From contig JAXGJB010000001.1 of the NCBI GenBank assembly GCA_040770465.1, positions 32,001 to 96,000 on the forward strand: a stretch of DNA of 64,000 nt, written 5' to 3'. The notes under the pieces were generated by a model. That model searched no databases, was not told the DNA's origin, and worked only from the letters and a program-made list of their open reading frames with translations. Position 1 is the first letter of the stretch. Each line of letters begins with the position of its first letter. A program made the translations under genes and the position numbers. Source of the stretch: Methanothrix sp. (GTDB taxonomy: Archaea > Halobacteriota > Methanosarcinia > Methanotrichales > Methanotrichaceae). Positions 1 through 64,000 of the stretch are shown here, piece after piece.

Positions 1-284
1 CAGCTCCGACCAATATAACCGCCGCTCCCCGTATATCTCTGGACTGCGGTGACTCCTCCATGACCTGTTATGATCCTGGAGTCTTTCATACCAAGATCAT
101 TGAAGCTCGCTGAAGCTTTTCCGCTTACTTCGACACTGTCATCAACCTGGTAGGAGTCCCAGATGCTGACGGAGTTTCCTCCACCATCGCTCGCTGAAAA
201 GCATATATCAATAGCATTGGCACTATGGGCCATGAGAATGAACGCTATTAACGCTATTAATACTAATCCAGATTTATACTTCAT
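1..284 (-). CDS. Secreted hypothetical protein, N-terminal part (runs off the window edge; absent from the ORF track)
   Basis: Manual translation from ATG at 284: MKYKSGLVLIALIAFILMAHSANA-IDICFSASDGGGNSVSIWDS..., a signal peptide with an ANA cleavage site. GAGAGGA RBS at 297-291; frame open to the edge. Confidence 0.75.
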   Translation of the reverse strand, partial: MKYKSGLVLIALIAFILMAHSANAIDICFSASDGGGNSVSIWDSYQVDDSVEVSGKASASFNDLGMKDSRIITGHGGVTAVQRYTGSGGYIGRS

Positions 285-355
285 TGATCATCCTCTCATA
301 TCTGAAGTTTGTTGGAGAATGATCATTAATAAATCTTTTGGATATCGGCTAAACA

Positions 356-460
356 TGTAGAGTCCTGACACTTATCTCGCACCCCATCTAAGCCTGGAAT
401 CATATTCCGGGATATGAAACTGAACAAGACGAAGATTCGTTGGATCATTCGTCAGAACCG
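356..460 (+). mobile_element. Remnant of the left end of an IS481-family (ISA0963-like) insertion sequence
   Basis: ATG at 414 reads MKLNKTKIRWIIRQNR, resembling the N-terminus of archaeal IS481/ISA0963 transposases; similarity is lost after ~16 codons. A TGT-starting putative terminus lies at 356. Confidence 0.55.
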
Positions 461-637
461 CAATGAGGCAGCGATCTCGGTAGCAAGTCCGGTGAGATTG
501 GCTTGGTCAAAGAGGCTATAGTAAGTCAATCTTGATATCTGATCAGATCTAGGTAATGCGCGATTTGTGTGAAAAATGGTGAGATTATGTAGCTTAAGCT
601 CCTTAGCCGATGACCGATGGAATCTCTTGGAAAAATA

Positions 638-670
638 CGATATTAGACCGATATTAGACCGATTTTAGCC
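638..670. repeat. 11-bp tandem repeat CGATATTAGAC x2 plus a degenerate third copy
   Basis: Directly visible. Confidence 0.8.
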
Positions 671-775
671 AGAGTTAAGCATCTATATCTTCTATTTTTA
701 TTTTATATTTACTGTGGCGACAAAATAAAGAAAAAGCTAGCAAGCCAATAATTCAAGGGGATCGGACGAGAGCCT

Positions 776-913
776 CTAAACTTTTCGCCTCAATTCGCGT
801 AAGGCGAGATTCCGCTCTCGGGCTTACATTTTGGCCACCATCCTTAGAGAGTGCACGCCACGTCTTTCCGTCCAGCATCTCGCAGACGACGACGGCCGGG
901 GCGACCTTTGCGA
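776..913 (-). pseudogene. ribB: C-terminal fragment of archaeal 3,4-dihydroxy-2-butanone-4-phosphate synthase
   Basis: Minus strand reads VAKVAPAVVVCEMLDGKTWRALSKD and, after a frameshift, AKM*ARERNLA. This matches the RibB CEM motif and tail, and lies directly downstream of ribK. Confidence 0.65.
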
Positions 914-975
914 CCCGCCACCGGTCCTCCTTCGGTCCTCCTTCGGTTCATTCGCCCTTCTGTCATCCGTTCCCG

Positions 976-1473
976 TCATTCCAACGCCGCCTCCACCTCG
1001 TAGCCGTCCGATAGGCCCAGGGCCTCCCGCAGGTTGACGGGCGCGATCAGCTCCAGAAGGGTCGCAGGGTAGCTCGTCCGCTCGGGCCTGATTATGGCCC
1101 CCCGTATCCCGCAGATTCTGACGGGGCGGCAGATGCAGGCGCCGAAGGCTCTCCCCTCGGCAATGAAGCCCTCGATCCTGATCGAATCGGGGTCGGAGTC
1201 GTCGAGGGCGAAGGGCTCGTCCAACAGCAGGTTCAAGGTTCCTGGGAAGGGGAGAAAGCCGAGCTTCTCGGAGAACTGGCTCGAGTAGCCCTTCATGGAC
1301 GTGTAGTTCCGACCCTCTCCAAGGCCAGACGCGACCTTGCCGGTGATCCTCGCCGACTTTGGATCCTCGAAGGTCTGCTGGCAGTCTACCGGCTCAGCAT
1401 CCTGCCTCATAACCCCATCCTCAGCGATCCTCGCCCTCTTTCCCTCGTTGGAGACCAAAAAACCCCTCCTCAA
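976..1473 (-). CDS. ribK: CTP-dependent riboflavin kinase (DUF120); start uncertain
   Basis: Motifs GKVASGLGEG, LGFLPFPGTLN and ELIAPVNLREAL. Confidence 0.9.
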   Translation of the reverse strand: MRRGFLVSNEGKRARIAEDGVMRQDAEPVDCQQTFEDPKSARITGKVASGLGEGRNYTSMKGYSSQFSEKLGFLPFPGTLNLLLDEPFALDDSDPDSIRIEGFIAEGRAFGACICRPVRICGIRGAIIRPERTSYPATLLELIAPVNLREALGLSDGYEVEAALE

Positions 1474-1778
1474 ATTTTAGATGATGGCCTGATAGTGCGG
1501 GAGTTTATATAACGTTTCTTGCCTCGAAGCAAGGCCTTGGAGGAGCCAGAATCGACATGGAATGAAGAAAATTAAGCTTATGAGAGATGGAATCAAAACT
1601 TCAGTCCTCTGGCATTGAGCAGCCCAGCGGAAGAGCTACGAGGGTTCGACATCTGAAGCTGTGAAATATATACAGAAACTATGATCGTTCTAGGCCAAGC
1701 CCGATCATGTCTGGACTCCCGGAGCATAGAAACATTTTTCGTGGATGGTGACAGTATCTTTCCCGAGAGGGTGAGGAG

Positions 1779-3887
1779 ATGAGACTGATTTTATGCGTGA
1801 TGGCGCTGGCGATGCTGGTGATGCCCGCATGTGGGCAGGAGACAGCAGAGGAGTGGGTGGAAGAAGGCATTGCTCTTGGGAAGGGGGGCAATTACACCGA
1901 GGCTATCCAGGCGTTTGACGAAGCCATCAGGCTCGACCCGGCGAATGCTGAGGCCTGGTTTGGCAAAGGCACCGCTCTTGGATCTCAAGGCAATTACACC
2001 GAGGCCATCCAGTGCTATGATGAAGCCATACGCCTAGATCCTGAATATGCCGAAGCCTGGTATAACAAAGGCCTGTCTCTCTATTATCAGGGCAATCACA
2101 CCGAGGCGATCCAGGCCTTTGATGAAGCTATCAGGCTCAATCCTAAGGATGCCGAGGCGTGGAATGGCAAAGGCCTTGCTCTCGATGGTCTGGGCAACTA
2201 CACCAAGGCGATTCAGACATACGATGAAGCTATCAGGCTCGATCCTGAATATGCCGAGGCCTGGAATAACAAAGGCGTGGCTCTCTATAATCAAGACAAG
2301 TACGAAGAAGCGATCCGGGCCTATGACGAAGCCATCAGGCTCGATCCGGAATGTGCCGAGGCCTGGAATAACAAAGGCAATGCTCTCAGTAAGCAGGGTA
2401 ACCACACTGAGGTCATCCAGTGCTATGATGAAGCCATACGCCTAGATCCTGAATATGCCGAAGCCTGGTATAACAAAGGCCTGTCTCTCTATTATCAGGG
2501 CAATCACACCGAGGCGATCCAGGCCTTTGATGAAGCTATCAGGCTCAATCCTAAGGATGCCGAGGCGTGGAATGGCAAAGGCCTTGCTCTCGATGATCTA
2601 GGCAAGTACGACGAGGCTATCCAGGCTTACGACGAAGCCATCAGGCTCGATCCTGAGTTTGCCATGGCCTGGAATAACAAAGGCGTGGCTCTCTATAATC
2701 AAGACAAGTACGAAGAAGCGATCCGGGCCTATGACGAAGCAATTCGTCTCGATCCTGAGTTTGCATGGCCCTGGAATAATAAAGGCACAGCTCTAGGAAT
2801 GATGGGTAAGTACGACGAGGCGATCCAGGCCTTTGATGAAGCTATCAGGCTCAATCCTAAGGATGCCGAGGCGTGGAATGGCAAAGGCCTTGCTCTCGAT
2901 GATCTAGGCAAGTATGACGAGGCTATCCAGGCTTACGACGAAGCCATCAGGCTCGATCCTGAGTTTGCCATGGCCTGGAATAACAAAGGCGTGGCTCTCT
3001 ACAACCAGGGCAATTACACCGAGGCCATCCAGTGCTATGACGAGGCCATCCGTCTCGATCCTGAATATGCCCTAGCCTGGAATAACAAAGGCCTTGCTCT
3101 TGGATCTCAAGGCAATTACAGCGATGCTATCCAGGCGTTTGACGAAGCCATCCGTCTCGATCCCGAGGATGCCATGGCCTGGTATGGCAAAGGCGAGGCT
3201 CTCGATGACCTAGGCAATTACACCGAGGCCATCCAGTGCTATGATGAAGCCATCCGTCTCGATCCTGAGTTTGCATGGTCCTGGAATAACAAAGGCTGGG
3301 CTCTCTACAACCAGGGCAATTACACCGAGGCCATCCAGTGCTATGACGAGGCCATCCGTCTCGATCCCGAGGATGCCATGCCCTGGTACGGCAAAGGCAT
3401 TGCTCTCGATGACCTAGGCAATTACACCGAGGCCATCCAGTGCTATGATGAAGCCATCCGTCTCGATCCTGAGTTTGCATGGTACTGGAATAACAAAGGC
3501 TGGGCTCTCTACAACCAGGGCAATTACACCGAGGCCATCCAGTGCTATGACGAGGCCATCCGTCTCGATCCCGAGGATGCCATGGCCTGGAATAACAAAG
3601 GCTTGGCTCTCTACAACCAGGGCAACTACACCGAGGCGATCCACTGCTATGACGAAGCCATCCGTCTCGATCCTGAGTTTGCATGGCCCTGGAATAACAA
3701 AGGCCTTGCTCTTGGATCTCAAGGCAATTACAGCGATGCTATCCAGGCGTTTGACGAAGCCATCCGTCTCGATCCCGAAGATGCCATGGCCTGGTATAGC
3801 AAAGGCCTTGCTCTCGAATATCTTGGCAAGACATCCGAGGCAAACGAAGCTTACACCAAGGCTGAAGAACTTGGATTCGCGGTATAA
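1779..3887 (+). CDS. Secreted tetratricopeptide-repeat protein (~20 x 34-aa repeats)
   Basis: N-terminal signal peptide; repeated WxNKGxAL...EAIxxYDEAIRLDP; GGTGAGGAG RBS. Confidence 0.93.
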   Translation: MRLILCVMALAMLVMPACGQETAEEWVEEGIALGKGGNYTEAIQAFDEAIRLDPANAEAWFGKGTALGSQGNYTEAIQCYDEAIRLDPEYAEAWYNKGLSLYYQGNHTEAIQAFDEAIRLNPKDAEAWNGKGLALDGLGNYTKAIQTYDEAIRLDPEYAEAWNNKGVALYNQDKYEEAIRAYDEAIRLDPECAEAWNNKGNALSKQGNHTEVIQCYDEAIRLDPEYAEAWYNKGLSLYYQGNHTEAIQAFDEAIRLNPKDAEAWNGKGLALDDLGKYDEAIQAYDEAIRLDPEFAMAWNNKGVALYNQDKYEEAIRAYDEAIRLDPEFAWPWNNKGTALGMMGKYDEAIQAFDEAIRLNPKDAEAWNGKGLALDDLGKYDEAIQAYDEAIRLDPEFAMAWNNKGVALYNQGNYTEAIQCYDEAIRLDPEYALAWNNKGLALGSQGNYSDAIQAFDEAIRLDPEDAMAWYGKGEALDDLGNYTEAIQCYDEAIRLDPEFAWSWNNKGWALYNQGNYTEAIQCYDEAIRLDPEDAMPWYGKGIALDDLGNYTEAIQCYDEAIRLDPEFAWYWNNKGWALYNQGNYTEAIQCYDEAIRLDPEDAMAWNNKGLALYNQGNYTEAIHCYDEAIRLDPEFAWPWNNKGLALGSQGNYSDAIQAFDEAIRLDPEDAMAWYSKGLALEYLGKTSEANEAYTKAEELGFAV

Positions 3888-3902
3888 AGGATGTATACAG
3901 CC

Positions 3903-3929
3903 AGGTGCGGGGGTGAGTTCCCCCACACC
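3903..3929. terminator. Hairpin GGTG(C)GGGGG...CCCCC(A)CACC after the TPR gene, between convergent genes
   Basis: Inverted repeat just downstream of the stop codon; function inferred. Confidence 0.35.
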
Positions 3930-4092
3930 AAAGGTTACCGGTATCTGCCGCAGAAGAATCTGGCAAACGACGAGGTGGGGGCTGGCAGATAGATGAAGCG
4001 AATCGGATTTCGCGTATGGGGGGGCTCTGGGCCTTCGCGGCCAGCCCGGCGAAAAAAATTGATGGTTTTTAGGAGCACTCTTCCGCGGCTCT

Positions 4093-5313
4093 TCAGGCGT
4101 ACTGCCCGAAGGCCACCTCTGAGACCTCTTTCGTCGTCTCGGAGTGAGATCCGGCGATCTTGACCCGAGCCTGCTCGAAGTCCCGGTGGAAGACGACGTC
4201 CCTCTCTTCGCGGATCGCGAACATCCCAGCCTCCGTCGCCAGGGCCTTCAGGTCTGCGCCGCTGGCGCCCTCGGCGGCGTCGGCGATCTGCTTCAGGTTC
4301 ACGTCGGGATGGAGGTTCATGCATCCCGTATGAATCGACAGAATCGAATACCTGCTCTCCCTGTTCGGAAGCGGGACGTATATCAGCCGGTCGAACCGCC
4401 CTGGCCGCAGGAGGGCGGGATCGAGCATGTCGAGCCTGTTGGTGGCGGCGATCAGCTTCACCTCGCCCCGGGGGTCGAAGCCGTCCATCTCCGCCAGAAG
4501 CTGCATCAGAGTCCTCTGAACCTCGCGGTCGCCGCTTGTCGCCCCGTCCATCCTCCGAGACCCGATGGCGTCCAGCTCGTCGACGAATATGATCGCTGGC
4601 GCCTTGTTCTGGGCGAGCTCGAATAGCTCCCTCACCATCCTCGCCCCCTCGCCGATGTACTTCTGGACGAGCTCGCTTCCCACCACCCTTAGGAACGTCG
4701 CCTCGGTGCTGCAGGCGACGGCCTTCGCGAGGAGGGTCTTTCCCGTCCCTGGAGGCCCGTAGAGGAGGACCCCCTTCGGCGGCTCGATGCCGACCTTGAC
4801 GAAGAGGTCGGGCCTCTTCATCGGCAGCTCCACGATCTCCCTGATCTCCGAGATCTGGTCGTCAAGCCCCCCGATCATGCCGAATTCGACGTCGGGAGCG
4901 TCCTCGATCTCCATCCCGAAGACGGCGGGGTCGTGGGAAGATGGGAGGACGAACATCACCGAGAAGGACTGCTGGTTGAGGGCGACCCTGGTTCCGGGCC
5001 GCAGATCGCCCTCGATGAACTGGGATACGTTGACGACGAACCTCGGCCCTGTGCTGCTCTTGACCACCACCCGATTGTCGTCGAGGACGTCCTGGATGGT
5101 GCCCACTATCAGGGGACCGGTCCTGAGCCGCTCAAGCTCGCTCCGAAGCTTTCTCACCTCGCGTTCGAACTTGAGCTTCTGGTTCTCCATGACCCGCCTT
5201 TCACCCTCGGCCCGATCCTTCTGCTCTCGAAGGGCGAGGTTTCTCTCTTCGAGCTGTCGCATCCTGTCCATCAGGTAGCGCGAAAAATCAGCGCCGACTC
5301 GCGATTCGTCCAT
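4093..5313 (-). CDS. pan: Proteasome-activating nucleotidase (AAA+)
   Basis: N-terminal coiled coil, OB region, [24 protein letters not shown]-terminal QYA (HbYX-like). Confidence 0.97.
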
Positions 5314-5372
5314 GGGATCTCCAAAGCGTATTTAACGTTGACTGATATTAAACTTTTCCGAGTTGAGCGAAT

Positions 5373-5858
5373 ATGCAGTGTGAGATATGCGGTGCAGAGC
5401 TCTCCGGCAAGCCAAGAAAAGTGGTGATCGACGGATCTGAACTGCAGGTCTGCAACAACTGCGCCCGGTTTGGCGAGGTCGCAGACAAGTTTTCACCAGT
5501 GCCGAGGAAGGTCATTCCCCAGGAGCGGGCCTTCAGGGCGCCGCCGAGGCCCCGGCCCCGTCGCGACGAGTTCAGGGAGATGCCGGAGATCGTCCCCGAA
5601 TACGGCAGGATCGTCAAAGAGGCCCGGGAGGCGATGGACCTCACCCCCGAGGAGCTGGGGGTGAAGATAAAGGAGAAGGCCTCCCTCATCAGGAAGATTG
5701 AACGGCACGAGATCGTCCCCGAGGACTCGGTGAGGATCAAGCTCGAGCGGGAGCTGAACGTCAAGCTCACCGATAAACTGAGCGACGAGGAATGGAAATC
5801 GGGGAGAGGCGGCAGGGGCCTGACCCTCGGCGACATCGCCTCCATCAAGAAGAGATGA
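5373..5858 (+). CDS. mbf1: Archaeal multiprotein bridging factor aMBF1 (Zn ribbon + HTH)
   Basis: MQCEICG...VCxxC, Cro-type HTH, C-terminal TLGD motif. Confidence 0.93.
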   Translation: MQCEICGAELSGKPRKVVIDGSELQVCNNCARFGEVADKFSPVPRKVIPQERAFRAPPRPRPRRDEFREMPEIVPEYGRIVKEAREAMDLTPEELGVKIKEKASLIRKIERHEIVPEDSVRIKLERELNVKLTDKLSDEEWKSGRGGRGLTLGDIASIKKR

Positions 5859-6439
5859 CGCCAAAAACCGCGGCCGAGGCGGCGAAGGTCCTGGCAGCTG
5901 GAGGGACGGTCGTCTACCCGACGGAGACCGTCTACGGGATCGGGGCCTCGGCGTTCATCCCCGAGGCGGTGGAGCGGGTCTTCGAGATCAAAGGCAGAAG
6001 CCGCGAGATGCCCCTCTCGGTGGCCGTCGCGAGCTTTGAGATGATCGGGCTCGTAGCCTCTGTCGGCGAAGAGGAGATTCGCCTTCTTCGGAAGGTGCTT
6101 CCCGGACCGGTGACGGTCCTCGTCAAAAAGAGCCCGGACCTCCCCGACCTCGTAACGGCGGGGTCGCCTCTTGTGGGGATCAGGTTTCCGGATCACCCCA
6201 TGGCCCTGGAGCTGATCGGGATGGCCGGTCCCATCACCTCGACCTCCGCGAACCTGTCGGGACGGCCGCCGCCGGCGAGCATTGATGAGCTGGACCCGAA
6301 GATCGCCGGCATGGTCGACCTCGTCCTAGACGGGGGACGATCCCGGTTCGCTAGCCCCTCGACCCTCATCGACCTGGGCGGAAGAAAGGTGATCAGGGAG
6401 GGGGCGGGAATCGACAGTGTTCGGGAGGTTTTAGGATGA
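5855..6439 (+). CDS. tsaC: L-threonylcarbamoyladenylate synthase (Sua5/TsaC, single domain)
   Basis: YPTETVYGIG, KGR, PGPVT, STSANLSG; ATGA overlap with the mbf1 stop places the start at 5855. Confidence 0.92.
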   Translation: MTPKTAAEAAKVLAAGGTVVYPTETVYGIGASAFIPEAVERVFEIKGRSREMPLSVAVASFEMIGLVASVGEEEIRLLRKVLPGPVTVLVKKSPDLPDLVTAGSPLVGIRFPDHPMALELIGMAGPITSTSANLSGRPPPASIDELDPKIAGMVDLVLDGGRSRFASPSTLIDLGGRKVIREGAGIDSVREVLG

Positions 6440-7374
6440 ACACCAGGATCAGAGACTTCTTTCAGACCGTCGACGGCTGGATATTTGCCGTCGTCGACTA
6501 CCACCACCCCCAGGGGATCAGATCGATGCTCCGCTACGTCCCCGACCCGAAAGGAGAGCGGGTGGCCGATGGCGTCCGATATCGAAAGCTCGACTTCGAG
6601 GCGGCCTACGATTTTCTCCGAAAAGAGAGGCCCGACTACGTCCAGGACGTCCACGTCGTCCCCGAGGAGGACGTTCTCCGGCTCTTCAAGCCCGAGAGGG
6701 AGCTTCCAAAGGTCGCGGATAAGGACGAGAGGGTAGCAAAGATCGTCTCGGCCCTGAAAGAAGGGGGGATTTCCCAGGAGAGCATGGGGATCACGGGCTC
6801 GATCCTGGTGGGGCTTGACGGGCCCGGCTCTGACATAGACTTTCTCGTCTACGGGAGAGACTGGTGGCGGGCAAGAGACGTCATAGCCTCGGCCAAAAAC
6901 GAAGGCGGCCCCATCCGCGAGCTGGACGAGGCCACATGGGATAAGATATACAAAAAGAGGGTCCCGGAGATCAGCCGCGACGAGTTCGTCCTCCACGAGA
7001 GGAGGAAAGGAAACCGGGGGCTTGTGGACGGGACCTACTTCGACCTCCTCTTCACCAGGGACTGGGACCAGATCAGGCCGCCTTTCCCTCCAGGAAAGAA
7101 GGCGGGACGACGAAAGATCGATGCCATCGTCCTCGACGCGGAGTTCGCCTTCGACAACCCCGCCGTCTTCGAGATCGACCACCCCGAGATCCCCGAGATC
7201 CTCTGCTACACTCACACCTACGCGGGCCAGGCCCTGCCGGGGGAGAGGATCGAGGCCTGCGGCGTCGTCGAGGAGACGGAGGAGGGGCCAAGGCTCGTGG
7301 TGGGAACATCGAGAGAGGCAAAGGGAGAGTGGATCCGATCTCTGACCCTTCTGGAGAGGGGCTCTCGAAAATAG
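6436..7374 (+). CDS. Pol-beta-fold nucleotidyltransferase domain protein (COG1665-like)
   Basis: GITGSILVG...SDIDFLVYG motif; ATGA overlap with tsaC. Confidence 0.8.
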   Translation: MNTRIRDFFQTVDGWIFAVVDYHHPQGIRSMLRYVPDPKGERVADGVRYRKLDFEAAYDFLRKERPDYVQDVHVVPEEDVLRLFKPERELPKVADKDERVAKIVSALKEGGISQESMGITGSILVGLDGPGSDIDFLVYGRDWWRARDVIASAKNEGGPIRELDEATWDKIYKKRVPEISRDEFVLHERRKGNRGLVDGTYFDLLFTRDWDQIRPPFPPGKKAGRRKIDAIVLDAEFAFDNPAVFEIDHPEIPEILCYTHTYAGQALPGERIEACGVVEETEEGPRLVVGTSREAKGEWIRSLTLLERGSRK

Positions 7375-8132
7375 TCGAAGGGCTGAAGCGGGCCTGGAGG
7401 ATCGAGGCCGACGTGGCGGTCGAGATCTCAGAAGAGCCCTTCGTCCTCGGAAGGACGGTCCACCAAGGTGACGGCTACATAATATACCTCTCAGAGCCCG
7501 AGCCCTACCCCCTCCTCCACGAGTTCTACCACGTCCTCTTCGAGGAGAAGGTGATGAAGCGGCACATCGGCTCGGCTTGCGAGTTCTGCTCGAAGATCAC
7601 CCTTGAGATGATGAACGTCCTCGTCGATCTCTCGATAGAGAGGATAATCCTCAAAACCGGACCCGAGATCTTTCCAGCCTACTTCGCGACGATCCGAGAT
7701 AACCTGGACAGAATCGGAAGGTGCGGCGTCCTCCCCTTCGACCCCGCTAGGACCACAGCCTACAACCTCTACATCGAGACGGCGATAAGAGAGCTCTACC
7801 CGGATCTGAGGGAGGGCTACGACTTCTGGGAGAGGATCGAACTATCCGACGAGATGAGACGAGGCGTCGAATCGACCCTGAAGATCGCGGGCGAGTTCGT
7901 GCGGGAGAAGCCCTCGACGTGGCGGGATATCTCCAGCACCGCTGTGGACCTATCCTGGCCGATCTTCGGGGCGGACGTCATGGTCATCGAGTCGAGAGAG
8001 GAGTTTCGGATAGTCTGCAGCACCGACCACATCGAGGCGAAAAGAAAGGTCTCGGAGATGATAGACCGGCTCAAGGACCTATCCCGGGACTGGAGCAGAA
8101 AGGGCGACACCGCAGGATCGAGAAAGAGATAA
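7329..8132 (+). CDS. Hypothetical protein with HExxH motif (possible zincin); true start probably ATA at 7371
   Basis: LLHEFYH followed by NVLVDLSIE; codon usage like that of its neighbours. Confidence 0.65.
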   Translation: MDPISDPSGEGLSKIVEGLKRAWRIEADVAVEISEEPFVLGRTVHQGDGYIIYLSEPEPYPLLHEFYHVLFEEKVMKRHIGSACEFCSKITLEMMNVLVDLSIERIILKTGPEIFPAYFATIRDNLDRIGRCGVLPFDPARTTAYNLYIETAIRELYPDLREGYDFWERIELSDEMRRGVESTLKIAGEFVREKPSTWRDISSTAVDLSWPIFGADVMVIESREEFRIVCSTDHIEAKRKVSEMIDRLKDLSRDWSRKGDTAGSRKR

Positions 8133-8229
8133 CCCGCGCAGGACGGAGAATTAGTTAAGGCCTGAGATCAGATATACGAACGTTCGATGGCCGCAGGGCA
8201 TCTTATCAAAAAGCTAAAAGAGGTTCGAC

Positions 8230-9765
8230 ATGTTATTCGAGGTCAATCCCTTCGACATAGAGATCGGGCAGTACAAGGTGATGCTGAACCTGGCCGACGC
8301 AAGAGAGCTGGGCATGAACGCCGGGGATCGGGTGCGGGTGAAGGCGAAAGGGGCCTCGTTCACCGCGATCCTGGACGTCACCACCCAGATGGTGGAGCCC
8401 GGAAAGGTCGGGATCTTCACCGAGGCCCACCAGAAGGTGGGGGAGGCGAAGGAGGTGGACGTCGCCCCGGCGGCAAAACCCCTATCTATCAGCTACATCA
8501 AGAGGATCATGGACGAGGAGAAGCTCACCGAGGACCAGATCAGGACCATCGTCCAGGACATCGTCGACAACAATCTGAGCGACGTCGAGATCTCCGCCTA
8601 CCTCACCACCCTCTACATAAGAAACTTCGACTCTCAGGAGACGGAGTGGCTGACGAGGGCTATGATCGACACCGGCGAGCGGATCCACTTCGACACCCAC
8701 CCCGTGGTGGACAAGCATTCCATCGGAGGAGTTCCCGGAAACAAGGTATCCCTTCTGGTGGTGCCGATCGTGGCGGCGGCGGGGCTTCTCATCCCCAAGA
8801 CCAGCTCAAGGGCCATCACAGGCGCCGGGGGGACCTCCGACCTGATGGAGATTCTCGCCCCCGTAGAGTTCTCCGCCAGCGAGATAAAGGAGATCGCGGA
8901 GAGCGTGGGCGGGATCCTCGCCTGGGGCGGCGCGACGAACATCGCGCCAGCCGACGACAAGCTGATCAGGGCGGAGTACGCCCTCACCATCGACCCCTAC
9001 AGCCAGATGCTGGCATCGATCATGGCCAAGAAGGGGGCGGTCGGCGCAGACTCGGTGGTGATGGACATGCCCGTGGGCCCCGGAACGAAGCTCGCGACGG
9101 TCGACGACGGCAGGTCCATGGCCAAAGACCTCATCGACCTCGGCGACCGGCTCGGGATCAGGGTCGAGTGCGCCATGACCTTCGGCGGCTCGCCGGTGGG
9201 AAGGACGGTGGGGCCTGCCCTGGAGGTGAAGGAGGCCCTCACAATGCTTGAGAGCGGCCAGGGTCCCAACAGCCTCAGGGAGAAGAGCCTCTCTCTCGCC
9301 GGGGTCCTGCTGGAGATCGGATGCACCGCCGGGATGGGTTGCGTCGCCGCCCGGGGGGAGGGGAAGGCGATGGCCGAACGGATCCTCACCAGCGGCAAGG
9401 CCCACCAGAAGATGATGGAGATCATCGAGGCTCAGGGAGGCGACCCCACCGTCAAGAGCGAAGATATCGAGATCGGAGAGTATGTCCAGGATATCCTCGC
9501 CCCGACGACCGGCTACGTCATCTCCTTCGACAACAAGAGGATCGTCGAGATCGCGAGGAGCGCCGGGGCTCCCGCCGACAAGAAGGCCGGGGTCCGGATC
9601 CACAAGAAGATGGGTGAGGTCGTCAAGAAGGGCGAACCGCTCTTCACCATATACTCGAGCAAAGACTGGGAGGTCCAGAGGGCCGCCAACGACGCCCTGC
9701 GGGACATGCCCATCGTCGTCGAGGGGATGCTCCTGGAGAGGTATCCGAGGTACTCCCAGATCTAG
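8230..9765 (+). CDS. deoA: AMP phosphorylase (thymidine phosphorylase family, archaeal AMP pathway)
   Basis: DKHSIGGVPGNK, KTSSRAITGAGGT, ASIMAKK; extra N-terminal domain typical of AMPpase. Confidence 0.95.
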   Translation: MLFEVNPFDIEIGQYKVMLNLADARELGMNAGDRVRVKAKGASFTAILDVTTQMVEPGKVGIFTEAHQKVGEAKEVDVAPAAKPLSISYIKRIMDEEKLTEDQIRTIVQDIVDNNLSDVEISAYLTTLYIRNFDSQETEWLTRAMIDTGERIHFDTHPVVDKHSIGGVPGNKVSLLVVPIVAAAGLLIPKTSSRAITGAGGTSDLMEILAPVEFSASEIKEIAESVGGILAWGGATNIAPADDKLIRAEYALTIDPYSQMLASIMAKKGAVGADSVVMDMPVGPGTKLATVDDGRSMAKDLIDLGDRLGIRVECAMTFGGSPVGRTVGPALEVKEALTMLESGQGPNSLREKSLSLAGVLLEIGCTAGMGCVAARGEGKAMAERILTSGKAHQKMMEIIEAQGGDPTVKSEDIEIGEYVQDILAPTTGYVISFDNKRIVEIARSAGAPADKKAGVRIHKKMGEVVKKGEPLFTIYSSKDWEVQRAANDALRDMPIVVEGMLLERYPRYSQI

Positions 9766-9809
9766 ATCCGAGGTACTCCCAGATCTGGACCCATGATGCT
9801 CCCAGATCC
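9743..9809. repeat. Tandem duplication with 23-bp period spanning the AMP phosphorylase stop codon
   Basis: ATCCGAGGTACTCCCAGATCT at 9743-9763 and 9766-9786; degenerate third copy at 9789-9809. Confidence 0.85.
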
Positions 9810-9859
9810 GGAGTGTCGGTCGGAACGTTTTATAAGGTCGGTCTGGAGACGTAGGGGCC

Positions 9860-10708
9860 ATGTTGGTTGCCGTCATCTATCACCAGGATTTCGGGTCGAA
9901 GGGGCACAGCGTCCTCAAGCACCGGATCAAGCCCTCCTTTGAGGCGCTGGAGAGGTCAGGCCTCCTCGAAGGCGAAGAGGTTCAGGTCTTCAAACCCGAA
10001 CCTGCGCCCCTCGCCCTCGTCGAGAGGGCCCATACCCCAGAGCACATGGAGAGCATGAGGACCGAGTCTTACAACAAGATGTACTACGACGTCGCCCTCC
10101 TCTCGGCTGGAAGCGTCCTAAAAGCCTCCGAGATGGTGGCGAAGGGCGAGGCCGAGAACGCCTTCGCCTACACCGGCACCGCGGGCCACCACGCAAGCCC
10201 CGGAAGCTGCTGGGGGTTCTGCTACTTCAACGACGTCGCAATATCGATCTTGAGGCTGAGAGAGATGGGCCTAGCGAGGTTTCTGATCGTCGACGTCGAT
10301 CCCCACTTCGGCGACGGGACGAGAAACTTCTTCGGAGGCGACCCCGACGTCTACCACATAAACTTCAACCACCAGCAGAGCTCCAACTTCGACGGGAAGC
10401 TGAACAACTACGACATCGGTATCGGCTTCGACGCCGAAGACGAACAGTTCCTGAAAGAGCTTGAGAGCGCCATGGAGATGGCAAAAGACTTCGACTTTCA
10501 GATCTGTTTTGTGGTATTCGGCCACGACTCTCACGCCGACGACTACGGCGGCTTTGAGCTCACCTCGGCCGTCTATCCCAGGATGGCGAGGATCATAAAG
10601 GAGGCCGCGGGCGACAGGGGTATCGTCTTCGTCCTCAGCGGAGGGTCGGTCCCCGAGGTGGCGTCGAAGGCCATCCCCGAGGTGATAGCGGTCCTGGCGG
10701 GGAGGTGA
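9860..10708 (+). CDS. Histone deacetylase/AcuC family protein
   Basis: GHHA, GFCYFND, DVDPHFGDG, GHDSHADD. Confidence 0.9.
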   Translation: MLVAVIYHQDFGSKGHSVLKHRIKPSFEALERSGLLEGEEVQVFKPEPAPLALVERAHTPEHMESMRTESYNKMYYDVALLSAGSVLKASEMVAKGEAENAFAYTGTAGHHASPGSCWGFCYFNDVAISILRLREMGLARFLIVDVDPHFGDGTRNFFGGDPDVYHINFNHQQSSNFDGKLNNYDIGIGFDAEDEQFLKELESAMEMAKDFDFQICFVVFGHDSHADDYGGFELTSAVYPRMARIIKEAAGDRGIVFVLSGGSVPEVASKAIPEVIAVLAGR

Positions 10709-10712
10709 CGCC

Positions 10713-11570
10713 GTGAAGATGGCCTCCAACTGCTACAGCTGCATCCTCGACCGGGCCAAGTTCGAGTGCGACCTGCTATTCTCCGACGATGTCGAGAAGA
10801 TAGAGGCGATGGAGGAGCTCCTCGACTTCATGGTCTCTCACAAAAGAGAGGTCCCCTCGGTGGTGGGGACCGAGAGGGAGAGGATCATGAAGAGGAGGAG
10901 CAAAAACCCCGATCCATACCGGGAGATGAAGGCCGAGAGCAACCTCGTTGCCTCAAAGCTTCTGCCTCTTACAGAACGGTTTTATCGGGAGTCCGAGGAC
11001 AAGCTTGAGGCCCTGATCAGGATCGCCGCCGCAGCAAACTCCATGGAGTGGGGGGTCAAAGGCCACGACTTCGACAACAACTCTTTTGAGGGGGTCTTCC
11101 TCGACACCCTGAACGAGAACCTCGACGGCGACCTGGAAGAGGCCCGCCGTCGTATAGACCGGTTCGAGACGATCCTTTACCTCACCGACAACGCCGGGGA
11201 GGTGGTCTTCGACCTCTTCGTCATCGATAAGCTGGAAGAGATGAATAAGTCCGTCGTCATCGGTCCAAAGACCGCGCCCATATTAAACGACGTCACCGCC
11301 GCTGAGCTTCGGCCGATGACCGACCTTGCCATCGAGCCGACGGGTCCGGTCATCGGCCTATCCCTGGAGAACGTGCGCCCCGAGCTACTCGACATTCTCA
11401 AAGACGAGAGCGTCCTCGTCATCGCCAAGGGGATGGGCAACTTCGAGACGATGACCGAGTTCGACGATATGCTGAAGGGAAGGCTCATCTACGTCATGAG
11501 GGCCAAGTGCGAGCCCGTCTCCATGAGGGTGGGGGCGCCCCGGGGAAGCCTGGTGGTGAGGGCGGTCTAG
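10713..11570 (+). CDS. Damage-control phosphatase, ARMT1/DUF89 family
   Basis: N-terminal CxxC, DPY, TDNAGEVVFD, KGMGNFE, AKC. Confidence 0.9.
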   Translation: MKMASNCYSCILDRAKFECDLLFSDDVEKIEAMEELLDFMVSHKREVPSVVGTERERIMKRRSKNPDPYREMKAESNLVASKLLPLTERFYRESEDKLEALIRIAAAANSMEWGVKGHDFDNNSFEGVFLDTLNENLDGDLEEARRRIDRFETILYLTDNAGEVVFDLFVIDKLEEMNKSVVIGPKTAPILNDVTAAELRPMTDLAIEPTGPVIGLSLENVRPELLDILKDESVLVIAKGMGNFETMTEFDDMLKGRLIYVMRAKCEPVSMRVGAPRGSLVVRAV

Positions 11571-11625
11571 CCTTTCATGGAGGGCTATTAGGACTATTGA
11601 AGTTCATCCTGGCCCGAGGGCCGTC

Positions 11626-12315
11626 TCATCCGTAGCCGGCGTTGCGGTCCTCCTCACGCGGACGGCCCCTCTTGGGCGGAGCTTCCTCCTCCCGCTTCCT
11701 CCAGCCAAGGATCTCCGTGGGCACGTTCAGCTCCAGAAGATCGCTTGCGGCCTCGATCAGATGCTCGGCGGCCGCGAGGTCCACTCCCTTCTTCCCGTCG
11801 GTCTTCCCCATGAGACAGACGCCCCTAATCCCATAGAAGGGGCAGAGGCCGACGAGGATCCCGTTGAGCCCGCCCACGATCCCGTTCCGGAGAAGGGCGA
11901 TGCCGCCCTCTTCAAGGGCAATAGCCAGCTCGGAGTCCGTGGCCACGCCGAAGATCCTCTCCTCGGAGCTTCCTACGTAGGCTGCAAGGGTGACCAGGTC
12001 GGTCACATCGTAAGACCGCAAGGCCTTCAGGATCTCTCCGGCCAGGTTGTACATGAAGGGCGGCTTCAGGGGTTGGGCGTCCCCGCAGAGGATTATGAGG
12101 TCGTCTCTTCCCTCCGGGGCTTTCAGCTCCACCTGGAGGGCCCTTGCGATCCCTCCTTCGACGGACACTTCGGGCGGAAACCCGGTGGAGACCATAAGCT
12201 GGAAGGTCGCGCACTCCAGGGCCGCGGCTATGTAGTCGGCGGCCACCTTCCCGACGCTTCCGATGCCGGGCATCCCGCCGATGCAGACGCAGTCGCCGAA
12301 GATTTTTTTGGACAT
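11626..12315 (-). CDS. Proteasome assembly chaperone (PAC2) family protein
   Basis: GMPGIGSVGKVAADY, GFPP, GDAQP, GGLNGIL. Confidence 0.85.
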   Translation of the reverse strand: MSKKIFGDCVCIGGMPGIGSVGKVAADYIAAALECATFQLMVSTGFPPEVSVEGGIARALQVELKAPEGRDDLIILCGDAQPLKPPFMYNLAGEILKALRSYDVTDLVTLAAYVGSSEERIFGVATDSELAIALEEGGIALLRNGIVGGLNGILVGLCPFYGIRGVCLMGKTDGKKGVDLAAAEHLIEAASDLLELNVPTEILGWRKREEEAPPKRGRPREEDRNAGYG

Positions 12316-12334
12316 GGTAGTATGGGAGGCGTCT

Positions 12335-12928
12335 TCAGTGGCCGACCGCCCTTATGATCCAGTTCACGGGCACAAGCTCCTCAGAACCGTTGATCTCGAT
12401 CTCCGCGGAGAAGAGCTCACCAGTCCGCATATCATAGAAGTACGAGTTGTTCTCAACCTCGTTTGGGTCCACTCCTACCCAAACGGCTCCCCGATCGTAG
12501 AAGCATACATAGAAATCGCCATTTATGGGTATGGAGGGAACTTCAATTACGCCGACCATCGGCTGTCCCTGATTGGCGAAATATGGGAGGTAATAATCTG
12601 CGAACCTGTAGAGGAGTTTCAGGCTCTCGTCCCTGATCTCCATTGATATGATCCGCTCTTCAGGTAGCGTATCGTTCGAATCATAAGGGACAAGGCTCAG
12701 GATGTGAACGGCATCGAGGGTCCAGCTCGGCCTCGAAGGCGTGAACTTCACCGCTTCTGCAACATTCAGAAATCCCGGGCTACGATAGGTGGCAACGTTG
12801 ACTACGGTTTCATTCCCGCTGTCCTGGATCAACAACTCCTGACCGATCTCTTGGGCAGCAGATGAGCCGACCATTAAGATGATAGCCAGACAATATAGAC
12901 CCGCCAAAAGCGAGATCGTCTTCTTCAA
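12335..12928 (-). CDS. Secreted hypothetical protein
   Basis: Probable TTG start at 12928 after a GGTGA RBS: MKKTISLLAGLYCLAIILMVGSSAA-Q signal peptide; acidic, beta-rich body. Confidence 0.7.
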   Translation of the reverse strand: MKKTISLLAGLYCLAIILMVGSSAAQEIGQELLIQDSGNETVVNVATYRSPGFLNVAEAVKFTPSRPSWTLDAVHILSLVPYDSNDTLPEERIISMEIRDESLKLLYRFADYYLPYFANQGQPMVGVIEVPSIPINGDFYVCFYDRGAVWVGVDPNEVENNSYFYDMRTGELFSAEIEINGSEELVPVNWIIRAVGH

Positions 12929-13071
12929 AGGATCACCATGCCCATTTGGACCGTCGAATATATAGATGATGGCAGCTAAAGAGCCCATTATATTTCTCAT
13001 GAAAAATGTAATAATTGAGGGGGTGAAGACCGCACTGTGGTGGGTCTTCCACCCCCTTCCCTCTCTCTCCT

Positions 13072-14871
13072 TTAAAGCGGCACCGTCCCGGTGTGGCAGA
13101 GGTTCTGCCTGATCATGGGCCACTCGAGATCTCCGAAGGCGTCGGAGATCTCCCAGATGTAGATCCGGGCGTCGTCGGATCCTGCCACCATCTCCAGGGT
13201 GCCGTCACCGTCGAGGTCTCCGAAGGCCGGCGTGGTATCGACGTTCCCGAGGGTCGCCTTGGGGAAATCCGGAACCTCGGTCCCGTCCAGCTTCCAGGCG
13301 TGAACCCTGTTGTCCCTGGATGCTCCCATTATCTCCTGCTGACCGTCGCCGTCGATGTCGCCGAGGGCGACGTGCTTGACGTATCCACCCGTCTGGATGG
13401 GAAAGCCCGGATAATCGGAGCCGTCGCTCTTCCAGAGGTAGAGCCTGCCATCGGTGGCGCCTGCCGCCATCTCGACGGTTCCGTCACCGTCCACGTCTCC
13501 TGCGGCCATGAGGCTGTCCTGGAGCGAGCCGCTCGTCTTTCGCGGAAACTGCCTTTTATCTTCCCCTTCCTGGGTCAGGGCGTAGAGGCCGTCCGCCGCT
13601 CCGATGATGATCTCGAGGCTGCCGTCACCATCGAGGTCTGCCAGAATCGGAGAGGAGTATCCTACGGCGCTCCCCGTAAAGTCGGTGAGGCTGGGGCTGT
13701 TAAGGTCGACGGGAAATTCCAGAAGGGGATATCCATCGCATTTCACGGCGTAAACCTGGCCGGTGTACGAGCCCATAAGGCTCACCAACATGCTTATGAT
13801 GTCCTCCCCTGTCTTCTTGGAGCCTACGACGATCTCGAGGCTGCCGTCGCCGTCGAGATCGGCGATGGCCGGTGACGACCAGACCGAGTTTGCGGTGATC
13901 ACCGGAAAGCCACAGACGGGCGATCCGTCGGCGTTGAAGGCGTATATCCCCCTGTCGTTCGACCCCACCACGACCTCGAGGCTGCCGTCGCCGTCGAGGT
14001 CGCCTGCTGCCGGCGAAGACGCGATGTCGTTGGAGGTCAGCTTGGGGAAGCCGGCGAGAGGCTCACCCTGACCGTTCCAGGCGTAGAGCTTGCCGTCGTC
14101 GGAGCCGACGACGATATCCAGGGAACCGTCACCGTCCAGGTCTGCAACGGCTGGCGAGGAGCGGATGTGGTCTTCCGCCGCCGTCGGGAACCCGGCCACC
14201 CTGGTGGCGTCCTCGTTGAAGACGTAGAGCATCCCCTCGTTCGTCCCCACGATGATCTCAAGCTCGCCGTCACCGTCGACGTCGGCAAGAGCCGGCGAGG
14301 ACCAGATCGGCTTTGCGGTCTGAATCCAGTCTCCGGTGACGGTTTCATCTATGGGAAGAACGACAAAAGAGTCAATGAAGCTGCTGAAGTAGAGGAGGTC
14401 GGCTCTCCTGTACTCCGACTGGTCTGCACTGCAGGATATGTGGTAGATCAGCTCGTCGCCCATCAAGAAGACGTCTTTTCTGATTTTGGAGCTATCATCG
14501 TCTTCAAGGAGGTACTCCCTCTCCAGGGACGAGGCGCCGTTTATCTCCCTGGATACGGTGCTCATCACCTCGAAATGATCGCAGGATTCTTCGTAGTCCG
14601 ATTCGGTCCTGGAGGCAAACCTCTCCAGCGATAGTCCTCTCTGCTCCGAGGCCCCGACTATGATCGTCATTATGCCGACGGCTGAGAACGTGGCCACCGG
14701 ATCTTCGACTCCAGTGGTGCTCGTTGGAACAACGTCGATATCCAGCTCTCTTGGGTACTCCACGGAGAAGCCGTACTCAAGGCTGTTGAACTCCTCTGTC
14801 TGGGCGCTTGCTGGTACGAGAACAAACGCCGAAAAGGCCAACACCAATGCTATATCTTTAAAATTCTTCAT
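13072..14871 (-). CDS. Secreted FG-GAP/VCBS-repeat beta-propeller protein with a PsbP-like N-terminal domain
   Basis: Signal peptide; YGFSVEYP; ~8 repeats of SSPAxADLDGDGxLEIVVG...GFP. Confidence 0.88.
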   Translation of the reverse strand: MKNFKDIALVLAFSAFVLVPASAQTEEFNSLEYGFSVEYPRELDIDVVPTSTTGVEDPVATFSAVGIMTIIVGASEQRGLSLERFASRTESDYEESCDHFEVMSTVSREINGASSLEREYLLEDDDSSKIRKDVFLMGDELIYHISCSADQSEYRRADLLYFSSFIDSFVVLPIDETVTGDWIQTAKPIWSSPALADVDGDGELEIIVGTNEGMLYVFNEDATRVAGFPTAAEDHIRSSPAVADLDGDGSLDIVVGSDDGKLYAWNGQGEPLAGFPKLTSNDIASSPAAGDLDGDGSLEVVVGSNDRGIYAFNADGSPVCGFPVITANSVWSSPAIADLDGDGSLEIVVGSKKTGEDIISMLVSLMGSYTGQVYAVKCDGYPLLEFPVDLNSPSLTDFTGSAVGYSSPILADLDGDGSLEIIIGAADGLYALTQEGEDKRQFPRKTSGSLQDSLMAAGDVDGDGTVEMAAGATDGRLYLWKSDGSDYPGFPIQTGGYVKHVALGDIDGDGQQEIMGASRDNRVHAWKLDGTEVPDFPKATLGNVDTTPAFGDLDGDGTLEMVAGSDDARIYIWEISDAFGDLEWPMIRQNLCHTGTVPL

Positions 14872-16367
14872 AGACTCACTTCCAGGTTGCTGAGGTTCAC
14901 AAGACCGTAGCCGTATATGTCGTCGGGACCCAGTGGTCCCAGGTCTGTGGCGCTATCCATCAGGACCTTTTCGACGTCCAGATCCGGATCGTCCTTGAAC
15001 GCCTCCATGATCAGGGCGGCGCATCCCGCCACGTACGGTGCGGATGCCGAGGTTCCTGCAAAGCCGTTGGAAATGTAAGAGTATGTCGTGACGTTGTCTG
15101 GGGCCACCAGATCCGGTTTTTGTCGACCGTCCACAGTAGGACCCCTGGAGCTGTAGGGCTCGATCTCCATCGTCGAGATGTTGATCGCCCCCACCGTTAT
15201 CACGTTTCGGCAGCAGCCCATGACCCCTATGCTGGAGTTTTGAATCTGGTGCTCATCCAGGTCCTGAGTGGTGAAGAGGTGGAGACGAATCGGAGATTTC
15301 TGATCGCCGGCATCGTCGTATCTCCTTATCTTTATCTGATAGGTCCCATCCTCCGGAGCCACGAGGTATATCGTCTCCAGTGGCCTCTGGTCCCGGTAGC
15401 CTTTCTGGAGGTTGTTTGAGGTCGAGTGACCACGGACCGGATGGTCTAGGCGCAGATCGTAGTCCAGGGCAGCAGCATCCCAGTCATCGTCCCAGCTCAG
15501 CCAGATCCTGGCGATGTTCCCTTCCTCCAGGGTCAGATTTATGCTCTCATCTTCAGGCGAGAAGTTGTTAAAACCGTTCCCATCGGGGTCATTGAACTCT
15601 CCGGACCAGTGGCATCTCGCCTGATTTCCCGCGGAGTTGATCCATAAGGTCCCGTTGGCTGTCATCTTCGCGATCTCTTCGCATATGTCGTCCTCCCCGT
15701 CGAACCTGCCGAAGGGAAAGTCCGATGAGCAGGATACGATGTCGATATGCTCGTCCAGCTCCAGCAGCCTCTCTATCGCGTCGGTGACACCTTCTTCGTC
15801 ATCTCCCGCGTCCACCAGGTAGAGTTTGACCTCGGGGGCTATCTCGGAGATCAGCTCCGCACATGCGATCCCATGGACCTCATATTTGCGGTAGCTGTCA
15901 TTGTAGAAGGGGACTATATCGCGGGTGAGCTTCTCTGCGGTCTCGTTGTCGTAGTAGAACTGGCTGTCCAGGATGGCGATCGTCACCCCTTTCCCCGTTA
16001 TGTTCCTATCGTGAAGGGCGGATATCCCCGTGAGATCCATCATCAGGCTGACAGAATGATAGTCGAGCATCGCCTCCGCCTCTTCTTCGTCGCCAGATCC
16101 GTCCTCGTCCAACAATTCGCCTTCGTCAACAGGTCCAGCTTCGTCAACAGATTCTGACCCGTCGGGATCCAGGACTTCGAAGCTCGGGAGGAGGTAAGGC
16201 AAACTGCCGGAGACGATCTCCATACATCCTGACTGGTCGCTGATATCGGTGGTGATGGGGTCATCGAGCCTGATGGGCGAATCGTCATCGCAGATCACAG
16301 ATGTCGATAAGGCTGCGAGGATCGCCAGGGCCGAAATGCAGATGGCTATAAGCGATGTATCTCTCAT
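14868..16367 (-). CDS. Secreted S8 (subtilase) serine peptidase with an inserted PPC-like domain
   Basis: Triad AILDS / VHG / GTSASAPYVAG, oxyanion NSAGN, YSSRGP, KPDLVAP. Signal peptide starts at ATG 16367; 4-nt overlap with the FG-GAP gene. Confidence 0.9.
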   Translation of the reverse strand: MRDTSLIAICISALAILAALSTSVICDDDSPIRLDDPITTDISDQSGCMEIVSGSLPYLLPSFEVLDPDGSESVDEAGPVDEGELLDEDGSGDEEEAEAMLDYHSVSLMMDLTGISALHDRNITGKGVTIAILDSQFYYDNETAEKLTRDIVPFYNDSYRKYEVHGIACAELISEIAPEVKLYLVDAGDDEEGVTDAIERLLELDEHIDIVSCSSDFPFGRFDGEDDICEEIAKMTANGTLWINSAGNQARCHWSGEFNDPDGNGFNNFSPEDESINLTLEEGNIARIWLSWDDDWDAAALDYDLRLDHPVRGHSTSNNLQKGYRDQRPLETIYLVAPEDGTYQIKIRRYDDAGDQKSPIRLHLFTTQDLDEHQIQNSSIGVMGCCRNVITVGAINISTMEIEPYSSRGPTVDGRQKPDLVAPDNVTTYSYISNGFAGTSASAPYVAGCAALIMEAFKDDPDLDVEKVLMDSATDLGPLGPDDIYGYGLVNLSNLEVSL

Positions 16368-16627
16368 GGGAACCGTCACGTCCGTCTTAATTTCCAGCTG
16401 ATGATTGGCATGTATTCTATATAAGCATATCTCTGGGAAGCCGTGTATCAAACTTCATTCTTTTTAAAGGCAAACAAAGCATGCTCGGGTTTATTTGATT
16501 TGAGACCAAAAGAAGGTGGGTTTATTGTCAAGCCGGCGAGATTCTATATTTTTGAGGTTTCGCCCTGGGCAGATCTCGAAATATCTGACGCGAAAAGGGG
16601 ATCTACTCGTCTCTCCATCCACAGTCC

Positions 16628-17215
16628 ATGCGAAGCTTCGTAGTGGTGGGAAACCTCGCGACCACATCCCCAGACTTCTCCCTCGAGGACATACCCGGCA
16701 CCTCAGGAAGGATCGACATCCTCTGCAGGTGCATCAACTCCGCCTTCGTCCTCTCCCACGGGATCAGGAGGGACGTTGCGGTCTACCTAATCTTTCGCGG
16801 AGGTCCCGTCCCCAAGACGGTCCACCTCCGGGGCAGCGATCTCCGCCACCTCAACCCCGACGAGAGGACGACGGCGGCCCTGCTGAAGAAGGCCCTCGCC
16901 CTGGAGGCGGACTCCAATTGGACGAAGTCGACGCCGGGGATCTTCGTCCGGGCGGGGGACCTCGCGGACCTCGAGATCTATGAAGAGGGGAATACCTACT
17001 ATTTGAGAGAGGACGGATCCGACCATCGAGGCATGAGCTGGCCTGAGGACGGAACCTTCATCCTTGGAGACCATCTGGGCCTATCGGAGGAGGACGAGGC
17101 CTTCATCGCGGGGCTCGGGGCGGAGGTCGTCTCCGTAGGTCCGAAGAGCCTGCACGCAGACCACTGTATAGTGCTGATAAATAACGAGCTTGATAGAAGA
17201 GACGCATCAACATGA
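16628..17215 (+). CDS. trmY: tRNA (pseudouridine54-N1)-methyltransferase
   Basis: [34 protein letters not shown]. Confidence 0.93.
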
Positions 17216-18582
17216 TCACCGATGATATTGAAAATGACGAAATGAAGAACGGCGTCGCCAACCTATCAGAGGTCGCGAGGAGAATCCTCCTCCTCGGCCC
17301 CATATGCGACAGCTGTCTTGGGCGGCAGTTCGCGATGCTCTCGACGGGTTTGACGAACGCTGAAAGGGGGGGCGCCATCAAGACCTTCCTCTCCATGGCC
17401 GGGTCTCTGGACGAATCGGGCCGCGAGATTCTGGAGGAGCTTGCTTTAAGCTCCAGGAACGCGAGGCTGAAGCTGGGCCTCGAGGATGAGCAGGAGCGGT
17501 GCTGGGTCTGTCTCGGAGAGATGGAGCCGGAGAGGCTGGACCGATGGGCCGAGCTCGCGGAGAGGGAGCTTCGCCACATCGAGCACGATACCTTCCTCGT
17601 CGGGACGAAGATGAGCGGCCTTCTCGCCGAGAACGAGGAGCTGGTCCTGGCGGACGGCGGATCTCTTCATGCTGAGCCGATGAAGTCGGAGCTGAACCGC
17701 GAGGTGGGAAAGAGGATCGCTGAGAGGACGAAGAAGAGCACAAGCTTCGGCTCTCCGGACGTCCTGGTGGTTCTGAACCTGGTGGATGGGGAGGTGATTG
17801 TCCAGGTCTCATCCCTCTACATCCTGGGCAGGTACCGAAAGCTGGTCCGGGGATTTCCCCAGACCAGGTGGCCCTGCCGCGAATGCAGAGGGAGCGGTTG
17901 CGAAGCTTGTGGCTTCACCGGCAAAAGGTACCCCGAGTCGGTGGACGAGCTGATCCGAGACCCCATCATCGAGGCCGCCAGGTGCGAGGACACCGTATTC
18001 CACGGCTCGGGAAGAGAGGACATCGACGCCCGGATGCTGGGGACGGGCAGGCCCTTCGTGGTGGAGGCGGTCTCCCCCCGGATCAGGACCCTGGACCTCG
18101 TCCGCCTCAAAGAGGAGATCAACCGTCGCGCAGCGGGTAAAGTGGAAGTCAGCGACCTCGAATTCACCGAGAAGGCGACTGTCGAGCACCTCAAGACCGC
18201 CCTATTCAATAAGAGCTACTCGATGCTGGTGGAATTCGCTGAAGATGTACCAGAAGAAAAGCTTAAATCAGTTCTGGACAAACTGGTCGGCCTGGTTGAA
18301 CAGCGCACGCCAACCCGAGTATCTCACCGGAGGGCCGACAAGGTCCGAAAGAGGGAGGTACTCGACCTCCGGCTCGACCAGCTCGCCGGAAAGACCGCCA
18401 GGATGACCCTCAGAGGGACGAGCGGCCTTTACGTAAAGGAGCTGGTATCCGGAGACGACGGCCGAACCGAGCCGAGCCTCGCGGGGCTTCTCGGAACCGC
18501 TGCGCGGGTGGCGGAGCTGGACGTAATAAACGTAGGTGGAGAGGCAGATGCCCAAGTCACACGGAGTACGAAAACGGACTAG
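17212..18582 (+). CDS. pus10: tRNA pseudouridine(54/55) synthase Pus10
   Basis: [46 protein letters not shown]. Confidence 0.95.
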
Positions 18583-18838
18583 AGACAGGCTGAGCAAATC
18601 GGTCAGAGCGCGGGGGATCTCCCCCGTAAGCAGGGCGATCCAGGACTTCGACGACGGCGATATGGTCCACATCGTTCTGGACCCAAGCATTCACAGGGGA
18701 ATGCCCAACCCCAAGTTCCACGGAAAGACCGGCAAAGTATTGGGCCGGAGGGGCAGGGCTTATGTGCTGGAAGTCAGCGATGGTAACGCCAAAAAGACGG
18801 TAATATCCCTGCCGGAACATCTGAAACCCCAGAATTGA
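18548..18838 (+). CDS. rpl21e: 50S ribosomal protein L21e
   Basis: [12 protein letters not shown]...[12 protein letters not shown]...PEHL; start at ATG 18548. Confidence 0.95.
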
Positions 18839-18839
18839 G

Positions 18840-19187
18840 ATGATAGTCAAAAAAATTTTGAGCGAGGATCTTATGACCCTCGCCGAGGTGAAGGAGGCTC
18901 TGGAGGAGATCAGGCTCAGAAGGGCTGAAGAGCCCGAAGAGCTCGGCTACGAGCTCAGAAGGGCGATAAAGCACGCAGAGATCTTCTCTCAGAGCGGAGC
19001 CGAAGAGAGCCGGAAGATCGCCAGAGAGCTGTTGGGGCTTGAGAAGATCACCCCGGAGATCGCGACCAAGATCGCAGACATCCGGCCGAAGACCAAAGAC
19101 GAGATCAGGGCTCTCTACGCCAAAGAGCGGTTCACCCTCGAAGACGAGGATCTCGAAGCGATCCTCGACGTAGTGGTGAGAGGATAA
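18840..19187 (+). CDS. rpo4: RNA polymerase subunit Rpo4 (RpoF)
   Basis: TLAEVKE, KIADIRP; conserved position after rpl21e. Confidence 0.9.
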   Translation: MIVKKILSEDLMTLAEVKEALEEIRLRRAEEPEELGYELRRAIKHAEIFSQSGAEESRKIARELLGLEKITPEIATKIADIRPKTKDEIRALYAKERFTLEDEDLEAILDVVVRG

Positions 19188-19209
19188 ACATCCGATTGAG
19201 AGGATAAGC

Positions 19210-19794
19210 ATGACCTCGGGCAGATCTCCACGGCGCGAAGAGATAGCTTGGGTTCTCGACTACCTCCCCTACGGCCACGTCTCGGACTCGATGGGCAGGT
19301 TCCAGAAGAGGCCCATCGTCCAGGGGGTGGGAGAAAGGGACTTTGTGCTGATGGAGATGACCCCCAAAGAGGGCGCTGTCCCGGAGATCGGCGTCAGGGT
19401 CGTGCTGGTTGGAAAAGACCGGCCGGTCATAGATCGGGTCAACCGCAGGATCGGCTACGAGGAGCTATCCCAGGGGGCTCGAGTCGAGCTTCCTTACGCT
19501 CTGCAGAAGATCGTCCTGGGGAAGGAGACGTTTTACCTCCGGTTCTTCAACGAGGCGGGACCCCTGACCACCAGGATGCACGCCCTGGAGCTGCTCCCCG
19601 GCATCGGCAAAAAGCTGATGTGGGCGGTCCTCAACGAGCGGAAGAAGGGCCCCTTCAAGAGCTTTGAAGACCTCTCGGAGCGGGTGAAGGGGATCTACAA
19701 CCCCGAGAAGCTTCTGGCTAAAAGGATCGAGGACGAGATCGCCGACGACCGGATCAAGTACCGGATCTTCACCGCAGACCCGCGCCGACGATGA
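19210..19794 (+). CDS. DUF655 nucleic-acid-binding protein
   Basis: VLDYLPYG, RMHALELLPGIGKK (HhH); conserved rpo4-DUF655-rsmA order. Confidence 0.92.
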   Translation: MTSGRSPRREEIAWVLDYLPYGHVSDSMGRFQKRPIVQGVGERDFVLMEMTPKEGAVPEIGVRVVLVGKDRPVIDRVNRRIGYEELSQGARVELPYALQKIVLGKETFYLRFFNEAGPLTTRMHALELLPGIGKKLMWAVLNERKKGPFKSFEDLSERVKGIYNPEKLLAKRIEDEIADDRIKYRIFTADPRRR

Positions 19795-19852
19795 GAAGAA
19801 TGGGGTTGACCACGCCAGAAGGCCCCGAACTTTTGATACCCGATTTTTCGAG

Positions 19853-20605
19853 GTGGCCACAGCTGTGAAGAAGCTTGGTCAGCATTTTCTCGTCGACCGG
19901 AGGGTTCTTTCAAGGATAGGCGATTACGCCTCCCTCGACCTGGGGGACAGGGTGCTGGAGATCGGGCCTGGGACCGGAAACCTCACCGAGGTTCTATCGG
20001 CCCGGGCGGGAACCGTCTTCGCCATCGAGGTCGACCCCTCCCTGGCGGCATCCCTGGAAGGGCGATTCGATAACGTCGTCGTCTTGAGAGGCGACGCTCT
20101 GCGGGTATCCCTTCCCGGCTACAACAAGATCGTGTCGAACCTCCCCTACCAGATCTCCTCCAAGATCACCTTCAGGCTTCTGGAGAGGCCTTTCGATCTC
20201 GCCGTCTTGATGTACCAGAGGGAGTTTGCCGAGAGGATGGTGGCAAAGCCTGGGACAAAGGAGTACGGCAGGCTCACCCTCAACGTCTCCCTCCGGGCCG
20301 AGGCCGAGATCCTGGAACGGGTGGCTCGGGGCGCATTTCGGCCGATGCCGCAGGTCGAGTCGGCTATAGTCCGCCTCCGCCCTCGCGAAGAGCGGATCGC
20401 CGTCGACGAGAGGATCTTCGACGATCTGACCCGGACCATCTTCTCCATGAGGAGAAAGAAGGTGAAGAGATCCCTCGCCGCCATGAAGGTATCATCCGAG
20501 GCCCTCTCGCGGATCGATCCCGACCTTCTGGAGAAGAGGCCTCAGGAACTCTCTCTGGAGGAGGTCGTCGATATGGCGGAAGCGATCTCGGCAAGTGAAC
20601 TCTGA
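19853..20605 (+). CDS. rsmA: 16S rRNA adenine dimethyltransferase
   Basis: LGQHFL, LEIGPGTG, SNLPYQISS. Confidence 0.95.
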   Translation: MATAVKKLGQHFLVDRRVLSRIGDYASLDLGDRVLEIGPGTGNLTEVLSARAGTVFAIEVDPSLAASLEGRFDNVVVLRGDALRVSLPGYNKIVSNLPYQISSKITFRLLERPFDLAVLMYQREFAERMVAKPGTKEYGRLTLNVSLRAEAEILERVARGAFRPMPQVESAIVRLRPREERIAVDERIFDDLTRTIFSMRRKKVKRSLAAMKVSSEALSRIDPDLLEKRPQELSLEEVVDMAEAISASEL

Positions 20606-20667
20606 AGGTATCCGCCGTTGGGCAAGGGCCTCGAATTTTTATACTCAGCTGCCATCTTTAACCTCCG

Positions 20668-21933
20668 ATGATAGCATCTGTTGAGCGTTCGCAGGTATCG
20701 GGCGCGATCTCTGTCCCGCCCTCCAAGAGCTACACCCATCGGGCGATCGCCATCAGCGCCCTGGGGCCCGGCGGCTCGGTGAAACGGCCGCTCTTATCCG
20801 CCGACACCAGGGCCACCATCAACGCCTCCGAGGCCTTCGGGGCCCAGATTGAAGGGCAGGAGGAGGAGCTGGCGGTGATCGGGGTCGGTGGAAGGCCGAC
20901 GACCCCCGAGAACGTGATCGACGTCGAAAACTCGGGAACCACGCTGCGGATCATGGCCGCGGTGGCGGCCCTCACCGAAGGCGCGGTCCTCACCGGGGAC
21001 GCCTCCATCCGGCGAAGGCCCAACGGCCCCCTCCTAAACTCCCTTCGCGACCTGGGGGCTGATGCCTTCTCCATAAGGAAGAACGACTGCGCACCCCTGG
21101 TGGTCCGGGGGAGGATTCGCGGCGGAAGGACCGTCCTCGACGGGAGCGTCAGCTCCCAGTTCCTCTCGGCCCTCCTCATATCATGCCCTCTTGCCGATGG
21201 AAATTCCGAGATCGAGATAAAAGGCGATCTCAAGAGCCGTCCCTACGCCGAGATCACCCTGGAGATGCTGGAGGATGCCGGGGCGAAGATAGAGACCGAT
21301 TTTCGCAGGTTCTTCGTCGAGGGCGGCCAGAGCTACGACCTGGACGGCTACACCGTCCCCGGCGACTTCTCCTCCGCCTCTTACCTTCTCGCGGCGGCGG
21401 CGGTGACCGGCTCCCGCCTCACCGTCCGTGGGCTCTTCCCCTCGAAGCAGGGGGACTCGGCGATCGTCTCCATCCTCCAGGATATGGGGGCGAAGATCTC
21501 CTGGGACCGGGAAGATGGCAACCTCGAGATCGAAGGGGGCGACCTCGAAGGGGTCGAGGTGGACGCGAGCCTCACCCCCGACCTCGTCCCCACCATAGCG
21601 GTCCTGGGAGCCGTTGCAAAAGGAAGGACCGTCGTCAAGAACGCGGAACACGTCCGCCACAAGGAGACCGACCGGCTCCGTGCCATGGCAGTCGAGCTCT
21701 CCAAGATGGGGGCGAATATAGAGGAGAGGCCCGACGGGCTGGTGATAGAGGGCGGAAAGCTTGAAGGCGCGAGGGTGAGCGGTCATCACGATCACAGGAT
21801 CGTCATGGCCCTGACGGTGGCGGGGCTTGTCGCCGGAGATACCAGAATAGATACCGCAGAGTCCGTCTCCATATCCTACCCGGGCTTCTTCGAGGAGATG
21901 GCAAAGATCGGCTGTCGCGTGGAGGTACGCTGA
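20668..21933 (+). CDS. aroA: 3-phosphoshikimate 1-carboxyvinyltransferase (EPSP synthase)
   Basis: PPSKSYTHR, NSGTT, SSQFLS, KETDR, DHRI. Confidence 0.97.
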   Translation: MIASVERSQVSGAISVPPSKSYTHRAIAISALGPGGSVKRPLLSADTRATINASEAFGAQIEGQEEELAVIGVGGRPTTPENVIDVENSGTTLRIMAAVAALTEGAVLTGDASIRRRPNGPLLNSLRDLGADAFSIRKNDCAPLVVRGRIRGGRTVLDGSVSSQFLSALLISCPLADGNSEIEIKGDLKSRPYAEITLEMLEDAGAKIETDFRRFFVEGGQSYDLDGYTVPGDFSSASYLLAAAAVTGSRLTVRGLFPSKQGDSAIVSILQDMGAKISWDREDGNLEIEGGDLEGVEVDASLTPDLVPTIAVLGAVAKGRTVVKNAEHVRHKETDRLRAMAVELSKMGANIEERPDGLVIEGGKLEGARVSGHHDHRIVMALTVAGLVAGDTRIDTAESVSISYPGFFEEMAKIGCRVEVR

Positions 21934-21971
21934 GGGCGGGCTTGAACGCCGCCCCTCGCCCTCACCCCCTC

Positions 21972-22137
21972 CATAAGTCTTATGTACCAGTAGCGAATCT
22001 CACGCTTGGATTACCGTTTGCGATTGAATTCGCCCCATCGGCTCAGGCCGATGCACGGGCGGCGTCGGACTATGATCCGGGGCTGCTCCAGAGGGGCTAG
22101 AGAAAGCTCGAAGCCCTCAGATTTCTGGAGGAATAAT
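21972..22137 (+). promoter_or_regulatory. Putative promoter and structured 5' leader of the rps13 operon
   Basis: AT-rich box at ~21972-21987; hairpin 22036-22053; stem 22086-22092/22124-22130 covering the GGAG RBS. Confidence 0.5.
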
Positions 22138-22593
22138 TTGCCAGAAGAGAATGAAGAGCTGAAACATATAGTGCGCATCCTGAACACCGACCTCAACGGT
22201 CACAAGCCCGTTCAGATGGCGCTCACCGGCATCAAGGGGATGGGCAGGCGGAACGCCCGGCTGCTCACCCAGAAGGCAGAGATCGAGCCCACCGAGACCC
22301 TCGGCATGCTCTCGGACGAGGCGATATCCAGGCTCCGAGATATCGTCGAGTCGGCCCAGGACCACCTCCCCGTCTGGATGAAGAACAGGAGGAAGGACCT
22401 CCTCACCGGCGAGGACAGGCACGTCATGGGAACCGATCTCGTCCTCACCCAGAGGGAAGAGATGGACATCATCAGAAAGACCCGTAGCTACAGGGGGATC
22501 AGGCACGAGCGCGGCCTCCGTGTCCGGGGCCAGAAGACCAGATCCACCGGTCGAAGGGGAGCTACTGTGGGCGTCAGCAGGAAGAAGAAGTGA
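22138..22593 (+). CDS. rps13: 30S ribosomal protein S13 (TTG start)
   Basis: IVRILNTDLNG, ALTGIKG, YRGIRHERGLRVRGQKT; GGAGG RBS before TTG 22138. Confidence 0.95.
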   Translation: MPEENEELKHIVRILNTDLNGHKPVQMALTGIKGMGRRNARLLTQKAEIEPTETLGMLSDEAISRLRDIVESAQDHLPVWMKNRRKDLLTGEDRHVMGTDLVLTQREEMDIIRKTRSYRGIRHERGLRVRGQKTRSTGRRGATVGVSRKKK

Positions 22594-22608
22594 GCGAGGC
22601 GGGCTTTT

Positions 22609-23151
22609 ATGGGATATCCTGGTAAGTGTAGGAAGATTTACGATACTCCGCGCCACCCCTGGGAAGCCGATCGGATGGCTCAGGAGGTGGAGCTGGTCAA
22701 GGGTTACGGGCTCCGCAACAAGAGAGAGGTCTGGAAGGCCCAGAGCCTCATCAGAAAGTACAGGCGCGTAAGCCGTCAGCTTCTGGCAGCCACAACCCGC
22801 GGTGAGGCGGAGCTTGAGGCTCAGGCAGAGGACGTGCTGGAGCACCTCAAAAAGTTCGGGATGCTCAAGGAAGATGGAGATCTCGACGCCGTCCTGTCCA
22901 TAAAGGTGGAAGACCTTCTCGAACGGAGGCTTCAGACTCAGGTCTACCGTCAGGGGCTCGCCAAGTCCCTCAGGCAGGCCCGACAGTTCATAACTCACGG
23001 TCACATTCAGATCACGGGAAGGAAAGTTACAGTTCCCGGATATTACGTCAGGCGTGGCGAAGAGATGACCATCGATTACTACCCTGGTTCGCCCATGGCT
23101 CAGGAGGCCCATCCTGAGAGGGCCACCAGAATACCCAAGGTGGAAGGATAA
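22609..23151 (+). CDS. rps4: 30S ribosomal protein S4
   Basis: [35 protein letters not shown]. Confidence 0.97.
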
Positions 23152-23153
23152 AC

Positions 23154-23543
23154 ATGGCAGAAGGAAAATGGGGCGTGGCCCACATATACGCCTCCTTCAA
23201 CAACACGATCATCACCATAACCGACCTCACCGGCGCGGAGACGATCGCCAAGGTATCGGGCGGAATGGTGGTCAAGGCCGCAAGGGACGAGAGTTCGCCC
23301 TATACGGCCATGCAGATGGCGGGCCAGATCGCCGAGCAGGCCATGACCAACGGGATCATAGGAGTCCACGTCAAGGTCAGGGCTCCCGGCGGGAACCGTC
23401 AGAGGTCTCCAGGGCCCGGTGCTCAGGCTGCGATCAGGGCTCTTGCGAGAGCCGGGCTGAAGATCGGCAGGATCGAGGACGTGACCCCGATTCCCCACGA
23501 CGGCACCAAACCCTCCGGAGGTCGGAGGGGCAGACGGGTGTGA
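23154..23543 (+). CDS. rps11: 30S ribosomal protein S11
   Basis: [28 protein letters not shown]. Confidence 0.97.
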
Positions 23544-23546
23544 GCT

Positions 23547-24344
23547 TTGCAGTTGGAACTGATAGAGCTGAGAGAGGGCCGGGCGAGGTTCCTCCTGAAG
23601 GGCGTGAAGCCAGCCTTCGCCAACGCCATAAGAAGGGCGTGCCTTGCGGAGGTACCGTCCCTCGCCATCGATGAGATAAGTATTTATGACAATACATCGG
23701 TCCTCTTCGACGAGCAGCTCTCTCTGAGGCTTGGGCTGGTTCCGATCAAGGCCGACGACCTCAGCATCTTCAGAGTCCCTGAAGAGTGTGAATGCGAAGG
23801 TGCGGGCTGTCCTGCCTGCCAGGTGGGGATGACCCTCTCGGCCGAGGGTCCATGCACCGTTCACTCCGGAGATCTGAGGTTCTCGGATCCCGGAGTCGAT
23901 GTCGTATTCGAGAATATCCCGATCGCGATCCTGGGCGAAGGCGAAAAGCTGATGCTGGAAGGGATTGTAACCCTCAACCGAGGGACGGTCCACGCCAAGT
24001 GGCAGGCCGGAACCCAGTGCGGCTACAAGAACCTGCCGGAGATCCGGATCAGCGATTCGTGTGAAGGCTGCGGAAAGTGCGTCGATGTCTGTCCGCGAAA
24101 GATCCTCGTGATCGAAGAGGGAGGAAAGCTGAAGGTCACCGACCCCGTCAGCTGCTCCATCTGCAAGCTCTGCGTCGTCGAGTGTGAGATCGGAGCGATC
24201 GAGGTCGTCCCGATCGAGGACGTCTTCGTGATGAAGATAGACACCGATGGATCGATGCCTGCAAAGGACCTGGTGTCCGGTGCTGCAGGCGAGATCAAGA
24301 GGCGCGCGTCGCTCCTCAGCCAGCAGTTGAGCGAGCTGGCGTAA
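23547..24344 (+). CDS. rpo3: RNA polymerase subunit Rpo3 (RpoD) with ferredoxin-like insert
   Basis: FANAIRR, RLGLVP, HAKWQ; two CxxCxxCxxxC motifs. Confidence 0.95.
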   Translation: MQLELIELREGRARFLLKGVKPAFANAIRRACLAEVPSLAIDEISIYDNTSVLFDEQLSLRLGLVPIKADDLSIFRVPEECECEGAGCPACQVGMTLSAEGPCTVHSGDLRFSDPGVDVVFENIPIAILGEGEKLMLEGIVTLNRGTVHAKWQAGTQCGYKNLPEIRISDSCEGCGKCVDVCPRKILVIEEGGKLKVTDPVSCSICKLCVVECEIGAIEVVPIEDVFVMKIDTDGSMPAKDLVSGAAGEIKRRASLLSQQLSELA

Positions 24345-24368
24345 GGGCGCGATCCTGATAAACCCTGG

Positions 24369-24456
24369 GCGGGGGTTGCCAAGCCAGGTCAAAGGCGCAA
24401 GGTTGAGGGCCTTGTCTCGCAGGAGTTCGTGGGTTCGAATCCCATCCCCCGCACCA
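24369..24456 (+). tRNA. tRNA-Leu (GAG), CCA encoded
   Basis: GCGGGGG/CCCCCGC acceptor stem, CAAGG-TTGAGGG-CCTTG anticodon arm, long variable arm, GGTTCGAATCC T arm. Confidence 0.95.
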
Positions 24457-24573
24457 ATTTACCTTTTCTGATCTGCGACCTTTTATTCTTCGTAGGACTA
24501 TTTGACCTCGGTGAGCACCACCAGATTTCTGGCGTCAAAACCTATTATAACCCCAAGCGCCCTGGCGGGGCTC

Positions 24574-26412
24574 ATGCGCAGAAGCTCAAGTTCTGTCCGC
24601 GATAGGAGGGAAGATGGCCTGGGCAGTGCCCGCCATCCCTGCCGCCTCAATCTTTGGACGATCGCGATTTTTATCTCCTTCTCCCTTCTCATCATCGGAT
24701 CCGCCGCCGGTGCCACCCTGACCGTAGCGCCGGGCGAGAAGATCCAGGCGGCCATCGGCGCGGCGGGAGAGGGCGACACGGTGCTGGTGGAATCGGGAGT
24801 TTACAGGGAGAACCTGGTCCTTAACCAGGGGATAGTCCTCTCGGGGATCGGACGGCCTCTGATCGACGCCGGAGGCTCCGGCTCTGCCATCACCCTCCGG
24901 TCGGAGGAAGCTGGAGTTGTGGGCTTCGAGGTCTCGGGCTCCGGGCCGGAGGAGATGGACGCCGGTATCTGGGTCCTCGCCGCCAACTGCACCATCGCGG
25001 ATAACCACATCTTTGGAAACAGCGCAGGCATCCTCCTCCAGGACGTTCGGGGAGCTGTGATAACAAACAACACCGTCGAGGGGAACGGGGTGGGGGTATA
25101 TCTTGAGACCTCCTGGGAGAACGAGATCAGCTTCAACCGGATCGTCGAGAACGATGAGGGGGTCCGCCTGATCAAAAACAACGTCTCTGAGAGCATAACG
25201 GAGTCGGACGCCGGAGGCGTATCGATCAAATATACGCCCAAAAACGCGGCCGACACGGAGACATCGGCCGTCGAGGTCAGCGATATAGGCTTCGCCGGGG
25301 CCAAGAGAGAGAACAGGATCTTCGGAAACGAGCTTCTGAATAACGGCCAGAACGCCCGCGACGACGGCGATAACCTCTGGAGCTACGGCGATACGGGAAA
25401 CCACTACGACGACTTCGATTCGATCGAGGAGGGTTGCAGAGATAGAGATAGAGACGGAGTCTGCGACTCGCTCCGGACGATCCCCGGCGGGTCCAGCGTC
25501 GACGAGCATCCCGTCGCCTCCGACGATGCGATCCTGAAGTACAGGGCAACGTCCGGCGACTTCGAGCTCTTCCTCTATCGATCGACCTTCTCCCCTGGCA
25601 CAGAGATCGACCTCGGATTCCAGGCACCCCAGAACTTCAGCGGCAGGGTGGAGCTGGTCGCATCGCCACCCCTCTCAGCCGAAGAAGGGGGAGCAGAGGC
25701 GGGATCCGCAGGGGCGGTTCCGGAAAGCCAGTCCCTGCCGAGCTCAAGCGGCACCGTCAGATTCACCGCCCCCTCAGAAGAGGGATCTTACGCTTTCAGG
25801 ATGTACGACGGCTCTGACTCCGGCCCCGAGATCGTCGCCCTCCCGTTCAATGTAGCGACTGCGGAGCTTTTCGTCTACAATACGACTGCCGGGACCTGCG
25901 ACAGGCTGAACGTCGGCTACAGCGGCGCTCCCGGATTCGAGAACGATTGGATCGGCCTCTTCAGGGTCGGCTCCGGGGACGAGAGCCCCCTCTCCCGAAA
26001 GTACCTGGATGGGACGAACAACGGGACTCTGACCTTCAACATGCCCTCCTCGGCCGGAAGCTACGAGTTCAGGATGTTCGAGGACGACGGATTAGCGAGG
26101 ATCGCTGCGAGCAGTCCTGTCGAGGTGGAGGTCTCCCAAGGGGTGAGGGTGGAGGCGTCGCCCGCGAGAGTCCGTCCCGGCGAGGCGATCACCGTCTCCT
26201 TCTGGGGGGCGAAGCCCGCCTCCGCCATCGGGATGTACGAGATGACCCGACCCGACAAGTACATGATCGGCATGCAGTGGACAAACGGGAGGACCTGTGG
26301 GACCATGACCTTCGGGGCTCCCCGAACCCCGGGCAGGTATGACTTCAGGCTCTTCGAGGACAACGTCCACAGAAAGCTGATGGGGGCGAGCAACGTCGTC
26401 ATCGTCGGATGA
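24574..26412 (+). CDS. Secreted NosD/pectin-lyase-fold beta-helix protein with three C-terminal Ig-like repeats; start uncertain (ATG 24574 or CTG 24619)
   Basis: Hydrophobic leader, IQAAI..A..GDTVLV..GVYRE, Asn-rich helix turns, DRDRDGVCD, three TF.AP..G.Y.FR(M/L)(Y/F) units. Confidence 0.8.
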   Translation: MRRSSSSVRDRREDGLGSARHPCRLNLWTIAIFISFSLLIIGSAAGATLTVAPGEKIQAAIGAAGEGDTVLVESGVYRENLVLNQGIVLSGIGRPLIDAGGSGSAITLRSEEAGVVGFEVSGSGPEEMDAGIWVLAANCTIADNHIFGNSAGILLQDVRGAVITNNTVEGNGVGVYLETSWENEISFNRIVENDEGVRLIKNNVSESITESDAGGVSIKYTPKNAADTETSAVEVSDIGFAGAKRENRIFGNELLNNGQNARDDGDNLWSYGDTGNHYDDFDSIEEGCRDRDRDGVCDSLRTIPGGSSVDEHPVASDDAILKYRATSGDFELFLYRSTFSPGTEIDLGFQAPQNFSGRVELVASPPLSAEEGGAEAGSAGAVPESQSLPSSSGTVRFTAPSEEGSYAFRMYDGSDSGPEIVALPFNVATAELFVYNTTAGTCDRLNVGYSGAPGFENDWIGLFRVGSGDESPLSRKYLDGTNNGTLTFNMPSSAGSYEFRMFEDDGLARIAASSPVEVEVSQGVRVEASPARVRPGEAITVSFWGAKPASAIGMYEMTRPDKYMIGMQWTNGRTCGTMTFGAPRTPGRYDFRLFEDNVHRKLMGASNVVIVG

Positions 26413-26551
26413 AAGGGGAGAGAGGATGGCAGCGAAGATTTAGAAGGTCCGATCCGGGACCTTCCATCCTACTTTTTTTCGCATTGAAGCTGATGCTTCA
26501 AGGGACTAAATGAGATTGAGATCCTTATGAAAGTCAGCTCAAAATTGTATT

Positions 26552-26629
26552 TGGTAGCGGGGAGTAGATTTGAACTACTGATCTACGGGTTATGAGCCCG
26601 TCGGGATTTCCTGACTACCCCACCCCGCT
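26552..26629 (-). tRNA. Initiator tRNA-Met (CAT), CCA encoded
   Basis: Reverse complement AGCGGGG...GGG-CTCATAA-CCC...CCCCGCT-ACCA, with A1:U72 and three G:C pairs in the anticodon stem. TATA box (CTTTATAT) at ~26679-26672. Confidence 0.93.
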
Positions 26630-26932
26630 TCGTCGGGTTGAGAACGACAGTTCCCAAACCCGCTCCGATCATATAAAGGTTGTGCATCGCCACCATCCAT
26701 CCTTCGGCGGCAAAGGTCGCCTGATCGACGGCCGGCGGCCTTTGCGATCGTCAGATCCAAAATCCGCGCGAGGAGGCATTCTGCGGCGAGACGGGGGACG
26801 GATAAGAAGGCGCCGCTGCGCCTCCTCGGTCTTGCGGCGTCTCTTCCGTCCATCCTGGGGGAAAAGAGGAGGAGATCCGATTTTGGAGCGGCTCGGAACT
26901 TGCGTATTCGGCCGGACCCGGCCGCCTCCTTC

Positions 26933-27730
26933 TCACCTCAGATTCTCCATCGCCTCCTCCACAGGCCTGTCGTGGTGGACGATTGAAGCGATGGCCCTGG
27001 TCATCTTGATCGGGTTCTCGTGCTGGAAGACGTTTCTTCCTATGGCGACCCCCCGGCCCCCGGCGTCTATGGCGCCCCGGATCATCTCCAGAAACTCCTC
27101 GTCCGTCTCGGTCTTTGGGCCGCCGGCTATCACCACCGGGACCGGGCAGCCCGCCACAACCTCCCTGAAGGTATCGGGGTCACCGGTGTAGTTCGTCTTG
27201 ATTATGTCGGCCCCCAGCTCCGCCCCGGCCCGGGCGGCCAGGGAGACGACGTCGACGCCGTTGGGGTCGGTTATCTTGTCCCCCCTCGGGTACATCATGG
27301 CGATGAGGGGCATCCCCCAGAAGTCGCACCTCTCGGCGACGCTTCCCAGTTTCTTGAGCTGATCAGCCTCGGTCTCAGAGCCGATGTTGATGTGGACGGA
27401 GACGGCGTCAGCCCCCACCTTCAGGGCCTCCTCCACCATGCAGACCTGGACTTTGTTGTTGGGGTCGGGACCGAGGGAGGTGCTGGCGGACATGTGGACG
27501 ATCAGGCCGATGTCGCTTCCGTAGCCGCGATGGCCGTGTTTCACCATCCCCTTCTGCTGGAGGACGGCGTTCGCGCCCCCCTCGGCCACCTTGTCCACCA
27601 TCTCCGAGAGGTCCACCAGACCCTTGACAGGACCCACGGATATCCCATGATCCATGGGGATGACGACGGTATTTCCGCTGTTCCGATCGATGATCCTCTC
27701 CATCCGCACCCTTTTGCCAATCTCGCTCAA
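26933..27730 (-). CDS. aroA': 2-amino-3,7-dideoxy-D-threo-hept-6-ulosonate synthase (class I DhnA-type aldolase)
   Basis: [39 protein letters not shown]. Confidence 0.88.
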
Positions 27731-27852
27731 TTCCGAATCTCCTTCGTGTTAACATGGCACACGATAGCATATGCCATATATAAGCCTGACGATAGGCCTG
27801 ACGCCGTGATATTTATAGGGTTGCAAGACCGATACCCATCGGAGCTGATACT

Positions 27853-28077
27853 TTGGAGCAGGAGTTCGGCAGAATCAGAAAGAGCGAGACGACGGAGCTT
27901 GTGATCAGGCGGACCGAGTTTCGCGGCTCTGCGGGGATCGACATCAGAGAGTATGTCACGAGCGACAGGTACACCGGCTGGTCGAAGAACGGCATCAGGA
28001 TACCGGTAGACCAGTGGCGGTCCTTCAAGGAGATCCTGGAGAGGATCGAGGTCCCTGAGGGAGGAGAAGGCGATTAA
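27853..28077 (+). CDS. PC4/YdbC-family ssDNA-binding protein
   Basis: EFRG..IDIREY......W..NGIRI..DQW is the PC4 pattern. Confidence 0.8.
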   Translation: MEQEFGRIRKSETTELVIRRTEFRGSAGIDIREYVTSDRYTGWSKNGIRIPVDQWRSFKEILERIEVPEGGEGD

Positions 28078-28879
28078 CCGGGACGGCTTCGAGCGGGAGT
28101 ACCGGGGATGGCTCGTATCGGTGGCGAAGGATATCGCCCGCCGGCTGGCAGGATTCGACCCAAAAGAGCGGGATCGGATCCTCACGAGGTCCCGGGAGAT
28201 GGAGGACCCAAAGCGGGTATTTCGCCCCCTAAGAGACCCGGATCGGATCGCCCGCCTGGGGGGCGAGGAGGCCGAGGGGTACATCCTGGTGGAGACGGAC
28301 GCCGTCACCTTCTTTCCCTCCATCGACTCGTCGAACCCCGGCGCCCTCGACTTCGCCGTTGCCATGAACCGGCGCTACTACTTCCGGGGGCTCTGGTTTT
28401 CCATCATATCCCTCAACACCGAGTACCTGAGCCGGGTCTCTGACAGGGTTCTGGCCTACGCCCTCGAGCACGAGTTCGAGATGGGGAGGCTCTATCAGCA
28501 GGCTTTCGAAGAGATGAGGAAGCTCTCCCCCGGAGAGAAGCTTGAGATCAGCAGGCTCGCCCACCAGACCTCGGTTAAGAAGACGAAGATCTCCCTTGAG
28601 GATCTGATCGACGAGGAGAGGCTGATGGTATCCCTATCCGAATCTCAGCCGGCCGTCCCCAAGCCCTACGCCGAGACTGCCCTTCTGACGTATCTTGATG
28701 AGAACTTCTCGGATCTCGAAAAGTTCGGCGTCAGAAGCGACGGCGAGGAAGAGGACGCCTTCGGAGCCGAGCTCTACGACGAGTTCGAGGGATGGTCGGA
28801 GTTCTCCATCACGTCGTACCGCCTCTTCGTTCGGGAGGCGGCCCAGGGCGTGAGGGAGGCGTACCAGGGGTACGTCTAA
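28073..28879 (+). CDS. Hypothetical acidic protein (start ATT 28073 inferred; ORF track uses GTG 28121)
   Basis: Long ORF with normal codon usage; frame open back to the PC4 stop; ALEHEFE motif. Confidence 0.7.
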   Translation: MNRDGFEREYRGWLVSVAKDIARRLAGFDPKERDRILTRSREMEDPKRVFRPLRDPDRIARLGGEEAEGYILVETDAVTFFPSIDSSNPGALDFAVAMNRRYYFRGLWFSIISLNTEYLSRVSDRVLAYALEHEFEMGRLYQQAFEEMRKLSPGEKLEISRLAHQTSVKKTKISLEDLIDEERLMVSLSESQPAVPKPYAETALLTYLDENFSDLEKFGVRSDGEEEDAFGAELYDEFEGWSEFSITSYRLFVREAAQGVREAYQGYV

Positions 28880-29127
28880 ATGCGCTTCATTCAGATCGTC
28901 TTTCTCATCTCATCCAATCCGTTCGACCCCTTGCGACCATCATCCATCTAGCCTGCTTCTTCATCTCCAACCGGGCTCTGGCCGACCATCTCTTGTCAAA
29001 GCGTCGGAAGCCGGCGGGTAATATCCTCAAAAATCGAGGAGAAAAGGTACGCGGCATCGAGTCCTGAGCATTTATATAGTAGTCTCTCCCTGTAAGTTGC
29101 CATCAAGATCATCAGAGGAGACCCGAT

Positions 29128-30378
29128 TTGTCCAGTCAATCCAACTTGCACAAAAAACCGGCCGTGAACATAGGCATGGTGGGCCATGTCGACCACGGCA
29201 AAACGACCCTGGTAAGAGCCCTTTCAGGGGTGTGGACCGACCAGCACAGCGAGGAGATAAAGAGGGGGATCTCCATCAGGCTCGGCTACGCCGACGCTAC
29301 ATTCAGAAGATGTCCAAACTGCCCCGAGCCTGAAGCCTTCACCGTGGAGGAGACCTGCCCTGCTTGCGGCTCTCCGAGTGAGGTCCTCAGGACTGTATCT
29401 TTCGTCGACTCTCCCGGCCACGAGACTCTGATGGCGACGATGCTCTCGGGCGCTGCCATCATGGACGGCGCGGTCCTGATCATCGCCGCCAGTGAGCCCT
29501 GCCCCCAGCCCCAGACCAAAGAGCATCTCATGGCCCTGGACATAACCGGCATCGACAAGATCGTCATCGTCCAGAACAAGATCGATCTCGTCTCCAGGGA
29601 GAGGCTGATCGAGCACTACAACGAGATCAAGAAGTTCGTAAAGGGTACCGTCGCCGAGAACGCCCCGATCGTCCCCATATCGGCCCAGCAGAACGTGAAC
29701 ATCGACATGGTGATCCAGGCGATAGAAGAGACGATCCCGACGCCTGAGAGGGACGTGGAAAAGCCGGCCCTCCTCAAGATCGCTCGATCCTTCGACGTCA
29801 ACCGCCCCGGAACCTTGCCAGATAAGATCGTCGGCGGGGTCATCGGAGGCACCCTCACCCAGGGTTTGCTCAAGCCCGACGATCCCCTCGAGATCAAGCC
29901 TGGCAGGTCGGTGGAGTCGGAGGGTAGGAAGGCGTGGGTTCCCATCGAGACGAAGGTGACGGCGCTTATGGCGGGAGGCGGCCCCCAGGATGAGGTCACC
30001 CCCGGCGGCCTGATCGGTGTCGGGACCCAGCTGGACCCCGCCCTCACCAAGAGCGACCTTCTGGTGGGCCAGGTGGCGGGATTTCCGGGAACGCTCCCCC
30101 CCGTCTGGAACAGCTTCACCATGAAGATAAGGCTCCTGGAGAGGGTTGTGGGGGCCATGGACGAGGCCGACGTCGAGCCGATTCACACGAGCGAGCCGTT
30201 GATGCTGAACGTCGGCACCGCCACCACCGTCGGTGTAGTCTCCAGCGCCAGAGAAGGCGGTATGGTGGAGGTCCAGCTGAGAAGGCCGGTCTCTGCCGCC
30301 CTGGGCGACAGGGTCGCCGTGAGCAGGCGGATAGGCGCAAGATGGCGGCTGATCGGCGTCGGCACCATAAACAAATAG
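29128..30378 (+). CDS. eif2g: Translation initiation factor aIF-2 gamma
   Basis: [13 protein letters not shown], Zn ribbon, DSPGH, NKID, WRLIG. Confidence 0.97.
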
Positions 30379-30426
30379 ATGTATGGGGTCTCTCGAGCTC
30401 TTAATTGACGGGGTGCTGAAAGCCGC

Positions 30427-30825
30427 ATGAAGGTGCTCCTCGACACCAACGCCCTCATGGTTCCAGGTCAGTTCCGGATCGATATCTTCGACGAGCTGGA
30501 AGGTCTCGGATATCGGAGTTTCCTCGTGCCGCGCCCCGTCCTCTTCGAGCTTGAGGCTCTCGCCAGCCTCGCCGACACCCGGCGGGATCGGACCGCCGCA
30601 CGGATCGGCCTTGAGCTGGCAGGCCGGTGTGAGGTTGTCGAGGCGACCGGGGTGGCGGACGAGGTCCTCGTCGACCTCGCTCTGAAAGCAGGCGCAGCGG
30701 TCTTCACCAACGATAAAGAACTGAAGAAAAAGTTATCTAGTAGATGTGTTACCGTTATACACCTGCGCCAGAGACGACGCCTGGAGATCGCAAACAGAAA
30801 GGAGTTCCGATGTATAAGAAGATGA
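30427..30825 (+). CDS. PIN-domain protein (Fcf1/Utp24-like)
   Basis: LLDTNAL, ADE, FTNDKEL; conserved operon position. Confidence 0.88.
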   Translation: MKVLLDTNALMVPGQFRIDIFDELEGLGYRSFLVPRPVLFELEALASLADTRRDRTAARIGLELAGRCEVVEATGVADEVLVDLALKAGAAVFTNDKELKKKLSSRCVTVIHLRQRRRLEIANRKEFRCIRR

Positions 30826-31382
30826 AGCTGGAGGGGATAGTCAGGATACCTCCTGGCCAGATGGGCGACCCCCTCGAAGAAGCGGTGGAGATGGCGCTCA
30901 GAAACAAGTACGAGGCGAGGGTGGACAAGACCCTGGGCACCGTCGTCGCGGTGCTGGGGGTAGACGACATAGGCGAAGGGAGGATCCTGGCAGGAGATGG
31001 GGCGGTCTATTACGATGCGACCTTCGATGCTATAGTCTTCAAGCCCGAGATGCAGGAGATCGTCGAGGGCGAGGTGGTGGAGATCGTCAAGTTCGGCGCC
31101 TTCATAGGGATGGGACCTTTTGACGGGCTTCTTCACGTGAGCCAGATAACCAACGAGTATATATCGTACGATGAGAAGAATGCGCGGCTCGCGAGCAAAG
31201 ATTCGAACAAATCTCTCGACGAGGGGGATCGGGTCCGCGCCCGGATCATCGCCATCAGCCTCAACGAGAAAGAGCCCCGCGAGAGCAAGATCGGTCTCAC
31301 CATGAGGCAGACGGGCCTGGGAAAGATCGAGTGGCTGGAGGCTGCTCGGCGAAGGGAAGAGGCAGAGGTTGAATCGAGATGA
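30810..31382 (+). CDS. rpo7: RNA polymerase subunit Rpo7 (RpoE')
   Basis: VRIPP, GDGAVYY, FGAF..GPFDGLLHVSQI, KIGLTMRQ.GLG; ATG at 30810. Confidence 0.95.
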   Translation: MYKKMKLEGIVRIPPGQMGDPLEEAVEMALRNKYEARVDKTLGTVVAVLGVDDIGEGRILAGDGAVYYDATFDAIVFKPEMQEIVEGEVVEIVKFGAFIGMGPFDGLLHVSQITNEYISYDEKNARLASKDSNKSLDEGDRVRARIIAISLNEKEPRESKIGLTMRQTGLGKIEWLEAARRREEAEVESR

Positions 31383-31564
31383 CCGAACAGGCTTGCAGGG
31401 AGTGCCACAGGATCGTCGAGGGTCTGGTCTGTCCCATCTGCGGCTCCTCGTCCCTGAGCAAGGACTGGACCGGGTACGTCGTGATAATCGACCCCAAAGA
31501 GTCTGAGGTTGCAAAGAAGCTGGGGATAACCCTTCCAGGAAGGTACGCCCTGAAGGTGCGATAG
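31379..31564 (+). CDS. spt4: Transcription elongation factor Spt4 (RpoE'')
   Basis: ACRECH..CPICG..W.G...PGRYALKVR. Confidence 0.95.
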   Translation: MTEQACRECHRIVEGLVCPICGSSSLSKDWTGYVVIIDPKESEVAKKLGITLPGRYALKVR

Positions 31565-31566
31565 AT

Positions 31567-32103
31567 TTGAAGATATTGCGTCTTCCCGAGGAGCTCCGTT
31601 CCGAGCTGAAGCCCCCCCTGGGCAAGCTATTCAGAGGACGGGGACAGGAGTGCATAGCTCCCATGCAGGACCTCCTCCGGCCCGCGCCGAAGGTGATCGC
31701 CGTCGGCGACGTCACAACCTTCTGCCTGTTGTCCTCATCAGGCAGAAAGCCCGACATCTGCATCGTGGACAACAAGACGAAGAGGATGCCCGTGCCCGAT
31801 CACGTTCAGCAGGGTATCGGCGACCTCGACAGCTACGAGATCGTCGAGGTGGCCAACCCCGCGGCGACCCTCAGCCAGGAGCTGATCGACGTGATAAAGG
31901 ACCGGCTAGCCTCCGACGGACGGGTCAAGATCGTCGTCGACGGCGAGGAGGATCTCGCCACCCTCCCCGCCATCGTCTACGCGCCCCTCGGCTCGACGGT
32001 CGTCTACGGCCAGCCCAACGAGGGGAGCGTCGCTGTGGTGGTGACACCCGAGAGAAAGGAATATGCCAAGAGCATCATGGACAAGATGATTGTGGAGGAT
32101 TGA
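31567..32103 (+). CDS. GTP-dependent dephospho-CoA kinase (DUF359)
   Basis: VGDVT, VDNKTKR, NPA, VDGEEDL, YGQP. Confidence 0.9.
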   Translation: MKILRLPEELRSELKPPLGKLFRGRGQECIAPMQDLLRPAPKVIAVGDVTTFCLLSSSGRKPDICIVDNKTKRMPVPDHVQQGIGDLDSYEIVEVANPAATLSQELIDVIKDRLASDGRVKIVVDGEEDLATLPAIVYAPLGSTVVYGQPNEGSVAVVVTPERKEYAKSIMDKMIVED

Positions 32104-32104
32104 G

Positions 32105-32410
32105 ATGGAAATCAAGGTCATCGAGGAGAAGAACAACCCGTTGTTGAACAGGAGAGAGGTCAAGTTCGTCGTCGAGCACGATGGGCCCACCCCCTCAAGA
32201 AAGAATATCGTCGAGAAGATCGCCGCCACCATGAACTCGAAAGTAGGCCTGGTGATGGTGGACAGTCTCAGGTCCGAGTTCGGGAAGCGCGAGACCGTCG
32301 GATACGCCAAGATCTACGAGAACGAGGAGAGGGCGAAAGAGGTGGAGAGGGCTCACATCATCGCGAGGAACGTCCCCGCACCCGCCGCCGAGGCTGAGGA
32401 GTCGAGCTAA
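32105..32410 (+). CDS. rps24e: 30S ribosomal protein S24e
   Basis: NPLLNRRE, TPSR, FG...GYAKIY; ATG at 32105. Confidence 0.95.
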   Translation: MEIKVIEEKNNPLLNRREVKFVVEHDGPTPSRKNIVEKIAATMNSKVGLVMVDSLRSEFGKRETVGYAKIYENEERAKEVERAHIIARNVPAPAAEAEESS

Positions 32411-32560
32411 ATGGCGACAAACGAGTTTTACGAGGTCAGCGGCGACGCCATAAAGAGGAATAAACAGATCTGTCCCCGATGTGGAAACGGGGTATTCCTC
32501 GGAGAGCACAAGGACCGGCTCGCCTGCGGAAAGTGCGGATACACCGAGTTCAAGAAGTGA
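32411..32560 (+). CDS. rps27ae: 30S ribosomal protein S27ae (49 aa, absent from the ORF track)
   Basis: Manual translation: [49 protein letters not shown]. Confidence 0.95.
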
Positions 32561-32569
32561 TCTTTCAGC

Positions 32570-32646
32570 GCCCCTTCCTGGCCTGGAAGGGGGCATGCCG
32601 CACTCTTTTGGCATGCGTTTGGCACTATGTTTGTCCTCTTTTTGTA
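32570..32646 (+). terminator. Two hairpins plus T-tract after rps27ae
   Basis: CCCCTTCC..GGAAGGGG and GCATGCC..GGCATGC, followed by CTCTTTTTGT. Confidence 0.5.
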
Positions 32647-32726
32647 CTCGTTTGAGTTGGGAAACCGTCCCCTTCATCCCGTTGGTTATTTAAACGGAGG
32701 AGGATTAACTACTTGAGGGTGTTTCT

Positions 32727-33500
32727 GTGGTTGACGCATCAGTTGTTTTTGTACCTCTGATCATAGTATTGCTGATACTCTACCAGGGGATAAGGATACC
32801 CCGGGAGTACGAGCGGCTCGTCGTCTTCAGGCTGGGCCGGTACAGCGGGATCAAGGGGCCGGGGATCACCATCATCATACCGGTGATCGATAGAGCAATC
32901 ACCATGGACCTGCGGGTGGTGACGATCGACGTCCAGAAGCAGGCGGTCATCACCAGGGACAACGTGACCGTGGACGTGGACGCCGTCCTCTATTATCGGG
33001 TCGTCGACCCCGACAGGGCGGTCATCCAGGTCGAGAACTACAGGGTTGCGACAAGCCTCCTCGCCCAGACGACCCTGAGGGACGTCCTCGGCGAGATCGA
33101 GCTCGACGACCTCCTATCGAAGCGAGAGGAGCTGAACGTCAAGCTCCAGGAGATCCTGGATCGGCAGACCGACCCCTGGGGTATCAAGGTCACTGCCGTC
33201 ACCCTCCGGGACGTGAGCCTTCCCGAGTCGATGCTCAGGGCCATCGCCAAGCAGGCCGAGGCCGAGAGGGAGAAGAGGTCGAGGATAATCCTCGCAGACG
33301 GCGAGTTTCAGGCTTCCGAGAGGATGGTTGATGCGGCGAAGCTCTATCAGGGAGCGCCTGTGGCCATCAAGCTGAGGGAGCTTCAGACCCTGGCCGAGAT
33401 AGCGAGGGAGAAGAACCTGATCGTAGTCACCTCCGGCGGCGAGGTCGGCGAGGCGACGGGAACGGTGGCGGGGCTCACCAAGGCCTTCGGTGAGGTATGA
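32727..33500 (+). CDS. Slipin/stomatin SPFH-domain protein
   Basis: YER.VVFRLG, ITRDNV, AQTTLR, DPWGIKV, QAEAERE.R. Confidence 0.93.
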   Translation: MVDASVVFVPLIIVLLILYQGIRIPREYERLVVFRLGRYSGIKGPGITIIIPVIDRAITMDLRVVTIDVQKQAVITRDNVTVDVDAVLYYRVVDPDRAVIQVENYRVATSLLAQTTLRDVLGEIELDDLLSKREELNVKLQEILDRQTDPWGIKVTAVTLRDVSLPESMLRAIAKQAEAEREKRSRIILADGEFQASERMVDAAKLYQGAPVAIKLRELQTLAEIAREKNLIVVTSGGEVGEATGTVAGLTKAFGEV

Positions 33501-34837
33501 AAAGATCAAGATCGGAGGGTTCGGCCTTGGCATCGGCATCGACCTCGCCCCTCTCCGGTCCGCCCCTCTCTTTTATCGTTCTGGCCGCCATCGCCGTCCT
33601 ATGCCTGGCGACCCCGGCCCTCGGCGAGCCTTCTGTGATGGTCGTCGCCCTGGACGACGCCATCACACCGGCAAGCGATGACATCGTCGCCGAGGCGATC
33701 GTCGAGGCGGAGGGGCGGGGGTGCGAGGCCCTGGTGATCACCCTGGACACGCCGGGCGGTGGCCTTTCCGAGACGAAGGAGATCACGAGCCTCATCGAGA
33801 GGACGAGCCTTCCCGTCATCGGGTACGTCTACCCCTCCGGCGCCACCGCCTGGTCTGCGGGGACGATCATCCTCCTCTCCTCGGACATCGCCGCCATGGT
33901 CCCGGGGACGATCATCGGCTCCGCCCAGCCGGTCCAGATCGGGCCGACGGGGACTGAGCCCGTCAATGACACCAAGGTGATAAACGCCGTCGTCGCCCTC
34001 GCCGAGGAGAAGGCGAGGACGAAAGGGAGGAACACCACGGCGGCCCGGGAGTTTGTAACAAGTAACCTCAACCTCAACGCCGAGGACGCCCTAAAATTCG
34101 GGGTCATCGAGGTCGTCAGCCCGAACCTCGAGTCCCTGCTCGACGACGTCGACGGCATGGAGGCGAAGAACCGCACGCTCGCCACCAGCGGCGCCGAGAT
34201 CGTCCGCTTCGTTCCGAGCTTCAGGCTCCAGGTCCTGGCCGTCCTCTCAGATCCCCTGCTGGCGGGGCTCCTCCTGATCGTCGGCCTCTACGCCCTCATC
34301 TTCGGCCTATCGAATCCGGGCCTGGGTGCTGAGCTGGTGGGCGTCATGACCCTGGCCCTCGGCCTCATAGGCCTTGGCTTTTCGGTGAACCTGGGCGCCC
34401 TCTTCCTGATCATCCTGGGGCTCGTCCTCCTCCTGGTTGAGCTGAACAGCCCCGGGTTCGGCCTGATGGGCGCGGCTGGGCTCGCCTGCATGATCGTCGG
34501 GTCGGTCCTCCTCGTCCCCATAGGCTCGACCGACTGGTACACCCCCGCCGAGTACAAGATGGACGCCTTCGTCGCCCTGGTCGTCCCCTCGCTCGTCATC
34601 GGGGCGTTCTTCGTCTTCGCCCTCTACAAGGTGGCGGAGGCGAAAAGAAGGCCCACCTACTCCGAGGTTATGGAGAGGGAGGTCGCAGAGGTCCTGGAGC
34701 GGATCGACCCGCGGGGGCACGTCATCTACAACGGCGAGTACTGGGCCGCCGAGTCTGAGGAGCCGATCGAGGCCGGGGAGACGGTCGAGGTGGTGGGGAA
34801 GGAGAGGATGGTGCTGAAGGTGAGGCGGAAGGGGTAG
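33497..34837 (+). CDS. nfeD: NfeD membrane-bound ClpP-class serine protease
   Basis: LDTPGG, AWSAG, IGSAQP, TM region, GEYWAAES OB domain; paired with slipin. Confidence 0.92.
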   Translation: MKRSRSEGSALASASTSPLSGPPLSFIVLAAIAVLCLATPALGEPSVMVVALDDAITPASDDIVAEAIVEAEGRGCEALVITLDTPGGGLSETKEITSLIERTSLPVIGYVYPSGATAWSAGTIILLSSDIAAMVPGTIIGSAQPVQIGPTGTEPVNDTKVINAVVALAEEKARTKGRNTTAAREFVTSNLNLNAEDALKFGVIEVVSPNLESLLDDVDGMEAKNRTLATSGAEIVRFVPSFRLQVLAVLSDPLLAGLLLIVGLYALIFGLSNPGLGAELVGVMTLALGLIGLGFSVNLGALFLIILGLVLLLVELNSPGFGLMGAAGLACMIVGSVLLVPIGSTDWYTPAEYKMDAFVALVVPSLVIGAFFVFALYKVAEAKRRPTYSEVMEREVAEVLERIDPRGHVIYNGEYWAAESEEPIEAGETVEVVGKERMVLKVRRKG

Positions 34838-35026
34838 GCGCGTGGAGGCGCGAGGTGGTGCGGGCTCGTGGCAGGCCTGGCCCTCTCACCACCGTTTTTG
34901 GGCGATCGCCGGGCGGCGCTAGACCTGATTGGCAGAAGTCTCGCACAGGGATCTGAGTCGTCAAAACTCGCGCCCCTTCCCGATTGACGAAACCTTTATG
35001 ATAAATGGGAACATTCGATAGCCTCA

Positions 35027-37636
35027 GTGAAAGACTTCTTTATCAGCTACACCAGCGCCGACGAAAAATGGGCAACGTGGATAGCCTGGCAGCTAGAGGT
35101 GGCGGGATACACCACCATCCTCCAGGCCTGGGATTTTCGGCCAGCGCACAACTTCATGATGGAGATGGATGAAGCCTCCAAAAAAACAGAAAGAACGATA
35201 GCCATTCTATCTCCTGATTATTTCGAATCCGACTTCTGTAAATTGGAGGCGTTTACCGCTCTCGTCGAAGATCCAGCGAGCAGGGCGGGGAAGCTGCTTC
35301 CGATACGAGTAAGAGAATTTGAGAAGAAGGGTCTTATGAGGTCAATCGTTTACATCGACTTGATGGGGCTGGAGGAAGAAGCAGCAAATAAGGCCCTCCT
35401 TGACGGTGTCAAGTTCGATCGGGTGCCGTCGCCGCCGCCGGGCTTCCCAGGCTTGCGGTCAGTGACGGAAAAGCCGCGTTTTCCTGGAGCTCTGCCGGAC
35501 GTCTGGAACGTCCCTTTTAACCGAAACCCTAACTTCACAGGCCGGAGATCCCTTTTGACCGATCTTCACGCAGCTCTGAACTCCGGTCAATACGCCGCTC
35601 TGACTCAGGCGATAGTCGGCCTCGGCGGCGTGGGCAAGACCCAGTTGGCGCTGGAGTACGTCTATAGCTACATCGACGACTACGAGATCGTCTGGTGGCT
35701 GCGATCTGAAGAGCCATCGACCCTGGTCGCCGATTACGTCGGCCTCGCCGCGGCTCTGAATCTGCCGGAGAGCCGCCTCGCAGATCAGAATATCGTCGTC
35801 GAGGCCGTAAGGCGCAAGCTCGGCCAGCTCGAAGGCTGGCTTCTGATATTCGATAACGCCGCGAAACCTGAACGTGTCGATCCTTACCTGCCCCAAGGAG
35901 GCCGGGGTCATGTGATTATCACCTCCCGGAATCCAAACTGGGGCGGTACCGCAAAGTCCCTCCCCGTCAACGTCTTTAGCCGGGACGAGTCGATTGAGTT
36001 CCTTTGTAAGAGAACCAGGCAGCAAGACGGCGCCGACGCTCTTGCTGACGCTCTTGGCGACCTGCCCCTCGCCCTTGAGCAAGCTGGGGCGTATATCGAT
36101 AGTACTATGATTACGCTTGCAGACTACCTCAAAAGGTTCCAACAAAAGAAAAATCAAATATTAAAGCGCTACAATCCTATCGCTTATTCCGGCACTGTAG
36201 GTACAACTTGGGAAATCTCATTCCAGCAGCTCCAAAATGAGTCTACTGTAGGCGCTAATATGCTCAACCTCATAGCGTTCCTAGCCTCTGACAACATACC
36301 TAAATCACTTCTCATAGAGGGAGCACTGGATCTTTTTGACCCCCTAGAAGCCGCAGCTTTAGCTATCATTGCCTTAGTTAATCCGGATGAAGGCATAAAA
36401 TCGCTAATCGATCCAATTAAGATTGACGATGCCATAGCGGCACTGAAAAAGTACTCGCTTGTGACTGTGACATACGATTACCTATCTGTCCACAAGCTTG
36501 TTCAGACTTCTACTCGCAATAGGATGGTCGAGGACGAAAAGACGAGGTGGGCCAAGGCTGCAATTCTGCTCATGAATAACACCTTTCCCAGAGAAAGCTA
36601 TGACATCCGGAAATGGCCTAAATGCTCGCTCTTATTACCCCACGCCTTAGTATCAGTGGACCATGCAATAACGCATAAAGTTGCTCCTGAAGCTGTAGCC
36701 AGCCTTTTAAATGAGGTTGGAATTTACCTACAAGAATTAGCTGATTATGCCAGGGCAAAGTTGGCCTTCGAGCGGACCCTTCGTATTCGCAAGCAGGTAC
36801 ATGGCTCTGACCATCCGGATGTGGCCATTGGGGCTAATAACCTTGGTGTATTATTACTAAAGATTAACGACCTACAAGGCGCAGTTAAATATTTCGAAGA
36901 GGCCCTGAGGATCTTCGAGAAAGAATACGGCCCGGATCATCCTAAATTGGGCGGTGTAATCAATAACATATCCGCGGCTCAGTTCGAAATGGGAAACTTC
37001 AAAGGTGCCAAGAAGAATGTTGTTAAGGCTATGAAGATCCATATGAAGTCGTTTGGCACAAATTCTGCTGAAGTGGCTAGCGACCTCAATAATCTCGGTT
37101 CAATCATGTGGAAAATGAAAAACTTTAGAAGTGCCAAAAAGATTCTTGAGCGTGCTCTCAAAATCGATGAGAACGTGTTCGGTCCCGACCATCCATCCGT
37201 AGCTAGGGATGCCAACAACCTCGGCCTAGTCCTACATGCTCTCTTAGAATATGAGAACGCAAAAAATTATCATGAGATTGCGATGCGTATTGAAAAGAAG
37301 CTGTACGGTGCCGACCATCCATACGTGGCCAGGGATGCCAACAACCTTGGCTCGGTTCTCGAAGATATGGGCGATCTGGAGAAAGCGAAGAATTATTACG
37401 AGCAAGCTATGCTTATAAATACGAAAGTATACGGTCCAGACAGCCGCGAAGTTGCGATGAACCTCAACAACCTCGGCAAGGTCCTGAATAGCATTGGCGA
37501 CCCTGCCGGCACCAAAAATTCTTTCGAGAGTGCATTAAAGATATTCCGAGAGATTCTGGGAGACGCTCATCCTGACACAGTGAAGGCACGAAATAATCTT
37601 GAGACTATAGATCGCTGCCTTAGAAGTAGATCTTGA
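35027..37636 (+). CDS. TIR - NB-ARC (STAND NTPase) - TPR protein
   Basis: DFFISY...LSPDYFESDFCKLE (TIR); RNPNFTGR, GLGGVGKT, LLIFDNA, IITSR, LPLAL (NB-ARC); ~7 42-aa GxDHPxVAxxxNNLG repeats. Confidence 0.92.
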   Translation: MKDFFISYTSADEKWATWIAWQLEVAGYTTILQAWDFRPAHNFMMEMDEASKKTERTIAILSPDYFESDFCKLEAFTALVEDPASRAGKLLPIRVREFEKKGLMRSIVYIDLMGLEEEAANKALLDGVKFDRVPSPPPGFPGLRSVTEKPRFPGALPDVWNVPFNRNPNFTGRRSLLTDLHAALNSGQYAALTQAIVGLGGVGKTQLALEYVYSYIDDYEIVWWLRSEEPSTLVADYVGLAAALNLPESRLADQNIVVEAVRRKLGQLEGWLLIFDNAAKPERVDPYLPQGGRGHVIITSRNPNWGGTAKSLPVNVFSRDESIEFLCKRTRQQDGADALADALGDLPLALEQAGAYIDSTMITLADYLKRFQQKKNQILKRYNPIAYSGTVGTTWEISFQQLQNESTVGANMLNLIAFLASDNIPKSLLIEGALDLFDPLEAAALAIIALVNPDEGIKSLIDPIKIDDAIAALKKYSLVTVTYDYLSVHKLVQTSTRNRMVEDEKTRWAKAAILLMNNTFPRESYDIRKWPKCSLLLPHALVSVDHAITHKVAPEAVASLLNEVGIYLQELADYARAKLAFERTLRIRKQVHGSDHPDVAIGANNLGVLLLKINDLQGAVKYFEEALRIFEKEYGPDHPKLGGVINNISAAQFEMGNFKGAKKNVVKAMKIHMKSFGTNSAEVASDLNNLGSIMWKMKNFRSAKKILERALKIDENVFGPDHPSVARDANNLGLVLHALLEYENAKNYHEIAMRIEKKLYGADHPYVARDANNLGSVLEDMGDLEKAKNYYEQAMLINTKVYGPDSREVAMNLNNLGKVLNSIGDPAGTKNSFESALKIFREILGDAHPDTVKARNNLETIDRCLRSRS

Positions 37637-37756
37637 ACGACAGCTATTTCGATCGCGTCTCCCCTTCCCCCATCCCACACTAAGCCGAATGCTATTACCT
37701 TCTTTCCTGAGATCAATAACCTTTAAACAATCCCCCGCCTTACCCTCCCCTCATCC

Positions 37757-39826
37757 ATGGTCGAAGATCCCGTTGCGAAGTGGGAGGAGTTCATCAGGTC
37801 CAGGTACTGGGACGAGCTGTTGGAGCTCGCCGACTCCTACCCCCTCCGCCGAAGCCTAGTCATCAAGTTCCCCGACGTCGACCGGTACGACCCGGAGTTC
37901 GCCGACGAGCTTTTGGAGCGGCCCGAGCCCCTCCTGGAGGCGGCCGAGACCGCCCTCCTGGAGATCGATCTGCCCATCGACGTCGTCTTAGAGAAGGCTC
38001 ACTTCCGGATAGTGGGGCTTCCCCGAAGGTACAAGACGAGCGAGCTTCGGTCCGATCACATCGGCCGGCTCATCGCCCTGGAGGGGCTGGTGCGGACGGT
38101 GACCGAGGTGCGGCCGAAAGTGATCTCGGCGGCCTTCGAGTGCCAGAGGTGCGGCCACCTCTTCTACAAGGAGCAGACCACCTCCAAGTTCCAGGAGCCC
38201 TACGACTGCCCCAACGAGGCCTGCGACCGGCGAGGCCCCTTCAAGCTGCTCCTGGACAGGTCAAGGTTCGTCGACGCCCAGAACGTCCGGGTCCAGGAGT
38301 CCCCCGAGGAGCTCCGGGGCGGCGAGCAGCCCCAGACCCTCGACGTCCAGCTCGAAGACGACCTGACGGGGATGATCTACCCCGGCGACCGGGTCGTGAT
38401 CAACGGGGCTCTTCGGTCATATCAGAGGACGACTCAGACCGGGAAGTCGACATACTTCGATCTGTTCCTCGAAGGAAACTCCATCGAGATGATGGAGCAA
38501 GAGTTCGAGGAGATCGACATCAAGGCAGAAGACGAGCGGCTGATAAGAGAGCTTGCCGGCGACCCCATGATCTACGACAAGGTCAAAAGGTCCATCGCCC
38601 CCTCCATCTACGGCTACGACGAGGTGAAGGAGGCCCTGGGGTTACAGCTATTCTCCGGCGTCTCCAAGGGCCTCCCCGACGGGACCAGGATCCGAGGCGA
38701 CATCCACATCCTCCTCGTCGGCGACCCCGGCATCGCAAAAAGCCAGCTCCTCAGGTACATCTCCAAGCTCTCGCCCCGGGGGATCTACACCTCGGGGAAG
38801 AGCTCCACCTCGGCGGGTCTGACCGCGACGGCCGTCAAGGACGAGCTCGGCGACGGCCGCTGGACCATCGAGGCGGGAGCGCTGGTCCTGGCGGACAAGG
38901 GGATCGCCTGCATCGACGAGATGGACAAGATGAGAAGCGAAGACCGGTCCGCCCTCCACGAGGCGATGGAGCAGCAGACGATCAGCGTCGCGAAAGCCGG
39001 GGTGATGGCGACCCTCAAGTCGCGATGCGCCCTCCTGGCTGCCGCGAACCCCAAGTTCGGCCGCTTCGACAAGTACGAGGGGATAGCCCAGCAGATCAAC
39101 CTCTCCCCCGCCCTCATGTCCCGGTTCGATCTGATCTTCGTCCTCACCGACGAGCCTAGCGACGCCCGCGACTCCCAGATCGCCCACCACATCGGCCAGA
39201 CCACCTACGCCGGCGAGATCTCGTCGCGGGGCGACAGGTCGAGAGAGGAGCTGGAGGCGGTGATGGATGTGATCCGCCCCGCCATCGAGCCCGAGGTCCT
39301 AAGAAAGTACATCGCCTACGCCCGAAAGAACGTCTTTCCCGTCCTCTCCGACGAGGCGAGAGAGAGGCTCGAAGGCTACTACGTCAGCCTCCGAAAGCAG
39401 GGCCAGGACTCAAACAAGCCCGTCCCGGTGACGGCAAGACAGCTTGAAGCCCTCTTCAGGCTAAGCGAATCGAGCGCGAGGCTCCGTCTCAGCGACGAGA
39501 TCACCGGCGGCGACGCCGAACGGGTGATCAGGATCGTCGAGTCCTGCCTCCGGCAGGTGGGGGTCGACCCCGAGACCGGCCTCCTCGACGCCGACGTCCT
39601 GGCGGTGGGGATCAGCAAGAGCACCCGGGACAAGACGAGGCTCGTCCTCGACCTCATAAAAGAGCTGACAAAAGAGCACCAGGGCCCCGCCCCCCTGGAG
39701 GCGGTCCTCGACGGGGCCGAGGCGAAGCTCGCTATGGAGAGACATAAAGCCGAAGAGATCATAAAGAGGCTCAGGACAAACGGCGAGATCTTCGAGCCGA
39801 GACCCGGCTATCTGAAGCTTCCATGA
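37757..39826 (+). CDS. mcm: Replicative helicase MCM
   Basis: Zn finger, GDPGIAKSQ, IDEMDKM, MEQQ, SRFD, TARQLE; no intein. Confidence 0.97.
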   Translation: MVEDPVAKWEEFIRSRYWDELLELADSYPLRRSLVIKFPDVDRYDPEFADELLERPEPLLEAAETALLEIDLPIDVVLEKAHFRIVGLPRRYKTSELRSDHIGRLIALEGLVRTVTEVRPKVISAAFECQRCGHLFYKEQTTSKFQEPYDCPNEACDRRGPFKLLLDRSRFVDAQNVRVQESPEELRGGEQPQTLDVQLEDDLTGMIYPGDRVVINGALRSYQRTTQTGKSTYFDLFLEGNSIEMMEQEFEEIDIKAEDERLIRELAGDPMIYDKVKRSIAPSIYGYDEVKEALGLQLFSGVSKGLPDGTRIRGDIHILLVGDPGIAKSQLLRYISKLSPRGIYTSGKSSTSAGLTATAVKDELGDGRWTIEAGALVLADKGIACIDEMDKMRSEDRSALHEAMEQQTISVAKAGVMATLKSRCALLAAANPKFGRFDKYEGIAQQINLSPALMSRFDLIFVLTDEPSDARDSQIAHHIGQTTYAGEISSRGDRSREELEAVMDVIRPAIEPEVLRKYIAYARKNVFPVLSDEARERLEGYYVSLRKQGQDSNKPVPVTARQLEALFRLSESSARLRLSDEITGGDAERVIRIVESCLRQVGVDPETGLLDADVLAVGISKSTRDKTRLVLDLIKELTKEHQGPAPLEAVLDGAEAKLAMERHKAEEIIKRLRTNGEIFEPRPGYLKLP

Positions 39827-39862
39827 TGTGATAAGATGCATGACCACGATGACAGATCAGAG

Positions 39863-40156
39863 ATGATGTACCTCAAGGTTCACAGGATCAGCGGCGAGGT
39901 TATGGTGGCGGTCTGCGACTGCGAGCTATTGGGAAAGACCTTCGACGAGGGGGAGCTCTGCCTATCTGTTGAGGCCGCCTTCTTCGGCGAAGAGGTGGCG
40001 ACAGAGGGCGACGTCGAGCGGGCCCTCGCCGGGGCGTCGATCGCCAACATCGTGGGCGAGAGGGCCGTCGCCTGCGCCATCGAGACGAAGAGCATCGACG
40101 GCAAGAACGTCCTCCGGATCGACGGCGTTCCCACCGCCCAGATGGTGCGGATGTGA
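39863..40156 (+). CDS. DUF424 family protein
   Basis: MYLKVH...VAVCD.ELLGK, FFG, ANIVG, IDGVP.AQ. Confidence 0.88.
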   Translation: MMYLKVHRISGEVMVAVCDCELLGKTFDEGELCLSVEAAFFGEEVATEGDVERALAGASIANIVGERAVACAIETKSIDGKNVLRIDGVPTAQMVRM

Positions 40157-41205
40157 CAAAAGAGAGCGTCTGCCCACAATGCGGCGAGCCCTCCACCCTG
40201 GGCCTATGCGACCGCTGCCGCCTCGCCATGGCCACCCTCCTCGAGTGCCCCGACTCCGTCGAGGTGACGATATGCCCCCTCTGCGGCTCCCAGCTCATCC
40301 GGGGGCGGTGGCAGGATGCGAAAGCCTCCGTCGAGGAGCTGATAACAGAGGCCGTCGCCGAGAAGATCGGCATCCACCAGGATCTCGCCGACCCAAAGGT
40401 GGAGATCTCGGTATCGCAACTGAACGCCACCCAGTACCTGGTGGATGTCCACCTCTCGGGAACCTTCGGCGAGCTTGCGGCCTCAGGCGACTGCATCGTC
40501 AGGGCAAAAGCCCAGAAGGCCACTTGCGAGAGGTGCAGCAGGATGGCGGGAAACTACTACGAGGCGACCGTCCAGGTGAGGGGCTCTGCGGGGGCGCCCG
40601 GACCCGATGAGCTGAAAATGAGCAGAAAGATCGCCGAGGAGGTTACCGCAAGCTCTTTTGAGAGGGGGGACCGGCTCTCCTTCATCCAGGAGATCAAAGG
40701 GGTCAAAGGCGGGATGGACCTGGTGGTGGGGTCGACCCAACAGGGAAGATCGATCGCGCGCGCCATCCACGAGCGGTTTGGTGGAAGCACCCAGGAATCC
40801 TACAAGCTTGCAGGGACGAAAGACGGAAAGAGCGTCTATCGGACCAGCATCCTCGTCAGGCTCCCGAGTCTCAAAGCCGGCGACCTGATCAGGACGAGAG
40901 GCGCGTTTCTGGAGGTGCGAGGCTTTGAGGGTAAGAGGACAGTCTCGCGATCTCTGCGAGACGGCGCGACCTTCTATCTCTCGCCAGAAGAGGCGGAAGA
41001 TGCCGTCCTGGTGGGGAACCGATCCTCCGCCGAGAGGGGCGTGGTGGTGGCCGCAGACCGGGACGTCCTGGAGGTCTTGGACCCCCAGAGCTACAGGACC
41101 GTCTCCGCATCCAGGCCCTGCACTCTCGCCGCCGAGGCGGGGGACGAAGTCGAGTTTTTGAGGTTCAGGGGCGACCTCGTCATCCTTCCTCCTCGGGACG
41201 GATGA
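40153..41205 (+). CDS. nmd3: NMD3 family ribosome biogenesis protein
   Basis: Four CxxC pairs, CSR..G.YYEATVQVRG, KGGMD. Confidence 0.9.
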   Translation: MTKESVCPQCGEPSTLGLCDRCRLAMATLLECPDSVEVTICPLCGSQLIRGRWQDAKASVEELITEAVAEKIGIHQDLADPKVEISVSQLNATQYLVDVHLSGTFGELAASGDCIVRAKAQKATCERCSRMAGNYYEATVQVRGSAGAPGPDELKMSRKIAEEVTASSFERGDRLSFIQEIKGVKGGMDLVVGSTQQGRSIARAIHERFGGSTQESYKLAGTKDGKSVYRTSILVRLPSLKAGDLIRTRGAFLEVRGFEGKRTVSRSLRDGATFYLSPEEAEDAVLVGNRSSAERGVVVAADRDVLEVLDPQSYRTVSASRPCTLAAEAGDEVEFLRFRGDLVILPPRDG

Positions 41206-41491
41206 GGTCAGAGCGGGCAATCTTAACCTCCACCACAAAGTTATTAAACTAGCTTCGTCCTATTTCTTGGCAATGGTAATGCTCGCAAAGATGCTTTGCG
41301 AGCCGGACGATCATCGAGCCCATCTTCATGCGCCGGTTGATGTATAAAAATATGCGAATAGATTCTCGGGCGATGGACCATCGCCTGCGAGATCTGTGCA
41401 TCCCGCCACCCCATGTGAAGACGAATGAGAGTCCGATACGCAGAAGTTCCATCATCAAGATGCTCATAATCACGAAGTTGATGCCCACCGA

Positions 41492-41633
41492 TTGAAATAG
41501 CTAGATAGATACACCTTCACCATCATCCTCTAAAATCACTATGCTGAGGTTTTTCGGCTCCGATCGGGAATCGTGGATTGTGCCGCGTTAGCGAAGCCCC
41601 GATGCCGCGAGTGTATTTATCTATCTATTTTAA
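41492..41633 (+). promoter_or_regulatory. 23-bp imperfect inverted repeat enclosing 96 nt directly upstream of the dnaG RBS
   Basis: TTGAAATAGCTAGATAGATACAC (41492-41514) versus GTGTATTTATCTATCTATTTTAA (41611-41633). Confidence 0.55.
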
Positions 41634-41647
41634 AATAAGAGGTGTCT

Positions 41648-42961
41648 ATGATGCAAAATGTTGATACCACTAAATACGTAATTCACGCTGAGATCACGGC
41701 AGACGGGATCGTGGAGAGGCCCGACGTCGTCGGAGCCATATTCGGCCAGACCGAGGGTCTCCTGGGAAGCGACCTCGATCTGCGAGATCTCCAGAAGACC
41801 GGCCGGATCGGCCGGATCGACGTCCAGATCACGTCCAGCGGCGGCAAATCCTCCGGGACGATCTCGATACCCTCAAGCTTCGACAAGGTGGAGACCGCGA
41901 TCCTCGCCTCAGCCCTCGAGACGATCGATCGGGTTGGACCCTGCATAGCCAGGATCAAGATCTCCAACATCGAGGACGTCAGGGCCTCCAAGAGAAGGTA
42001 CGTGGTGGACCGGGCAAAGCAGATCATTATGGAGATGTTCGACGAGAACCTACTGGACACCCAGGGGATCACCGAACAGATTAAACAATCAGTAAGAGTT
42101 GAGGAGATCACCCACATCGGGCCGGACAAGCTTCCCGCAGGCCCCAACGTCCTCGACTCCGACGCCATCCTGGTGGTGGAGGGGAGGGCGGACGTCCTGA
42201 ACCTCCTCCGATACGGGATAAAGAACGCCGTCGCCGTCGGCGGAACGAACGTCCCTTCCACCATCGCGGAGCTCTGCAGCAAGAAGGTGGTGACTGCCTT
42301 CACCGATGGGGACCGGGGCGGGGAGCTGATCGTAAAGGAGCTTCTCCAGGTGGCGGACATCGATTACGTCGCCAGGGCCCCCGAGGGAAAGTGCGTCGAG
42401 GACATGTCCCAGAAGGAGATCGTGAGAGCCCTCCGCCAGAAGATCCCCGTAGAGCAGGTCCTGGACTTCTACAAGATCAAGCCCCTATCAAAGAAGCAGC
42501 GGCGTGACGTCACCACCAGGAGAAAGAGCCTCATCAGGGAGAGGCCTGTGCGGATCAGCAGGGGCGGCGATAGGAGCGCCGAGACGGCTCCCACCATCCA
42601 GATCCACGAGCCTGAGCCTGAGCTGGAGTACGAGGCCGAGCCGGAGCCGATGGCGGAAGAGGAGCCGGAGGTCGCCGAGGAGACGGTCCAGTGGTTCGTC
42701 CCCCACCTCGAAGACCTGAACGGCACCCTCTCCGCCCGTCTCTTCGATCGGAACCAGAACATGATCCGGGAGGTCGCCGTGCGGGACCTCGCAAAAGAGC
42801 TGAAGGAGTCGAACGGGGACGTGGCGGGTGTCATCTTCGACGGCGTCGTCACCCAGCGGATCCTGGACATAGCCGCAGACAAGAACCTGGAGTACCTGAT
42901 CGGGGCGAAGCTCGGCAACATCGTCAAAAGCCCCCTCTGCGTCAAGGTGATGACGGGATAG
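41648..42961 (+). CDS. dnaG: Archaeal DnaG (TOPRIM; exosome-associated)
   Basis: [46 protein letters not shown]. Confidence 0.96.
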
Positions 42962-43148
42962 GCCGATGGGCCGGGATCGGACAACGTCTCCTTTTTTCAT
43001 CCATCCCCACCTCCCCCGGCCTGCCGCCCCTCCTCCGGATCGATTCCGGAGGAGAGGTCACGCTTTTGGGTCAAATCCATCGGGCCGGCGAGATCCCGGC
43101 CGCGGATGTGTACCCTTTTATCCTATGCGGCATCTAACCCTCGCCATC

Positions 43149-43493
43149 ATGGAGTTCAAGCAATGCATCGTCGTCCGCGAAGACCTGAAGCTCTCTTCCG
43201 GCAAGTTGGCGGTCCAGGTGGCCCACGCGGCGATCCTCGCCATGGAACGGGCTGACAAGCGCGTCGTCAGGGACTGGAAGGAGGAGGGGCAGAGGAAGAT
43301 CGTCCTCAAGGTCTCCGCCCTAGCGGATATCTTCAGGCTGAGGGAGGAGTCGGAGCGGGCCGGGGTCGCGTCCGCCATAGTGATCGATGCGGGGCTCACC
43401 GAGATCCCTCCCGGAACCGTCACCGCTCTCGGCCTCGGGCCAGCGTCGGCGGCCATGCTGGATAGAATCACTGGAAACCTTAAGCTCGTCTGA
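43149..43493 (+). CDS. pth2: Peptidyl-tRNA hydrolase Pth2
   Basis: KQCIVVREDL, GKLAVQVAHA, DAGLTEI, GLGP; ATG at 43149. Confidence 0.95.
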   Translation: MEFKQCIVVREDLKLSSGKLAVQVAHAAILAMERADKRVVRDWKEEGQRKIVLKVSALADIFRLREESERAGVASAIVIDAGLTEIPPGTVTALGLGPASAAMLDRITGNLKLV

Positions 43494-43512
43494 GGGTCGG
43501 AGGAGATCGAGG

Positions 43513-44793
43513 ATGATGGAGGCCCCAGAGTTCGATCGGTCGATTGGGATGGAGCTTTACGCCACCAATTCTTTGGGATGCGGGGGGCGGCTCCGGGCGA
43601 GGAGCGAGGACTTCGTCGTCGAGGAGATCGCCCTCGACCAGAGCTACGAGGGGGGACGCTTCCTGATCGTCGAGGTCGAGAAGACGGACTGGGACACGCA
43701 CCATCTCGTAAGAGACCTGTCGCGCCAGCTCAAGATCAGCCAGAAGAGGATTTCTTGGGCCGGGACCAAAGACAAGAACGCCGTCACTCGGCAGAGGATG
43801 AGCATCTCCGGCCTCGACGAAGATGAGCTATCTCGGTCGAGCCTCCCCGACGTCAAGATCCGGGCACTGGGAAGGTCCAACAGGGCGGTGGCCCTGGGCG
43901 ACCTCCGCGGAAATAGGTTCTCGATCCGGATCAGAGAGATCGACCTCGAAGAGGACGAGGCGTCCCGCCGCCTGGAGGCGGTCACCGGAGAGATCCGCGC
44001 CCAAGGCGGCCTTCCCAACTACTTCGGGGTCCAGAGGTTCGGCGAGGTGAGGCCGGTGACCCACCTCGTCGGCGAGGCCCTGGTGAGGGGCGACCCGGAG
44101 ATGGCGGCGATGACCTACCTTGCCCTCCCCTTCCCCGGCGAGCCAGAGACGACCCGGTCGGCCAGGGCGAAGCTCCTCGCCGACCGGGACTTCGGCCAGG
44201 CCCTAAAAGAGTATCCTCTCCGCCTCCGCTACGAGAGGGCGATGATCAGCCGCCTTATGGAGGGGAGCGACTGGGCCACCTCCTTCGACGTCCTCGCAAA
44301 AAACCTCAAGCGGCTCTTCGTCCACGCCTACCAGTCCCTCCTATTCAACCGGATCCTCTCCCGGAGGATGAGGGCGGGGCTCCCTCTGGACCGGGCGGTG
44401 GAAGGAGACGTCGTCTGCTTCTCGAAGGACGGCCTTCCCGACCCCGACAAGATCCAGGCCGTCGACGGGACGAACCTCGCCGCGGTCAACAGGCTCGCCG
44501 AGAGGGGGAGGGCCTTTGTGACCCTTCCCCTCTTCGGATACGAGTCGGAGTTTGCAGACGGGGTCCCAGGCGAGATGGAGAGGTCGGTCCTGGAAGAGGA
44601 GGGGGTCGAGCAGTCCGACTTCAGGGTCCCGGCGAACCCGGACCTCGGCTCGCCGGGGTACCGGAGGCCGGCCCTCCTCAGGTTCGACCCCGTCGTGGTG
44701 GTCGAGGGAGGGGGCTCCGCCCTCCTCAAATTCGACCTTCCGGCTGGCTCTTACGCCACCGTCGTCCTCAGAGAGTACATGAAGAGCGCATGA
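43513..44793 (+). CDS. truD: tRNA pseudouridine(13) synthase
   Basis: EDFVVEE, AGTKDKNAVT, GNRF, NYFGVQRFG, GSYAT. Confidence 0.95.
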   Translation: MMEAPEFDRSIGMELYATNSLGCGGRLRARSEDFVVEEIALDQSYEGGRFLIVEVEKTDWDTHHLVRDLSRQLKISQKRISWAGTKDKNAVTRQRMSISGLDEDELSRSSLPDVKIRALGRSNRAVALGDLRGNRFSIRIREIDLEEDEASRRLEAVTGEIRAQGGLPNYFGVQRFGEVRPVTHLVGEALVRGDPEMAAMTYLALPFPGEPETTRSARAKLLADRDFGQALKEYPLRLRYERAMISRLMEGSDWATSFDVLAKNLKRLFVHAYQSLLFNRILSRRMRAGLPLDRAVEGDVVCFSKDGLPDPDKIQAVDGTNLAAVNRLAERGRAFVTLPLFGYESEFADGVPGEMERSVLEEEGVEQSDFRVPANPDLGSPGYRRPALLRFDPVVVVEGGGSALLKFDLPAGSYATVVLREYMKSA

Positions 44794-44957
44794 AGAGCGG
44801 GGCGATGGACGACTACTGGACGACGCCGGGGAATATGAGCCCCACGAGGCGGGAGTATATCGGCCCCCATGATCACGCCCATTATCAGAGATCTTATAGT
44901 CCAGAGCCCTAAACTGTAAAATGATGATATGCTTGCATTCGTTCGAGGTGTTCATCC

Positions 44958-45851
44958 GTGCTCAGTCTTGACGATCCATATGCCGTGGTCTACAGACAGA
45001 TCCACGCCGTATCAAGCCTCGACGGCGGTGCCGTTGAGATCCTGGAGAGGTCCTCCTGCTACGGAGGCGGGGCCTGGTCCCTTTACCATTACTCGAAGGG
45101 CCCATTGGTTGTGAGCTCCCGATCGGTGGGGGAGTGGTTCCGGTACCTGGTGAAGGCTGGGAAGGCGGACCTGGACCTCGCCTCCTCCAGAAGATCGGCG
45201 GGGATCGAGTCTGTTCTGGTCGGAGCCGACGAGGTGGAGATAACCTACGCCGGCCTCGGCGGTGGCGGAGTGGGGGCGACAGTCTCAAGGTCGAGGGCCG
45301 GGGACGTCCTCAGGTCCGATGTATCCGAGTCTGGCGGGGGGAAGGTGGGCCGGGGTACGATCGTCCTTCCCCGGCGGGAGAGGATAGTCATCGGGGTCGA
45401 CGACACCGACTCCAAGACCGAAGGGGCCACGTGGTCGCTCGTCCACAACATCTCCCTCAAAGTCGACCGCCCTGAGGCGAGGTACGTATCCCACGCCCTG
45501 GTCCAGCTCTTCCCCGTCCCCACCAAGACCCAGAACTGCGTATCCACGGTGGTGGAGTTCGCCGCCCTCCCCGGCAAAGCCGAAGGGATGCTGGCGGACT
45601 TCAAAGCCCTCCTGGAGCGGTACAGCGTCTCGGAGAACACGGGGATGGCCGTCTTCAGAGGGTTTGACCCCTCGCCCCTGATGGACTACTCTCACTTGTG
45701 CAGAAGAGAGAGAATACCCTACGAGCTGGCCGTCGAGACGGCGAGAAAGACCGGAACAGAAGTCGTCCTCGCCGGCCAGGGGCTGATAGGGGCGCTGGCG
45801 GCGATCCCCTTCTGCGCGAATCCGCTCGAGTCGGTGAGCCCCGAGGTCTGA
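44958..45851 (+). CDS. Methanogenesis marker protein 11 (DUF1743/TiaS-like domain)
   Basis: YAGLGGGGVGA, IGVDDTD...GATW, VQLFP, GLIGALAA. Confidence 0.8.
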   Translation: MLSLDDPYAVVYRQIHAVSSLDGGAVEILERSSCYGGGAWSLYHYSKGPLVVSSRSVGEWFRYLVKAGKADLDLASSRRSAGIESVLVGADEVEITYAGLGGGGVGATVSRSRAGDVLRSDVSESGGGKVGRGTIVLPRRERIVIGVDDTDSKTEGATWSLVHNISLKVDRPEARYVSHALVQLFPVPTKTQNCVSTVVEFAALPGKAEGMLADFKALLERYSVSENTGMAVFRGFDPSPLMDYSHLCRRERIPYELAVETARKTGTEVVLAGQGLIGALAAIPFCANPLESVSPEV

Positions 45852-45863
45852 AGAGGCGGTTTT

Positions 45864-47417
45864 GTGAAGAGCGGTCCGACTGGCGTGGACGCTTTGCGAG
45901 GGGCTCTCGCCGAACACAGGGTCGATCTCCGGATATACGTTCCCGGCTACCCCATAACCGACGCCATCCCCGCCCTGGGAAATGCAGCCCAGATGGCCGC
46001 AAATGAGAAGGTGGCGATGGAGGTGGCCCTGGGGGCCTCGGCTTCGGGAAGGCGATCCATCGTCCTTGTGAAGCACCTGGGACTAAACCTCCTCTCCGAC
46101 CCCCTCTCCATCGCCCCGACCCATTCCATCGGGGCGGGGCTGGTGGTCCTGGCCGGAGAGGACGTGGGACCTAAAGGGTCCCAGGTCGAGATGGACGAGA
46201 GAAACTACGGCCCCCTCTGCGAGATCCCCGTCCTTGACCCGGCGAGCCCCGACCTTCTGGGCCGGGCCCTCCAAGAGGCCTACTCGCTCTCCGAGATGAT
46301 CAGAGCCCCGGCGATGGTCAGGACCACCTTCGAGTTCAAAGATACGATCAAAGATACGATCAAAGATACGGTCAAAGATACGGTCAACGAGGCGGGAGGA
46401 AGTCCGGCTTTCGGCGAGCCTCCGGGAAGCGCCGACGAGAGGGGCGAGGAAGGCTTCGGCGTCTTCGACCGTTCGATCTGGGACCTGACGGCGAAGGGGC
46501 GCCACATGAAGTACAGGAGCGAGGCTCTGCCGGCGATGGAGTCCGCCTCCACCGCCTCTTCGCTGAACTTCTTGAGGGATGGTGCCGGAGAGATCGGGAT
46601 CATAGCCTCGGGGAGGCCCGCAAGCTTAGCTCTTAACCTGACGGCGGAGGTTCCCATCCTGGTCGCAGGATATTCCCATCCCCTCCCCTGGGAGATGATC
46701 CAGCAGTTCTCTCACAAGCACGACGCGATCCTGGTGGCAGAAGAGCCGACCCCCTTCATCGAGGCGCGCCTCCATCTCTGCGGAAAGGTCTTCGGTAAGA
46801 TGACCGGCCACCTCCCCTGGGGAAAGATGGAGGCAGAGGATCTGAAACGGGCTCTCGATCTGATCGCTTCAGGCGAAGTGCCCGGTCCCGCCCCCTCGCC
46901 CCAGAGGTTTCTGGACCGGCCGGGGTCGAGGAACGTCTGCGACGACTGCCCCTTCCGACCGGTCTACGAGGCGGTCGGTGGCTTCTCGGTCCCGGTGGCG
47001 GGAGACGCCGGATGCAGCATCAGGGCTGTCAGGCCGCCCCTGGAGGCGGTGGACGTCGTCTACGGCCTCGGCTCCTCGGTGGCCGTCGCCTCTGGATTCG
47101 GCAGAAAGGGGGTCTCCCTCGTCGGCGACTACGCCATGGCCCACTCCGGACTTCTTGGGCTGATCGACTCAGTGAATAACAATAGAGAGGTGCTGGTCGT
47201 CCTCCTCAAAAACGGCGTCGCGGCGATGACCGGAGGCCAGAGCGTCCCCGACATCACCCCGGTCCTCGAGGCGATCGTCCCCTCCTTGCGGACCGTCGAC
47301 CTTCCGGAGGGAGAAGAGGAAATTGGTGAAATTTTGAGAGAGGAGCTGGCGAATCCCGGCGTCTCCCTGGTGGTGGCGAGGGGGATATGCCCGAGACGGG
47401 GTCCCGCAGCCAGATGA
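45864..47417 (+). CDS. TPP-dependent indolepyruvate:ferredoxin oxidoreductase alpha-like protein
   Basis: VPGYP, NEKVAMEVALGAS, VKHLGLN, CDDCP, GDAGC, GD...HSG...N..AAMTGGQ. Confidence 0.8.
   Translation: MKSGPTGVDALRGALAEHRVDLRIYVPGYPITDAIPALGNAAQMAANEKVAMEVALGASASGRRSIVLVKHLGLNLLSDPLSIAPTHSIGAGLVVLAGEDVGPKGSQVEMDERNYGPLCEIPVLDPASPDLLGRALQEAYSLSEMIRAPAMVRTTFEFKDTIKDTIKDTVKDTVNEAGGSPAFGEPPGSADERGEEGFGVFDRSIWDLTAKGRHMKYRSEALPAMESASTASSLNFLRDGAGEIGIIASGRPASLALNLTAEVPILVAGYSHPLPWEMIQQFSHKHDAILVAEEPTPFIEARLHLCGKVFGKMTGHLPWGKMEAEDLKRALDLIASGEVPGPAPSPQRFLDRPGSRNVCDDCPFRPVYEAVGGFSVPVAGDAGCSIRAVRPPLEAVDVVYGLGSSVAVASGFGRKGVSLVGDYAMAHSGLLGLIDSVNNNREVLVVLLKNGVAAMTGGQSVPDITPVLEAIVPSLRTVDLPEGEEEIGEILREELANPGVSLVVARGICPRRGPAAR
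46336..46387. repeat. 12-bp in-frame tandem repeat TCAAAGATACG(A/G) x4 (KDTI/KDTV)
   Basis: Directly visible. Confidence 0.9.
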
Positions 47418-47428
47418 CGATCAGACCT

Positions 47429-48265
47429 TCAAAGCACGATCTCCGTCCCCACGCAAGTTTGGACGAACCGATCCGGAAACGTAGCCGCCAGAGCCGAGGC
47501 GGCGGCAAAACCGGTGCAGTGAGACGGGGCCAGGATCTCGAGGTCGAGTTCTCGGAGCGCCTCAATCGTCTTGGGAAGCTTATCCTCGCCGCCGAATCCG
47601 AGATGGGTTCCGCCGGCGACCCCCACAATCCTCTCGATTCCCGTCACCTCTCTCGCGCGAAGGAGGGTGTTGATCATCCCCGAATGGGCGCACCCCAGGA
47701 GGACGAAGATCCCTCTCTTCAAAACCATCACCAGAGCCTGGTCGTCCATGATGGGATCGACGACGACCTCGCCCTCCTCCGATAATACGACCAGATCTTC
47801 GCAGGCGCCCTCAAAATCGGTGATCCTCGGGACCTCGCCCGTGAGCCAGAGGCCGGGAACGATTTCTCGCGCCTCCCTCGAAAGCTCGAAACTAGCGCCC
47901 ATCCTCTCCAGCTCCCCTCGATCGAAGGGGAGCCCGATCTGCCTCAGTGCCCCGCCCCGCCGGGTGTACCGTGAGGCGAAGACGTCGGGATGGGCGTGGA
48001 CGGGAACGGGGCCGGTCCTCTCAAGAACGCTGGCGAGGCCTCCGGTGTGGTCGTAATGTCCGTGGCTCAGGACGATGGGGAGGCCCGCCAGGTCGATCCC
48101 CAGCAGATCGGCGTTGTGGACGGCAGTTGTGGTCTGGCCCGCATCGAATATCATCCTGTAGTCCCCGAACTCCAAGTAGACCGAGAAGCCGTGCTCAGCC
48201 AGGAACTCTCGCCTCAGACCAGCCGAGTTCTCGGTGAGGATGACAAGCCTTGCATCTACGTCCAG
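47429..48265 (-). CDS. MBL-fold metallo-hydrolase (COG1237/MJ0301-like); start probably CTG 48265
   Basis: LVILTEN..AEHGFS (upstream of the ORF-track start), FDAG, SHGHYDHTGG, GCAHSG, GGTHL, HCTG. Confidence 0.85.
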   Translation of the reverse strand: MDVDARLVILTENSAGLRREFLAEHGFSVYLEFGDYRMIFDAGQTTTAVHNADLLGIDLAGLPIVLSHGHYDHTGGLASVLERTGPVPVHAHPDVFASRYTRRGGALRQIGLPFDRGELERMGASFELSREAREIVPGLWLTGEVPRITDFEGACEDLVVLSEEGEVVVDPIMDDQALVMVLKRGIFVLLGCAHSGMINTLLRAREVTGIERIVGVAGGTHLGFGGEDKLPKTIEALRELDLEILAPSHCTGFAAASALAATFPDRFVQTCVGTEIVL

Positions 48266-48316
48266 CTTTCAAACCCCCAATATCGTAAAAGCCGCTTCAG
48301 GCATTTATGCATCATT

Positions 48317-50317
48317 TCAACTCTTCCAGAAGTCGGGTATCAGCAGGACCAGGACCGTCATGATCTCAAGCCTCCCTATCCACATGCAGACGACGAGGAT
48401 TAGCTTGCCCAGGCCCGGAACCTCGGAGTAGTTGTCCGTCGGGCCGAAGCGGTTGAAGCCGGGGCCGACGTTTCCCAGGGTCGTGGCCACGGCGGAGGCT
48501 GCGCTGATCATGTCGATGTTGCCGCTGTGGCCGGACCCGAAGAATACCTCGTCCCCCATCCTGGTGTAGACCACCGAGAGGTTCAGGGGCCTTCTGTCCA
48601 CGTCTATAATCTTCGTGCCGTTCCCTGGGGCGACGAAACATGCGACGTCGCTGACGTTCCCCGGGGAGCCGCGGAGCTCTTCGGCTCCACCAAGCTCTCC
48701 CGACCCGAAGCAGACGATCCTCTGATCATCTCCGGAGCCTGAGACGAAGCATACGATCTCCCCCGCCGCCGTCTCCTCCTCCGCGATGGAAGTGACCGAC
48801 GCGAAGATCACCGTAGCCGCGGCGAAGATGAGAAGGTACATGGCGATGAATATGAGGATCGAGTTTAGGACGTCCTCTTTGACGGGGCTCGTCTTCAGCT
48901 TCACCGCCATCACCGCCTTCGGGTGGAGGGCCCGGAATAGCTCACGCCTTCCGTACTTCATGGTGAGGAGGATCCGGACGAGCTTGATCCCTCCCGCCGT
49001 CGACCCGGCACAGGCGCCCGTGAACATCAGCAACAGGAGGATCAGCTTTGCGGGGCTGGTCCAGAGGTCGTAGTCTGCGGTGGCAAATCCCGTGGTGGTG
49101 ATGATCGAGACCGTCTGGAAGGCGGCGGTCCTGAGGCGGAGGCTCGCCAGCTCCAACCCCTCTGGATGGGTACCGTCGGACGGGAAGCTCTCATCGATCC
49201 CTCCGATGAGGATGGCGACTACGATGGCGAAGAGGACCAGAAGGGAGTAGAACCTGAACTCGGGGTCCCTCACAAGGCTCTTTCTGCTGGTGTACATCGT
49301 CCTATAGTGGAGGGCGAAGTTCGCTCCGGATAGGAACATGAAGACTATCACGATCACCTGTATGAAGGATCCGTAAAAGTCGTGGCCGCTGTAGTAGGCG
49401 ATGCTGTCAACCCGGGGGGAGAAGCCGCCCGTCGATACGGTTGAGAAGGTGTTGCATACCGCATCGTACGCCGGCATCTTCGCCAGCATCAGAAGCAGAA
49501 ATTCGGCGGCCGTGAGGACCATGTAGACGCCCCACAGGATCTTAGCAGTCTCTTTTATCCGGGGCCTTATCAGATCCTCCGTCGGCCCCGGGACCTCTGC
49601 CTTGAAGAGCTGCCGGCCCGCCACGCCCAGGTTCGGGAGGATGGCTATGAAAAGGACGATGATCCCCATCCCGCCGAGCCACTGAGTGAAGCACCTCCAG
49701 AAGAGGAGTCCTCGATAACTCGGACCGGATAGGGTGTTGCTGAGGTCGATCTCGCCTCCGACGAGGGTTGTGTTCAAGGTCGTGTTCAGGCTGGTGTTGA
49801 GGCTGTTGTTGAGAATTGTCTCGTTGAGTGAAGATATGTTCGATGCCACCAAGTTGGCTGTGCCGACGGCTGCGCCAATAGTGGAATCGTTGAAGACCAT
49901 ATGTGAGAGGGTGGCTGCAAGGCTGTGGCTTGCGGCGGTGGCGTTGACGATCCAGAGGCCATCGGCTCCACCCTCTGCGAGGATCGTGGCCCCCGTCGTC
50001 GTAAAGCCGGACATCGACTCGAATATGGCGTCTACGGGGCTGAGACCCATGAGAATGTAAGGAAGGGCCCCGGTGGCCGCCGCCCCCAGCCATCCGAAGG
50101 CCACCAGGGCGAACCCCTCCTTGTTGGAGAGGATATTCTCCTCCCCCAGACGCTCCATTGCGAGGCCGAGGGAGAGGGTGAAGATGGCAGGGAAGACGAA
50201 GGCTATCACCCCATCGATCTCGCCGTAGAGAAGTGATACTCCGGCGGGAATGAGCATCAACACCCCCAGCAACTTAAATAGGTTACCAAAGACCTTGAGA
50301 AAAACCCTGATCCTCAC
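48317..50317 (-). CDS. trkH: TrkH potassium uptake membrane subunit with two large insertions
   Basis: FESMSGFTTTG, WLGGMG, STGGF, TTTGF, GSTAGGIK, GNVGPG, GRLE. Confidence 0.92.
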   Translation of the reverse strand: MRIRVFLKVFGNLFKLLGVLMLIPAGVSLLYGEIDGVIAFVFPAIFTLSLGLAMERLGEENILSNKEGFALVAFGWLGAAATGALPYILMGLSPVDAIFESMSGFTTTGATILAEGGADGLWIVNATAASHSLAATLSHMVFNDSTIGAAVGTANLVASNISSLNETILNNSLNTSLNTTLNTTLVGGEIDLSNTLSGPSYRGLLFWRCFTQWLGGMGIIVLFIAILPNLGVAGRQLFKAEVPGPTEDLIRPRIKETAKILWGVYMVLTAAEFLLLMLAKMPAYDAVCNTFSTVSTGGFSPRVDSIAYYSGHDFYGSFIQVIVIVFMFLSGANFALHYRTMYTSRKSLVRDPEFRFYSLLVLFAIVVAILIGGIDESFPSDGTHPEGLELASLRLRTAAFQTVSIITTTGFATADYDLWTSPAKLILLLLMFTGACAGSTAGGIKLVRILLTMKYGRRELFRALHPKAVMAVKLKTSPVKEDVLNSILIFIAMYLLIFAAATVIFASVTSIAEEETAAGEIVCFVSGSGDDQRIVCFGSGELGGAEELRGSPGNVSDVACFVAPGNGTKIIDVDRRPLNLSVVYTRMGDEVFFGSGHSGNIDMISAASAVATTLGNVGPGFNRFGPTDNYSEVPGLGKLILVVCMWIGRLEIMTVLVLLIPDFWKS

Positions 50318-50626
50318 GTCATCCCTCCTTCACATCATCTGACTCAGATATCTGAAGTCCCTTTAAAGAACCCTCGCCCTCTATTTTACGATGATGGTTG
50401 AACTAAATCCTTTAGAGCATAATACAGATGATATAATATACTGGAGTTCACGGTCACTTTCTGAGCAGCAGCCACGGATCATCGATCTGAACAGTTCCGC
50501 GCCGGACGAAAATAGCATTCGACGGGGTCTTTTGGGGCAGGCAGAATTGCAGTTTTCTGCCTCTCTCACTTTCGATGATCGCCGAGCATCAAACCGGGCT
50601 GACGCCCTCCAGGCAGCCCCTCATAT

Positions 50627-51808
50627 TCAGAGGTCGGGATAGACTATCTCGATGTCCAGGTCGTGGATCAGCTTTCTGAGCTCGTCGCAGGATATGGGCC
50701 GCTTGTACTCGCTGCACCTCTTCACCCTCTCGGCGAGTAGGCATATCTCGTCCCTCTTCAGGTCGTAGCCCATCTTCTTTGTTATATGCTTGAGGGCCCG
50801 AGCCCCGGTGTGCTTTCCGATTATTATCCTCCTCGCCGACCCCACCATCTCGGGGGAGTAAAGCTCGTAGGTTCGGGGCTCCTCCAACACCGCTGCCACG
50901 TGGATCCCCGACTCGTGGGCGAAGGCGTTGTCTCCGACCACCGCCTTGTTCTTCGGCATCATGACCCCCGAGTAGCTCTGGACGAGCTTCGAGAGGTGTG
51001 TGAGCTTTGTGGTGTCGTACCGCTCCACGCCGTAGTGGACTCTGAGGGCCACCATCAGCTCCTCGAGAGGGGTGTTCCCACTCCTCTCTCCGATCCCGTT
51101 GACGGTGGTGTGGAGCTGTTTTGCCCCGGCCTCGGCCGCCGCCAGGGTGTTGGCCAGGGCCATCCCCAGGTCGTCGTGGCAGTGCATGCATATCGGGATA
51201 CTTACCGCCTTTTTGATCTCGCTGACCAGAAAGAAGGTGGTCCGGGGGTTCAAGATCCCCACAGTATCGGCGATGCTGACGTAGTCTGCATTGTACTCCT
51301 CTGCCTTCCTGTACAACCGTTTCAAAAGCCCAAAGTCGGTCCGGGTCGCGTCCTCCGCCGAGAACCTGACTATGAGGCCATGGTCTTTTGCGTACTCCAC
51401 CGTCTCAAAGGCGCACTTGACCGCCTCGGCGCAGGTCATGTGGAGCTTGTACTTCAGGTGGAGGTCGGAGGTGGCGATGAAGACGCTGACCATGTCCACG
51501 TCGCAGTCCAGGGCGGCGTCCACGTCCTTGGGGACGGACCGTGAGAGGACCGAGATCTTTGAGTCGAGGCCGAGGTTGGAGACGTCCTGGACGGCCCTCC
51601 TCTCCGCCTCCGATACGACCGGAAAGCCCGCCTCGATGATCTCCACCCCCACCTCGTTCAGCTTGATGGCGATATCCAGCTTCTCGTCGGGCCTGAAGAC
51701 GACGCCGGGCATCTGCTCACCGTCTCTCAGGGTGACATCGCAGACCTCGATATCGATCTTTGGAGTTTTTGCGAGTTCTAGAAACTGATTGACGGAATAA
51801 TCTTGCAT
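50627..51808 (-). CDS. aksA: Homocitrate synthase (IPMS/HCS family, no regulatory domain)
   Basis: DVTLRDGEQ, HCHDDLG, GERSGN, AHESGIH, GKHTG; 393 aa. Confidence 0.8.
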   Translation of the reverse strand: MQDYSVNQFLELAKTPKIDIEVCDVTLRDGEQMPGVVFRPDEKLDIAIKLNEVGVEIIEAGFPVVSEAERRAVQDVSNLGLDSKISVLSRSVPKDVDAALDCDVDMVSVFIATSDLHLKYKLHMTCAEAVKCAFETVEYAKDHGLIVRFSAEDATRTDFGLLKRLYRKAEEYNADYVSIADTVGILNPRTTFFLVSEIKKAVSIPICMHCHDDLGMALANTLAAAEAGAKQLHTTVNGIGERSGNTPLEELMVALRVHYGVERYDTTKLTHLSKLVQSYSGVMMPKNKAVVGDNAFAHESGIHVAAVLEEPRTYELYSPEMVGSARRIIIGKHTGARALKHITKKMGYDLKRDEICLLAERVKRCSEYKRPISCDELRKLIHDLDIEIVYPDL

Positions 51809-51930
51809 GTCGGGATGATATGTGGCGCCCCTCGGTTAAATCGGTTTCGAAGGCAACTGGCGTCCGGCTTCAACTAAGTTTTCTGTTTATCCTCATGGGA
51901 AGGGAGAAACGCCATCGGTTAATGGAGGAA

Positions 51931-52051
51931 GGAGAGGAAGGATAGGAAAAAGGAGAGGAAGGATAGGAAAAAGGAGAGGAAGGATAGGAAAAAGGAGAGG
52001 AAGGATAGGAAAAAGGAGAGGAAGGATAGGAAAAAGGAGAGGAAGGATAGG
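51931..52051. repeat. 21-bp polypurine minisatellite GGAGAGGAAGGATAGGAAAAA, 5 full copies plus 1 partial
   Basis: Units start at 51931, 51952, 51973, 51994, 52015 and 52036; identical and without spacers. Confidence 0.97.
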
Positions 52052-52097
52052 AGCCCGGATATCTCTTCCGATCTGGGCCCCTTTTCTCTCTTCCGGT

Positions 52098-53135
52098 CTA
52101 GACGCCTTCCAGGTTCACTGTGTTGTTGAAGAACCGATTTGGTCCGACCCGGTCGATCCCGGAGTCGCGAAGGCTGATCCCCTTGGCGTTGTATCCGATG
52201 ACGTTCCCGGTCACTACGGCGTTCGTGGCCGCATCAAGGAATATCCCAGCTTTTGTGTTGTTGATGACGACATTCCCTTCGATCCGGTTGCTATCGGAGC
52301 TGAGGATGGAGATCCCGTCGTCGAGGTTGTTGCTGACGACGCTGTCAGATACCAGGTTTTCGGTGGCTCTGAAGATGAGGATTCCGTCGTTGCCGTTGTT
52401 GGAGGAGATGCACCTGGTTATGGTGGTGTTGGAAGAGCCCTTGAGGTAGATTCCTGCCCAGTTGCTGTTCATGACGCCACAGTCTGAGATGACGTTGTCG
52501 TTTGAGACAACCTCGATCCCGGCGCTGGGCCAGGGGCCGGCATTGGTGATGTACAATCCTTCAAGGACGATCCCGTCTGCCTCCAGGAGGACGGCGCTAC
52601 CGTTCCCCTGGGCATTAACAACGGGGACACCCTCACCGGTATCCACACCTCTGATGGTGACCTTTTTTTCAAGGACGATCTTCTCGTTGTAGGTTCCGCT
52701 CCCCACTTCTATGACGGCACCGTCACCAGCGGCCTCGATCGCCGCCTGGATGCTGGTGAAGTTGCAGCCGTTGAGACAGACGGAGCGGATCGCCACCTCG
52801 GCACCTTCTTCGACCGTTTCGGGCGCAGCCACCGTGATGGGCTCGTTGAGGGATTCGTTGGCGGAATCGTTAAGGGACTCGTCGATGGTGGTCGTATCGT
52901 TCAACTCGGTCCCGTTATCGATTTGTACAAGAGCTTCGGTGAAGTTCTCCGAATCGTTGGCCACCCCTCCCGCGACCTCTGAGGTTGCGTTCGCCTCCTG
53001 AAGTAGCTGATCTTCAATCCCCGCGCGGTCGTTGATGTCATCCGAGACCACGGCCTGGACAAGCCCTGCCGATAGGATGATGGCCAGGGCGAGCCAGGAG
53101 CCGATGGCGACCCTGTGAATGTGATCATCGAGCAT
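52098..53135 (-). CDS. Secreted NosD/right-handed beta-helix protein
   Basis: Signal peptide, acidic sequon-rich linker, FTSIQAAI, GTYNE, (S/N)NN..GI repeats. Confidence 0.85.
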   Translation of the reverse strand: MLDDHIHRVAIGSWLALAIILSAGLVQAVVSDDINDRAGIEDQLLQEANATSEVAGGVANDSENFTEALVQIDNGTELNDTTTIDESLNDSANESLNEPITVAAPETVEEGAEVAIRSVCLNGCNFTSIQAAIEAAGDGAVIEVGSGTYNEKIVLEKKVTIRGVDTGEGVPVVNAQGNGSAVLLEADGIVLEGLYITNAGPWPSAGIEVVSNDNVISDCGVMNSNWAGIYLKGSSNTTITRCISSNNGNDGILIFRATENLVSDSVVSNNLDDGISILSSDSNRIEGNVVINNTKAGIFLDAATNAVVTGNVIGYNAKGISLRDSGIDRVGPNRFFNNTVNLEGV

Positions 53136-53230
53136 ATTTAAACCTCTTATCTCAATATAGGACTTGCTCTGCTTTAAAATTACTTAACAATATCGAGCCG
53201 TATCCGTTCCTTATATCCCTCGATATCCCC

Positions 53231-54073
53231 CTATCTCGGTCGCTTTAAGGGTGCGATCTCAATCTGGAAGGTCTCGGGCCAGAGCTTCCCGGTGACCAGG
53301 AGCATTCCGGACCGGGCATCGTAGGCGATCCCGTTCAGGACGTCTGAACTGAGCCGCTCCTCTTCGGTCAGGATGCCCGAGAGGTCGATCCAAGCCACCA
53401 CCTCCCCCGTCTCCGGCGATATGATGGCGATCTCATCTGTCTGCCAGACGTTGGCGTAGATGAAACCCTCGACCCACTCCAGCTCGTTGAGCCTCAAGAG
53501 GGGCTCGCCGTCGGCGCATACCTCCAACGTCCTCGTCACATCGAAGGTCTCTGGATTCAAGAAACGGAGGACTGAGGACCCGTCGCTCATGATCAAGCTC
53601 TGGCCGTCGGTGGTGATCCCCCACCCCTCCGTGGGGTAGGTGAAGGTCTCAATGACGGTGAAGTTCTCCATGTCCCAGACCAGGCCCATCCCCTCCCTCC
53701 AGGTGAGCTGGACCAGGGTATCGCCCCAGAGGACGATCCCCTCGCCGAAGATATCAGGCGGCAAGCTCCGAATTCTGACCTGCTCACCCGTCTCCAGGAT
53801 CGTCTCCCGGAGGCTGGACCTGCCATAAAGGCCCGTCCCCTCGTAGAGAAGGCCGTCCCGATAAGCGAGCCCCTGGGTGAAGGCTTCAGGATCGTGGGGA
53901 AAGACCGCCACCACATCAAAGCCATAAACAGGTGCCCTCTGATCGCCGAGCGGGTTCTCGATGCAGCCTGTCGAAAGAATCGACAGCAGAGCCGCGAGGG
54001 CCAGGGCAGCAAAGCTCGCGGTGGGGGCGAAGGCCGAGGCAAAGATCCGGACTGCGTCAGATCTCGGGGTCAT
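53231..54073 (-). CDS. Glutaminyl-peptide cyclotransferase (plant/bacterial beta-propeller type), probable lipoprotein
   Basis: PHDPEAFTQGL, FGEG, EGWG, SDGS, LNELE, VLNGIAYD, TGKLW; STGC lipobox-like motif; ATG 54073. Confidence 0.9.
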   Translation of the reverse strand: MTPRSDAVRIFASAFAPTASFAALALAALLSILSTGCIENPLGDQRAPVYGFDVVAVFPHDPEAFTQGLAYRDGLLYEGTGLYGRSSLRETILETGEQVRIRSLPPDIFGEGIVLWGDTLVQLTWREGMGLVWDMENFTVIETFTYPTEGWGITTDGQSLIMSDGSSVLRFLNPETFDVTRTLEVCADGEPLLRLNELEWVEGFIYANVWQTDEIAIISPETGEVVAWIDLSGILTEEERLSSDVLNGIAYDARSGMLLVTGKLWPETFQIEIAPLKRPR

Positions 54074-54289
54074 TGTTTCGGTTCTTTCGAGGCGGCGGGC
54101 ATATTTAGAGGATTCGCAAGGAGTTCTGAAGAGCCATCGGGCGCGTCCGAAGAGGACTGAGAACATCTACCAACAGGTATATCTTCATGGCGGGAGCACC
54201 CCTACCAGCTTGCGCAGATGACCTCTTTGGGGATCTCGCTAGCAACGTCGATTCTTCTGAATCGATGACCAAAAAGGCGCGTGAATATA

Positions 54290-54472
54290 ATGGACGAGAG
54301 ACGTGGACGTAGAGGCGGCTTCGACAGAGGCCCCAGAGAGATGCACGATGCGGTCTGCGCGGATTGCGGAAAGGAGACTAAGGTCCCCTTCAAGCCCGAC
54401 GGATCGAGGCCGGTATACTGCAGCGAATGCTACCAGAAGCACAGGCCCGCAAGACCACCGAGACGGTTCTGA
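54290..54472 (+). CDS. CxxC-x17-CxxC domain small protein
   Basis: REMHDAVCADCG...VPFKPDGSRPVYCSECY. Confidence 0.9.
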   Translation: MDERRGRRGGFDRGPREMHDAVCADCGKETKVPFKPDGSRPVYCSECYQKHRPARPPRRF

Positions 54473-54780
54473 GATGAGCGGGTCGATCTGATCTCGACCG
54501 GTCTCTTCTACGACCGATCAGTTCTGTCCGTCAGGGCGATCTTTCACAATGACGGCGGGAGACGAATGCAGGGTCGGCATCCGAACCCTGCAGCGCTTTC
54601 CGGCACGATGGCTCTTTTCAAAGAAGAATTTAAATGACTCATTCAGCCAGAAGGTTTTTCAGATTCTGGTTTTTCAGGCCGACTATTTATTCTTATGATT
54701 AATGTTCTCCCCATCGAAATAAATTATTTATATGATTAAGTTTTTGTATGATGCAAATTTAAAAAAATCCCCCGGTGACG

Positions 54781-55161
54781 ATGATGAAGGAGAGCACGGT
54801 GAAGGTGCTGGACGATAAAGATCTCGAGTTCGCGGAGACCCTCAGAAGCCTAGGGGTACAGCGGAACGTGGCCATCCTGATAACGTACCTGGCCAATGTG
54901 GACGAAGCGTCCTCGCGGGATATCGAGATGGGCTCCAATCTCAGGCAGCCCGAAGTGAGCATAGCGATGCGAGCGCTGAGAGATAACGACTGGGTGAGCG
55001 AGAAGGAGGTGAGGAGGGGAGGCAAAGGAAGGCCCATGAAAGTCTACTCGCTACTGACTCCCATCGACGAGATAATAAAGCATTTCGAAGAAGAGAAGCA
55101 GCAGGAGTCGGCCCAGACTATGGAGAGCATACAGAAGCTGAAAGAGCTGATATCAGGCTGA
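54781..55161 (+). CDS. Winged-helix transcriptional regulator (COG4738-like; possibly MreA-related)
   Basis: SRDIE...LRQPEVSIAMR HTH; GKGRP..VY wing. Confidence 0.82.
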   Translation: MMKESTVKVLDDKDLEFAETLRSLGVQRNVAILITYLANVDEASSRDIEMGSNLRQPEVSIAMRALRDNDWVSEKEVRRGGKGRPMKVYSLLTPIDEIIKHFEEEKQQESAQTMESIQKLKELISG

Positions 55162-55210
55162 GGATCTCAAGGCCTTCAGAGGCCCGTCTCCGATCCCTTT
55201 TATTTTGGAC

Positions 55211-55486
55211 CTATCTCTCCCCGACCTGGACGCTGCATCTATTTTGGGCGGCGGGATCGACGACCACCTCCACGTCGATCTTGGAGGCGATCCCCCGTCC
55301 CATGGATACACAACACCCGCCGACCTCGATCACCACCGGCCCCCCAAAGGGCTGGCAGGCGATCTTGCGGACCCTCTGTCCCTTTCTTATCCCCATCGAT
55401 TCTAACCTGTTAGCCCAGCCGAAGCTGGGTGCGAAGGACTTTATCTCCAGGACCAGGTTGCAGGGCGCTTTAGTCAGCGAGATCAA
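55211..55486 (-). CDS. feoA: FeoA family protein
   Basis: RLESMGIRKG, PFGGPVVIEV, GRGIASKI. Confidence 0.8.
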   Translation of the reverse strand: MISLTKAPCNLVLEIKSFAPSFGWANRLESMGIRKGQRVRKIACQPFGGPVVIEVGGCCVSMGRGIASKIDVEVVVDPAAQNRCSVQVGER

Positions 55487-55640
55487 TTCTATACCTCAAA
55501 CCTAACCGTGGTAAAACCGATCCGGCGTCTATAAATCTGACGGTGCCGCTCCGGCCTCAACCTCGATGCTGGAAGGCGAGAAGGCGGTGGCCCCAAGCCC
55601 CCCCCTCCACGACCCGGCTACCAATCGTCGGCTGGAAAGC

Positions 55641-56453
55641 TCAAGCTCTGACGTGGATCCCTCTCTCGGCGAGGTACCGTTTCACCTCGTCGACCCCCCA
55701 CTCGCCATAGTGGAATATGCTGGCTGCCAGGGCTGCTGAGGCCCCGGTCTTCAAAAAGACCTCGTATATGTGTTCGGCGTTGCCGCAGCCGCCAGAGGCG
55801 ATCACCGGGATCCGGACCCGTTTGCAGACGGCGTCGGTGAGGGGCAGGTCGAACCCGTCGTAGGTGCCGTCTCGATCCATGCTGGTGAGGAGGATCTCGC
55901 CGGCCCCGAGCCTCTCAGCCTCCATCGCCCATGCTATGGCGTCGACCCCAGAAAACTCCCTTCCGCCGTAGAAAGAGCACTCAAACCAGGATTCTCCCTG
56001 GGGGGTGGGAACAGAGATACGGCCTTCGGTGGGGTTGTCCCTCCGTTTCGCGTCTATGGCGACGACGCAGGCCTGGCTCCCGTACTCCTCGGCGATCTCG
56101 CCGATGATCTCGGGCCTCTTCAGGGCGGTGGTGTTGACGGTGACCTTGTCGGCCCCGGCCTTGAATATGTTCCTGACGTCGTCGACGGTCTTTATCCCGC
56201 CGCCAACGGCCAGGGGGACGAAGACGTTCTTGGCGGTATCCCTGATGACGCTCTTCATCGTCTCCCGCCGATCGGAGGATGCGGTGATGTCGAGGAATAC
56301 GATCTCGTCTGCCCCCTCCTCGTAATACCGGGTGGCGAGCTCCCAGGGGACCCCGGCGTACCTGATCTGCTTGAACTCAATACCCTTCACGACCCTCCCC
56401 TGGGGGACGGCGAGGTCGCAATCGAGGCAGGGTATTATCCTTCTTGCTAACAT
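55641..56453 (-). CDS. hisF: Imidazole glycerol phosphate synthase cyclase subunit
   Basis: [43 protein letters not shown]. Confidence 0.97.
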
Positions 56454-57049
56454 CTGGTCAGCCTCACAAAGTTATCAAGGATTTTTAGACCCTTCTGCCC
56501 CGACTTCTCGGGGTGGAACTGGACGGCGAAGAGGTTCTCCCTTGAGACCGCCGCGGCGATCTCGGTGCCGTAATCGGTTGTGGCGGCCAGTACCGATCCG
56601 TCTTTTGGGACGCAGAAGTAAGAGTGGACGAAGTAGAAGAAGTCCTCGTCAGAGATCCCCTCCAGGATCTCGCCCTCCTTTTTTATGGTGAGGGTGTTCC
56701 ATCCCATCTGGGGGACCAGGACCGAGTCAGGCAGTCTGACCACCTCTCCTTTTATCCAGCCGAGCCCCTCCTCGGGGCTCTCCTCGCTCCTCTCAAAGAG
56801 GACCTGCATCCCGACGCATATCCCCAGGGTCGGCGTCCCGCCCTCCAGGGCCTCCAGGATGACGGCCTCGAACCGGGAGAGCCGCCTCATGCACCGTCCA
56901 AAGGAACCGACCCCCGGAACCACGACCCCGTCGAACCTCGTCAGGTCCTCCGGCTCGGTTACGAGCTCGGGGCCGGCCTCGATGTGTTCGAGGGCGTTAT
57001 AAATGCTGAAGAGGTTTCCCACCCCGTAATCGACTACTGCAATCGTCAA
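56447..57049 (-). CDS. hisH: Imidazole glycerol phosphate synthase glutaminase subunit
   Basis: DYGVGN, PGVG, GICVGMQ, YFVHSY, QFHPEKS. Confidence 0.97.
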
Positions 57050-57237
57050 ATCTCATTCACCTGGTGACTTAAATTCAAGACTTTCGCCAGCCTGGACCTC
57101 GTTCGATCCGGCCCCGTATATACCTTTTCGGGGTTTATCGCGGATATAAGCAGTCCTTTTCGACTATTATATCATGAAACGGAGCCGAGCCTTTGTCCGA
57201 ACCTTGTCAGAACCTCGTCCGAACTGATTCACCCATC

Positions 57238-59298
57238 TCATTCCGCGGGCGCTATCTTGCAGGCCGCCATCTTGTACTCCGGGATCTTGGATATGGGGTC
57301 TCGCGCGTCGGAGGTGAGAAGGTTCGCCCCGTAATAGTGGAAGGGCATGAAGACCATCCCCGGCTTGACCGAGTTCGTCAGCCTCGCCTTCGCCCTCGCC
57401 TCTCCCCTGACCGTCGAGACGACCACCATGCTGCCGTCGGCGATCTTCAGGCGGGACGCGTCCTCGGGGTTCAACTCCACGTACAGCTCGGGGTCCCTCT
57501 CCATGAGGGAGGCGCTCCTCTTGGTCATGGAGCCGCCGCAGTAGTGGACGACTATCCTGCCCGTCGTCAGGAGGATGGGGTACTCGGCGCTCGTCACCTC
57601 CGCAGGGGGGACGTTCTCGACGGCTGCGAGATTTGCCCTGCCGTCCGGCGAGGAGAACCTCTCGGTGTGGAGGATCTCCGTTCCAGGGTGGTCCTCTGTC
57701 GGGCAGGGCCAGGGCACGCCGCCGGGCTTGGATATCCTCGACTTCGTAGCCCCCTTGTAGGCAGGAACCGTACGGTTGATCTCCTCTAAAACCTCTGAGG
57801 CGGAGGCGTAGTTGAATGAGGCGGAGGCGTAGTTGAAGTCCAGCCCGAGCTTTCTTGCGATCTCGCAGATTATCAATAGCCCCTCTTTAGCCTCTCCGGG
57901 CGCGTCCACGGCCTTATCGACCCACTGAACCCGTCTCTCCATGGAGGTGTAGCTGCCGTCCTTCTCAGCCCAGGCGGCGGCTGGAATGACGACGTCGGCG
58001 AGCCTTGCCGTAGGCGTCATGAATATCTCCTGGACCACCAGAAAGTCGAGGCTCTCAAGAGCCTTGGTGGTCTTTGAAGTGTTCGGATCGCAGATGACGG
58101 GGTCTTCGCCAATTATGTACATCGCCCTGATCTTCCCTTCGAGGGCCGCATCCATCATCTCGGTGGAGGTCATCCCCGGCCCCTCGGGGAGGCTTTCCGC
58201 CCCCCATGCGGCCTTGAAGAAATCGACGGACGCGGGATCAGCCGCCCTCTTATATCCTGGATAGAACTCGGCGATGGCGCCCATATCGCAGGCTCCCTGG
58301 ACGTTGTTCTGGCCTCTCATGGGCATGATCCCAGCCCCTGGCCTTCCCACCTGGCCAGAGATCAGGGCGAGGTCGGCGCAGGCCCTGACGTTCTCGGTGC
58401 CGCAGACGTGCTGGGTGATCCCCATGGAGTAGAGGAGGGCCGAGGCCTCCGAGCGGGAGTAGAGCCGGGCCGCAAGGGCGATCTCCTCGGCCGGCACCCC
58501 CGTCAGCTCCGCGGCCTTCTCGACGGTGAACCCGTCCAGGCTCCGCAACAGGTCCTCGAAACCCTTCGTCCGATCGGCGATGAACCTCTCGTCTATCAGA
58601 CCTTCGTCTATCGCGACCTTCATCATCCCCCTGATGAGATCGATGTCGGTTCCGGGCGCAAGCCTCAGATGGAGGTCTGCCATCCAGGACGTATGGGTGA
58701 TCCTGGGATCGACGACTATGATCACAGCCCCATTGTCCTTGGCCTTCTGGACCCACCGAGAGACGACGGGGTGGGCCTCGGCCAGGTTAGTCCCTATGGC
58801 CAGGATGCATTTGGCGTTCTCCAGATCCCTGATGTTGTTGGTCATAGCCCCGGTGCCGAGGGCCCCACCAAGTCCCACCACCGTAGGAGAGTGGCAGAGT
58901 CGGGCGCAGTTGTCGACGTTCGGCGATCCCAGGAGCCGGGCCATCTTCTGGATGACGTAGTTCTCTTCGTTGTTGCACCTCGATGAGGCGAGAAATCCGA
59001 GGGATCGGGGTCCGTGATCTTTGACGGCCTTTCCGAGCCCCTTTGTCACCAGGTCCAGGGCCTCTTCCCAGGAGATTCTTACCCACTCGCTCCCGACCCT
59101 CCGCATCGGGTATCGGAGCCTCTCCTCGTGGTTGAGGATCTCCAGTACCGAGTTGCCTTTGGGGCAGAGGCCTCCCTCTCCCGTCGGATGGTCGAGCATG
59201 TACTCCATCCCCGTAACACGCCCTTTATCCACCACCAGGTAAAACCCGCAGCCTACGGCGCAATAAGGGCAGACAGACGCAATTTTTTCTTCGGTTAT
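57238..59298 (-). CDS. fdhF: Formate dehydrogenase alpha-like molybdo/tungsto-bis-PGD subunit (Cys ligand), copy 2; start uncertain (ATA 59298 or TTG 59358)
   Basis: CPYCAVGC..C, NCARLCH, RGQNNVQG, EKDG, FMPFH, PEYK. Confidence 0.9.
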   Translation of the reverse strand: MTEEKIASVCPYCAVGCGFYLVVDKGRVTGMEYMLDHPTGEGGLCPKGNSVLEILNHEERLRYPMRRVGSEWVRISWEEALDLVTKGLGKAVKDHGPRSLGFLASSRCNNEENYVIQKMARLLGSPNVDNCARLCHSPTVVGLGGALGTGAMTNNIRDLENAKCILAIGTNLAEAHPVVSRWVQKAKDNGAVIIVVDPRITHTSWMADLHLRLAPGTDIDLIRGMMKVAIDEGLIDERFIADRTKGFEDLLRSLDGFTVEKAAELTGVPAEEIALAARLYSRSEASALLYSMGITQHVCGTENVRACADLALISGQVGRPGAGIMPMRGQNNVQGACDMGAIAEFYPGYKRAADPASVDFFKAAWGAESLPEGPGMTSTEMMDAALEGKIRAMYIIGEDPVICDPNTSKTTKALESLDFLVVQEIFMTPTARLADVVIPAAAWAEKDGSYTSMERRVQWVDKAVDAPGEAKEGLLIICEIARKLGLDFNYASASFNYASASEVLEEINRTVPAYKGATKSRISKPGGVPWPCPTEDHPGTEILHTERFSSPDGRANLAAVENVPPAEVTSAEYPILLTTGRIVVHYCGGSMTKRSASLMERDPELYVELNPEDASRLKIADGSMVVVSTVRGEARAKARLTNSVKPGMVFMPFHYYGANLLTSDARDPISKIPEYKMAACKIAPAE

Positions 59299-59332
59299 GC
59301 CAACACCTTCTGCTAATATTTTCAGCGCCCTC

Positions 59333-59752
59333 TCACGGGCTCTTCCTGCACCTTCCAAGCACCATCTCTCGAGTTGCCCTCTCCGCCTCGATCTTCCGGC
59401 GGCAGGTGGGGCAGACCCGGATCCATTCCAGCCCCTCAGAGTCCTTCTGGGAGTCGGCGGGGAGGACCGACTCGATCCTTTTGAGCATCGGCTCCGTGGC
59501 GTACCGCGACCCGCAGATCTTGCAGGCCACAAGGGCGAAGGAGACCTCCGGTTCCGGAACCGACTCGTCGAGGGGGACGAGGGTCAGAGCTTTTGCCGGG
59601 CAGAGCTCGACGCAGAGATCGCACTCCTCCCGACACTTTTTCCAGTGGATGGACCGCTTCGTCTCGGTCTCGGTTCGGACGATGTTCTGGTTGGGGCAGA
59701 CGTTGGAGCAGGAGCAGCAGCCAAGGCAGAGATCCGGATCGACTTTGATCAT
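59333..59752 (-). CDS. 4Fe-4S dicluster protein with C-terminal CxxC...CPxC
   Basis: CLGCCSC..VCP, C.EECDLC..LCP, CKIC, CPTC. Confidence 0.85.
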   Translation of the reverse strand: MIKVDPDLCLGCCSCSNVCPNQNIVRTETETKRSIHWKKCREECDLCVELCPAKALTLVPLDESVPEPEVSFALVACKICGSRYATEPMLKRIESVLPADSQKDSEGLEWIRVCPTCRRKIEAERATREMVLGRCRKSP

Positions 59753-60186
59753 CTTCGAACCCCCTGAACGGCAGCTCGCGCGGCTCGGGCCTGCGCCCTG
59801 CGAGACGCCAGATCGAAATCAGTGGTCAGAGCGTTGGCAGGACAGGTAGTGACACATGCGGGCTCAGGCCGCCCTTCGCAGAGGTCGCATTTGTGGGCTA
59901 TCTTATCGGTCCATACGACCCCGAAGGGGCAGGCGAGGCTGCATAAACCGCAGCCGGTGCACTTCTCGACATCGAAGGCCGTCCGCTCCCCCTCCTTGAA
60001 AAGGGCTCCGGAGAAGCAGGCGATGGTGCAGTTTGCCTCTTCACAGTGGTGGCAGAATATGGGAACCGAGGCGGAATCACCTACAAAATGGACTTTGACG
60101 TGGCCGAGGCCTTCGTGGACCCGCTCGCAAGCCACCTCGCAGGACCGGCAGCCGATACATCTAGCGACATCGACGTAAACTGGCAT
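59749..60186 (-). CDS. HycB/HydN/DmsB-like four-cluster 4Fe-4S electron transfer subunit
   Basis: CIGCRSCEVAC, CHHCEE..C...C, CTGCGLC..ACP, KCDLC...C...CP. Confidence 0.88.
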   Translation of the reverse strand: MPVYVDVARCIGCRSCEVACERVHEGLGHVKVHFVGDSASVPIFCHHCEEANCTIACFSGALFKEGERTAFDVEKCTGCGLCSLACPFGVVWTDKIAHKCDLCEGRPEPACVTTCPANALTTDFDLASRRAQARAARAAVQGVRR

Positions 60187-62223
60187 TCAGTCCCTCCGGG
60201 AGATCTTGCAGGCCGAGACCTTGAACTCCGGTATCCTTGCCTCGGGGTCGGTGACCTCCGATGTCAGGATGTTCGTCCCGGGGAAGTGGAAGGGCATGAA
60301 GACCACCCCTCTTTTCACCCCGTCGGTGAGACGGGCGCGGGCCTCGGTCTCTCCCCGGGGCGTGGTCACCATCACCTCATCGCCGTCGGCCACCCTGAGC
60401 CGCAGGGCGTCGGTGACGTTCATCTCCACGTACAGGTCCGGCTCCCGGCTGATTAGAGACGGGCTCCTTCTTGTCATGGACCCGGCGTTGTGGTGGACGG
60501 CGACGCGGCCCGTGGTCAGGATGAAGGGATAGTCCCAGCTCGACTCCTCTGCCGCCGGCCGATAGGCTACCGGCACTATGGCTGCCCGTCCATCGGCGAG
60601 CTTGAAGCCTGAAGAGTGGAGGATCGGCGTTCCTGGATGGTCGGCGGTGGGGCACGGCCAGACGAGGCTTGATTCGCCGAGCCGATCCCGGGTTATGCCG
60701 GCGTACTGGGGGACGGTCCGGTTTATCTCCGCCAGAACCGAGGCCGCATCGGGATAGTCGAGCTCGATCCCGAGGGTTCTGCCGACCATGCAGACTATCT
60801 CGAGGTCGGAGAGGGCCGATCCTGGGGGATCTACGGCCTTGAAGCTCCACTGGACCCTTCTCTCCGTATTGGTGAAGCTGCCCTCCTTCTCCGCCCAGAC
60901 AGCCCCGGGCAGAACGAGATCTGCGAGGTTCGCCGTGGCGGTCATGAATATGTCCTGGACCACCAGAAAATCGAGGTTCTCGAGAGCCTCGTGGACGTTC
61001 CGGCTGGAGGGGTCGGAGTTTGCCGGATCCTCTCCGACGATGTACATCGCCTTGATCTCCCCCGCCGCTGCAGCATCGATCATCTCCGTGGCCGTGAGGC
61101 CGGGTCCCAGAGGAAGCCCCTCGGCGTCCCAGGCGGAGGAGAAGTATCGAACCGTCTCGGGATCGTCCGCCTTTCTATATCCGGGATAAAATTCGGCCAG
61201 AGCCCCCATATCGCAGGCGCCCTGGACGTTGTTTTGGCCCCGAAGCGGCATCACCCCCGTCCCCGGCCGACCGATGTGGCCGGTGATGAGGGCGAGGTTG
61301 GAGATGGCCTGGACGTTCTCCGTACCTGTGGTGTGCTGGGTGATCCCCATGGAGTAGAGGATCGATGAGGCCGGTGATATGGCGTACGCCCTTGCTGCCC
61401 TAACAATATCGTCGGGGGATACGCCGGTGATCTCCGACACATTCTCTGGGGAGAAATCTTTGACCGATTCCCTCAAGGCCTCAAAGCCTCGTGTATTCTT
61501 GGCGATGTAATCTCCGTCAAAAAGACCCTCTTTGATTATGACGTGAGCCATCCCGTTCAGGAGGGCCACGTCCGTTCCTGGCTCAAGCTGCAAGAATATG
61601 TCCGCCATCCAGGAGGTGTGAGTCTCCCTCGGATCGGCGACGATCACCACCGCGCCGTCGTCATGAGCCCTGTGGATAAAGCGAGATATGACGGGATGGT
61701 TCTCCGCCAGGTTCGACCCTATGATGAATATGCACTGTGAGCTCGCTATATCGGGGATGGGGTTTGTCATCCCCGCCGCTCCCAGCGTCCGGTTCAGACC
61801 CACCACCGAAGGGGCGTGGCAAAGCCGGGCGCAGTTGTCGACGTTCGGCGAGCCGAGAAGGCGGGCCAGCTTCTGGATCAGGTAGTTCTCTTCGTTGGTG
61901 CATTTGGAGGAGGCGAGGATGGCGATCCTCCTCGGGCCGTGCTTTCTGATGGCTCCGCCCATCTCCCGGACCAAGAGGTCCATGGCCTCGTCCCAGGATA
62001 TTTCGACAAAACCCTCCCCCTTCCTCTTCAGAGGAGAGGTGAGCCTGTCCTGGTGGCGGAGGATCTCCAGGGCCGCGTTCCCCTTGGGGCATAACGCTCC
62101 CTCGCTGACGGGATGGTCCCGCATGTACTCTATCCCGGTGGGGTTTCCCTTCTCTACCGCGATGAACAGTCCGCAGCCTGCCCCGCAGTAAGGGCAGACC
62201 GTTGGAACAAGCACTCTTGTCAT
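60187..62223 (-). CDS. fdhF: Formate dehydrogenase alpha-like subunit (Cys ligand), copy 1
   Basis: CPYCGAGC..C, NCARLCH, RGQNNVQG, EKEG, PEFK. Confidence 0.92.
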   Translation of the reverse strand: MTRVLVPTVCPYCGAGCGLFIAVEKGNPTGIEYMRDHPVSEGALCPKGNAALEILRHQDRLTSPLKRKGEGFVEISWDEAMDLLVREMGGAIRKHGPRRIAILASSKCTNEENYLIQKLARLLGSPNVDNCARLCHAPSVVGLNRTLGAAGMTNPIPDIASSQCIFIIGSNLAENHPVISRFIHRAHDDGAVVIVADPRETHTSWMADIFLQLEPGTDVALLNGMAHVIIKEGLFDGDYIAKNTRGFEALRESVKDFSPENVSEITGVSPDDIVRAARAYAISPASSILYSMGITQHTTGTENVQAISNLALITGHIGRPGTGVMPLRGQNNVQGACDMGALAEFYPGYRKADDPETVRYFSSAWDAEGLPLGPGLTATEMIDAAAAGEIKAMYIVGEDPANSDPSSRNVHEALENLDFLVVQDIFMTATANLADLVLPGAVWAEKEGSFTNTERRVQWSFKAVDPPGSALSDLEIVCMVGRTLGIELDYPDAASVLAEINRTVPQYAGITRDRLGESSLVWPCPTADHPGTPILHSSGFKLADGRAAIVPVAYRPAAEESSWDYPFILTTGRVAVHHNAGSMTRRSPSLISREPDLYVEMNVTDALRLRVADGDEVMVTTPRGETEARARLTDGVKRGVVFMPFHFPGTNILTSEVTDPEARIPEFKVSACKISRRD

Positions 62224-62284
62224 CTCAATCCCTGAACTTGGTTCCTAAAGACTTCAATATGTATAATTACAATAATATACACAC

Positions 62285-63097
62285 TCAGTACGCATACAGA
62301 TTGCTGTAGGGCCTCTTCGACCGGGGAGTCAGCTTGACGAATTGAGAGCCCGTTATCTCCTCTTTGTCCAGCCCCACCTCGGGGAAGCGCTCGACGAACT
62401 TTGAGACGTACTGGTCCAGGACCGCCCGGTCGGCCTCGTCTATGGGCGAGATCTCAACCTGGTCTCCCACCTGAGACTGGTCTACGCTCCCCCGGAGGTA
62501 GATCACGCCACCGTGCATGCCGGTCCCTATGAAGTTAGCCTGGTGGGTCTGGCCTTCCAGGTCCAGGATTATCACGATCCCCCCGGCCATGTACTCGCCA
62601 AGGAAGTCCTGGGACCTGCCACCCACCACCAGAACGGGCCTTTTGCCCTCGTACTCTTTCATATGGAGGGCGGTTCGATAGCCGCAGCCGTCCCGGATGT
62701 AGATCTCGCCTCCACGCATGGAGAAGCCGAGGACGTCTCCCGCCCTCCCCTTCACGGTCACCTCTCCGGCGTCCATGGTGTTTCCGACGCCGTCCTGGGC
62801 GTTGCCGTGGACGGCTATGGTATGGCCGTAGAGGAAGGCGGCGAGGTCGTTTCCGGGGGTTCCGAATATCTCGATCTCCATCTTGAGACGGTTTGGCGAG
62901 TAGAGGCGGGTGCCTATGTACCTCTGGCCGCAGATGTTGGTGATGCTGACCTTTCTCTTGCCGGATAGCATCAGGTCTCGCAGCCGGTCGTTCAGCTCTC
63001 TCGTCTCGAGGTTTGATGCATCTATATCGGCTGCCATCATCTCTTCAGTTGCCTGATCTGCATTTAGACTCCGTTCGGATACAACAGCTTTAGCCAT
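62285..63097 (-). CDS. Glutamate synthase GXGXG domain subunit (GltB3)
   Basis: GQRYIG, GTPGNDL, GNAQD.VGNTM..G, DFLGEYMAGG, GTGMHGG; ATG 63097. Confidence 0.9.
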   Translation of the reverse strand: MAKAVVSERSLNADQATEEMMAADIDASNLETRELNDRLRDLMLSGKRKVSITNICGQRYIGTRLYSPNRLKMEIEIFGTPGNDLAAFLYGHTIAVHGNAQDGVGNTMDAGEVTVKGRAGDVLGFSMRGGEIYIRDGCGYRTALHMKEYEGKRPVLVVGGRSQDFLGEYMAGGIVIILDLEGQTHQANFIGTGMHGGVIYLRGSVDQSQVGDQVEISPIDEADRAVLDQYVSKFVERFPEVGLDKEEITGSQFVKLTPRSKRPYSNLYAY

Positions 63098-63102
63098 CTT
63101 TC

Positions 63103-64000
63103 TCACTCTCCGGCTCCTTTTATTCCCAAAACGTCCAGTTCCCAGTCGTAGAGCCCCACCCCGCGCAGGTGGTCTCTGTTTCCTCGGAGGCTCTCCAGGG
63201 CGTTGATCCCCATCCCTCCCAGCATCTCGCTGATCTCGTGAGACCAGGCGGAGATTAGATTGGACAGCCTCGTGGAGGCGATATCCACGTTCAGTCTGCC
63301 GGAGAGGCGCGGGTCCTGGGTGCATATTCCCCAGTTGCACTTTCCGGTGTAGCATTTCTGGCAGAGGGTGCAGCCCATGGCGATGAGGGCCGCAGACCCT
63401 ATGTAGACGGCATCTGCCCCCAGGGCGATGGCCTTGATGATGTCGGAGCTGCAGCGGATCCCGCCCGCGGCGATGATGGAGCATTGGTTGCGGATCCCCT
63501 CCTCCCGGAGCCTCCGGTCGAGGGAGGATATGGCGAGCTCCGTCGGTATCCCCACGTTGTCCCGGATCGCCTTGGGGGCGGCGCCCGTCCCGCCCCGGAG
63601 GCCGTCGATGGCGATGATGTCGGCGCCGGCCCGGACGATTCCCGAGGCGATGGCGGCGAAGTTGTGGACGGCGGCGATCTTGACTGAAACGGGCTTCTCG
63701 TAGTTTGTAGCCTCTTTGAGAGCGCCGATGAGGGTTGCGAGGTCCTCGATGGAGTAGATGTCGTGATGAGGTGCCGGAGATATGGCGTCGGTCCCCTGGG
63801 GGATCATCCTCGTCTTGGCCACTGTGTCGGATACCTTCTCGCCGGGGAGGTGGCCGCCTATCCCGGGCTTTGCCCCCTGCCCCACCTTGATCTCCACCGC
63901 CTGGGCCGTGTTCAGGTACTCGGCATCTATCCCGAACCGGCCGCTGGCGACCTGGACGATGGCGCACCTTCCGAACTCGTCTCTCATCTCGAGGGGTAGG
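63103..64000 (-). CDS. Glutamate synthase FMN-binding subunit (GltB2), 5' part outside the window
   Basis: QVASGRFG, EIKVGQGAKPG.GGHLPGEKV, SPAPHHDIYSIEDL, GGTGAAP, C..CQ.C..G.C. Confidence 0.93.
   Translation of the reverse strand, partial: LPLEMRDEFGRCAIVQVASGRFGIDAEYLNTAQAVEIKVGQGAKPGIGGHLPGEKVSDTVAKTRMIPQGTDAISPAPHHDIYSIEDLATLIGALKEATNYEKPVSVKIAAVHNFAAIASGIVRAGADIIAIDGLRGGTGAAPKAIRDNVGIPTELAISSLDRRLREEGIRNQCSIIAAGGIRCSSDIIKAIALGADAVYIGSAALIAMGCTLCQKCYTGKCNWGICTQDPRLSGRLNVDIASTRLSNLISAWSHEISEMLGGMGINALESLRGNRDHLRGVGLYDWELDVLGIKGAGE

Follow-up and report, generated by a model that had tools for sequence, protein, structure and literature searches.

A TIR-NB-ARC-TPR gene in a variable island between nfeD and mcm of Methanothrix sp., a candidate NLR-like immune sensor

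Introduction

What does a gene that joins a TIR domain, an NB-ARC-type NTPase, and TPR repeats do in a methanogen, where it lies alone between nfeD and mcm? We addressed this question for one such gene in a 64-kb stretch of Methanothrix sp. DNA (hereafter "the window", meaning the whole stretch analyzed). An earlier, sequence-only reading had assigned the DNA to a methanogen, which is reasonable because McrA is encoded in the source genome, and had proposed the gene as a single-gene immune receptor. We conclude that it is probably (at a probability of roughly 0.6) a one-protein, NLR-like (STAND) abortive-infection sensor that would act by NAD+ cleavage.

Gene structure and domain organization

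The ORF begins with GTG, remains open over 2,607 nt, ends with a stop codon at 37634-37636, and encodes an 869-aa protein whose N-terminus, MKDFFISY, agrees with the start of aligned homologues. Its parts are as follows (positions in the window).

35027..37636, + strand: TIR-NB-ARC-DUF7779-TPR gene (ORF list, Pfam and NCBIfam matches, homologue start)
35027..35416, + strand: TIR domain, aa 1-130 (Pfam TIR_2), with the codon of the candidate catalytic E74 at 35246-35248
35417..35521, + strand: Pro-rich linker, aa 131-165 (low model confidence; PRFPGALP motif)
35522..36046, + strand: P-loop NTPase domain, aa 166-340 (Walker A/B invariance, NOD profile matches)
35618-35641, + strand: Walker A, GLGGVGKT, residues 198-205
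35840-35854, + strand: Walker B, LLIFD, residues 272-276
aa 299-301, inside the P-loop NTPase domain, + strand: sensor-I-like TSR (translation)
36047..36661, + strand: ARC/winged-helix region, aa 341-545 (Pfam DUF7779; conserved LPL and His)
aa 345-354, in the ARC/winged-helix region: GxP-like DLPLALEQAG
aa 488-490, in the ARC/winged-helix region: MHD-like VHK
36662..37633, + strand: TPR sensor, aa 546-869 (Pfam TPR_12/TPR_10, repeat register, pLDDT)

In Pfam, TIR_2 (PF13676) matched residues 4-120 (E 1.3e-28, 100.4 bits against a cut-off of 28), DUF7779 matched residues 402-504, and TPR_12 (E 2.9e-73) and TPR_10 (E 9.1e-55) each matched six stretches. NB-ARC (PF00931) matched residues 195-335 below its gathering cut-off (E 1.7e-4, 21.4 bits against 23.5), so that this call is sub-threshold for the window protein alone and rests on the family, in which 42 of 49 aligned members matched NB-ARC at E ≤0.001; TIR-NLR copies at the same locus in the genus reached 28.6, 36.8, and 30.7 bits. 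When residues 547-869 were cut every 42 aa, seven full repeats in register and an eighth of 29 aa were obtained, in agreement with DNA repeats of a 126-nt period. The repeats are of the kinesin-light-chain (KLC) type, and KLC TPR structures matched at 24-30% identity. An AlphaFold model of the 869-aa protein had a mean pLDDT of 83.2 and a pTM of 0.65, with values of 90-98 in the TPR region and <50 at linker residues 131-144; the linker motif PRFPGALP is conserved among relatives. The anatomy given by the sequence-only reading was therefore recovered: a TIR domain that keeps its Glu (SDFCKLE, at 68-74), an intact STAND NTPase (GLGGVGKT and LLIFD in the translation), and about seven 42-aa TPR repeats.

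When a profile of the nucleotide-binding NOD region was compared with solved structures, it matched AfsR (6.2e-10), NRC1 (2.3e-9), ROQ1 (7.5e-8), and Apaf-1 (3.8e-5), as well as NRC2 and ZAR1. All AP-ATPase matches had E ≤1.4e-4, the remaining matches being small GTPases at E ≥0.007, and only AP-ATPases stood above noise. No NACHT family matched in Pfam at E ≤0.01 and no NACHT structure was retrieved by the NOD profile, and membership in bNACHT was rejected on these grounds. Judged by these profile matches, the NOD belongs to the AP-ATPase/NB-ARC clade, and its nearest solved relatives are not NACHT, MalT, or SWACOS proteins.

A variable island and its mobile relatives

The gene has a 2.9-kb island to itself.

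34838..37756, no strand assigned: variable single-gene island, from the nfeD stop to the mcm start (flank divergence points, genus comparison)

Pfam bore out the two housekeeping neighbors named by the sequence-only reading: the upstream gene, which ends at 34837, has three NfeD domains, and the downstream gene, which starts at 37757, encodes MCM (E 6.4e-97). In contigs from other samples, the flanks are matched at ≥95% identity up to 34829/34833 and 37756, where divergence sets in. A comparison of presence and absence at the locus, which the same reading had proposed, showed that both flanking genes occur in all 16 genus genomes (nfeD at 79-91% and mcm at 91-98% identity), although the two are on separate contigs in 10 of the other 15, and that the cargo differs almost everywhere. 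A TIR-NLR gene lies beside mcm in G000 and in G002, where one TAA stop truncates it, and G015 has two such genes there; in G010, a TIR-NLR gene is found downstream of nfeD. The remnant at the locus in G014 lacks both the TIR and the P-loop, and G004 has a TIR fragment with a stop. Other genomes carry beside mcm a type I R-M system (G013), a helicase with an MZB domain (G007), a PI-PLC gene (G012), only a Usp gene (G008), or a Usp-like ORF (G006). The same-locus TIR-NLR copies are 41-79% identical per domain and split in a tree into at least two clades, each with a support of 0.987. Universal, slowly evolving conservation, which the sequence-only reading had said would speak against an immune receptor, is thus clearly not the pattern at this locus. 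With conserved flanks and variable cargo that includes known defense genes, the interval belongs to the operational class of defense hotspots. A scan of 42 further ORFs of the window gave no convincing defense system, so that there is no classic defense-island context beyond the hotspot itself.

The composition of the gene sets it apart from its flanks, with a GC3 of 0.55 against 0.88-0.89; by domain, GC3 ranged over 0.48-0.69 (TIR 0.61, ARC 0.49, TPR 0.48). Divergence is mosaic: the closest relatives per domain reached 84% identity for the TIR and 81% for the NBD, and at most 54% for the ARC and 47% for the TPR region, while a search with the sensor half gave at most 48% identity among the best 120 of 1,902 matches. 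Horizontal acquisition or exchange, with retention in the variable hotspot beside mcm, would best explain these features.

Relatives are also encoded at nine loci on IMG/VR viral contigs, three of them being full-length TIR-NLRs, and at the three loci examined, genes for terminase, integrase, and tail sheath are among the neighbors. The foreign composition of the gene, the decay of copies in sister species, and the occurrence of relatives on viral contigs all fit with a defense gene. In line with effector swapping, in-genome paralogues have other N-termini on the same chassis, and they form the sister clade (support 0.95); one NB-ARC-TPR paralogue of 561 aa (approximately 556-563 aa, 35-38% identity) occurs in G000 and at least 12 other genus genomes, indicating that not all family members are accessory. 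This conserved paralogue is one of several points in favor of a non-immune STAND switch, whose TPRs would sense an endogenous peptide, protein, or metabolite and whose TIR, by NAD+ turnover or scaffolding, would serve signaling in stress, in development, or between cells (kin or aggregate). In addition, AfsR, the closest solved NOD, is a transcription regulator, the PDB title of 6mfv, the best whole-chain match, names no immune role, no known defense genes flank the TIR-NLR gene, and Dyrka et al. tie the abundance of prokaryotic NLRs to multicellular or aggregating lifestyles. However, TIRs with an NADase-type Glu typically serve as conflict effectors, and the lack of conservation at the locus, the foreign composition, the decay in sister species, and the recurrence on viral contigs make such a switch unlikely.

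Integrity of the motifs and traces of expression

E74, G198, G201, G203, K204, T205, and D276 were invariant in all 49 sequences of the family alignment, and E74 was also invariant in 10 of 10 sequences of a second comparison. In the 49-sequence alignment, L346, P347, and L348 were invariant and H489 nearly so; we take DLPLALEQAG and VHK, which contain them, to be the GxP ("GLPL") motif and the MHD-like His. When the TIR profile was compared with structures, the best matches were the NADase TIRs PdTIR (3h16, 2.6e-11) and AbTIR (7uwg and 8g83, 1.3e-9 and 2.7e-9), and E74 aligned to the Glu of the W-x-x-x-E-L motif in both ("WPQKEL" in PdTIR and "WTNYEL" in AbTIR), an alignment that does not directly match the chain numbering to AbTIR E208. 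The catalytic Glu is needed for the activity of AbTIR (E208) and archaeal TcpO (E279) (PMC10022894). A Glu was also aligned at the E74 position in a receptor TIR (TLR15/TLR2 chimera). Receptor TIRs of this sort are not known to be NADases; a conserved TIR Glu is necessary, not sufficient, for such activity.

At 33 of the 233 near-invariant columns, the window protein has a residue untypical of the family, more than any other of the 49 sequences (3 to 26 in the others). Among these departures are G40A in the FRPG motif (BB-loop region) and W75A, directly after the catalytic Glu, at positions where 45 of the 48 other aligned sequences and all eight TIR-NLR relatives in the genus keep G and W; TIR activity in the window protein could therefore be weakened.

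Upstream of the gene, the TATA-like box that the sequence-only reading had placed at about 34992-35005 was located.

34987..35006, + strand: BRE/TATA-like element, cGAAAcc TTTATGATAAAT (sequence; same-locus copies)

The box TTTATGATAAAT lies at 34995-35006 with cGAAA before it, and an element of the form cGAAA-N2-TTTATGAT-N-AAT is found at an equal distance from the GTG start in four of four same-locus genus copies; similar GAAA...TTTA elements precede four other TIR-NLR genes. The element presumably acts as the promoter, and because it is centered approximately 27 nt before the GTG start, transcription from the putative start would give an mRNA that is leaderless or nearly so. DNA contigs from two further studies (X3 and X4) contained pieces of the gene without errors, as did, with two error-free pieces, 35145-35509 and 37452-37618, RNA-library contigs of the same study as the likely source; the latter are a weak hint of transcription, being assembled contigs from a library that may contain DNA. 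Gene pieces in other samples, which come from three studies dated 2016 to 2024, differ at 0-1 positions, indicating that no ongoing diversification is visible within the species.

These data bear on the possibility that the gene is a decaying or inactive relic, in other words an intact-looking copy that arrived horizontally, was weakened, and is drifting under relaxed constraint. The record number of departures, with G40A and W75A beside the active site, would fit such a relic, as would the many substitutions to K, M, I, N, or S, which agree with the low GC, and the truncated copy (G002), remnant (G014), and stop-bearing TIR fragment (G004) of sister species. Nevertheless, the 2,607-nt frame is open with all catalytic and NTPase motifs intact, the BRE/TATA element is conserved, the TPR model keeps its pLDDT of 90-98, and pieces with at most one difference recur across the three studies and in the RNA library; we therefore regard a relic as quite unlikely.

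Proposed mechanism

The preferred reading, a one-protein abortive-infection sensor, implies the following steps, in which the ligand, oligomerization, NADase activity, and antiviral role are proposed from homology. At rest, the NTPase would be ADP-bound and held closed by the TPR superhelix and the ARC/winged-helix modules. A foreign protein, the likeliest source of which would be a methanogen virus or another mobile element, would bind the TPR sensor; binding would release the MHD-like latch, and nucleotide exchange would lead to oligomerization, by which the N-terminal TIRs would be joined into composite active sites around E74. The assembled TIR domains would cleave NAD+, and its depletion would stop the growth of the infected cell or kill it (abortive infection).

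Alternatively, in a Thoeris-like arrangement, the TIR might make a cADPR-type messenger for an unlinked effector, so that the solo gene would be only half of a system. A SIR2_2 gene lies directly downstream of the TIR-NLR both in G015, at the nfeD-mcm locus, and on the viral contig L046, the two SIR2_2 proteins being 51% identical to each other, and the source genome has two unlinked SIR2_2-domain ORFs on other contigs. However, a search at E ≤1e-10 did not find SIR2_2 of the G015 type in the source genome (94.85% complete) or in 39 of 40 other genomes, the G015 and L046 proteins have no other Pfam domain and hence no recognized signal-binding domain, and the island holds nothing else, which makes this arrangement improbable. 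Because the island contains no partner effector and the SIR2_2 partner was not found in the genome, NAD+ depletion is likelier than pure second-messenger signaling. Membership in Thoeris was rejected on the single-gene island, the location of the SIR2_2 ORFs on other contigs, and the missing G015-type SIR2_2.

A more far-reaching proposal is that nfeD-mcm is a genus-wide methanogen immune hotspot in which TIR-NLRs are retargeted when whole ARC-TPR cassettes are swapped onto a conserved TIR-NBD head, and that the window gene encodes a working receptor that depletes NAD+ and whose unique sensor is directed specifically at a protein of a methanogen virus. We offer this proposal tentatively and consider it more doubtful than not.

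Family assignment

At least 4,341 homologues at E ≤1e-20 were found among 8,000 candidates scored, in bacteria, Methanosarcinaceae, and Methanothrix, and homologues at 40-60% identity, which number in the thousands, share TIR_2, NB-ARC, DUF7779, and TPR_10/12. The protein scored 458.5 bits against a cut-off of 300 with the NCBIfam equivalog NF040586 (FxSxx-COOH system TPR protein), the name that NCBI gives to several homologues. Kaur, Burroughs, Iyer, and Aravind (2020; PMC7159879) described the TIR-AP-ATPase-TPR architecture as a conflict-system gene. The STAND superfamily, which takes in this architecture, was surveyed in PMC13581612; in that survey, only sensors of 400 aa or more were clustered, single-gene STANDs with TPR-like sensors are proven antiphage receptors, and non-defense clades are interspersed with defense clades. 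Furthermore, a TIR-NLR gene of P4 satellites (Rst_TIR-NLR) protects E. coli (PMC9122126). The claim of the sequence-only reading that this was the window's best candidate for an undescribed system therefore does not hold, given the number of homologues, the existing NF040586 model, and the printed description (PMC7159879 and PMC13581612): the gene is well formed, but it is an ordinary member of a large family with bland annotation.

A PADLOC check for Avs or another named defense system, likewise proposed by that reading, gave no match for the window protein. At E ≤0.01, only six families matched, with a generic TPR model and TIR matches at E 1e-4 to 2e-3 and no AVAST, Avs, or NLR model, and Avs/AVAST membership was rejected accordingly. 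Rst_TIR-NLR gave no match, although the presence of such a model in PADLOC-DB 2.0.0 is uncertain.

A role in an FxSxx-COOH peptide-processing (RiPP-like) system, suggested by the NF040586 score, the NCBI names, and the actinobacterial TIR-AP-ATPase-TPR gene found downstream of an FxSxx peptide system (PMC7159879), is highly improbable, since the best match to the radical-SAM/SPASM protein FxsB (TIGR04269) in the 94.85%-complete source genome reached 128.1 bits against a cut-off of 370, the island is single-gene, and no FxSxx-type neighbors were seen in the stretches examined at the four loci of this genome that pass the NF040586 cut-off. With FxsB missing from the source genome, the FxSxx label reflects homology only.

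Comparison with known systems

The proven prokaryotic STAND immune receptors in the literature consulted, namely Avs (PMC13581612), bNACHT, and Rst_TIR-NLR (PMC9122126), all come from bacteria, with E. coli as the test host. Our literature search, whose coverage left out many subscription-journal papers, turned up no study in which a TIR-NB-ARC-TPR protein, or any NLR-like gene in a methanogen, was tested by experiment. If the preferred reading is true, NLR-type, NAD+-based abortive infection would extend to archaea, which would use TIR plus NB-ARC, the module pair of plant TNLs. If the hotspot and sensor-swap proposal is also true, the gene would be the first archaeal pattern-recognition receptor of the AP-ATPase clade open to experiment, and AP-ATPase TIR-NLRs would be the closest prokaryotic counterparts of plant TNLs. 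The locus, where the flanks are conserved, the island borders are clear, and several natural alleles occur together with decayed copies and a two-gene SIR2_2 variant, could be used to study sensor exchange and the effects of viruses on methanogen populations in anaerobic digesters.

Among proteins that resemble it in part, AbTIR, PdTIR, TcpO, and Thoeris ThsB share the TIR fold and catalytic Glu with the window protein. These four are TIR-only or coiled-coil-TIR proteins, whereas the window TIR would be under STAND control and has no ThsA-like partner adjacent. The archaeal PH0952-type STAND-TPR protein (6mfv), in which an NTPase is likewise followed by a TPR sensor, was the best whole-chain fold match (E 4.7e-13; TM 0.47 and 0.60 over 743 columns, at only 15% identity); it was not retrieved by the sequence profiles, and its 641-aa chain appears, from title and length, to lack a TIR. 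AfsR (the Streptomyces SARP-NB-ARC-TPR protein, PDB 8k60/8jke), the closest NOD by sequence, shares the D-N-A Walker B, the GxP region, and C-terminal TPRs, but has an N-terminal DNA-binding SARP and regulates transcription, whereas the window protein has a TIR effector.

Plant TIR-NLRs (ROQ1 and RPP1) share the order of TIR and NB-ARC NOD and the catalytic Glu, ROQ1 being matched by the TIR profile (9.2e-5) as well as the NOD profile and RPP1 by fold. However, the window sensor consists of TPR_10/12 repeats, whereas the plant proteins have LRRs plus C-JID, and its Walker B is of the hhhhD-N type, whereas that of the plant proteins has DD. To our knowledge, archaea have no EDS1-type downstream pathway.

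With the NF040586/TIR-AP-ATPase-TPR family, the window gene shares the full architecture and the family score; it differs in being archaeal, in standing alone beside mcm without FxsB or peptide-processing neighbors, and in a sensor half at most 48% identical to the best 120 of its 1,902 matches. Avs1-24 of the Gao laboratory (PMC13581612) and Rst_TIR-NLR (PMC9122126) share the one-gene plan of effector, STAND NTPase, and TPR-like sensor, the carriage in hotspots and prophages, and the varying of the effector on a common chassis. Unlike these families, the window protein has a NOD of the AP-ATPase type and a short, regular array of KLC-type TPRs of approximately 324 aa as its sensor.

Anatomy and promoter of the window gene

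The gene named in the sequence-only reading was returned by the ORF list with identical coordinates, and the motifs named there were found in the protein. The features are as follows (domains from Pfam).

34995–35006: TATA-like box, TTTATGATAAAT, with cGAAA just before it
35027..37636, + strand: window gene, 869 aa, GTG start
residues 4–120: TIR_2 (E 1.3e-28)
residues 68–74: SDFCKLE motif
residues 195–335: NB-ARC, weak (21.4 bits, just missing the cut-off of 23.5)
residues 198–205: GLGGVGKT motif
residues 272–276: LLIFD motif
residues 402–504: DUF7779
residues ~557 to the C-terminal end: TPR_12 and TPR_10, strong

In an alignment of 49 sequences (the window protein, 46 metagenomic homologues, and 2 genus copies), E74, G198, G201, G203, K204, T205, and D276 were invariant columns. 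The estimate of about seven TPR repeats of 42 aa was also borne out: when residues 547–869 were cut at 42, seven repeats fell in perfect register, followed by an eighth of 29 residues. As had been read from the sequence, NfeD is encoded upstream and MCM downstream (Pfam); an SPFH gene precedes nfeD, and McrA is encoded in the same genome. The predicted TATA-like element lies at an equal distance from the GTG in all four same-locus genus copies, and its center is approximately 27 nt upstream of the start codon, so that the mRNA would be leaderless or nearly so. The public protein collection holds the gene only as entry P0001 (693 aa, 100% identical, without a TIR_2 annotation), whose source is a contig of 2,980 bases; P0001 was probably cut by the contig end, in which case that record would miss the TIR head.

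Protein class and predicted fold

When a profile restricted to the TIR and made from ten genus sequences was compared with the PDB, the best matches included the Paracoccus TIR PdTIR (3h16, 2.6e-11) and AbTIR (7uwg, 1.3e-9; 8g83, “NAD(+) hydrolase AbTIR”, 2.7e-9), with Cat1, TIR-APAZ, ROQ1, SARM1, and RUN1 ranked lower. In the profile alignments, E74, the invariant Glu of the profile, lay opposite the Glu in “WPQKEL” (PdTIR) and in “WTNYEL” (AbTIR). According to PMC10022894, the conserved catalytic Glu is required in AbTIR (E208) and in the archaeal TcpO TIR (E279). The corresponding profile for the NOD alone, made from nine genus sequences, matched AfsR (6.2e-10), NRC1 (2.3e-9), ROQ1 (7.5e-8), NRC2, Apaf-1 (3.8e-5), and ZAR1, below which it picked up only small GTPases at noise level. 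By these matches, the NTPase belongs to the AP-ATPase/NB-ARC clade, even though by itself the window protein falls under the Pfam threshold; NB-ARC matches at E ≤ 0.001 were obtained for 42 of the 49 aligned relatives.

The AlphaFold model, built from the 49-sequence alignment, was of good quality, with a mean pLDDT of 83.2 (90–98 in the TPR region) and a pTM of 0.65. Its top whole-chain Foldseek match was 6mfv, an archaeal STAND-TPR structure (E 4.7e-13), with kinesin-light-chain TPR domains next in the ranking (24–30% identity), and the plant TIR-NLR RPP1 was also among the matches. We infer from homology that the window protein may oligomerize.

Turnover at the nfeD–mcm locus

The window corresponds to G000:C1:32001–96000. 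Both nfeD (79–91% identity) and mcm (91–98% identity) are present in all 16 genus genomes. The presence/absence comparison proposed in the sequence-only reading showed that the cargo between the two genes, or beside mcm, differs among these genomes. The two genes are split between contigs in 10 of the 15 other genomes, for which the content is known on one side only.

Table. Content at the nfeD–mcm locus in other genus genomes (G, genome; C, contig; L, locus)
Genome; nfeD and mcm; content
G008; same contig; 860 bp with a Usp gene only
G006; same contig; 1.8 kb with a look-alike of the G008 Usp
G011; same contig; pentapeptide-repeat gene, low GC
G001; same contig; TPR protein, low GC
G003; same contig; TPR proteins, low GC
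G013; split; type I R-M HsdM and HsdS beside mcm (L027, C28, 2325–5500)
G007; split; gene of at least 1,030 aa with Helicase_C and MZB (L026, C6, 2409–5501)
G012; split; PI-PLC-X gene, GC 0.38 (L025, C14, 1–1478)
G009; split; methyltransferase
G002; split; TIR-NLR ended at 643 aa by TAA, with a TPR piece behind (L018, C2, 2499–4439)
G014; split; remnant of 508 aa that keeps DUF7779 and TPRs and lacks TIR and P-loop (L022, C24, 2507–4033)
G010; split; nfeD, P-type ATPase gene, then TIR-NLR
G015; split; TIR-NLR, SIR2_2, TIR-NLR, mcm in this order

This hotspot beside mcm is a local feature worth recording. Flank-matching contigs from other samples (≥95% identity) diverge from the window at 34829/34833 and 37756, so that the borders of the island, with the window gene as its sole cargo, coincide with the stop of nfeD and the start of mcm. 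A search for direct or inverted repeats bracketing the island turned up nothing beyond short chance matches and the 126-nt periodicity of the TPRs; there is thus no att-like site and no target-site duplication. Among the matches listed, which leave out 110 weaker ones, TIR-bearing matches occurred in the genome of the window gene (G000) and in G001, G002, G003, G010, and G015, together with a stop-bearing fragment in G004 (6 or 7 of 16 genomes); the 25 genomes from outside the genus gave none. The G004 fragment (G004:C89:4512–4874), a piece of TIR with a TAG stop, is a decayed relative, as are the G002 and G014 copies. The cargo tabulated for G013, G007, and G012 occupies the spot adjacent to mcm. 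In G013, a gene with a GC of 0.31 and without known function lies between HsdM and HsdS.

Composition and mosaic divergence

The GC content falls from 0.63–0.67 in the flanks to 0.46–0.59 within the window gene, and GC3 is 0.89 in nfeD and 0.88 in mcm, against 0.61 in the TIR, 0.69 in the NBD, 0.49 in the ARC, and 0.48 in the TPR domain. Across all collected sequences, the top identities to the window gene were 84% (TIR), 81% (NBD), 54% (ARC), and 47% (TPR), with the closest ARC found in an own-genome paralogue. The same-locus copies were 56–64% (TIR), 60–79% (NBD), 46–53% (ARC), and 41–47% (TPR) identical, and the mcm genes next to them 92–97%. The first database search was seeded from residues 1–500 only, and a second was made with residues 400–869; among the best 120 of 1,902 matches of the latter, identity was at most 48%, self excluded. 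The putative sensor half of the window gene is unique, in that no listed protein exceeds this value, and is a local feature worth recording. With full-length relatives reaching no more than 63% identity, synonymous sites are saturated.

A FastTree phylogeny of the NBD-ARC region (73 sequences, 0 dropped, rooted on a 561-aa paralogue) placed the window gene in one clade (support 0.987) together with the copies of G002 and G010 and six proteins of metagenomic origin. One G015 copy (G015b), the G014 remnant, and G010_C213 formed another (0.987). Three TIR-less own-genome paralogues were the sister of the clade of the window gene (0.95). The TIR of one protein, P0027, is 82% identical to that of the window gene, yet its NBD-ARC falls in the other clade. 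Taken together, the tree and the domain identities point to module exchange.

Relatives on viral contigs and a SIR2_2-partnered variant

An IMG/VR scan with the alignment as query found nine loci coding for relatives, three of which are full-length TIR-NLRs (40–41% identity). Gene neighbors were read in three of the nine: part of a gpA-type large terminase is encoded in L044, and a non-contractile tail-sheath protein in L046; L047 (2281–10403), on a predicted viral contig, has a large terminase gene as well as an integrase gene paired with a Trypco1 gene. In L047, the relative is a 997-aa ORF flanked by this pair and the terminase, and it has NB-ARC and TPR domains and a different N-terminus.

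In two unrelated contexts, the gene that immediately follows a TIR-NLR encodes a SIR2_2 protein of approximately 320 aa: at 3885–4847 in L046, beside the tail-sheath gene, and at 9516–10466 in G015 (L016, G015:C27), where the gene is located between two TIR-NLRs next to mcm; the two proteins are 51% identical. TIR-NLR and SIR2_2 may form a two-gene system, and this recurrent variant in relatives is a local feature worth recording. The G015 type was found in only one of the 41 genomes searched, G015 itself. It was not found in the own genome of the window gene, which makes that gene a true solo form.

Standing of the immune-receptor reading

The sequence-only reading had proposed a one-gene immune receptor, as the best candidate in the window for an undescribed system. 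The anatomy was confirmed. An immune receptor is a plausible reading of this gene and fits all contextual tests run; the label “undescribed” fails. Several observations count against a working defense gene. The window protein departs from 33 of 233 near-invariant columns, compared with 3–26 in the other 48 sequences. The TIR holds four of them (G40A, W75A, F79L, and C98F), and G40 and W75 are kept in all eight genus TIR-NLR relatives; many of the remaining changes introduce K, M, I, N, or S, the pattern expected of AT drift. Furthermore, PADLOC found no convincing defense system among the 42 other window ORFs, and the nearest solved NOD is that of a regulator. A Glu at the E74 position also occurs in receptor TIRs that are not known as NADases.

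Inactivity is itself opposed by the open frame, the intact motifs, and the conserved promoter element. Pieces of the gene with at most one difference were present in samples from three studies (2016–2024). Two error-free pieces occurred in RNA-library contigs, likely from the source study, but these are only a weak hint of transcription, because such libraries can contain DNA. None of the RNA or DNA contigs joined the gene to its flank by at least 31 letters. The uncovered gene parts in X12 and X20 are uninformative, because contigs drop rare material; contig depths are unsuited to ranking genes, and the X13–X20 runs cover small shares of the stretch, from which no habitat claim is drawn.

Paralogues and other accessory genes

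Four own-genome loci pass the cut-off of NF040586 (NCBIfam “FxSxx-COOH system TPR protein”), and four loci carry TIR_2. The paralogues have NB-ARC, DUF7779, and TPR_10/12 in common and differ at their N-termini. Those on contigs C41 and C43 begin with a region of approximately 215 aa of no known family, for which the C41 paralogue gave no usable ESM Atlas match. Those on C53 and C31 have N-terminal regions without a Pfam match that, judged by eye, look hydrophobic and signal- or membrane-like. The 561-aa paralogue on C55 lacks an extra N-terminal region, and look-alikes of approximately 560 aa occur in most genus genomes among the matches listed.

The C41 (L031, 2030–6626, 1,067 aa) and C43 (L033, 116–4206, 864 aa) paralogues are each in divergent pairing with the same two small ORFs, one of 132 aa (no Pfam match) and one of 106 or 141 aa, an arrangement suggestive of a three-gene module that was duplicated. 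Further low-GC TIR_2 genes of this genome are L035 (G000:C59, 1193–2854, 553 aa, GC 0.35) and L036 (G000:C35, 1516–2706, 396 aa, GC 0.40), whose C-terminal parts gave no Pfam match.

Elsewhere in the window, the 702-aa TPR protein at 1779–3884 (+), with GC3 lowered to 0.60, matched generic PADLOC TPR models (E 7e-28) and may be another accessory repeat protein. The 406-aa AAA+ ATPase at 4096–5313 (−) matched PADLOC IetA models (E 6e-41) and also TRIP13; no subtilase partner was seen next to it, the nearest subtilase-like match being at 14871–16451, and it is read as a probable housekeeping ATPase.

Comparison with known systems

The window protein scored 458.5 bits against NF040586 (cut-off 300), which covers the NTPase-TPR body, and several homologues bear this name at NCBI. 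As Kaur et al. 2020 (PMC7159879) describe, an FxSxx-type peptide-processing system of actinobacteria is followed downstream by a gene for an AP-ATPase that has a TIR at its N-terminus and TPRs at its C-terminus, and the family name derives from this gene order. No FxsB, the radical-SAM partner of that system, exceeded the cut-off in the own genome (best 128.1 bits against 370), and the island holds no other genes; the label therefore denotes homology, not system membership. Comparative genomic work, including that of Kaur et al. 2020, has recorded this architecture for years, and the claim of an undescribed system is not justified. A genome-contig scan with the window protein alone yielded only two loci, both weak and irrelevant, one in Actinoplanes (30% identity) and one in Roseateles (24%). 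For the window protein, PADLOC matches were limited to a TPR model of generic type and weak hits to TIR models, and included neither Avs nor any other named system.

The window gene is an archaeal, solo member of a known, abundant kind. A TIR-NLR gene out of a P4 satellite hotspot protected E. coli (Rousset et al., PMC9122126). PMC13581612 arranges 589 clades of prokaryotic STANDs, AP-ATPases included, in a phylogeny and terms 198 of them defense-associated; in the accessible part of its supplementary text, the terms AP-ATPase, TIR, NB-ARC, and TPR_12 do not occur. The same paper reports for 14 Avs families that the TPR-like sensor binds conserved phage proteins, and that Avs and related families combine a shared chassis with varying effector heads (PMC13581612), an arrangement that the own-genome paralogues of the window gene resemble.
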